Below are positions 1-64,000 of a stretch of DNA of 64,000 nt, piece by piece. A model generated the notes under the pieces. It searched no databases, was not told where the DNA came from, and saw only the letters and a list, made by a program, of their open reading frames with translations. The stretch spans positions 186,001-250,000 of the forward strand of contig NIVC01000557.1 in assembly GCA_002269645.1 (NCBI GenBank), in the 5' to 3' direction. Numbering within the stretch: the first letter of the stretch is position 1; each line of letters starts with the position of its first letter. The position numbers and the translations under genes were made by a program. Origin of the DNA: Macrostomum lignano. Its lineage: Eukaryota.

Positions 1-2
1 GG

Positions 3-533
3 CTCGCTCGCCTTTTTTGAGCTGCGGTTCCGGCGGGTTCTGGCAGTGCGGCGGAAGACTCTGCCTAATTCGGCATCCTGTATGACGCATCTGTCGGCCT
101 CTTCAAGTTTGCTGACGAGGTACGCCTTTATGGCCGCCTTTTTCGAGCTGTCTGGCTCAATCCGGTTGGCAGACTTGGCAGTATTGGTCTGACGACCAGC
201 CCAGGATGCGGTCTTGAAGTCCGCATCGGAACAGACAGCCGATATAACGAGCCGAATGGCTCGCCTGCGACTCTTCTGATTCCTTGGTGCTTGCCTCAGT
301 CCTTTCGTGGCAGCATCCAACTCGGGCAGGTCGGACCGGCGAACCAGTATTGTAGGAAATTCAGCCATCAGTGGTACACGACGGTCGCTGGACGAGGCAC
401 ATGCTGAGGTGATCGACGACGAAAAATTACTAATAGCTAAGGCTATAGACTGATTGAGAAAATCACCGCCAATACGCGCCGACCCTGAGCCGATTTGCTC
501 ACGCGCCGATCCTGAGCCGCCTGTCCGCCTCAT
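3..533 (-). CDS. Partial ORF (open to window edge) with BEN-domain-like C-terminal region
   Basis: Hand translation from ATG at 533 is stop-free to the window edge: ...RRAIRLVISAVCSDADFKTASWAGRQTNTAKSANRIEPDSSKKAAIKAYLVSKLEEADRCVIQDAELGRVFRRTARTRR. This matches the BEN pattern (helix, S-x-x-G, D-P/S-x-K-x-x-AIK-x-Y, terminal RR). It is absent from the ORF track because it has no stop in the window. Confidence 0.5.
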   Translation of the reverse strand, partial: MRRTGGSGSAREQIGSGSARIGGDFLNQSIALAISNFSSSITSACASSSDRRVPLMAEFPTILVRRSDLPELDAATKGLRQAPRNQKSRRRAIRLVISAVCSDADFKTASWAGRQTNTAKSANRIEPDSSKKAAIKAYLVSKLEEADRCVIQDAELGRVFRRTARTRRNRSSKKASE

Positions 534-650
534 CGCGGCGTCCAGGTCCAGGCGTCCAGGCGTCCAGACATTCGGCGTCCAGGTTTCAGCAACGCGAACG
601 CGTCTGCAGGTAGGCGTCTGCAGGCTCCGACCCAAGTGACGCCGCCGATT

Positions 651-1076
651 TTAACAGGTTGTTGTGCGACGCTCACTAAACAGTTGGATGTACGCAGCTA
701 AGGAGTCGTGAGTCAATGCAGAGCCCGCAAACACTGCAGCCCCATTCCTCCCTCCTGGCTGCATGGCGACCTCAACAGCACCAGCATCATCATCAGCATC
801 ATCGTCATCACAGCCACATGGATCTAGATCTTCGGCAGACATAGGTGCACCGCCCCAATAGTCGTCATCCTGGGCAAGGTCGCCATCTGGATCAACAACA
901 ATGTGCTGTACATCTTCATCATCGGAGTAGTTCGAGCCAACAGGCTCAATTGTCTTCTGCATCGTGACACCGCCAGTCTCACTGGGCGCTCGTGCATTGC
1001 TGCCCGTAGCTAAATTGCCACTGTCTTCGTCGGGATCAACGACAATAGGCTGCTCATCAGATCCAGCAGGCTCCAC
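651..1076 (-). other. Acidic low-complexity ORF, possibly upstream part or relic of the BEN-like gene
   Basis: 141-aa ORF with an internal duplication (PIVVDPDED / HIVVDPDGD). It is in the same frame as the BEN-like ORF but separated from it by a TAA at 651-653. No recognisable domain. Confidence 0.2.
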
Positions 1077-1585
1077 CGCCCCCGACTACATGTGGACACT
1101 GCAGGTCGTGTCGGCGGCACTGCTGCCGTTAGCCGCACTGCTACCTGACGCCAGCGGCTTGGTTCGAACACCAGCAGGCTCCACCGCACCCGCATACGCT
1201 TGACGACCGTTACCAGTAGCAGCAGGTTGTAACTGAAGTGTGTTCGCCAATGATTTGCGTACTCGACTAAAGCACGAGCGATGGACCGTGACTTTTTGTC
1301 CAGTCCTCGGAGTCGTTCGAGCGACTTTAAATGAAAGTTAGGGTTAAGACTCCGTTGGAGTATGGAATGCGTACAATACAGGTCTAAATGAAGACAGGGT
1401 TTTAGAACCTGCAGAACTATCTATAATACTGTAGAATGAACTGGACAGACATATATACGTGGACACGTACCTAAAGATACATCCAGACAAAAGTAGACAG
1501 ACGGACCGACAGAACTAGATGCACATCAAGATATAGGGAAGGATAGGTAGATAGGTGGACAGATGGATAATAGACAGATGATGGG

Positions 1586-1620
<35 letters not shown>

Positions 1621-1628
1621 CAGGCACT

Positions 1629-2447
<819 letters not shown>

Positions 2448-3691
2448 TGTTTCTTTTGAACGTACGGACACGCTCAGTCAGTGATTCTGATTGGCATGAA
2501 CCAGTCACTGTTTACTTATAAAATGTAGAAAATGGTCTGAACATGACCACTGGTGTGTGCCGCATAACATGTGCCGCTGAGAAGCACAGTACGCTATTCT
2601 AGCAAACCTTGCTGATATAGTTAAAGTTACAGACTAGGGCTGGGCCTTGTCTTGTGCAAGCAGTATCAAATAAAGTGTCATTCAGTGACGGCCTTCAATT
2701 CAGTGGGCCATGCACCAGTGGGCCGACCAGAGGGCTTCAGTTCAGTGGTCCGTCAATGGGCCGTCAGTGGGCCACCTGTGGGCTGATCAGTGGGCCTCTG
2801 AGAGGGCCGCACTTTGGCCGCAGTGCCAGAAAATTCTTTGGCTAAATCTTTGCAATTTATTGTCTTAACACAAGTTTGGAAGAAACGAAAAACAGACGAA
2901 TAAAAATGTAGATAAATGTTTTCAAAAAATTGGCAGCGTGGGAGGAATGTATAAATATATTTTTGGCTATGATTTTTCGAGAATCAAAAAGGCCACCATA
3001 GTCGATCGCGAACACCATGCAATTTTGATAGATTAGTCATATATAATATTTTAGAACATGCAACGTGCCATTTTAATTCAGCGAGTAAATGAAAAAAAGT
3101 TGATCAAAAATTTCCGATGCTTAACGCATGAAATTTGGTATTGGAAGGAATCGAAAAAATCAAAGTAACAATGCTTTCATTAATTTGAAGAAAAGTGAAA
3201 AAAATTACTTAGATTTCAAACCTCAAGAAACGTAAAACTTGCTGAAAAAATATTGTTTGCTTTGGACGTTAGCTTTGTTTAATATGATCTGTGTAGGGCC
3301 TAGATTGATTTCATAATAAAGACACGACTCCCTATACGTCACGAATCTATATTCACCTAACTGATCACATTCATCTAACTATGAATTTCATACATCCTAC
3401 ATGTTCATCATTCAAACTTACTCCTAGATACATATAACATCAAGCCAGAGGTCATCCACTGGTCGCATCTGAGAAACCACTTGGCTTAAGTAAACTTAAA
3501 ATCAGCCAAATAAACTCTCTTCTTTGGGGACTAGGTCATGTTACTAATAGTAGCTTATTCAAAAAATTACGAGCTCGTAGTAAAGTTTGATACTTTCAGA
3601 AGCAATTCTTTAAAAATTTCCATCTTACCATGCTGGATATTGTACTTTAGTAAAGTTTCTGCGAGTGTACGTATTTGATGCGTTCAAAAAA

Positions 3692-4589
3692 TCAAAACTT
3701 TGGAAAGAAGAGCAGCTTTAATAGTGTAGATTTGTAGCACGGTATCTGCCGGTTACCAGTCTCATTGAGAACATCTGATGTCACCTTGGGCAGTAAATGT
3801 GTGAACTCTACTGGCGAATCCGGACTGTCATCGCTGTAAGCCTCGAGAACTGAGTCTTTGAACTTTTGAATGAACACGGTACCTGTGTTACGATATCGAT
3901 CTGACATGTCAAACTCAACAACGCTGTAGATATAAAGCGAGTCCTCATTCTTACAGGAATTTCCAAGACCGTGGCAAACTGGGAGTGTTATCTCCCGAGG
4001 GACGTGACGACAGGCCTGTGTGATGAAAATCTTCGGTTTTCCTTCCAGCCATTTGTGAATTTGGATGCGCTCGAAAAGTTCGTTTAATTTGACTTCAGCT
4101 CCGTCTGACGAGTACACGGAGCCCAGGAAACCATGCGACATGATGCACAGCAAGAACGCAGTGCAATTTTTGTACTCGTCCTCCGTGAATAATATTCTCA
4201 GCTCTCTGACCTCATCGAAAAAGGCTCTGCCCACGTCTCGTAACAGATGATACTTAAAACCCAGCTTTTGCAGACTCAGGGGCAAGCAGTCGAGCTCATC
4301 GTCTCTCTCAGCCCCGACGCGTGTTTGAAGTCGTGCAGGATCGTTAAATATGATATTGTTGATCACAATGGCCAATCGATCATCTGAGTTGCCAACGTCG
4401 TATCGTTGCCTTTGAGTAGCTGTCGCCCCACCAGAAGATGCTGAGCCACCCGCAGTTCCCTGCGCAGATCCGCCAGCAGAACCTCCAGCTGAGGCGCCAA
4501 CACCACCTGCTGAGTTGTCCGGGTCCTCTGGATTTTCATGATCCAAATAGACTTGGCCTTGATTGGTTTGATTCGGCAGTTGTCTAATG
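3692..4589 (-). CDS. Terminal exon: Gly/Ser/Ala linker + caspase (peptidase C14A) p20/p10 domain
   Basis: LAIVINN..F, LQTRVGAERD, LGF, CIMSHG (His at ~4133-4135), KPKIFITQACR (Cys at ~4010-4012), p10 motifs DSLYIYS..SDR..TGTVFIQ and QIP..KSTLLKLLFF. Acceptor tttcag|C at 4590. Confidence 0.93.
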
Positions 4590-7500
4590 CTGAAAGTTTT
4601 TAAATCGTCGTAAATGTACATTCAAATAAACTTTTTTTTTGGCAAGCCTTATTTAAGCATCACAAACTCACCACTCTCGAATAAAAGCTGCACACTCCCA
4701 ATGCTTGCCCAGCTCCGCCCACTGCAGGCTTGTTCTCTTGTACTCTCCAACAACTTCCCAATCTTGTAGGCTATCGATGCGCTCACTCAGAACCTTCAAA
4801 ACCTCCTGACAGCCCTGTCGAGCGGCCCAAATAACTGGTGTATTACCAAATCGATCAGCTTGTCTGATGCTGGATCCGGAGTCAAGCAATATTTTCACCA
4901 CTTTAGCGAAGTTATTTTTCGCTGCATGCGTCAAAGCGGTGTAGCCAAGCCGATCCTGTAAAAATTGTTGTGTCTCCAGCTTGTTTGCGTATTTTAAGTG
5001 TGTAATTGCAATTTTCTCGTGAACTCACCTCGAGATTGAGATCTGCATCCATCTGTAGCAGCTCTGAAACTACTTCATCATGGCCAGAGTGAGCTGCGAG
5101 CATCAAAGGAGTCTGTCGCATGTTATCGGGCCTGTTCGTCTCAATCTGCAGTACGTTTTCGTCCAGAATTCGCCGAAACACTTTCACCGGTTGCAGGTGG
5201 CCGAGAAAGCTCGCCCAACTCAGGGCGGATCTGCCTGATACGTCGCAAATCGAGACGACTGCTGGGGCCTTTTCTAATAGCTTCTCGACTATGTCGCTTC
5301 TGTTCTTCTTGGCAGCAATTACCAGCAGCGTCTCCTTCAATGGCGGCAGCTGAATACTTAAGTCCGATGAGCTGTGAACGTGACGATTAAGATCTTCATC
5401 ACTCCAATCTTGTGGTCTCCTGTAAAATTAAAAAATGATGCTACAGAGATAATTGTAAAATGTACCTTTGATCCGTGTTACTTTTATTGAAAAAAATACT
5501 GCAGCTACGAGTACTAACCTTGTTGCAGGTTTCGTCGTGTACTCATTCAGTACAAGGTTCTTTAGCTTATTTCTTAAACGTTCAACATTATCCCAGTCTC
5601 TTGTGTCGAATGCCAGACGATTTTCGGTTAGTATAGTTTCCATTTTGGCTAGACAGAACTGTACTTGCTCCTTAGAGCTGCTGTAATGAGCGATGGTCAT
5701 GTGCTCTTCAAAGTCAGGGTACTCCTGTAATTGCGAAAACCAGGCATCAATTTCGCTGTTTGTAACTCCTAACAGCTCGGCTCTCAGGCTCCACGCGAGG
5801 CAGCAGAAGTTCACGTACAGATGAGAGCTTCCCGTCCTGGATTTTCGAATAACAAGCAGGTTTCTGGTAAATTCTGGCAGGCATGAGAAATCCGCAACTT
5901 CTGAAGGACAGGGAAGACAGAATCGCCATGCCCAATCAGTGTCCTGAAACACTTGATGCATCTTTTCAATTTGATCTGGCTTCCAGCTTCTCATCACTGT
6001 GTGGTTGTCAAGTCCTTTCAGAACTTCTTTTGCGGCTTCGAAGTCTTCAAATTTATATAGCAGCAGAATATTCAAACAAGCTGCTGTAGTCTTGCACCAA
6101 GTCAGATTTACTAGAGGTTTTAAGAGTGCCATGGCATCATCAGCCTTGTCCGAAAACTGTTCAAAGTAGCTACGAACCACATCGTACAGCTTTCCGAATG
6201 TAGAGACGCTGATATCTGGGTTTCCTTCAGTCTGCAACGGGTTCAAGGCTTGCAGTGGAACCATTGTAAATGGATGAAAATAGAAATTTTCATTCTGCAG
6301 CGGCTTCAGCTGGTGCTGCAGCCTTTTTACGACAGCTTCAGCTACGTTAGTTGTGCAAAGTCGCATGAGCTGGTCTCGAACTCTCGATTTCGTTTGCTGA
6401 AAGTCGCCACCAACACCAGCATTGGTGAAGTACAGAGGGCTGTCCGGGAGAAAAAAACTCGGCATACATATGTCCGGATCGGGATTGGAGTCGATGAACT
6501 CGAGTAGTTTGTCGAGCGACTCGTTTAAAAGCCAAATTAAGTTGTCTGGCCTCCAAATTTGTTCATCAAAACCGTGCTCATGAAGTAAGTAAAGCAGCAA
6601 TGTCTTGGCGTGGTACGTCTTGAGACCCGCTGTAGCGACTTGACCAGATACAAATATTTTGAGTACGAACTTCATGAGGATGTAAAGTTGACCTTGACAA
6701 TCAGTTAAACTCCTCATGATGGCTTTTTCCAGAAAGCTGAAACTAACCCGAAGTTCGTGGTCAGCAGTGGGTCTGGCTGCTCGAACCAGATGCAAAGGCG
6801 GTACGTTTGCTTCAAAGCAGCCACGAATAACTGTCTGCTCAGCAATCGAGTTGGAGCAGCATGGATTGGCAAAGCAGAAGCTCTCAGCCGGCTTGGAGCC
6901 GCATTCTGCAGCAGTCATAGCTGGTTCACTTCCTGGAAGAGTTTTAAAATACGCAGCGCGTCACTACATGTAGTTAGTAAAATAGAATATAAAAATTAAT
7001 TTAAGTCAGAGTCTCTCCTTCTCTGTGGCCTTACCAATGGTAGCATCCACTTGGACATAACCTTGTTTAACTTCAAATCTGGTTTTCTTCACCGCTTTGC
7101 AGCTGCATCCATTGAGTAAATGCATTGGCTCTCGAGGCCCGACAAGACATGTCCAATTCATGTCACAATCATCCGACGCTTGGCCATTTAGCTGGGTCAG
7201 ACTGGAACCCCATCCCTCAGCGAAGCTTCCTACCAAGTGAATGTATTCATTGTTCTCGTGAATTTGCCTGACGATATCCTCCATGGAGTCCGCCATTTTT
7301 TGCTGCAGTTTAGCTCTCTGCGAAGTGAATCCAGCTTCGTTCAGCAGCTTGTGAAGAGCAATGCTTTTTGAAACGTCAGCTTCCATTCTAAAATCGAGTA
7401 ATTTTTCATCCAACAAATGGACAACTATAAGGAATCTGTTAGTTACAAATAAATTAAGGGAAGCAAGCTGTGCAGTTAGGACAGATTGGGACGCAGCATT

Positions 7501-9200
7501 GACTTAAGTATCTATTCTGAAGCTCTGAAAATTGGAAATGCTTCTAGTAAATTTGAATAGCAGAACAGTCCTATCTAGAAAATTTTAGGATCTTAATTTG
7601 GCCCCCATATATAAATGTTAGCTATCTAGTGTACCGATCAATATGTGCTCGTACCTACCTATATGGCTCACTATATTAAGCCAAGCACTTACATGCATTG
7701 TTGCAGATAATAAAAATCGACTACACCTACCCTAATAGGGCATAAATGCAGCCCAGCTCAGCCGCAGCTATTGCGCGGCGCACCTGAAGGCCGTGTACCG
7801 CTGTTCAGTCAAAGGACTGGGGGTTGTCGCCACACACACCCTCAATTACCCCAGCTGACGCCTAGCGGTTAGAGCGACTAACTCACGACTAAAAGGTCGG
7901 AGGTTCGATTCTCGACCCATTCGGAACAATTTGTGTCCCTCAGCAAGACACTTAACTCTTGCATTTCTTCAGTCCACCCAGCTGTAAAAGATATTGAAGA
8001 ACAATAAACATACTTTTACCACACTTACGGCTGCTCCAACGAGAAGTAGGATGTATGCAAGACTCTGTACTTGAAGTATTCGCTGAAATATAGCATAGCT
8101 CACGGTTAAAACGCAAAGTTTTTGGAATTCTAAAATGTAACGATAATTCACCAACGCAAGTCCAATGCAATTACCCGTCAAACAGTCGCACGATTTGATA
8201 ATGTCCGAGTTTCTCGGCCAACTGTATACTGGTGAGACCATCCTTGTCTTTGTGCAGTGCATTCGCACCGTGGTCAAGCAGCACTTTTGCCGCTCTGACC
8301 TGGCCTGTCATGCAAGCCCGAGTGAGAGCCGTTCTGCCATCATCATCTGTGACGCTGTCAAGGGAGACTTCTATTTCCAGTAGGTGTTGGATTAGTCTGT
8401 GCTGGCCAGCATCTGCAGCAAGCATCAGCAAGTCGCCCAGCGGTGCTCTGTCCTCATTTTCTTCTAAACTCTTTTCCAGCAGAGCTTTCGACGTTTCTAT
8501 GAGGCCGCCTGATACGCAGCGAGCCAAAATCTTCCAGGCGTCCGATGAAGATTTAAATTTTGTACTTTTCAGAGTCGCATTTATCGCTGATTCGCCACCA
8601 GTAATCAATATTTTCTCTAGCAAGTTGAGATCAATGCTCTTAACTTTTTCAACTTCAATTCTAAAAGGTGCTGCTTGGAGAGCCATCGTAAGCTTGATAT
8701 GGTGAAAACTGCAGTTTGGCACTGACAAATCTTTTTTCAATTCAAAACGAGACGAATTGTCTGAATCCAAGGGATAAGTAAAATGTATAATTACATTTTT
8801 ATCGCTGGACTTATCGCTTGAGACGTCGAATTCGGCTAGCTTTACCATGCTTTGCGACTGCTGGGAACAAACATTGAATTCGTATCGATTGATAACTAGC
8901 CTAATATGCGACTCGAGCTTTTCTGGTAGGGAAATTTCGTGTCGCATGCATCCCATCATCACAGCAGATTTCAACAAATTTACCTTGTTACCGACGCCAT
9001 GGCCTTCTATTTCATAATTTGAAGTTTCGCGGTTACTTTCAGAGGCAGGAAAATCTGAGGGTTTCGACTTCTGTTGGTGATCGAATCCTTGCGTTGAAAA
9101 GATTTCAAAGCCCATGGTGTTGCCAAGTTTGCATACAATTGCTACGTACGAAGCATAAGTCTGATTGAGAAGTGGCGCAGGATCAGGCAGCGGTATTAAC
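3692..9200 (-). CDS. Multi-exon ankyrin - cGAS-like (Mab-21) NTase - ankyrin - caspase fusion gene (exons 9200-8175, 7387-7035, 6932-5519, 5419-5029, 4955-4672, 4589-3692)
   Basis: All five introns are GT-AG and phase-matched (2,1,2,0,2). Joined exons give 4281 nt from ATG 9115 (1426 aa plus stop). The 5' end upstream of 9200 is unresolved. Confidence 0.8.
4672..4955 (-). CDS. Ankyrin-repeat exon
   Basis: DRLGYTALTHAAKNNFAKVVKILL, DRFGNTPVIWAARQG, RTSLQWAELGKHWECAAFI. Acceptor tttacag|GAT, donor TG|GTGAGT. Confidence 0.9.
5029..5419 (-). CDS. Ankyrin-repeat exon
   Basis: ETLLVIAAKKNRSDIVEKLL, GRSALSWASFLGHLQPV, RQTPLMLAAHSGHDEVVSELL. Acceptor ttttacag|G, donor GAG|GTGAGT. Confidence 0.9.
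5519..6932 (-). CDS. Mab-21/cGAS-like receptor C-lobe plus helical extension exon
   Basis: LHLV...LRVSFSFLEKAIMRSL..CQGQLYILMK, GLKTYHAKTLLLYLL, W.PDNL..LL.ESLDKLL..I, MPSFFLPDSPL are Mab-21 family motifs. Acceptor cttccag|GA, donor AG|GTTAGT. Confidence 0.88.
7035..7387 (-). CDS. cGLR nucleotidyltransferase N-lobe exon
   Basis: IHLVGSFAEGWG...SDDCDMNW matches the hGS..EG...[DE]h[DE]h NTase signature region. Acceptor gattttag|A (alternative at 7435), donor G|GTAAGG. Confidence 0.85.
7784..7989. mobile_element. tRNA-derived SINE, internally inverted, in the intron of the cGLR-caspase gene
   Basis: A-box-like gcctagcggttagagcg, B-box-like ggttcgattc, core gtgtccctcagcaagacacttaac. Shares sequence with 11669-11865. 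Confidence 0.7.
8175..9200 (-). CDS. Exon with unassigned beta-rich domain + 3-4 ankyrin repeats
   Basis: LLMLAADAGQHRLIQHLL, DGRTALTRACMTGQVRAAKVLLDHGAN, DGLTSIQLAEKLGHYQIVRLF. Acceptor cttttag|G at 9201, donor GG|GTAATT at 8174. Confidence 0.85.
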
Positions 9201-10326
9201 CTAAAAGCAAAAATAAAATTGGATATAGCTTTGCATCTGCACAATTTTAGAGCCAAACTTAAATATGAATAGTTATTGCAATACTTTAGCATCCACGCTC
9301 ACAAAGACATGAAAATTGCACTGTAAGCGATTCTTTTACGCTCGAACTATTTCCCTTGTCGCAGTCGTCCTGGACCCTTAATTTACTCGTCGTAATAAAT
9401 ATGATAAATATGTATAATTTTCACTCACCAAAACTGTGAAAATGAGAAGTTCAAATGAGAGGCAGAGGCTGATAGTGTGCTTGGCTTTCTGTGGCCTCTG
9501 CTTGCTTCTCCGAACTATTTCTATGAGCGTATGACGGACGCTTTCCGGCCTTTACGCTCGTATATCGAGTTTTGAAAATTGACAAGTGAAGTTGCGTACA
9601 GCTAGTTTATGCTTCTATTTTAAGTACATGAGTAGAACTAGCTGCTGCTATACGAGCGTACAGCACTAAAATTCCAAGCTAACTAGCGGGCACTGTACAG
9701 CCAACAACAATGAGAAGGCAGTGGCTGTTTAAAGAAGCCATAGCAACTTGGGAGAGAGGGACAATTGCCTCTCTGGAGTCTGTTGAGACCCCCGTCGCAC
9801 TTGTCCTAGCCCCCTCTCGCTGTGTACATTTGATTCAAGTTAAATTTATTTTAGAACATATGCATATAACATATAGCTGAGGCTTTGTCCTCACTGAGTT
9901 TTGGAGAGCTGACGCCTGACTCCCTGGAGCGCTAGGAAAACGGCCCATCAGGCCATAGTGCTTTGCCAATCCTCCATTTCAATGAGAGTAAGCAGAAGGA
10001 AACGAAGGAAAGCTTCCATCAATAGTCAATTCGTTTCATCTTCTCTTACTGAATTTTTTGCTTAGTGGTTTACAGCTCTTATGTACGAGCCTATGCTTTA
10101 CTACCTTTGCGAATACAAAAAGTATTTAGACACCCTTCAAATCTCGGCATCTGTTCATCTGATTGAAGCAAAAATCTACACAAAACGGGTCATTTATGCA
10201 ACAAAATCAGAGCTAAAGATTTTTCTTTATCGGCCCAACGAGATGAAATCTGTAAACAATTTACTCGACTGAACTACTGAATCGAAAATACGATTTTTGC
10301 TATAACTTCTGGATGGTTTACGGCTA

Positions 10327-10870
10327 GTGTCAAGTCTGTGGCTTGTGTCAATCAAGTCTGTGGCTTGTGTCAAGTCTGTGGCTTGTGTCAATCAAGTCTG
10401 TGGCTTGTGTCAATCAAGTCTGTGGCTTGTGTCAATTCTGTGGATTGTGTCAATTCTGTGGCTTGTTTCAAGTCTGTGGCTTGTGTCAATTCTGTGGATT
10501 GTGTCAATTCTGTGGCTTGTGTCAATTCTGTGGCTTGTGTCAATCAAGTCTGTGGCTTGTGTCAAGTCTGTGGCTTGTGTCAAGTCTGTGGCTTGTGTCA
10601 AGTCTGTGGCTTGTGTCAAGTCTGTGGCTTGTGTCAAGTCTGTGGCTTGTGTCAAGTCTGTGGCTTGTGTCAAGTCTGTGGCTTGTGTCAAGTCTGTGGC
10701 TTGTGTCAATCAAGTCTGTGGCTTGTGTCAATCAAGTCTGTGGCTTGTGTCAATTCTGTGGCTTGTGTCAATCAAGTCTGTGGCTTGTGTCAATTCTGTG
10801 GCTTGTGTCAATCAAGTCTGTGGCTTGTGTCAAGTCAATGGATTGTGTCAAGTCAATGGATTGTGTCAGG
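10327..10870. repeat. 18-bp minisatellite (GTCAAGTCTGTGGCTTGT)n
   Basis: Direct reading, with variant units. Confidence 0.95.
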
Positions 10871-11668
10871 TCTTGGCTTATTCATTTTTATAAAATGACT
10901 GTTACTTGAACACTCTGCGGTCAAGGCTCAAGTCTCTTCAGATGCTTCTTGCTCCAAGATTGTCGGTGGTAAAACCCCATCTGATCTGATACATTGTTGC
11001 AAAAAATACTGTTTAGAGAACACATAGCAGTACCTCTAATCTAGTACATTACCAGCTTTATATACATATCGGAAGCCATAAAAATAGAGCATTGACAATT
11101 TTTAATTTTTAATTTGAAAATTGGAACTTGAAAAATTAAAATTTTAGCAATTTGCAATTTAGTCTCTATTAAATGGTGAATCTGCAAAACTATTTGACAT
11201 GCTGAGCAAAACTTATGAGGATGAGGACTTAAGGCATGTATGCATGGGTTCACACAGTTCTGGAAACTTTTGCAACGCCCCTCGCATATGTAGGTACAAC
11301 TATCGCATAGTGCATGCCAGTCTGGACTAAATTTGCAAACAGACCCTGCGATAAAAATAGCAATTAGTCAGATATACATTGCAATTTCAGAAACTCAACA
11401 CTCAAAAAATTCTAGTTTTATAATAAAATCGACCTTGTTTATCTTGTTTTAAAGAAGTTTGCAGTTCATACTACTCAAACAACATTTTCGGAGTAGTGCT
11501 AATACGAGCTATAAAACATTGAATAAGACGAAACACATGCAAAATGAGATATTACGGTCGTGTATTTCACTCTTACTAGTGGAAATCATGCTATAAAATG
11601 TAGAAATTGACATTCTCTAATGATTAAACAAAGACGAGTTAAGTTTGAAAATATCAGATGAAAAGATC

Positions 11669-11865
11669 TGAAGGCTGCGTACGGCTGTTCATTCCAAGGA
11701 CTGGAGGGTCGCCACACGCACCCTCAATTACCCCAGCTAATGCTGGCACCCATTTTACAGCTGCATGGGTGAACTGAAGCAATGCAGAGTTGAGTTGTCT
11801 TGCTCAAGGACACAAATTGTTCCAGTGGGATTGGGAATCGAACCCGACGCTATGACCACTAGGCT
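11669..11865 (-). mobile_element. tRNA-derived SINE, colinear copy
   Basis: The reverse strand reads gcctagtggtcatagcgtcgggttcgattccc...gtgtccttgagcaagacaac...cagctgtaaaatgggtgcc...ggggtaattgagggtg. Confidence 0.7.
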
Positions 11866-12356
11866 GCAACCCTCTTGGCTTAAATGTGGTTGCTTAATAT
11901 TTTGACACGTGTTTAAAGCTCCCCTGCTGTTCTGCGTGGCCAACTCTGGTCTCTTTGTCGGAGAAAGATATGAATTGGATCAGTTTGGCAGCAACTTCCC
12001 CATGCAGGACTGCTGGAGTTGCCAGTTGTTTGTTCTTCATCCATGCTTTCAATATTGAAGCAGCAACATCTGCAACAGCTGTTGTCTGCTGTTCGGTCTG
12101 CATTGCTGAATTTAGCCGTCAGAATGACTGACAGCTCTTTGGCAGCGGTCAGTATGAATCGAGCAGCATGCAGATAAGGAACTGCAATTTTGTGTATGCA
12201 GATTTCCAGCATGGCACGGAGATGCTTTATTGCATGAATTTATGATTTAAACTTAATACGGTCAAGCGCGCTTTCGAATAAGACGACGAAAATCACTTGA
12301 AAATTAATAATTTAGTGGAGAAGAGACTTAATTAGAAATTTATTATATCCGAATAA

Positions 12357-12760
12357 AATAGAGATTGAGCGCCTTAGCTCGTAGTGAAGATGGAGCGATA
12401 ATGAGCGTCTAATAGAAATTGAGCGCCTAATAGAGATTGAGCGTCTAATAGAGATTGAGAGAGCCTAATAGAGATTTAGAGAGCCTAATAGAGATTGAGC
12501 GCCTAATGGAGATTGAGCGCCTAATAGAGATAGAGCGCCTAATAGAGACTAATAGCCTAATAGAGATTGAGCGCCTAATAGATATTAAGCGCCTAATGGA
12601 GATTTAGCGCCTAGTTGAAATTGAGCGCCTAATAAAGGTTGGGCGCCTAATAGAGATTAACGCCTAATAGAGATAGAGCACCTAATAGAGACTGATTGCC
12701 TAATAGAGATTGAGCGCCTAATAGAGTCTTATAGCCTAAGAGAGATTGAGCGCCTAATAT
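12357..12760. repeat. 18-bp minisatellite (CCTAATAGAGATTGAGCG)n
   Basis: Direct reading. Confidence 0.93.
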
Positions 12761-14036
12761 AGAGTAGGAGCTCCAAATTTAGTGTTTAGTGCTCATTACA
12801 GTGTCCACTGTACATGTACCAAACCCATCCTTATATATTAACCTAAACAGACTTTGCTGACTCGGCTCTGTGACTAAAAAGAGACTTTGATAAAAAAACT
12901 GGAACATTGTGTATGTATGGTGCAGTATGAAGAGTGTTACGCTTGGTGCTACAGTAATCCAATTGTCTGATCTGACAATAGGTTGTTCATAATTTACCAT
13001 CTAAAACATGTGTATGCAAATAGTAAGCAGACAAGAATACACCTGTCTGCCTGACTCCATCGCGTGGGAAAATATTGTGAATAGAGAAGAAAACTCTGTG
13101 AAAATGCATGTTGAAAAGCTTCGAATGTCATGAAAAGCTGCGGCTGGATGGCAGCACATTCTATAGGCAATAAATAAACTCTTATAACTTTTGTATTGTG
13201 CTTTATATTTTGTATTCTCCCCCCGTGTCACACTTACCCAAACCAGCAGGTTTATACAGGCCGTTGTATTTCTTCACCTAAGCAATGGCACACTCCATTT
13301 TGCAATCGCAATGCGTCATACAATGTACAGTTTTCATTGTCAATTTTGACCTTCGAGACCCTCAGCTCTAGAAAATGCTAACACCTGTAGTGACTGGCTT
13401 TTATACCTATTTTTGCCTCAACTACTGAAGCCCTTTAAGTGTTAAATTAGTGACAAAAATATCTTCCTCTTGACATTTTTCATTCTTTCTCGCTTCGCTG
13501 CAAATTTGCATTCAAATTTGCACAGAATTCAATACAGCCGCATAATGAACCGCGCAATCTTCGCAGATTGTAAAACTCGAATATTCTATAAGATGATCAT
13601 AAAAAGCTACTTTATTATATCTGGCCTTATTTTGGCTTTTTTACAACTGTTGAACTCTTGCGAACTACTTGGGTCTGCTCAACTATTTTGAAGGTGTGAA
13701 AATACTGCTGCACACTGGGGCCTCGCTGCTTCACTATTCTAAGTTGCATTTCATTGAATTAAAAAGCTGCAAATAAAGATAGAAGATGGCGATACGATGC
13801 CCCCCCTCTACAAAAGATGTCGAGTTAGGGCAGTTCACCCATTGGCTGAGCCTTCCATTGGCGGGGATCCGGCCCGCGCCGCTACCCTCCTCCTCCCCCT
13901 GCTCAGCCTCCTCCCCAACATCTTCTCTATTCATCCATGGTCTGTATCATGGATGATGTCTGTTCATCTGTATAAATCAAGCCCAATAAACTCCCACTTG
14001 TCTAACGTAAAGAATTCTGAAGGTTCAGCTTAACAA

Positions 14037-28373
<14,337 letters not shown>

Positions 28374-29674
28374 GAGACTCTCAGTATCTCCCTGACCGAA
28401 AATTCACAAGCAGATCGAGCGTTTCACTTTTGCATGCAATCGCAGGGACTATAAAACTAACTAATAATACGGTTCCTTTAGCGATCGATATCGATGCATG
28501 CATATGCGACCGGTTGTATTACTAGGTACTATATTTTTAATACACCGGCTGTACATGTATGTATTAATATTTCAACGGTGCTAATACTAGTAGTATACTA
28601 ATGATATGTTATCCATTCCATGAAATGCTGGGGCACCATATGCAGATGAAATCGCTATAGGAATGCAGAATTAGTTGTCACATGTAAACCTGTCGTGCCG
28701 CGAAGGGAGCTACATGTACGTAACAGTAATAGTGTAGGTTGCGGGCCGACAGACCAAATTTGTTTTTAGACTGTTCATTTGGTTTACATGTACGTTTAAT
28801 ATGTTAATAATGGCACTTTACATGCATGTAATTGAATAAAAATTCAACGAGGTCCACTCGATCAGGACTGTGTAACAAGAAATCATTCATATATTAGATC
28901 CTCAATCAAAGAGCGCGCCCGTGCACTGGTAGTCTTTTCATCGAAATTTCCCAACAGAATACACACAAGAGTATTTATTCTATTTCGGAATCTACGCAGG
29001 TGTATTTTTTGCACAATGGTAGAATGGGTAAAAAAATCACAGGGTTTGGCATGTTGTTTCATTGTATACTAGGCCCACACTACAGGGAGCGATTCAAAAG
29101 CAATAAAATTTTCAAAAAATTTTATGTTCCATATACAATAATGTAATACACTAACTGTATTTAGTAAAAAAGTTTGCTATCTTAAAATTTTACCATATAT
29201 TTGTTTAAATGGTCAACGTATAAATCGCATCAATATGACGTTGAATAAGCAGACTCAACTGCTTCAGTAGTTAGTGTCAGACTGGATCATCAGGACACAT
29301 ATGGGCGATATGGCTTATGTCGTATGACGTTAAACATATGTTAATTTTTCATTGACATTAGAAGGCCTATAATTTTTATAAAATATTATGTATTACCTAC
29401 CTAATTTATATTTAATTTAGATCTATATTCCTGAAAGCATTGGTAGGCCCATTAAAGTGCTATCCTAGGCTTAATTTTTGTTGAGTAGGGGCCTAAATTA
29501 AATTAAGAGTACATAGCAATGGCCTAGGCAAATTTAACAATGAGCAGAACTCAAAAAAGTTAAGCATTGGCAATATTTGTGAGAGCTAAAATTGCAGCTA
29601 GTATTGTATAAAATATCAATAACCCAAAGGCCAAAGCTAGGCCTAATGCCGTAGGCTTAACCCATAGGCCTATA

Positions 29675-29972
29675 CATACATGTGCAACCTCCAAAATTCG
29701 GTCAGCCGTGCGACTTAGTTTTAACAAAAATGCGACGTAGTTTTTGGCCAAAAATGCGACTTACATATAAAAAAACCCGAAAGCAAAATCAACGCAACTT
29801 TGGGTAAACGGCAGGAGTAACTATGACTGTTTTATTAAGCTAAAATGCCTCGTCAGCTACTTAGTACTACTCTTCAGGTTATTTTTTGGGTGGGCATTTT
29901 TGCGACTTCCTTGATTGGCCGCCAAATCGGTCGGCCGGATCGGCCGACTCGGCCGACTGTTGCGCATGTATG
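29675..29972. mobile_element. hAT-type MITE (copy at 42666-42963)
   Basis: 14-bp TIR CATACATG(T/C)GCAAC...GTTGCGCATGTATG; 8-bp TSD GGCCTATA. Confidence 0.9.
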
Positions 29973-30571
29973 GGCCTATATGGCCTTATGATAAGGCCAT
30001 GGCCATCTATAATATTTCCTTTTAGATTTGAAACAAAATAGTACAAATGAGATTGAGAATTTATAGGCCTAGGTAGTGCTGGTCTAGCCTAGCTTTTTAT
30101 GTTAAGAAGTAAAGTAGTAATTATTAAAGTAGTAGGCCTAATAAATAGGCCTATTAATTAATTTGTTATAATTAGACCTAGACATTTCATATTTATACAA
30201 TTATAGGCCTATTAAAAAGTTTTGGCAATAATATGCTGTGTGCACTTATAGGCTAGTAGGCCTAGCTAGGATCAAATTGTTTGTGGTTAGTTTGCTAGGA
30301 TATATTGCTTTGTCTATTGTCAGTTAATTTGCTGGCAAATAAAATGAGTTTTTAGTGGTGGGTATGTTTATTGTTTGTTTAGTATAATTATGAGGTAGGG
30401 GTTAAGAAAGATAATAAAAAAAATTTGGATTTGGATTTTCCTTGTAACTGATTGGCATTGAGTTTGCACAAATGAATACAGAAATGGTGCAGACGAATCA
30501 CAACAAATTGCTTTCTCCTGTTTTATTCCAACAGCCGGGGTCCTCAAATTCTGGGGGAGGGTAGTCGTAAT

Positions 30572-30875
30572 CATACATGCGCAACTTCCAAAATTCGGTC
30601 GGCCATGCGACTTAGTTTTAACAAAAAATGCGACGCAGTTTTTGGCCAAAAATGCGACTTACGTAATAAAAACTGTAAAGCAAAATTAACGCAACTTTGG
30701 GTAAACGGCAGAAGTAACTATAACTGTCTTATTAGGGCAAAATGGCTCGTAATGGCTCTAATGGCTTAGTAATACTACTTAGGTTTTTTTGGGTGGGCAT
30801 TTTTGCGACTTCCTTGATTGGCTGCCAAATCGGTCGGCCGGATCGGCCGACTCGGCCGACTGTTGCGCATGTATG
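30572..30875. mobile_element. hAT-type MITE, same family (copy at 43564-43867)
   Basis: Perfect 14-bp TIR CATACATGCGCAAC; 8-bp TSD GTCGTAAT. Confidence 0.9.
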
Positions 30876-33874
30876 GTCGTAATTGTAGCGGAGCAGTCTT
30901 GTAGCGGCATGGTTGTTCAAACAATAATACACCGGAGATTTTGGTGTCATAAAATTAATGTGTTGATTTGCTGAGCTGGTTACTTTTGGTAGGGTAGTTG
31001 CTGCCACCACTATAATTTACATATTTTGGAACAAATTAAGTCTTAGAGCTTTCTTTGAGATGAGAACTTTGGTTTTTTTATGCCCCATAGGCAAATGACT
31101 CAAGAAATACTATGGCTTATGTCAATAGATAAATGTGGTGTTTATGTTTATTAAGTTTCGTTTATTATTTAGCAGGCTTAATAAAGAAAGTTACTAATGC
31201 TATTAATAATTAGGACAATTACTGGGGTTTGCGTTTAATTTGTTACGATGACAATGATTGTGGGCGCCAGTGCACAAAACGAGTTAAGAAAGTAAAATTG
31301 AACAAAACTTGGCAAAAGAAATCTGAAGTGGAGGAGGAGAAGAAACGCATGAACCTAAAGTGGCACATCATGGGCTATATAAATATTAATGGAGAGGCTG
31401 CAGTCAATGAGTGTGGCTGCCACTGGTCACACTAGTAGACCAAAATCTTGGACGTGGACACAACAGATGGAACAGCTTTATTGACATGCAAATTGAGAAA
31501 ATAAAACAAAAAATTTAAGCAAAATTCCAGCAGGGGAAAACTCTTTTTTTCCACAGAATGGGATGACAAAACACTTGCTAGATCTCTAATCAAAAGAACA
31601 TGAGAAAAAATTATTAGCAAACAGACAGGAAAAAATTAACTCTTTTGTGAGCAGTTTGAAGGGCTATTAAAAAATAAAACAGTTAATTAAAATTCAGACC
31701 AGTGGCACCTAACTGCCACAATTATATGACAAATATTGTATGATTAGTTAATTAATTCAGGTATAATTTAGCCATCAATATTCAAAGCAAAAAACAAATT
31801 ATTATAGTTTATTTATACACTGCTTAATATAATTTAAAGAGATGACACTATGTAATTTAGCTTTCATTTTTAACTGTGATTTTAAACTTTGATTTTTATA
31901 TTTTAATTATGATTTTGTAACCTATTTCCTATGAATTTAGTTGTAGTTATCCCATCTCCTATTTTTTCACTATGAACTCTTTTTTTGACTCTAAAGAAAA
32001 AACCACATGAGCTTTAAACTTTGTGCAAAATTTCTCCCAAAATGTAAATTGAAAACTTCCAACTGCTGATCATTCATCTGCTTATTTGCTTATTTGCTGC
32101 AAATACTGCTCTTTACACTAATATATGCTTTGCTGCTTCATTGCTAGGTATTGTTTTCATTGGACACAATAGCATAGCAGATGAACTGTCCACCTTAGCA
32201 TGGATCTCCAGTAGACAAACTGATAGCAGATTAAATGACCTAGTTTGCCCCTAGTTTGTACTATAGACAACAGGAAAAATGACTATTGCTTCATGGCTAC
32301 ACCAATACATGATTAAATTGAGTGCTTATAAAATAAACTAGATTATAAAATGGTAATATTAGGGCAATGCCAACTTTGATTATAGCTACAATAAAATGTT
32401 AGTATGAATAGATAACTTGCTATTGCAATAATTGAATGAATTATGAATACTTGATAAATATCTAAAACAATAAGATCTAATAAAATCGCTATCATTTTGC
32501 ACCACTGCCAAGAAAGTGTTCAGTGTATGCCAGAGTTTTTTAGGCAAAATTGAAAGTTATATACCAATTATGCCAAAAATTAGAAATGTGACTGTCATGT
32601 ATACCAAAATTTCAAAATGATGCAACCTTACTTTGCCCTATGAGAATAAAGATAAATGATCCTTTTTACATTCCAACAATCAAGGACCTTTTCTATTGTT
32701 AGGTTTGATGTTTACATGTACATTATAACAAAATAAGTGTTGTATCTATTACTTTATAACAACTTGCAATCACAAAGTTCTAAAACTTAAACCCTTTAAA
32801 AACACTATCACATTCAATTAGTATATATATATATATATACATATTTATTTATTCATATATATACTTTTTAAGACTCAAACACACCAAATATGCATGTTAA
32901 TGAACTTAGAACTATAAATACAAAATAGTCTCCTTTGTAGGTAGCCATTAATATCCATTTTTATATGCTTTTTGTCTAATATAAGATTTGAATAAAGATA
33001 TATGATAACTGAAATTTCACTATACATATAGTTATTATCTGCATATATCAGAATTTTATTAATTGTGCTTATACAATTCTCATACAATATAAAAATCTAT
33101 TTTCATAATTAAGCTAGTTGCTATATATAATATAGTGCTCATAGGGTTGCTTATGCATCATTGGAAAGATAATTTCATTGATTTCTTTTTCTCTTGCCTA
33201 ATATAACAATCCGTATATCTTCCAAAAATATATATTGTATATAAAGATGACATATTGAACATGTTTTATACCCTTAGTCTAACTAATTTTAGCTAAGATT
33301 AAAAATATTTAGTCCAACATATATTGTCTCTTAGAAATTGAAAATATATAATAAAGTTCTAGCAAATGCCAATGCCTACTTGAAGCTACCAATATCTCTA
33401 CCCTATCCTTTGCATTGCTAATCCTTTCTGATTAGTTGTAGAAGTTTGCAGGCTTCATGTGTATAGATTAATTCTATTTTGCAATTGGTAGGTGTCTGAA
33501 ATCCTTAAGAATCCAAATAATTATGAGATTATTAATAATTCACATGAAATATAAACTATAAAAATATCAAATATGAATAGGCTTGAAACAATAGGATGTC
33601 AATGTCATTTTTGCATCCTGGGTCCGAATCAAGGATTTCAAATTAAAGTTAATATGTCATTTGTGACATACCCTATGGGTCTATGAGCCAACAAACCTAG
33701 ACTGTAATATGTATTATAGATATAGGCTTTAAATTTAGTTTTAAATATTGCCATTGCCAAGTGTAGTCAGTACCTGATAATCATTATTAATAAATTTCAG
33801 GTGCCTATATTCAACAGAGCACCACTTGTTATTATTGTATTGCCTTAGGTCACTTGCTAATCAATCAATCAATC

Positions 33875-34161
33875 ATGAAGGCACAACAACAACAACAACA
33901 GCAACCTCCCAATGCGCAACTTCAGGCATCTGTTTCGCCTAGAATAAAAATTGTGCTGGGCGAAAAGCCCTCTGTCACGCACTGTAACCCATTCTACCTC
34001 ATGAGCAAGGAGCCGCCACAGGAGGCGCCATTGACTGGAGCTTCCAATTTGATCAAGCATCACGATCTTGAGCAGGCTTATTCTATGTACTGTACCAGGC
34101 GTTTGCGTGAGGAGCTGTCGTGTTTTCTGCCTGGGTTACCTGGGCAGATTGATACTAATGG
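33875..34161 (+). pseudogene. MED19: Orphan duplicate of MED19 first coding exon (second exon absent in this copy)
   Basis: Identical to 46867-47153, but followed by the intron satellite and then the duplication junction. Confidence 0.85.
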
Positions 34162-34164
34162 GTG

Positions 34165-34861
34165 AGTCTTGAGTCAGGCTGATTGCTAACAGGTCAGGCT
34201 GATTGCTAATAGGTCAGGCTGATTGCTAACAGATCAGGCTGATTGCTAATAGGTCAGGCTGATTGCTAACAGGTCAGGCTGATTGCTAACAGGTCAGGCT
34301 GATTGCTAATAGGTCAGGCTGATTGCTAACAGATCAGGCTGATTGCTAATAGGTCAGGCTGATTGCTAACAGGTCAGGCTGATTGCTAATAGGTCAGGCT
34401 GATTGCTAACAGGTCAGGCTGATTGCTAACAGGTCAGGCTGATTGCTAATAGGTCAGGCTGATTGCTAACAGGTCAGGCTGATTGCTAATAGGTCAGGCT
34501 GATTGCTAACGGGTTAGGCTGATTGCTAATAGGTCAGGCTGATTATTAATGGGCCAGACTGATTATTGGGTCAGACTGATTATTAATGGGTCAGACTGAT
34601 GATTAGTGGGTCAGACTGATTATTAATGGGCCAGACTGATTATTGGGTCAGACTGATTATTGGGTCAGACTGATGATTAGTGGGTCAGACTGATGATTAG
34701 TGGGCCAGACTGATTATTGGGTCAGACTGATTATTAATGGGTCAGACTGATGATTAGTGGGTCAGACTGATTATTAATGGGCCAGACTGATAATTAGTGG
34801 ATCAGACTGATTATTAATGGGCCAGACTGATTATTGGGTCAGACTGATTATTAATGGGCCA
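34165..34861. repeat. Two adjoining 20-bp-type minisatellites (AGGTCAGGCTGATTGCTAAY)n then (GGGTCAGACTGATTATTAAT)n; full copy at 47157-47935
   Basis: Direct reading. It fills the MED19 intron. Confidence 0.93.
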
Positions 34862-35031
34862 TGATCTGAATAATGTGCAGGTTAACAGGTTGGTTCGCCG
34901 GCGGCGGATTATTTATTTGGTTGCTGGTGGCAGTGTCATCATTGGGCTGGCCGTTAAGGTTCGCCCTCAGCGCCCCGCTCCTAGTTTGGCACGGGGTTGG
35001 GAACGGCATTACTCGTTCCCAGAGCTATCCG
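34862..35031 (-). pseudogene. Duplicated 5' stub of the LINE
   Basis: Identical to 21872-22041. Confidence 0.9.
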
Positions 35032-38000
35032 AGAAACCCCATATAACATAGAATCGCCCACAGAACCATGGAATTGCCCACAGAACTATAAAATTGCCCA
35101 CAGAACCATAGAATTGCCCACAGAACCATAGAATTGCCCACAAAACCATAGAATCGCACACAGACCCATAGAATCGCCAACAGAACCATAGAATCGCCAA
35201 CAGAACCATAGAATCGCCCACAGAACCATAGAATCGCCCACAGAACGATAGAATCACCCACAAAACCATAGAATCGCCAACAGAACCATAGAATTGCCCA
35301 CAGAACCATAGAATCACCACAAAACCATTGAATCGCACACAGACCCATAGAATCGCCAACAGAACCATAGAATCGCCAACAGAACCATAGAATCGCCCAC
35401 AGAACCATAGAATCGCCCACAGAACGATAGAATCACCCACAGAACCATAGAATCGCCAACAGAACCATAGAATCGCCCACAGAACCATAGAATCGCCAAC
35501 AGAACCATAGAATCGCCCACAGAACCATATAATCGCCCACAGAACGATAGAATCACCCACAGAACCATAGAATCGCCAACAGAACCATAGAATTGCCCAC
35601 AGAACTATAAAATTGCCCACATAACCATAGAATTGCCCACAGAACCATAGAATCACCACAAAACCATAGAATCGCACACAGACCCATAGAATCGCCAACA
35701 GAACCATAGAATCGCCAACAGAACCATAGAATCGCCAACAGAACCATAGAATCGCAAAACAGACCCATAGAATCGCCAACAGAACCATAGAATCGCCAAC
35801 AGAACCATAGAATCACAACAGAACCATAGAATCACAACAGAACCATAGAATCGCCCACAGAACCATAGAATCGTCCACAGAACCATAGAATCGCCCACAG
35901 AACGATAGAATCGCCCACAGACCCATAGAATCACCCACAGAACCATAGAATCGCCCACAGAACCATAGAATCGCCCACAGAACGATAGAATCACCCACAG
36001 AACCATAGAATCGCCCACAGAACCATAGAATCGCCCACAGAACAATAGAATCGCCCCTGAAGCTCCATATCGGATAACCAAAACAATTATCATGGTCACG
36101 TAGAATCATTGCTTCCGTTTCAGCGAGCGGTTGACATTTCAATTATAATTCTACAATTATATTGGAGACTTGCTTCGTTGCTAAAACACATTCACTTCCA
36201 TATAGCCTGCATATGAAGATTACGTAATCCATTAGCACTTGGTGCTGCTTGAAGTTCCATGTTCAATCTTTTTAAGCACCCATCTAGCGATACAGATCTA
36301 TCTCTTATTCTGCATCTTCCCTTGACATATTTCGTGCTGGTCAGTAAGGGCTATCATGTCTAGAAATTTGAAGATTTTTTCAAAGCATTAACATTTTTGT
36401 TGTCTTCTTTTGCAACATGTCAATCGGAAGATATGTTAGTGTTTGTCAGTAGAAACAAAAAACATTTGCTGCGTCTGCAAAAAACAGGAGAAGAGAGATC
36501 AGATACAGAAATCTCCAGTGCCCCAAAGTCTTTGACCCCTGAACTGAACTGATGGGAGCTGTGTGCATGGAATATCTCACAAGCCCAAAACTTCATATAG
36601 GCTTTGTACGGAATTTCCCATTGTCAAAAAACTCTTGCTTACTAATTCCGCTAGCTTAACAACTTAAACTAATTTGACAATGTGAAGAATCGAGCTTGTG
36701 AAGAATCGAGTCTGTGACGAATCGAGCTTGTGATGAATCGAGCTTGTGAAGAATCGAGCTTGTGAAGAATCGAGCTTGTGAAGAATCGAGCTTGTGAAGA
36801 ATCGAGCTTGTGAGGAATCGAGCTTGTGAAGAATGGAGCTTGTGAGGAATCGAGCTTGTGAAGAATCGAGTCTGTGAAGAATGGAGCTTGTGAAGGATCC
36901 AGCTTGTGAAAAATCGAGCTTGTGAAGAATCAAGCTTGTGAAGGATCGAGCTTGTGAAGAATCGAGCTTGTGAAGAATGGAGCTTGTGAGGAATCGAGCT
37001 TGTGAAGAATCGAGTCTGTGAAGAAGGAGCTTGTGAAGGATCGAGCTTGTGAAGAATCGAGCTTGTGAAGAATCGAGCTTGTGAAGAATCGAGCTTGTGA
37101 AGAATCGAGCTTGTGAAGAATCGAGCTTGTGAAGAATCGAGTCTGTGAAGAATCGAGCTTGTGAAGAATCGAGCTTGTGAAGAATCGAGTCTGTGACGAA
37201 TCGAGCTTGTGACGAATCGAGCTTGTTAAAAATCTAGCTTGTGAAGAATCGAGTCTGTGAAGAATGGAGCTTGTGAAGGATCGAGCTTGTGAAGAATCGA
37301 GCTTATGAAGAATCGAGCTTGTGAAGAATCGAGCTTGTGAAGAATCGAGCTTGTGAAGAATCGAGCTTGTGAAGAATCGAGTCTGTGAAGAATGGAGCTT
37401 GTGAAGGATCGAGCTTGTGAAGAATCGAGCTTATGAAGAATCGAGCTTGTGAAGAATCGAGCTTGTGAAGAATCGAGCTTGTGAAGAATCGAGCTTGTGA
37501 AGAATCGAGCTTGTGAAGAATCGAGCTTGTGAAGAATCGAGTCTGTGAAGAATCGAGCTTGTGAAGAATGGAGCTTGTGAAGATTCGAGTCTGTGAAGAA
37601 TCGAGCTTGTGAAGAATCGAGCTTGTGAAGAACTGAGCTTGTGAAGTTTCGAGCTTCGAACTTTTCTGTCTTCCTCTGAAAACAAGATCTTTCAAGATGG
37701 CTTGGAAGAATGAAAGAAGGGTCGCATGATTCCGAAGCCATTTGAACTGAGAGGCAGAAACTTAAGGAAGCGATTTAAAAGATAAGAAGATATACATGTG
37801 TCTAACAAAAATGACTACTTTATTAAAACGCTAATAATTGTATTGTTCCAATTATTTTATACATTCTAAGACCCGGAAAATCTAGTCAATAACTCTATTA
37901 GCAATAATTTGAATTCGATTTCTGCCGATCAATATCGATAGCTGATATTGCTAAGAGTAAGGATTGCTGGGAGCTCACACCACCTGCTGTGTTTGCCCAA

Positions 38001-39863
38001 TTAGTGTCAATAACCAATCAGAGATGCTAAGAGTTTGCACAGTTCAGTTCAGTAAGAAGTGTCTACACTGTGTAGTTGTGTCAGTCATTTTTCTCTCACC
38101 ACGCTGTTCCTCATTTCTCCAGTTCCCCATCTTCATCTCATTATTTAATAGTGAAATTTTTGCTAGCAATTTCTGGCTATAGTTTTTAACGATCTGTTTA
38201 AACAGGTCAACTTTGACAGTGAGCAAGTATTGTTTCAAGAGCTCAACTCACTCAGGTCCATATTGTAGACAGAACGAGGAGTGGGAGAAAAGAGGGGAGA
38301 GGTCCAGAATCTCTTCTTCATCATCGTTTCAGACTCCTATTATACGGTAAATCCCATTAGAAAGCTGAATCGTTTAATCAGGTTGAGAGAAGACTTGAGT
38401 CGGCGGTATAAGCTTGGTTTACGCTGTGTCAACACGTTCTGGGGAGTTCCGAAGAGAGTCAGTCAGTCTCAAGTCTGAAAGGGTTTTTGAAGCGATATTG
38501 AGAAAGTGACTGATGATCTCCAGTCTTTGAGTTCTGTATAAGCAATAGAAACCCCCTTGAAGCTCGCTTTACACACATATTAGTGCCTGAGTGCAGGGAT
38601 TGGCATCTTCAGTTTCATTCTTGACCCACTGCGATCGAGGCCCTATACGTATATGCGCATGGGGGTTGGGAAAAATATAGCAAACAGACCAGCAACTTGG
38701 CTTTTATACTTGGCGGTGCCTGACCGTTGAAATTGGGAGGCGGCGGGCCCGAGAAAGTATGGAGAAAAGCTGGACAAACAAGGCAATCCGAGAGTTCCAA
38801 GCCAGCCGACGGTTCCCCGAAAATCCCCAAAAAACAAAGGTGTTTCGGTTTGGGGGAGGACTGCAATAATAAACACCTATAAGACAGGGATGCAGGCTTG
38901 AGGATCAAATTGTTTGCACACTCCTGCGCAGTGTGGGTGTCCGGCTAAACCTTATCGAATAGATTTTTTTCTCTTGGCAAAAAATGGCTAATTTTTTTCC
39001 TTGTGCGGAAAATAGCGGAGAATGCCGAGAGCCGCGTGAATAGGAGATGTCAGCTGTCTGTCACGATCGCTGGCCAAATGTAAAAAAGAAGAATTCGATT
39101 CCCAAAGTCTGGCAAACTTGCAATGCGGTCTTTGAATTCCTCAGCAACTTAGGTGGCCGGTTTTCCGTCTGCTGGTCTGAGGAATGCTGCAAGAGGGTTG
39201 GACAACTCTCGATTGTTTTCTAAAATTGTGCATAATATGCATCTATTGTTTGTTTATATTGTTTTGATAACTACGAGTATTGAATTACATGTATATAGGA
39301 TGTTAAAACAGGCTGAAGACAGAAAGAGTATTGAGTGAGATATGGAGAGACTACTGAGTGAGATACGGAGAGAGTGCTGAGTGAGATATGGAGAGAGTGC
39401 TGAGTGAGATATGGAGAGAGTGCTGAGTGAGATATGGAGAGAGTGCTGAGTGAGATATGGAGAGAGTGCTGAGTGAGATATGGAGAGACTACTGAGTGAG
39501 ATATGGAGAGAGTGCTGAGTGAGATATGAAGAGAGCATTGAGTGAGATGGAGAGAGTGCTGAGTGAGATATGGAGAGAGTGCTGAGTGAGATATGGAGAG
39601 AGTGCTGAGTGAGATATGGAGAGAGTGCTGAGTGAGATATGGAGAGAGCATTGAGTGAGATGGAGAGAGTGCTGAGTGAGATATGGAGAGAGCATTGAGT
39701 GAGATGGAGAGAGTGCTGAGTGAGATATGGAGAGAGCGTTGAGTGAGATATGGAGAAGATATGGAGAGAGTGTTGAGTGAGATAGAGAGATTAGTAAGTC
39801 ATAATTCGTTATCCGTTGATATTACGCAATGTAATTTTAACAAGCCGTGTCCTGTCCCCACAG

Positions 39864-41364
39864 CTGGAATCCAATTTGAAGCGCTCCGAAAGCGAACAGT
39901 CCCGCGAGTTGCAACGCCTCCGCTGCCTGTTGGACACCTACGGCCTGTTGCTAGGTCAGGTGAATCGACTGCGAATGAAATGCGGCCTCGAGCCTCTGCA
40001 GGACTTTCGGAACACTGGCGGACTCAATGTCGAGTGAGTTGATGCATGCCACACTTGGGATTATCTGGAGCCCTCTAGGGGGGTTTGATTGCTAGTCTAA
40101 TAGACTAAAATATTGAAATTCAAGTAGGAACCGGTTTAAATGCAGCAATACAGTTTGAGTTCGATTTAAGTAAAGAAGTTTCAGTTTTTTACGAGCAGTA
40201 GCATTAAATAAATTTTTTATTAAGCTATTTTCTTTATTAAATGCAAAAAGTGCAACCAACGACAGTGGCGAAAAGCAAGCAAAGTTCCTAATGTACTTTT
40301 ATATGTGAAGTCTTATAGCTCGAAACGTGGATATTTCTCGACCGAGTAAAAAACCCCAGTCAGATCTTTCCGAAATCCGTTTAGACAAAAAACCGTATCT
40401 TGAGCAATTCCGCTCTTCAATGATGTATTTTTAAGCTGTATTTTTAGCATAACTACGAATACTGTAGCTTCAAAAGTTCAGGGCTTACTTTGCAGAATAA
40501 AATTCCTGTCTCTCAAACATAATTCAAAGTACATGTAGTGGCAAGTCTTTAAAAATATTCCCGTACATTGACACGTGTTGTGCGAGCTTGCGAGCAGTGG
40601 AGTTGGTTATTATGTCATGATTTCAGCAAAAGTACTCCTCCGGTTCTAACCACCCCTAATCCCGAATTGCATCCAGCATCGCGAACAAATGCGGCCAGAT
40701 CCCGATGGGCAACACTGGGTCAGCCGTGGCCGCGGCAGCCGCTTTCGACTTCATGAGCCGGCACCTGCTGGGTTTCGGGGCGCCGTTCCTGCCGAATTTT
40801 GGCGGCGTTGGCGGCGGCGGCGGTGGCGGAGCATTCCTGCCGCCGCCTCCCGGATCTGCCGTCTATCATCATCTCCAGCATCAGCACCAGCAGCATCATC
40901 AGCATCAGCATAATCAGCAGCAGCAACAGTCGCTGCCACCACCTCCACCGCCAATGTCCGCGGCAGCAGCAGCCGCTGCCGCCGCTGTAGCAGCCGCCGC
41001 CGCAGCCGCCGTCAGCTCTTCGTCGAGCAGCCTGTGCGGCCGGCTCTACCCTCCTCCTCACCCGCACTCCCTGACCCCGAGGCCGGGCAGCTCAAACGCC
41101 GCCCTGCACCAGCCGGCAGCTCTGTCAACAACTTCCTCGTCCTGCCCATCGGCTGGCGTCTCCATGCAGCAGCCGATGCCGCAAGTCTGTGCCACGGCCA
41201 CGGCCGCCGCCTTTCGTCAACAACCGCCGCCGATGAAAGCTTGCACCTCCTGCCACCAGCAGATTCACCGGAATGCGCCAATCTGCCCGCTCTGCAAAGC
41301 CAAGAGCCGGTCTAAGAATCCCAAGAAGCAGAAGCGAAAGATTGACGGCTCGCTGATTGGTTGA
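39864..41364 (+). pseudogene. ZC4H2: Duplicate ZC4H2 exons 3-4 (39864-40033, 40677-41364) without their own exons 1-2
   Basis: The translation is identical to 26873-28373. Confidence 0.85.
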
Positions 41365-44300
41365 GAGACTCTCAGTATCTCCCTGACCGAAAATTCACAA
41401 GCAGATCGAGCGTTTCACTTTTGCATGCAATCGCAGGGACTATAAAACTAACTAATAATACGGTTCCTTTAGCGATCGATATCGATGCATGCATATGCGA
41501 CCGGTTGTATTACTAGGTACTATATTTTTAATACACCGGCTGTACATGTATGTATTAATATTTCAACGGTGCTAATACTAGTAGTATACTAATGATATGT
41601 TATCCATTCCATGAAATGCTGGGGCACCATATGCAGATGAAATCGCTATAGGAATGCAGAATTAGTTGTCACATGTAAACCTGTCGTGCCGCGAAGGGAG
41701 CTACATGTACGTAACAGTAATAGTGTAGGTTGCGGGCCGACAGACCAAATTTGTTTTTAGACTGTTCATTTGGTTTACATGTACGTTTAATATGTTAATA
41801 ATGGCACTTTACATGCATGTAATTGAATAAAAATTCAACGAGGTCCACTCGATCAGGACTGTGTAACAAGAAATCATTCATATATTAGATCCTCAATCAA
41901 AGAGCGCGCCCGTGCACTGGTAGTCTTTTCATCGAAATTTCCCAACAGAATACACACAAGAGTATTTATTCTATTTCGGAATCTACGCAGGTGTATTTTT
42001 TGCACAATGGTAGAATGGGTAAAAAAATCACAGGGTTTGGCATGTTGTTTCATTGTATACTAGGCCCACACTACAGGGAGCGATTCAAAAGCAATAAAAT
42101 TTTCAAAAAATTTTATGTTCCATATACAATAATGTAATACACTAACTGTATTTAGTAAAAAAGTTTGCTATCTTAAAATTTTACCATATATTTGTTTAAA
42201 TGGTCAACGTATAAATCGCATCAATATGACGTTGAATAAGCAGACTCAACTGCTTCAGTAGTTAGTGTCAGACTGGATCATCAGGACACATATGGGCGAT
42301 ATGGCTTATGTCGTATGACGTTAAACATATGTTAATTTTTCATTGACATTAGAAGGCCTATAATTTTTATAAAATATTATGTATTACCTACCTAATTTAT
42401 ATTTAATTTAGATCTATATTCCTGAAAGCATTGGTAGGCCCATTAAAGTGCTATCCTAGGCTTAATTTTTGTTGAGTAGGGGCCTAAATTAAATTAAGAG
42501 TACATAGCAATGGCCTAGGCAAATTTAACAATGAGCAGAACTCAAAAAAGTTAAGCATTGGCAATATTTGTGAGAGCTAAAATTGCAGCTAGTATTGTAT
42601 AAAATATCAATAACCCAAAGGCCAAAGCTAGGCCTAATGCCGTAGGCTTAACCCATAGGCCTATACATACATGTGCAACCTCCAAAATTCGGTCAGCCGT
42701 GCGACTTAGTTTTAACAAAAATGCGACGTAGTTTTTGGCCAAAAATGCGACTTACATATAAAAAAACCCGAAAGCAAAATCAACGCAACTTTGGGTAAAC
42801 GGCAGGAGTAACTATGACTGTTTTATTAAGCTAAAATGCCTCGTCAGCTACTTAGTACTACTCTTCAGGTTATTTTTTGGGTGGGCATTTTTGCGACTTC
42901 CTTGATTGGCCGCCAAATCGGTCGGCCGGATCGGCCGACTCGGCCGACTGTTGCGCATGTATGGGCCTATATGGCCTTATGATAAGGCCATGGCCATCTA
43001 TAATATTTCCTTTTAGATTTGAAACAAAATAGTACAAATGAGATTGAGAATTTATAGGCCTAGGTAGTGCTGGTCTAGCCTAGCTTTTTATGTTAAGAAG
43101 TAAAGTAGTAATTATTAAAGTAGTAGGCCTAATAAATAGGCCTATTAATTAATTTGTTATAATTAGACCTAGACATTTCATATTTATACAATTATAGGCC
43201 TATTAAAAAGTTTTGGCAATAATATGCTGTGTGCACTTATAGGCTAGTAGGCCTAGCTAGGATCAAATTGTTTGTGGTTAGTTTGCTAGGATATATTGCT
43301 TTGTCTATTGTCAGTTAATTTGCTGGCAAATAAAATGAGTTTTTAGTGGTGGGTATGTTTATTGTTTGTTTAGTATAATTATGAGGTAGGGGTTAAGAAA
43401 GATAATAAAAAAAATTTGGATTTGGATTTTCCTTGTAACTGATTGGCATTGAGTTTGCACAAATGAATACAGAAATGGTGCAGACGAATCACAACAAATT
43501 GCTTTCTCCTGTTTTATTCCAACAGCCGGGGTCCTCAAATTCTGGGGGGAGGGTAGTCGTAATCATACATGCGCAACTTCCAAAATTCGGTCGGCCATGC
43601 GACTTAGTTTTAACAAAAAATGCGACGCAGTTTTTGGCCAAAAATGCGACTTACGTAATAAAAACTGTAAAGCAAAATTAACGCAACTTTGGGTAAACGG
43701 CAGAAGTAACTATAACTGTCTTATTAGGGCAAAATGGCTCGTAATGGCTCTAATGGCTTAGTAATACTACTTAGGTTTTTTTGGGTGGGCATTTTTGCGA
43801 CTTCCTTGATTGGCTGCCAAATCGGTCGGCCGGATCGGCCGACTCGGCCGACTGTTGCGCATGTATGGTCGTAATTGTAGCGGAGCAGTCTTGTAGCGGC
43901 ATGGTTGTTCAAACAATAATACACCGGAGATTTTGGTGTCATAAAATTAATGTGTTGATTTGCTGAGCTGGTTACTTTTGGTAGGGTAGTTGCTGCCACC
44001 ACTATAATTTACATATTTTGGAACAAATTAAGTCTTAGAGCTTTCTTTGAGATGAGAACTTTGGTTTTTTTATGCCCCATAGGCAAATGACTCAAGAAAT
44101 ACTATGGCTTATGTCAATAGATAAATGTGGTGTTTATGTTTATTAAGTTTCGTTTATTATTTAGCAGGCTTAATAAAGAAAGTTACTAATGCTATTAATA
44201 ATTAGGACAATTACTGGGGTTTGCGTTTAATTTGTTACGATGACAATGATTGTGGGCGCCAGTGCACAAAACGAGTTAAGAAAGTAAAATTGAACAAAAC

Positions 44301-46866
44301 TTGGCAAAAGAAATCTGAAGTGGAGGAGGAGAAGAAACGCATGAACCTAAAGTGGCACATCATGGGCTATATAAATATTAATGGAGAGGCTGCAGTCAAT
44401 GAGTGTGGCTGCCACTGGTCACACTAGTAGACCAAAATCTTGGACGTGGACACAACAGATGGAACAGCTTTATTGACATGCAAATTGAGAAAATAAAACA
44501 AAAAATTTAAGCAAAATTCCAGCAGGGGAAAACTCTTTTTTTCCACAGAATGGGATGACAAAACACTTGCTAGATCTCTAATCAAAAGAACATGAGAAAA
44601 AATTATTAGCAAACAGACAGGAAAAAATTAACTCTTTTGTGAGCAGTTTGAAGGGCTATTAAAAAATAAAACAGTTAATTAAAATTCAGACCAGTGGCAC
44701 CTAACTGCCACAATTATATGACAAATATTGTATGATTAGTTAATTAATTCAGGTATAATTTAGCCATCAATATTCAAAGCAAAAAACAAATTATTATAGT
44801 TTATTTATACACTGCTTAATATAATTTAAAGAGATGACACTATGTAATTTAGCTTTCATTTTTAACTGTGATTTTAAACTTTGATTTTTATATTTTAATT
44901 ATGATTTTGTAACCTATTTCCTATGAATTTAGTTGTAGTTATCCCATCTCCTATTTTTTCACTATGAACTCTTTTTTTGACTCTAAAGAAAAAACCACAT
45001 GAGCTTTAAACTTTGTGCAAAATTTCTCCCAAAATGTAAATTGAAAACTTCCAACTGCTGATCATTCATCTGCTTATTTGCTTATTTGCTGCAAATACTG
45101 CTCTTTACACTAATATATGCTTTGCTGCTTCATTGCTAGGTATTGTTTTCATTGGACACAATAGCATAGCAGATGAACTGTCCACCTTAGCATGGATCTC
45201 CAGTAGACAAACTGATAGCAGATTAAATGACCTAGTTTGCCCCTAGTTTGTACTATAGACAACAGGAAAAATGACTATTGCTTCATGGCTACACCAATAC
45301 ATGATTAAATTGAGTGCTTATAAAATAAACTAGATTATAAAATGGTAATATTAGGGCAATGCCAACTTTGATTATAGCTACAATAAAATGTTAGTATGAA
45401 TAGATAACTTGCTATTGCAATAATTGAATGAATTATGAATACTTGATAAATATCTAAAACAATAAGATCTAATAAAATCGCTATCATTTTGCACCACTGC
45501 CAAGAAAGTGTTCAGTGTATGCCAGAGTTTTTTAGGCAAAATTGAAAGTTATATACCAATTATGCCAAAAATTAGAAATGTGACTGTCATGTATACCAAA
45601 ATTTCAAAATGATGCAACCTTACTTTGCCCTATGAGAATAAAGATAAATGATCCTTTTTACATTCCAACAATCAAGGACCTTTTCTATTGTTAGGTTTGA
45701 TGTTTACATGTACATTATAACAAAATAAGTGTTGTATCTATTACTTTATAACAACTTGCAATCACAAAGTTCTAAAACTTAAACCCTTTAAAAACACTAT
45801 CACATTCAATTAGTATATATATATATATATACATATTTATTTATTCATATATATACTTTTTAAGACTCAAACACACCAAATATGCATGTTAATGAACTTA
45901 GAACTATAAATACAAAATAGTCTCCTTTGTAGGTAGCCATTAATATCCATTTTTATATGCTTTTTGTCTAATATAAGATTTGAATAAAGATATATGATAA
46001 CTGAAATTTCACTATACATATAGTTATTATCTGCATATATCAGAATTTTATTAATTGTGCTTATACAATTCTCATACAATATAAAAATCTATTTTCATAA
46101 TTAAGCTAGTTGCTATATATAATATAGTGCTCATAGGGTTGCTTATGCATCATTGGAAAGATAATTTCATTGATTTCTTTTTCTCTTGCCTAATATAACA
46201 ATCCGTATATCTTCCAAAAATATATATTGTATATAAAGATGACATATTGAACATGTTTTATACCCTTAGTCTAACTAATTTTAGCTAAGATTAAAAATAT
46301 TTAGTCCAACATATATTGTCTCTTAGAAATTGAAAATATATAATAAAGTTCTAGCAAATGCCAATGCCTACTTGAAGCTACCAATATCTCTACCCTATCC
46401 TTTGCATTGCTAATCCTTTCTGATTAGTTGTAGAAGTTTGCAGGCTTCATGTGTATAGATTAATTCTATTTTGCAATTGGTAGGTGTCTGAAATCCTTAA
46501 GAATCCAAATAATTATGAGATTATTAATAATTCACATGAAATATAAACTATAAAAATATCAAATATGAATAGGCTTGAAACAATAGGATGTCAATGTCAT
46601 TTTTGCATCCTGGGTCCGAATCAAGGATTTCAAATTAAAGTTAATATGTCATTTGTGACATACCCTATGGGTCTATGAGCCAACAAACCTAGACTGTAAT
46701 ATGTATTATAGATATAGGCTTTAAATTTAGTTTTAAATATTGCCATTGCCAAGTGTAGTCAGTACCTGATAATCATTATTAATAAATTTCAGGTGCCTAT
46801 ATTCAACAGAGCACCACTTGTTATTATTGTATTGCCTTAGGTCACTTGCTAATCAATCAATCAATC

Positions 46867-48739
46867 ATGAAGGCACAACAACAACAACAACAGCAACCTC
46901 CCAATGCGCAACTTCAGGCATCTGTTTCGCCTAGAATAAAAATTGTGCTGGGCGAAAAGCCCTCTGTCACGCACTGTAACCCATTCTACCTCATGAGCAA
47001 GGAGCCGCCACAGGAGGCGCCATTGACTGGAGCTTCCAATTTGATCAAGCATCACGATCTTGAGCAGGCTTATTCTATGTACTGTACCAGGCGTTTGCGT
47101 GAGGAGCTGTCGTGTTTTCTGCCTGGGTTACCTGGGCAGATTGATACTAATGGGTGAGTCTTGAGTCAGGCTGATTGCTAACAGGTCAGGCTGATTGCTA
47201 ATAGGTCAGGCTGATTGCTAACAGATCAGGCTGATTGCTAATAGGTCAGGCTGATTGCTAACAGGTCAGGCTGATTGCTAACAGGTCAGGCTGATTGCTA
47301 ATAGGTCAGGCTGATTGCTAACAGATCAGGCTGATTGCTAATAGGTCAGGCTGATTGCTAACAGGTCAGGCTGATTGCTAATAGGTCAGGCTGATTGCTA
47401 ACAGGTCAGGCTGATTGCTAACAGGTCAGGCTGATTGCTAATAGGTCAGGCTGATTGCTAACAGGTCAGGCTGATTGCTAATAGGTCAGGCTGATTGCTA
47501 ACAGGTTAGGCTGATTGCTAATAGGTCAGGCTGATTATTAATGGGCCAGACTGATTATTGGGTCAGACTGATTATTAATGGGTCAGACTGATGATTAGTG
47601 GGTCAGACTGATTATTAATGGGCCAGACTGATTATTGGGTCAGACTGATTATTGGGTCAGACTGATGATTAGTGGGTCAGACTGATGATTAGTGGGCCAG
47701 ACTGATTATTGGGTCAGACTGATTATTAATGGGTCAGACTGATGATTAGTGGGTCAGACTGATTATTAATGGGCCAGACTGATAATTAGTGGATCAGACT
47801 GATTATTAATGGGCCAGACTGATTATTGGGTCAGACTGATTATTAATGGGCCAGACTGATGATTAGTGGGTCAGACTGATTATTAATGGGCCAGACTGAT
47901 AATTAATGGGTCAAACTAATTATTAATGGGTCCAACTGGTTGCTAATGCATGTGTCTAATGACTTATGGGTGTTGGACTGTCAACTCAATATATTATATT
48001 TGCATTAAAATCTCTCTTCAGATTCGAAGACGGCTCATCCCTGTCCGAGATGATCGAGCGACCGCCAGTTACTGGCAAAGATTTGGCCCCACTATCGGCC
48101 AATGCCATGTCCGCTTTTCGTCTACACGAGGGTCCCGTGCCGCCTGAGCTGGCTCAGTTGTTTAACAAGCCGCCGCCCCAGCAGCAGCAACAGCAGCAGC
48201 CGCAGCCACCTACTCCCCAATCGTCTCAGCAGTCTCAGCAGCCTCCAGGTCGAACTAGGAAGCGTCGTCACGAAGCCGTCATCACAGATTTGATTGGCAG
48301 CAGTCATAACGAATCTAATCCAGGCGATAATACCAGTGCCAGCTCTAATACTATTGTTGCTTCTCAATCAACTTCTGCTTCTAGTAGCGTTGGCGTGACC
48401 AGTGCTCAGCCAGTTTCTGCTCCTAGCGCTGCTGCTCACGTGAGCGTCGCTTCTGGCGCTCCGGCTATCAGCAGGTTTGCCGCCGGCGTTCCACCGCTGC
48501 CGCCTCCGCAGCCTTTGCCATCGGCCAGCTCTGCCGCCGCTTCTGTTGCTGCTGCTGCTTCCGCTGCTTCGGCGTCTTCAGCCATGCCGACAGCAGCATT
48601 TTCCTCGTCACCAGCGGCCGCTGGACAGTGCTTGAACTCTGCTTCCGCCGCCGCCGCCGCTAAATTTGATAAAGCCGAACGGAAAGCCGAAAGGAAACGA
48701 AAAAAGGAGAAGAAACGAAAGACAAAAGAGAGGACTTGA
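46867..48739 (+). CDS. MED19: Mediator subunit 19 (exons 46867-47153, 48022-48739)
   Basis: PFYLM..LTGASNLIKHHDLEQAY..LSCFLPGLPGQID | G..SSLSEMIERPP..FRLHEGPVP and a Lys-rich tail match MED19. Phase-2 intron GG|GTGAGT ... ttcag|A. AATAAA at 48773. Confidence 0.92.
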
Positions 48740-49091
48740 AAATCGATCAATGACTCTCGTTTTTTTAATCCTAATAAATTGAATTAGCGACTGCTAATCT
48801 GAGTACTGTACATATTGAAAGTATAAAATTGTTATTAATAAACCTTGCACCGTTGGTACCTATTATTGCTGGTGATAATATAGTTTTCAAGTTTTTTATA
48901 TCATTTAAATTGAAGCTACTAATGATTGACATATCCTGGTAAATGTGTCTGATTCTCGCAACAGATCAAGTGGGTTCGATTCCCATGTGTAGCCGCATTC
49001 ATTTGGGGAACTGCTCCCAAAAAAGTCAACCCTCCCCCCCCAGTCAAGAAAGTCATCAAGGAAAAAAGTTTACTTCGAGTAGTCAATAAAT

Positions 49092-49640
49092 ATCACTTCC
49101 GGTAGCCAATGGATATATCACTTCCGGTAGTCAGTGGATATCACTTCTGGTATTCAGTAGATATCACATCTGGTAGGCAGTAGATATCACTTCTGGTAGT
49201 CAGTAGATATCACTTTTGGTAGTCAGTAGATATTACTTCTGCTAGTCAATGGATATATCACTACCGGTCGTCAGTGGACATCACATCCGGTAATCAGTAG
49301 ATATCACTTCCGGTAGTCAGTGGATATATCTCATCCGGTAGTCAGTAGATATCACTTCCGGTAGTCACGATATATCACTTCTGGTAGTCACTGGATATAT
49401 CACTTCCGGTAGTCAGTGGATATATCTCATCCGGTAGTCAGTAGATATCACTTCCGGTAGTCGCAGGATATATCAATTCCGGTAGTCGCAGGATATATCA
49501 CTTCCGGTAGTCACTAGGTATGTCATTTCCGGTAGTTAGTAGATATCACTTCCGGTAGTCGGTGGATGTATCACATCCGGTACTCAGTAGATATCACTTC
49601 CGGTAGTCAGCGAATATATCACATCCGGTAGTCAGTAGCT
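49092..49640. repeat. ~23-25-bp minisatellite (GATATCACTTCCGGTAGTCAGTA)n upstream of SCFD1
   Basis: Direct reading. Same family as 53368-54125. Confidence 0.9.
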
Positions 49641-49737
49641 AACAGTGTAAATATTTCTGTGTTTGATACTTATTAAAATTATTCGTGTCATTTTTCAGTC
49701 TGCAATCAGGCTCCGTGGTCCCGACTAGACTAATAAA

Positions 49738-52700
49738 ATGATGAAGCAATCTCAGAATCCCGGGACCGGTCCCGGCAACAGTTTGCGGTCTAGAAAGATT
49801 GAATCAATGCGCAGAATGCTGAATTTGAATGCGCCGACAGCTAGGCTGACATCGGCGGGCTTGTCCTCGGCAGCTGGCGGACCCGCCGACTCTGAGGAGC
49901 CGCAGTGGAAGGTGATTTCTTATCCAGCGAATCTCTGTCTTCCTAAAAGACTAGAGACTTTGAGAACCTGCTCTGGACTCTTATTTCAACAAAAATCGAC
50001 TCATTGGATTTACTGATGAGGTTTATATTTAGGACGCACCTTGAGGCTTGAGAATCGCCACTCGAGGCACTCTAGTCTCACCTTGAGAATCGCTTCTCGA
50101 GACTCTCCTCACATTGAGAATCGCTTCTCGAGACTCTCCTCACATTGAGAATCGCTTCTCGAGACTCGCATTGAGAATCGCTTCTCGAGACTCTTTACTT
50201 GAGAATCTCTTCTCGAGACTCTTTACTTGAGAATCTCTTCTCGAGACTTTCACCTTGAGAATCGCTTCTCGAGACTCTCCTCACATTGAGAATCGCTTCT
50301 CGAGACTCTCGCATTGAGAATCGCTTCTCGAGACTCTCACATTGAGAATCGCTTCTCGAGACTCTCACATTGAGAATCGCTTCTCGAGACTCTCACATTG
50401 AGAATCGCTTCTCGAGACTCTCACATTGAGAATCGCTTCTCGAGACTCTCACATTGAGAATCGCTTCTCGAGACTCTCACATTGAGAATCGCTTCTCGAG
50501 ACTCTCACATTGAGAATCGCTTCTCGAGACTCTCACATTGAGAATCGCTTCTCGAGACTCTCACATTGAGAATCGCTTCTCGAGACTCTCACATTGAGAA
50601 TCGCTTCTCGAGACTCTCACATTGAGAATCGCCTCTCGAGACACTCGCTTTAAGAATCGCCTTTAATCGGTCCCAAAAATTTTTTTTTATTACCTGTCTT
50701 CCAGTAATTCCAGTAATGTACTTGTTGATCATTTCCCCCGCAAACCTGTCAGGTGTTGATTTACGATCGCAGCGGTCAAGACATGATCTCTCCGCTGCTC
50801 ACGGTGAAAGATCTACGCGACCTGGGCGTCACGTTGCACCTGCCGTTGCACTCAGATCGCGAGCCGCTATCCGACGTTGCCGCCGTGTATTTTATGAATC
50901 CTAGCGAGGAGAATTTGCAACGCTTGGGACGCGATCTGGCTGCCGGATTATACGAGTCCTATCATTTGAATTTCATATCGCCAATATCCAGGAGCAAGCT
51001 GGAGGATCTGGCTCAGGTTGGTGGTCTCATACACTGAATTGGGATCTAGGGGATAAGGGAAGAGGACCTAAGGGATACTGGTAAGGAGATCTATGGGATA
51101 CGGGTAAGGGGATCTATGGGATACGGGTAAGGAGATCTATGGGATACGAGTAAGGAGATCTATGGGATACGGGTAAGGGGATCTATGGAATTCGCGAAGA
51201 GGATCTAAGGGATATGGGAAGGGGATCTAGGGGATACAGGAAAGGGATCTAGGAGAAATACAGGAAGGAATCTAGGGAATACAGGAGAGAATCTAGGGGA
51301 TACAGGAAGTGGATCTAGGAGAAATACAGGAAGGGATCTAGGGGATACAGGAGAGAATCTAGGGGATACAGGAAGTGGATCTAGGAGAAATACAGGAAGG
51401 GATCTAGGGGATACAGGAAAGGGATCCAAGGGATACAGGAAAGGGATCTAGGAGAAATACAGGAAGGGATCTAGGGGATACAGGAGAGAATCTAGGGGAT
51501 ACAGGAGAGAATCTAGGGGATACAGGAAAGGGATCCAAGGGATACAGGAAAGGGATCCAAGGGATACAGGAAAGGGATCCAAGGGATACAGGAAAGGGAT
51601 CTAGGAGAAATACAGGAAGGGATCTAGGGGATACAGGAGAGAATCTAGGGGATACAGGAAGTGGATCTAAGGGATACACGAAAGGGATCTAGGGGATACA
51701 GGAAAGGGATCCAAGGGATACAGGAAAGGGATCTAGGAGAAATACAGGAAGGGATCTAGGGGATACAGGAGAGAATCTAGGGGATACAGGAAGTGGATCT
51801 AAGGGATACACGAAAGGGATCTAGGGGATACAGGAAGGGGATCGAGGGGATACAGGAAAGGGATCTAGGGGATACAGGAAGGGGATCGAGGGGATACAGG
51901 AAGGGATCTAGAGGATACAGGAAGGGATCTAGGGGATACAGGTAGGGATCTAGGGGATACAGGAAATGGATCTAGGGGATACAGGAAAGGGATCTAGGGG
52001 ATACAGGAAATGGATCTAGAGGATACAGAAAGGGACCCAGGGGATACAGGAAAGGGATCTAGGAGAAATTCAGGAAGGGATCTAGGGGATACAGGAGGGA
52101 ATCTAGGGGATACAGGAAGTGGATCTAAGGGATACACGAAAGGGATCTAGGGGATACAGGAAGGGGATCGAGGGGATACAGGAAAGGGATCTAGGGGATA
52201 CAGGAAGGGGATCGAGGGGATACAGGAAGGGATCTAGAGGATACAGGTAGGGATCTAGGGGATACAGGAAATGGATCTAGGGGATACAGGAAATGGATCT
52301 AGAGGATACAGGAAATGGATCTAGAGGATACAGAAAGGGACCCAGGGGATACAGGAAAGGGATCTAGGAGAAATTCAGGAAGGGATCTAGGGGATACAGG
52401 AGGGAATCTAGGGGATACAGGAAGTGGATCTAAGGGATACAGGAGTGAATCTAGGTGATACAGGAAGGGGATCTATGGAATTCGTGAAAAGGATCTATTG
52501 AATACGGGAAGAGGATCCAATGAATTCGTGAAAAGGATCTATTGAATACGGAAGAGGATCCAATGAATTCGTGAAAAGGATCTATTGAATACGGAAGAGG
52601 ATCCAATGAATTCGTGAAAAGGATCTATTGAATGCGGAAGAGGATCCAATGAATTCGTGAAAAGGATCTATTGAATACGGGAAGAGGATCCAATGAATTC

Positions 52701-55700
52701 GTGAAAAGGATCTATTGAATACGGAAGAGGATCCAATGAATTCGTGAAAAGGATCTATTGAATACGGGAAGAGGATCCAATGAATTCGTGAAAAGGATCT
52801 ATTGAATACGGAAGAGGATCCAATGAATGCGCGAAGGGGTTCTATGGGAAATAAGTTGAATCTATGTGAAGGAAACCCAACAATAATTTATCGTCTTTCG
52901 TCAAGGCGGCAATCGGCGGCAACGCTGTCGGTCAAATCAGCCGGGTAGTGGACCAGTACACGGATTTCATTTGCCTAGAAGAGGATCTATTCGTATTGCG
53001 TCACCACTCGGCCGATAGCCTCTCCTACAAAGCTTTAAATCGGCCAGACAGCAGCGACGAAGCAATGGAAGCCATGCTCAACGAGATCGCTGGTGGCCTG
53101 TTCTCCGTTTGCGTCACCCTGGGCGCCGTGCCGGTGATCCGCTGTCCTGCCGGCAACGCGGCCGAAGCTGTCGCGGCGAAGTTGGACAAAAAATTGCGCG
53201 ACAATCTGCGTGACGCTCGAAACAGTTTGTTCACTGGTGGCGGCGATTCCGCTGCTCAGTATTCGTTTCAACGGCCGCTGCTGCTGCTGCTTGATCGCAG
53301 TTTAGATTTGGCTACTATGCTGCATCATCCGTGGACTTATCAGGTTTGCGATTGGTAGATAAGTAGATTTCACTTCCGGTAGTCAGTAGTTATCAACTTC
53401 CGGTAGTCAGTAGTTATCAACTTCCGGTAGTCAGTAGTTATCAACTTCCGATAGTCAGTAGGTATCAACTTCCGGTAGTTAGTAGTTATCAACTTCCGGT
53501 AGTCAGTAGTTATCAACTTCCGGTAGTCAGTAGTTATCAACTTCCGGTAGTCAGTAGTTATCAACTTCCGGTAGTCAGTAGTTATCAACTTCCGGTAGTC
53601 AGTAGTTATCAACTTCCGGTAGTCAGTAGTTATCGATTTCCGGTAGTCAGTAGTTATCAACTTCCGGTATTCAGTAGTTATCAACTTCCGGTAGTAAGTA
53701 GTTATCAACTTCCGGTAGTTAGTAGTTATCAACTTCCGGTAGTTAGTAGTTATCAACTTCCGGTAGTCAGTAGGTATCAACTTCAGGTAGTCAGTAGTTA
53801 TCAACTTCCGGTAGTCAGTAGTTATCAACTTCAGGTAGTCAGTAAATATCACTTCCTTTGATTGGTATATTTCACTTCCGGTGCTCAGTAGATAACACTT
53901 TCGGTAGTCAGTGGGTATATCACTTCCGGTAGTCAGTGGGTATATCAGTTCCGGTAGTCAGTGGGTATATCAGTTCCGGTAGTCAGTGGGTATATCACTT
54001 CCGGTAGTCAGTGGGTATATCACTTCCGGTAGACAGAAGATATCACTTCCGGTGGTCAGTATATATCACTTCTGGTAGTCAGTAGATTTCACATCCGATC
54101 GTCAGTACGAGTAGATTTCACTTGCTGTAGTCAGTAGATTAATCTCATTGTTTAATTTACTACTTCAATAGAAGTCACTTGAATATCTGGTAAATATTGC
54201 ATACTTCCGGTCTGCTATCCCCATCTACCATCTCATCCCCCAGGCTTTAGTACACGATGTACTTGGCTCCCGCCTCAATCGAGTCGAACTACCCCAGTCT
54301 GGGCCGCCGTCTCACCAGCAGCAACAACAGAAACGAACAACAGCCTACGATCTTCTTGCAGAAGAAGACAATTTCTGGTCCGCCCAACGCGGCGCCCCAT
54401 TCCCCGAGGTGGCTGACGCTGTCAAGCGCAATTTAGAAAAGTACAAACAAGAGGAAGAGAAAGTTGGCCGATTAAAACGCAGTATGGGTTTCGACGCCGA
54501 ACTAGATGACAAAACAGTGACGGACACAATGTCCGTGTTAAACAGCGCAATGTCCGACCTGCCAGCCCTGCTAGCAATGAAACGCAGTTTAGACATGCAC
54601 ACTAATGTTGCCACCTGTCTAGCAGAGAAAATCAAAGCTCGCCAATTGGATCTGCTATTCGAATTAGAAGAGAAACTATTGGCTAAGCAGAGTCTAGATC
54701 GGCCCCTAGTTGACGTGCTGGCCGATCCAGAGGCTGGCAGTTTTGAAGACAAGCTGCGCCTACTATTAGTAGCAGTATTGAGCGACTGTCCGCAGGCCTC
54801 AGGCGCTGAATTGGATGAATTATTAAGCCAATTAAATCGTTTAGCCAGCGAGCCTTCTGCCGCACTGAGCAGCGAATCTGGCGGATTAGTGGACTGCGCC
54901 GGTCTGTTGAAAGCGGCCGCTTATCTAAGAAAATGGCGCGCTCTCAGCGGCGGCGGCAGTTATTACGTTGGCGGCGGAAGTGGCGGCAGCGGCGCTTCCG
55001 GCAGCGGCAGCGGCTGGCTAGGCGGCCTATCAAAGGGCGGCTCATTCCTGATGGAGGGCGTAAGGAATCTGGTGCTGAGGAAGCACAACCTGCCGGCCGC
55101 TCGCATTGCCGACTGTTTGATGGAGAACCGGGCCGGCCAGGCCGAAGTTGAAGAGTATCGCTACTTCGATCCGAAACTGCACCGGGTGACCGATCCGTCT
55201 CAGATTCCTAGGCAGAAGCAGCCGTTTCAGGTTTGTCGTGCTCGGGTGTCTGCTTTGTAAGAAATTTACCCCCCCCCCTCTTCACTTCCCGCTCCCTTCT
55301 TTTTGGCTAATTTCCGTCTGCATCTCTCCTCTTCTCCTAGTTCTTTCACTCTTCATCTCATCTCCTCTCTTCATCTCTCTCTTTTTGTCTCTTTTGCTTC
55401 CTGTCTCCCAACTCCCTCCCAATATTCTGCTTGGTTCCCTCTCTCCCCCTCCCTCCCTCCCATCTCCCTCTCTCTCTCCAACTGCCTCTCTCCATCTCCC
55501 TCTCTCCAACTCCCTCTCTCTCTCCATCTCCCTCTCTCCATCTCCCTCTCTCCAACTCCATCTCTCTCTCCATCTCCCTCTCTGCATCTCCCTCTCTCTC
55601 TCCAACTGCCTCTCTCCATCTCCCTCTCTCCAACTCCATCTCTCTCTCCATCTCCCTCCCTCTCTCCATCTGCCTCTCTCCATCTCCTCTCTCCAACTCC

Positions 55701-56281
55701 CTCTCTCTCCATCTCCCTCTCTCCATCTCCCTCTCTCCAACTCCATCTCTCTCCATCTCCTCTCTCCAACTCCATCTCTCTCCCTCTCTCTCTCCATCTC
55801 CCTCTCTCCATCTGCCTCTCTCCATCTCCCTCTCTCCAACTCCATCTCTCTCCATCTCCTCTCTCCAACTCCCTCTCTCTCTCCATCTCCCTCTCTCCAT
55901 CTCCCTCTCTCCACCTCTCTCTCTCCATCCCTCTGTCTCCATCTCTCTCTCCGTCTCTCTCTCCATATCCCTCTCTCTCTAAGTCCCTCTCTCCATCTTC
56001 AACACCGCCGCTGTTCTAATATCGTTGGTATCATATTTTGTCACCCACGAAACAAAACCAAACAGGAGGCGATCGTATTCGTAGTTGGCGGCGGCAACTA
56101 TATTGAATATCAGAATCTGGTTGATTTGCGTCGAACTTCAAAATCATCCGGCGTTACGGGCGCCGGCGGAGGCGGCGGCGGCAGCGGCGGCGGTGGCAGG
56201 CGGATCACCTACGGCAGCACCCAGCTGGTGACCGGGTGTCAGTTTCTGCTACAGCTGGCTGAATTGGGTCAGCTCACCTGA
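49738..56281 (+). CDS. SCFD1: Sec1 family domain-containing 1 / Sly1 (exons 49738-49911, 50753-51016, 52906-53343, 54244-55230, 56066-56281; ~692 aa)
   Basis: EPQWK|VLIYD..GQDMISPLL, YESYHLNFISPISRSKLEDLA, KLDKKLRDNLRDARNSLF, QRPLLLLLDRSLDLATMLHHPWTYQ, GAPFPEVA, YRYFDPK, EAIVFVVGGGNYIEYQNL. All introns are phase 0. AATAAA at 56335. Confidence 0.96.
50040..50660. repeat. 28-bp palindrome-rich minisatellite (ACATTGAGAATCGCTTCTCGAGACTCTC)n, SCFD1 intron 1
   Basis: Direct reading. Confidence 0.93.
51040..52830. repeat. Purine-rich ~21-22-bp array (GGGATCTAGGGGATACAGGAA-like) then ~43-44-bp array (GAGGATCCAATGAATTCGTGAAAAGGATCTATTGAATACGGAA), SCFD1 intron 2
   Basis: Direct reading. Confidence 0.9.
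53368..54125. repeat. 24-bp minisatellite (GTTATCAACTTCCGGTAGTCAGTA)n, SCFD1 intron 3
   Basis: Direct reading. Confidence 0.93.
55300..55995. repeat. CT-rich simple repeat, SCFD1 intron 4
   Basis: Direct reading. Confidence 0.92.
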
Positions 56282-57229
56282 GCTTATTATTGGCTAATTA
56301 TTGTTCTTATAGTTTCTGACAAGTCAATGACAATAATAAAATCAACTGTTGGATCTAAATATAATTCACAAGCTCCTGATTTGCTAGCAGATTTTTATTT
56401 GATGCGATTATAAGTTCTATGTAAAAATTATATTAAAATGAAATGATAATACAGTTTATTTCAAAATTTTATTTCACTTCTTTGTCTGGTTAATAAGGTG
56501 GATTGTGTCATCTGTCTCGTTGTTTTTTCTCGTTTTTTTCATATTATTGCATGCTCCAACTATGCTACTTATGTCTTAGTTCGGAGAGATAGTAGTAAGT
56601 GATGCTTTTCCGCATTCGGACTAGGTGGGGAAATATTAAGTTATTTGTAATTGCTTTCAATTTTGTGACTCATTTCGTTTGTAGTACTTTATGTCTGTGT
56701 CTGTCCCTCATATCCATGTGTGTTATTTATTTGTGCATATAACAGCAAATCCTTTAATCGTCCCGTGTGTTTTCATTTCTGACAAATAATTGCTTAATTG
56801 CTGCTGCTATGCTGACTACAGTATACTCGTGGGTCAGCAATTTCGTCTTGTTTATTTTGCAGCTAATGATAATAAGAGTATATTCATACGTATTGTAAGA
56901 GAAATTTCATAAAAAGTACATAAGTGAAATTCGGTGCACGGGTAGCTACAAAAAACAAGTTTAAAAAATATTTTTGCCTTTATTCATTAAAATGAACCTC
57001 AATGCATTCAGATGCAAATTGAATGCTTAAATATTTTGTCTCCATACCAAAATATCTTTATAATTAAACGGAATCTTCTGACAATACGTGTTTAAAAATC
57101 TTTGAACGTCATTCAAACTTGGATGACAAAGTGACGAAGTCTCTATCGCTCCGCATTGCAGCTCAAGGCAGAGACGGGCTTCGAGCATCGGCATCTCAGC
57201 ACGGATTGTAGCCCCACAGTTTCTCAGAG

Positions 57230-58504
57230 ATGCGCCGGGGCTCTGTCGCCTGCCCGTTTTGTCCCAGGCGGTTCTGCCGCACCCGACCGGCAGCGGCGCA
57301 ATACTTGCGTCATGTGCGGTCACACGGAATTGGCTACGACTCGGAGCCTGAGGAGACGGCTGCGACCAACTCAGAAGCTGGCAGAGCGGCGGCGGTCGAG
57401 CAGGTCGCGTCTCGCAATGAGTCAGCGATGAAGCCGTGTACAGATGGCAGTCGTGCAGTGACAAATCGTGCTCAGGGTCTCCAGAAGCCGTTCCAGTGCG
57501 ACACTTGTCAAAAGAAGTTCTCCAGGAGAAGCTATCTCAATGCTCACATTAGTGTGGTGCACAGGAAGGCAACACCGCACAAATGCAAGCGGTGTGAAAA
57601 GTCCTTCTCAGCGAAACCCGATCTGCACTTGCACAGCCGGTCTCACACTGGTGAGAGACCGTTTGAGTGCAAGGTGTGCGGCAAGAGATTCAGTGACAGC
57701 AGCAGCCTTACTACACACTCCAGGCAGCACACAGGAGAAAAGCCATTTGAGTGCAAAGTGTGTGGCAAGAGATTCAGTGACAGCAGCAGCCTTACTACAC
57801 ACTCCAGGCTGCACACGGGAGAAAAGTCATTTGAGTGCAAAGTGTGCGGCAAGAGATTCAGTGTCAGCAGCAGCCTTACTACACACTCCAGGCTGCATAC
57901 AGGAGAAAAGCCATTTGAGTGCAAAGTGTGCGGCAAGAGATTCAGTGTCAGCAGCAGCCTTACTACACACTCCAGGCAGCACACAGGAGAAAAGCCGTTT
58001 GAGTGCAAAGTGTGCGGCAAGAGATTCAGTGTCAGCAGCCATCTCACTAGGCACTCAAGGCTGCACACAGGAGAAAAGCCATTTGAGTGCAAAGTGTGCG
58101 GCAAGAGATTCAGTGTCAGCAGCAGCCTTACTACACACTCCAGGCTGCACACAGGAGAAAAGCCGTTTGAGTGCAAAGTATGCGGCAAGAGATTCAGTGA
58201 CAGCAGCAATCTCACAACGCACTCAAGGCTGCACACAGGAGAAAAGCCATTTGAGTGCAAAGTGTGCGGCAAGAGATTCAGTGACAGCAGCCATCTTACT
58301 GGGCACTTAAGGCAGCACACAGGAGAAAAGCCATTTGAGTGCAAAGTGTGCAGCAAGAGATTCAGTGTCAGCAGCCATCTCACTAGGCACTCAAGGCTGC
58401 ACACAGGAGAAAAGCCATTTGAGTGCAAAGTGTGCGGCAAGAGATTCAGTGACAGCAGCCATCTTACCAGGCACTCAAGGCTCCACACAAGAAAAGCCAT
58501 TTGA
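57230..58504 (+). CDS. C2H2 zinc-finger protein A (12 tandem fingers plus a degenerate N-terminal finger; last finger lost by frameshift)
   Basis: [24 protein letters not shown] repeats with an 84-bp unit. The 5' start may be spliced (cccacag / tttctcag acceptors just upstream). Confidence 0.9.
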
Positions 58505-58744
58505 GTGCAAAGTGTGCGGCAAGAAATTCAATCAAGTCAACAATCTTAAGTGGCACTCCGACTGCACTTTCTGTAGCGAATATTCACCCTTGCGGCGCTC
58601 CGTCATTGCTGACGTGCACAATCGGTCTTGGTCGTTAGTGTGCTCGGAATCCTTTAGCAGCTTTTTTGTTGTTTTATTCATGATCTTTGAACTTTATTGA
58701 ATTCTCTTAAAGTGATGCATTCGGAAGCTAATCCAATATCCAAT

Positions 58745-58930
58745 TAGTGACAGAACTTAATGGCCAGTTAGTGACAGCACTTAATGACCAGTTAGTTACA
58801 GCACTCAATGACTAGTTTGTGACAGCACTTAATGACCAGTTAGTTACAGCACTCAATGACTAGTTTGTGACAGCACTTAATGACCAGTTATAGACAGCAC
58901 TCAATGACTAGTTAGTGGCAGCACTCAATG
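58745..58930. repeat. 24-bp minisatellite (GACCAGTTAGTGACAGCACTCAAT)n; also 59993-60465 and 62650-63110
   Basis: Direct reading. It follows each ZF 3' end. Confidence 0.92.
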
Positions 58931-59739
58931 CAGAACACGGGATCTATTTTTCTCTAGCACTGCAGTCGGCAGAACTCCATTAAAGTCCCTTTGTTCGCAG
59001 TCAACAGCAGATACTTTTAGGTTGCCACGCTCAACGCTAAAACTAGGCGATTGAAGTGGGACATCGCTTGATCGTGACTCGTTTAACGATTGGATTAGGC
59101 TTTTTGCTTCGGTAGAGATGACGCGTGAGGCATTCTCCACATCCAAAATGGCGCTCACTTCATCACTTGTTAGCTTCCGGGGTTGATTGTCGCTGCTCAC
59201 TTCAGCAGAAGATCGTTTACTAGAGCATCCAACAGGCCGTTTTCGAGCGCCTTGCTGAATCCAATTCCAGGCACAGGCAAGTGTACCGATTGAACATTCG
59301 CCCACGGCCACGGAGTTGGCATACAAAGTCGATTTCTTCGCGCTGCAACCCAGAAATCTCTCGTCCTTCTATACAGGAGTAGTCTATCATTTTCTCAGAA
59401 CGTTCGGGTCAGGAGTCAATTGAATAAATTTTAATAAAAAGTTAGACCAATTAATACTTTGTCAGTCGCTCTTTTAGGCTCGGAACTACAAGCTAAAATG
59501 AAATACAGTTTGCATTTTGTACCATAGACAAATTCCATTTTCTTGCGGGCCGAGAATCAGGACTTGCACTGAACTTAGACTGAAGCGAATGCAGTTTGAC
59601 TTGACTTGCGGGCCGAAGAATGTCGTTTCTCGGCCCGCCCGCAAAATCAAGAAGGAATACAAATCCAGCAGGCCAGCTTCGCGGCCCTCGGATTCTCCTC
59701 CTTTCTGCCCTAGAAAGCCTGAAAGATTTATACATTCTA

Positions 59740-59990
59740 GTGCAAAATGTGTGGCAAGAGATTCAATCAAATCAGCAATCTTAAAAAGCACTCCGAGCAG
59801 CACTTTCTGTCGCGAATATTCACCTTTGCGGCGCTCCGTCATTGCCGACGTGAGCAATCTGTCTTGGTCCTTATTGTGCGCCAAGTGTTTGCTCGCAATC
59901 CCTTAGCAGCTTTTTGTCGTTTTATTCATGATCTTCGGACTTTGTTGAATTCTCTTAAAGTGATGCATTCGTAAGCTAATCCAATAACCA
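59740..59990 (+). pseudogene. 5'-truncated relic of a third ZF paralog (terminal finger + 3' UTR)
   Basis: KMCGKRFNQISNLKKHSEQHF followed by sequence homologous to the ends of ZF A and ZF C. Confidence 0.75.
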
Positions 59991-61302
59991 TATAGTGACA
60001 GCACCTAATGACCAGTTAGTGACAGCACTTACTAAGTGCAAAGTAACAGCATTTAGTGACAGCACTCGACCAGTTAGTGACAGCACTCAATTACTAGTTA
60101 GTGACAGCACTTGATGACCAGTTAGTGAAAGCACTTAATGACCAGTTAGTGACAGCACTTAATGACCAGTTAGTGAGAGCACTTGATGACCAGTTAGTGA
60201 CAGCACTTAATGTCCAGTTAGTGACAGCACTTGATGACCAGTTAGTGACAGCACTTAATGTCCAGTTAGTGAGAGCACTTGATGACCAGTTAGTGACAGC
60301 ACTCAATGACCAGTTAGTGACAGCAATTAATGACCAGTTAGTGACAGCACTCAATGACCAGTTAGTGACAGCACTCAATGACCAGTTAGTGACAGCACTC
60401 AATGACCAGTTAGTGACAGCACTCAATGACCAGTTAGTGACACTGACAGCAATCAATGACCAGTAGGCACTGCATATACTATACTGCACTGTAATGCTAG
60501 ACCAGCTTTTTACTTTGTTTTCCTGCCAAAGGTATCCAATTGTTTTCCAATCATTTCATTACTTACTGTAGAATTACTTAGCACTTAAACTTTTTCTTTG
60601 ACTCCCTAACTTGCGTTTCAATTTTGTGCAATCAAGCGTTATTATCGAACCTTTTCTCCCCTGTATTTATAAATTACACCGGTGGCATTCAAATTTTACT
60701 TGTTTTCTTTACTAATTGGTTTGTTTAAATGTTTGCCAGGATATTTTAATTGCTTTTTAATGACTTAATAGGCAACGTAAACTCATCCATGTGTGTTATT
60801 TATTTGTGCATATAACAGCAAATCGTTGAATCGCCCCGTGTGTTTTCATTTCTGACAAATGATTGCTTAATTGCTGCTGCTATGCTGACTACAGTATACT
60901 CGTGGGTCAGCAATTTCGTCTTGTTAATTTTGCAGCAAATGATAATAAGAGTATATTCATATGTATTGTAGGAGAAATTTCATAAAAAGTACATAAGTGA
61001 AATTCGGTGCACGGGTAGCAACAAAAAAACCAGTTTAAAAATATTTTGCCTTTATTCTTTCAATATGAACCTCAATGCATTCAGATGCAAATTGAATGCT
61101 TAAATATTTTGTCTCCATACTAAAATATCTTTATCATTAAACTGAATCTTCTGACAATACGTGTTTAAAAATCTTTGAACGTCATTCAAACTTGGATGAC
61201 AAAGTGACGAAGTCTCTATCGCTCCGCATTGCAGCTCAAGGCAGAGACGGGCTTCGAGCATCGGCATCTCAGCACGGATTGTAGCCCCACAGTTTCTCAG
61301 AG

Positions 61303-62607
61303 ATGCGCCGGGGCTCTGTCGCCTGCCCGTTTTGTCCCAGGCGGTTCTGCCGCACCCGACCGGCAGCGGCGCAATACTTGCGTCATGTGCGGTCACACGG
61401 AATTGGCTACGACTCGGAGCCTGAGGAGACGGCTGCGACCAACTCAGAAGCTGGCAGAGCGGCGGCGGTCGAGCAGGTCGCGTCTCGCAATGAGTCAGCG
61501 ATGAAGCCGTGTACAGATGGCAGTCGTGCAGTGACAAATCGTGCTCAGGGTCTCCAGAAGCCGTTCCAGTGCGACACTTGTCAAAAGAAGTTCTCCAGGA
61601 GAAGCTATCTCAATGCTCACATTAGTGTGGTGCACAGGAAGGCAACACCGCACAAATGCAAGCGGTGTGGGAAGTCCTTCTCAGCGAAACCTGATCTGCA
61701 CGTGCACAGCCGGTCTCACACTGGTGAGAGACCGTTTGAGTGCAAGGTGTGCGGCAAGAGATTCAGTGACAGCAGCAGCCTTACTACACACTCCAGGCTG
61801 CACATAGGAGAAAAGCCATTTGAGTGCAAAGTGTGCGGCAAGAGATTCAGTGTCAGCAGCCATCTTACTACACACTCCAGGCAGCACACAGGAGAAAAGC
61901 CATTTGAGTGCAAAGTGTGCGGCAAGAGATTCAGTGTCAGCAGCAGCCTTACTACACACTCCAGGCAGCACACAGGAGAAAAGCCGTTTGAGTGCAAAGT
62001 ATGCGGCAAGAGATTCAGTGACAGCAGCAATCTCACAACGCACTCAAGGCTGCACACAGGAGAAAAGCCATTTGAGTGCAAAGTGTGCGGCAAGAGATTC
62101 AGTGTCAGCAGCAGCCTTACTACACACTCCAGGCAGCACACAGGAGAAAAGCCATTTGAGTGCAAGGTGTGCGGCAAGAGATTCAGTGTCAACAGCTGTC
62201 TCACTAGGCACTTAAGGCTGCATACAGGAGAAAAGCCATTTGAGTGCAAGGTGTGCGGCAAGAGATTCAGTGACAGCAGCTGTCTCACTAAACACTTAAG
62301 GCTGCATACAGGAGAAAAGCCATTTGAGTGCAAAGTGTGCAGCAAGAGATTCAGTGTCAGCAGCCATCTCACTAGGCACTCAAGGCTGCACACAGGAGAA
62401 AAGCCATTTGAGTGCAAAGTGTGCGGCAAGAGATTCAATCAAGTCAGCAATCTTAAGTGGCACTCCGACTGCACTTTCTGTAGCGAATATTCACCCTTGC
62501 GGCGCTCCGTCATTGCCGACGTGCACAATCGATCTTGGTCTTTAGTGTGCTCGGAATCCTTTAGCAGCTTTTTAGTTGTTTTATTCATGATCTTTAGACT
62601 TTGTTGA
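61303..62607 (+). CDS. C2H2 zinc-finger protein C (10 canonical fingers + atypical terminal finger)
   Basis: Paralog of 57230-58504 with an identical N-terminus and a different finger order and number. Confidence 0.9.
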
Positions 62608-63107
62608 ATTCTCTTAAAGTGATGCATTCGGAAGCTAATCCAATATCCAATTAGTGACAGAACCTAATGGCCAGTTAGTGACAGCACTTAATGACCAGTT
62701 AATGACAACACTCAATGACCAGTTAGTGACAGCACTCAATGACCAGTTAGTGACAGCACTCAATGACCAGTTAGGACAGCAATCAATGTCCAGTTAGTGA
62801 CAGCACTCAATGACCAGTTAGTGACAGCACTCAATGACTAGTTTGTGACAGCACTCAATGAGCAGTTAGTGACAGCACTCAATGACCAGTTAGTGACAGC
62901 ACTCAATGACCAGTTAGTGACAGCACTCAATGAGCAGTTAGTGACAGCACTCAATGACCAGTTAGTGACAGCACTCAATGACCAGTTAGTGACAGCACTC
63001 AATGACCAGTTAGTGACAGCACTGAATGACCAGTTAGTGACAGCACTCAATGACCAGTTAGGACAGCAATCAATGTCCAATTCGTGACAGCACTCAATGA
63101 CCAGTTA

Positions 63108-63500
63108 GTGGCATTCAAATTTTACTTGTTTTCTTTTTAATTGGTTTGTTTAAATGTTTGCCAGGATATTTTAATTGCTTTTTTAATGACTTAATAGGCA
63201 ACGTAAACTCATCCATGTGTGTTATTTATTTGTGCATATAACAGCAAATCCTTTAATCGTCCCGTGTGTTTTCATTTCTGACAAATAATTGCTTAATTGC
63301 TGCTGCTATGCTGACTACAGTATACTCGTGGGTCAGCAATTTCGTCTTGTTTATTTTGCAGCAAATGATAATACGAATATATTCATATGTATTGTAGGAG
63401 AAATTTCGCATGCTAATGTCTTAAAAAAGTAAATTGGTGAAATTCGGTGCATGGGTAGAAAAAAATTGAAAAAAAATTTTGCCTTTGTTTTTTCAATATG
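63108..63500 (+). repeat. Partial fourth copy of the ZF-unit upstream region (no coding part follows)
   Basis: gtggcattcaaattttacttg...catccatgtgtgttatttatttgtgc matches 60682 onward and 56712 onward, then diverges at ~63500. Confidence 0.8.
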
Positions 63501-64000
63501 AACCTCAATGTATTTGTAGCGTAAAGCGTATTCGCATTTAGAAAGTACATGTACGCTAGATTTATTTTTAGAATTAGAAAATCTTCCAGAAAATATGTTT
63601 TTAGTGCGAAGTTAAAGTTCATTTTAGAAATTTCCTTAAATTTAATTAAATGTTAATTTTACTATAAAATCCTAAATATAGAAGTTGTAATAATCGAATT
63701 TATTAATGCATTTTTACTGTAGAATTACGCATGAGTATTGAACGCAATTAACTTTGTTTTAATTAATGAAATTTCCAGAATTTTCCGGTTATATACAATA
63801 CATCACTATATAAAAAACTTAGACCAAATACTCAACTCGTTAAGTTTTCTTTTTCTTCTGAAAAGCTCAGAACCATCGCCTTTGCTCTCTCTATCTTTTG
63901 TTGACATCAACGTAGTTACAATTGGTCCGGTGAGGCGACACCAAAGATGTCCAACGAAGACTCAATTCAACCCGAAGCCGACGCACTCCAGGGTCAGGAC

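Follow-up and report, generated by a model that had tools for sequence, protein, structure and literature searches.

Animal cGAS-like receptors (cGLRs) are understood as enzymes that signal via diffusible nucleotides to STING, and caspases as proteases that are recruited through death-fold adaptors. The minus strand of the window, a stretch of 64,000 nucleotides from the Macrostomum lignano contig NIVC01000557.1, raises the question of whether both can be combined in one polypeptide and whether such a protein would still work by making a nucleotide. We find that positions 9115-3692 hold an intact seven-exon gene, which carries ankyrin repeats, a cGAS-like (Mab-21) domain and an intact caspase in one coding sequence.

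The original prediction joined six open reading frames of the minus strand across five introns. All six frames are present, and the five proposed GT..AG boundaries exist and are phase-compatible, giving a joined frame of 4,281 nt (1,426 aa) without internal stop. Four of the introns (7034-6933, 5518-5420, 5028-4956 and 4671-4590) stand as drawn, their junction peptides being exact matches to deposited transcript-derived proteins. The remaining one, 8174-7388, contains a missed mini-exon of 54 nt at 8029-8082 (EYFKYRVLHTSYFSLEQ) and is in fact a pair of introns, 8174-8083 and 8028-7388. This mini-exon, exon 2 of the coding sequence, is flanked by tttcag/C...CC/gtaagt, is kept in two other genomic copies (L001 and L002) and forms part of the GenBank models; a diverged paralog, P0066 (PAA93319.1), has a mini-exon at the equivalent position. 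The actual product is 1,444 aa long rather than about 1426 aa, and the corrected model is identical over the same span to GenBank PAA80948.1 ("hypothetical protein", BOX15_Mlig018330g1).

Exon 1 (8175-9115, aa 1-314) starts with ATG 9115, as in PAA80948.1, and codes for the N-terminal region and the first ankyrin block. Exon 3 (7035-7387) encodes the N-lobe of the Mab-21 nucleotidyltransferase (NTase)-like module with its spine helix, GS loop and acidic strand, and exon 4 (5519-6932) the remaining NTase core, the Mab-21_C helix bundle and a family-specific helical extension. With exon 5 (5029-5419) an appended module begins, whose ankyrin block continues in exon 6 (4672-4955); exon 7 (3692-4589) holds a G/S-rich acidic linker, the caspase domain and the stop codon (3694-3692). 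All of these exons lie on the minus strand. Upstream of the start codon, ttgcttttag/G (9201-9210, minus strand) is a candidate 3' splice or spliced-leader acceptor, which would place the in-frame ATG at 9292 outside the mRNA. Trans-splicing affects 38.8% of M. lignano genes (PMC5730564). A death-fold exon further upstream was considered and ruled out, since P0001 has the same initiator Met and 9115 is also where the GenBank coding sequence begins. Rfam and ARAGORN gave no match in the gene, including a tRNA-like stretch of intron 2. That a single gene spans both parts agrees with the transcript-derived GenBank annotation, which holds the exact fusion at three loci and in the diverged paralog. 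This annotation was built from assembled transcripts, in which polycistrons were divided at trans-splice and poly(A) sites determined by experiment (PMC5730564). Because the three genomic copies are 94-97% identical, the transcripts could come from another copy.

The domain order had been read correctly as an unassigned region, ankyrin repeats, a Mab-21-like module, a helical region, further ankyrin repeats, a G/S linker and a caspase with SHG and QACR motifs. Residues 1-228 (8432-9115) contain no recognisable domain, are common only to P0001 and P0095 and found no match in a PDB sequence search. The ankyrin repeats score above the Pfam threshold (Ank_2, 145 bits) and form two blocks, at aa about 229-313 (8177-8431) and about 936-1150 (4577-5376). 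The first is present in all family paralogs directly upstream of the NTase module. Before the second lies the helical extension (aa 677-935, 5377-6252), which is marked by the family-specific motifs DWAWRFCLPC...LPEFT...SHLYVNF and also had no match in a PDB sequence search. A flexible, acidic, G/S-rich linker (aa about 1151-1209, 4400-4576) leads into the caspase, and the whole protein has a net charge of about -32.

The central module (aa 346-676, 6253-7347, split by intron 7034-6933) had been named a Mab-21/cGLR nucleotidyltransferase, to be recognised by InterPro or HMMER. The direct Pfam call failed: in a scan of the window protein PF03281 (Mab-21) gave no match, and PF20266 (Mab-21_C) reached 22.3-23.4 bits, below its gathering threshold of 24.1. 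PF20266 passes in paralogs (24.7 bits in P0066, 48.7 bits in PAA86972.1), and we attribute the sub-threshold score to the sensitivity limit of a single-sequence scan, so that it does not count against homology. Family profiles and a structure model did support the assignment. BLASTP aligned the protein with PAA86972.1 over about 400 aa and both lobes (E=4e-44, 32% identity), and a family profile search returned 583 matches, the distant ones carrying PF03281 and PF20266. When a 31-sequence profile was searched against the PDB, 41 of the 42 matches were cGAS, cGLR1 or MAB21L1 (E=2e-7 to 6e-7 for cGAS/cGLR1); this supersedes an earlier search with seven paralogs, which had found only cGLR1 at E=0.1. 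An AlphaFold2 (AF2) model of the core, built on the P0002 sequence, which is 97% identical to that of the window, had a pLDDT of 87.8 and a pTM of 0.90. Its top 50 Foldseek matches in the PDB were all cGAS, MAB21L1 or Cv-cGLR1 (prob 1.00, TM 0.46-0.57), so that the predicted structure is homologous to cGAS and cGLRs. An AF2 model of the whole central region (590 aa, 7-sequence alignment) reached a pLDDT of 42 and was not used for the fold search. Homology to cGLRs extends across the NTase core and the C-terminal helix bundle, as Li et al. 2023 require of the family. These data place the central module in the Mab-21/cGAS superfamily, with a cGAS fold that is kept in the model.

Does the module keep the catalytic residues as well? 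In the family the catalytic [DE]h[DE] strand is a near-invariant S-D-h-D. It reads C-D-M-N in the group of the window protein and N-D-I-N in P0066, so that codons D407-M408-N409 (GAC ATG AAT, 7156-7164) carry Asn in place of the second carboxylate. This Asp-to-Asn exchange occurs in all caspase-bearing copies, whereas none of the roughly 50 paralogs that lack a caspase shows it. Where the family has Asp as its third catalytic acid, the window has Glu (E466, 6883-6885, aligned with the canonical D-h-V-P-A strand) and P0066 has Thr; E466 sits in P-A-E-S and lacks a hydrophobic residue on its C-terminal side. The GS loop is present (G385-S386). Measured against the cGLR active-site pattern of Li et al. 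2023 (criterion 1, h[QT]GS-X8-20-[DE]h[DE]h-X50-90-h[DE]h), the canonical register with X=20 reads D407-M-N409-W and fails. A shifted register, D405-C-D407-M, passes the expression, but draws on an alignment column without conservation in the family. We ruled out D405/D407 as the catalytic pair, since Asp accounts for at least 90% of the family's residues at positions 407 and 409, whereas position 405 is not conserved. The register was set by canonical PF03281-positive relatives (GSxAEG...SDhD and D-h-V-P-A) and by strand positions in the model, rather than by direct superposition on cGAS. An hhalign comparison of the family profile with a human cGAS sequence aligned the C-lobe alone, and P0176, a degenerate family member without Pfam match, did not bridge the N-lobe.

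Judged by these residues, the Mab-21 module has lost its second metal-binding Asp (N409), and nucleotide synthesis in cis, as originally proposed, is unlikely. Asn can sometimes still ligate metal, and residual NTase activity may be possible in this way or through the D-C-D-M register. Since a key catalytic residue is lost, a sensor or scaffold "prodomain" is more likely than a nucleotide-making enzyme. The proposed role as a nucleic-acid sensor found no support either: with a pI of about 5.8 the NTase module is acidic, while those cGLRs that respond to nucleic acids tend towards a basic charge.

The protease is intact and, like the ankyrin repeats, a firm assignment. Peptidase_C14 matches aa about 1210-1444 (3695-4399) with 90.3 bits against a threshold of 21.4 and covers profile positions 2-232 of 233, and in a full-length alignment with caspase-3 the equivalents of R64, H121, Q161, C163 and R207 are all there. 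The His-Cys dyad is kept in the form of H1298 in SHG (4135-4133) and C1339 in QACRH (Q1337/C1339, 4012-4010), which correspond to caspase-3 H121 and C163. The Asp-specific S1 pocket (Arg-Gln-Arg) is kept as well, with R1236 (TRvG), Q1337 and R1377 (SdRyrntGtvFIQ). D1362 (3943-3941) is a candidate Asp for autoprocessing. P0066 retains the caspase residues (SHG / QSCR) and the ED/[SC] linker site. Homology searches started from only the caspase domain or from an alignment of 3 caspase sequences did not recover even the query's own proteins, and have no bearing on donors of the domain or on Mab-21 plus C14 combinations elsewhere. CARD, DED and Death domains gave no match at E<1, neither in the full protein nor in the N-terminal 228 aa. 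Because no death-fold domain is detectable, the ankyrin/Mab-21 region holds the prodomain position before the intact caspase, in line with the proposed replacement of a death-fold prodomain.

This layout, with roughly 1,200 non-catalytic N-terminal residues, a flexible linker and a C-terminal caspase, is that of an initiator caspase. Caspase-8/-9/-2, Dronc and CED-3 share it together with the dyad and the S1 pocket, and for the initiator-type layout activation by induced proximity is established. Initiator caspases have death-fold prodomains, whereas the window protein has about 1,200 aa of ankyrin, Mab-21, helical and again ankyrin sequence in this place and no CARD, DED or DD; its protease is also nearer in sequence to effector caspases. 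We tentatively favor a model, which we hold at somewhat less than even chances, in which the caspase is under the control of a pseudo-enzyme cGLR/ANK platform that stands in for the death-fold prodomain. The Mab-21 module would be a pseudo-nucleotidyltransferase and serve as a platform for binding of a ligand or partner and for self-association. Engagement of this platform would bring caspase domains together and thereby activate them. The caspases may then autoprocess at the conserved ED/S site (D1362), and the output would be proteolysis or cell death, not a diffusible nucleotide. Activation through ligand-induced dimerisation, as first proposed, is a reasonable inference.

The resemblance to effector caspases leads to a second explanation, namely that the protein is an ordinary executioner-type caspase, whose N-terminal part tethers it, inhibits it or is its substrate, and which is cleaved by an upstream caspase during developmental or regenerative apoptosis and not in pathogen sensing. 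Effector caspases are classically activated by cleavage rather than proximity. The nearest matches of the domain are effector caspases 3/6/7 and an amphioxus caspase-3-like protein, the Asp at the inter-subunit linker is conserved, and pseudo-enzyme status of the NTase module suggests a scaffold role. However, a very short prodomain is the norm in effector caspases, the present architecture is of long standing, and its ankyrin and Mab-21 modules are typical of innate-immune receptor families. The large lineage-specific expansion is, moreover, a hallmark of conflict-driven genes. We consider an executioner-type function unlikely, while still giving it appreciable weight.

A further possibility starts from the altered pocket. 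Asp-to-Asn is the classic substitution that allows binding without turnover, and the degenerate pocket might bind a second messenger made by intact ANK-cGLR paralogs and switch on the caspase, replacing STING. If this were true, an NTase-derived second-messenger receptor would take the place of STING in an animal lineage, and the ANK-cGLR expansion of Macrostomum would have its missing effector arm in the caspase-fused paralogs. The about 50 paralogs with a complete triad indeed carry no effector domain, and within the family the substitution is confined to the two caspase lineages, both of which have it. Mab21L1/2/3 have no predicted functional active site (Li et al. 2023, PMC9980059), and MAB21L1 was nevertheless crystallised with CTP (PDB 5eom); a planarian has no recognisable cGAS and STING (PMC13563047). 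Against this, each step of the scheme is one that we infer, and the loss of two of the three acids in P0066 suggests pocket decay rather than retuning. We also know of no precedent for an NTase-derived second-messenger receptor. We regard this explanation as improbable.

Weaker still is the view on which the locus was first interpreted, in which an active cGLR senses nucleic acid and its nucleotide signal acts in cis on the caspase, a CBASS-like logic in one chain. In bacterial CBASS and in type III CRISPR systems with CHAT proteases, separate polypeptides are used and the diffusible nucleotide is sensed by SAVED or CARF domains. The coupling of a cGAS-type sensor to a death effector or caspase-like (CHAT) protease is shared logic, and the cGAS-like fold, family membership, the GS loop, the formal fit of D405-C-D407-M to [DE]h[DE]h, the conservative Glu at the third acid and the intact caspase all suit an active receptor. 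The window protein is, however, one chain with a probably inactive NTase, and Pfam detected no SAVED, STING, CARF or other sensor domain beside the caspase, so that the resemblance is one of logic only. In the canonical register the second Asp of S-D-h-D is Asn in every caspase-bearing copy, the third acid is also lost in P0066, the D405 column is not conserved and the module is acidic. The main text of Li et al., which describes 15 active enzymes, names no member of the M. lignano family. We consider such a mechanism very unlikely.

By sequence, the gene is one of a family of ANK-fused cGAS-like (Mab-21) proteins that has expanded specifically in Macrostomum. The ANK-cGLRs of Li et al. 2023 (PMC9980059; M. 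lignano PAA86972.1 and PAA45980.1) are part of the same expansion and likewise have an ankyrin block directly upstream of the Mab-21 NTase core and helix bundle. They keep D-h-D...D and have no effector domain, whereas the window protein has D-M-N...E and the C-terminal ANK-linker-caspase module. The only other caspase-bearing paralog, PAA93319.1, is 35-39% identical and has all six intron positions in common; its Pfam layout is the same and its C-terminal module is collinear (35% identity, E=3e-74). Caspase-less paralogs end soon after the equivalent of exon 4, and the fusion point is intron 5518-5420, before exon 5. Exons 5-7 were joined at an intron to one family member, and the gene that resulted has been kept in two deeply diverged lineages. 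In a neighbor-joining tree of the NTase core the caspase-bearing proteins do not form a clade (10/500 bootstraps). The caspase-fused family has been seen so far in one species only, which has a highly duplicated genome.

Among the genomic copies, L001 is annotated with the same architecture, while L002 has an in-frame stop in exon 2 and further stops in the N-terminal region. Over aa 229-1444, dN/dS between the copies is 0.31-0.44, a moderate constraint. An artefact or decaying chimera, be it read-through, mis-joining of neighboring genes or a recent non-functional fusion, would fit the stops in L002 and the moderate constraint, but is hardly credible given that both the window and L001 keep an open frame through six phase-compatible introns, that the seven-exon structure recurs with intact caspase catalytic residues in a paralog of 35-39% identity, and that the annotation pipeline cuts polycistrons at experimental sites.

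Fusions of cGLRs with ANK, TPR, DD and DED domains are already known, including the M. lignano ANK-cGLRs, and the protein is not entirely new in this respect. The architecture with a caspase appears to be uncharacterised, as had been supposed: we found no description in the literature searched, nor any of the three caspase-bearing accessions in the tables of Li et al. 2023, as far as these were available to us. Closest in kind are an oyster HEPN-Ig-DED-TRADD-N...Mab-21-TPR protein (Kaur et al. 2021, PMC8195603) and coral DD-cGLRs (Li et al. 2023), in which a cGAS-like domain is also fused to apoptosis machinery within lineage-specific expansions. These carry adaptor domains that would recruit a caspase, whereas the window chain contains the caspase itself. 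MAB21L1/2/3 and MiD49/51 also combine a cGAS-like fold with an incomplete catalytic triad, but belong to a different subfamily, are not orthologous and act as stand-alone scaffolds or developmental factors without protease. In Drosophila, a cGLR-STING-FADD-Dredd (caspase-8) axis lets a cGLR-family sensor ultimately engage a caspase in innate immunity (PMC13144350). That axis is a multi-protein relay via 2'3'-cGAMP, STING and a death-fold adaptor, all of which the window protein would bypass.

Here, a cGLR-family fold and a caspase are directly linked, and the active site of the former is apparently switched off in precisely those lineages in which the protease is present. Such hypotheses are directly testable in M. 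lignano, for which transgenesis is available and the genome is well annotated (PMC5730564). If the module controls the caspase, the protein would be a natural case in which a fold of the pattern-recognition type has taken on the role of a caspase prodomain, and a cGLR scaffold could signal without nucleotide synthesis. It would then also offer a possible answer to how the cGLR expansion works in flatworms, a phylum reported to be largely without cGLR-STING signalling.

We found the caspase-bearing gene to be a single coding unit on the minus strand. The six ORFs of the original prediction are present in the window, and the five GT..AG boundaries proposed between them all exist, are phase-compatible and join to a chain of 1,426 aa without internal stop. 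A full-length homology search returned two deposited sister proteins, P0001 (1,536 aa, 88% identity) and P0002 (1,099 aa, 97% identity), both containing ankyrin (ANK) repeats and a caspase. Four junction peptides match these models exactly, whereas the first does not. Alignment with two paralogous loci revealed that the supposed single first intron holds a conserved 54-nt mini-exon (8082-8029, minus strand), preceded by tttcag and followed by gtaagt. Its inclusion gives a CDS of 7 exons, 4,335 nt and 1,444 aa. This model is identical to a third deposited protein obtained by cluster look-up, PAA80948.1 (BOX15_Mlig018330g1; UniProt A0A267G4L1, "Caspase family p20 domain-containing protein"). Its contig, NIVC01000557.1, includes the exact window, in which the CDS runs from 9115 to 3692. 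For the GenBank annotation of the assembly, TransDecoder called ORFs on StringTie/TACO transcripts and de novo transcripts, with polycistronic units split wherever experiments had placed a trans-splice or poly(A) site (PMC5730564). The single-CDS fusion is therefore transcript-supported, through the annotation, for the small gene group as a whole. Upstream of the start codon we observed a strong acceptor, ttgcttttag/G (9202/9200, minus strand), and upstream of it a possible donor, TTTTG/GTGAGT (near 9420, minus strand). In-frame ATGs at 9292 and 9310 on the minus strand are unused in the GenBank CDS, and two short out-of-frame uORF ATGs (9156 and 9134) lie between acceptor and start codon.

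In one further genomic copy, L002 (NIVC01002235.1; 97% identical), exon 2 is interrupted by an in-frame TAA (GACGCCTAAAAA; equivalent of window position about 7370) and the N-terminal exon by three further stops, and similarity to the window is lost at window position 8770. Because of the stops in exon 2 and upstream, the GenBank model at this locus, PAA59752.1, is truncated and starts inside the Mab-21 module. L002 may be a decaying copy or encode an N-terminally truncated isoform. Within intron 2 (641 nt), a tRNA-like or SINE-like stretch (…GGGTCGAGAATCGAACCTCCGACC…; about 7850-7950, minus strand) is kept in all three gene copies; neither ARAGORN nor Rfam recognised it.

Pfam bore out both the predicted ANK repeats, which form two blocks (E=9e-43), and the caspase, where Peptidase_C14 was matched over nearly its full length at 90 bits. 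Human caspase-3 can be aligned over the entire caspase domain (E about 1e-13), and in this alignment the functionally critical positions are all present: R1236 (TRvG), H1298 (SHG), Q1337/C1339 (QACRH) and R1377 (SdRyrntGtvFIQ). No Asp occupies the alignment column of the caspase-3 IETD/S site. An invariant E-D just before [SC]LYxYS is common to the window caspase and the diverged paralog P0066, which makes D1362 a candidate autoprocessing site. No death-fold domain was detectable across the whole window protein, and PDB sequence searches with its N-terminal 228 aa and with its 260-aa helical extension gave no match.

The assignment of the central module to the Mab-21/cGLR group held at the level of the superfamily, but direct Pfam evidence is sub-threshold: Mab-21_C, at 22.3-23.4 bits, falls short of its cutoff of 24.1, and PF03281 has no match in the window protein. 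Four independent lines of evidence, namely homology, module profile, PDB profile and AlphaFold2/Foldseek, nevertheless assign the module to the Mab-21/cGAS superfamily. First, it aligns over about 400 aa (E=4e-44, 32% identity) with PAA86972.1, a M. lignano ANK-fused protein catalogued as a cGLR and expressed by Li et al. (2023; PMC9980059), which by itself scores above threshold for Mab-21_C (48.7 bits). Second, the module profile retrieved 583 relatives from 1.84 billion representatives; the strong matches that were checked came from M. lignano in every case, and distant matches (E about 1e-13 to 1e-10) contain bona fide PF03281+PF20266 domains. Third, a 31-sequence family profile recovered 42 PDB sequences, 41 of them cGAS, cGLR1, MAB21L1 or Mab-21-domain proteins (best E=2e-7). 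Finally, an AlphaFold2 core model, built on the 97% identical sister P0002 instead of the exact window sequence, reached pLDDT 87.8 and pTM 0.90, and the 50 best PDB structures that Foldseek matched to it were without exception cGAS, MAB21L1 or Cv-cGLR1 (prob 1.00, TM 0.46-0.57).

Li et al. define cGLRs by a motif (h[QT]GS-X8-20-[DE]h[DE]h-X50-90-h[DE]h), by two-lobe homology and by AlphaFold2 homology (PMC9980059). The window protein shows both kinds of homology; the active-site motif is where the cGLR call did not hold. Aligned, 59 family cores read GS[FY]xEGWG...S-D-[IV]-D-h, where the S and both D positions are at least 90% conserved, and the signature recurs in canonical PF03281-positive relatives (GSxAEGTxTxGhxS-D-h-D-hhh). 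In the AlphaFold2 model the strand begins directly after D407. Family conservation, canonical signature and strand start therefore identify D407 and residue 409 as the catalytic pair. On this strand the window protein and both sister copies have C-D-M-N (N409; codon AAT, 7158-7156, minus strand), P0066 has N-D-I-N, and about 50 caspase-less paralogs have D-h-D, save a few visibly degenerate sequences. The third acid of the family lies in P-A-x-D, aligned with the D-h-V-P-A strand of a canonical relative, and its spacing from GSxPAVT is presumably the same as that of cGAS D319; here the window protein has Glu466 and P0066 has Thr. A shifted register, D405-C-D407-M, complies with the regular expression but relies on a non-conserved column and was rejected. 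In the conserved register the module departs from the motif at N409. It is thus, by descent and fold, a cGLR-family member, and it is predicted to be catalytically impaired. The module is acidic, with a pI of about 5.8 where the family median is 7.3, and the net charge of the full-length protein is about -32; nucleic-acid-responsive cGLRs have been linked to high pI (Li et al., PMC9980059). A His/Cys cluster in the NTase lobe (H421, C426, C474, C475 and H497, exons 3-4; HLxxxCxC … CC … H), kept in 73-95% of the 59 family members, may form a structural zinc site, at a position different from that of the cGAS zinc thumb.

Among the best 150 family representatives, a caspase was found only in the window group and in P0066 (PAA93319.1, 2,111 aa). 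The C-terminal modules of the two proteins (ANK, ECAxxIRxCIR junction, G/S linker, caspase) are collinear (35% identity, E=3e-74), and all six intron positions, mini-exon included, coincide between the genes. The appended module starts exactly at intron 5518-5420, and caspase-less paralogs end soon after the equivalent of exon 4. Collinearity, shared introns and the intron-bounded start point to a single, old fusion of the exon-shuffling type, kept since. Between recent copies dN/dS is 0.31-0.44 (aa 229-1444). In a crude NJ tree of the NTase core, the caspase-bearing proteins were recovered as a clade in only 10 of 500 bootstraps. We provisionally attribute this to rate acceleration in P0066; alternatively, the caspase module may have been lost from other paralogs, or domains may have been exchanged among paralogs. 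Another M. lignano family member, P0065, has two complete Mab-21 modules in tandem (residues 26-373 and 773-1112), like the multi-cGLR or OAS2-OAS3-type fusions noted by Li et al. (PMC9980059).

The window protein has the layout of an initiator caspase, the protease lying C-terminally behind a long N-terminal region and a flexible linker, except that the ANK-Mab-21-helical-ANK region occupies the place of the death-fold prodomain. Most economically, we infer that this region would serve as a binding and self-association platform whose engagement would draw the caspase domains together, NTase chemistry having presumably been given up. An executioner-type caspase, switched on by upstream cleavage, is an alternative supported by the similarity to caspase-3. 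That the Mab-21 module acts as a receptor for nucleotides made by paralogs is attractive but speculative. The originally proposed active cGLR, acting on the caspase through a nucleotide made in cis, is disfavoured by the degenerate C-D-M-N active site, and an artefact by the conserved gene structure.

Elsewhere in the window, a block of approximately 11.9 kb is present in tandem (23011-34869 and 36001-47859; period about 12,990 bp, 99.95% identity), which reflects either segmental duplication in the very recent past or an error of assembly. Within it a zf-C4H2-type ORF is duplicated exactly (27714-28373 = 40705-41364, 220/220 positions including the stop), and tandem repeats with a unit of about 16 bp lie near 23.7-24.7 kb. 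A LINE-type non-LTR retrotransposon (17856-22019, minus strand) with endonuclease (Exo_endo_phos_2), reverse transcriptase (RVT_1) and RNase H ORFs is located in a GC-rich stretch. Satellite arrays at 1930-2195, 10322-10879, 12402-12763, 14451-14706 and 16487-17221 comprise (CTGC)n, two different 18-mer arrays and a 7-mer array; the latter occurs in opposite orientations (AGAGGAG / CTCTCCT) and explains why GC and AT skew swing strongly at 14-18 kb. A Med19-like ORF (47966-48739) and two C2H2 zinc-finger genes (57230-58504 and 61303-62607), all on the plus strand, are ordinary neighbours without evident link to the caspase gene; the zinc-finger genes are tandem paralogs with 10-11 fingers each (pairwise alignment score 1924).

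Our literature search found no paper on these loci or accessions and no description of a Mab-21-caspase chain. The three caspase-bearing accessions do not appear in the accessible portion of the Li et al. tables (PMC9980059), as expected if the active-site criterion filtered them out. ANK-, TPR-, multi-cGLR- and death-domain-fused cGLRs (Li et al., PMC9980059), oyster DED/TRADD-N-Mab-21-TPR proteins (Kaur et al., 2021; PMC8195603) and a Drosophila cGLR-STING-FADD-caspase-8 relay (PMC13144350) have already been described. PAA80948.1 itself was released in 2017 under the label "hypothetical protein", and the finding is therefore not categorically new. Most platyhelminths lack cGLRs beyond Mab21-like proteins (Li et al., PMC9980059), and a planarian lacks recognisable cGAS and STING (PMC13563047); M. 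lignano, with its large ANK-cGLR expansion, is the exception. Its window protein is a caspase with a sensor-type prodomain other than a death fold and, just as much, a probable pseudo-enzyme of the cGLR family that is fused to an effector.
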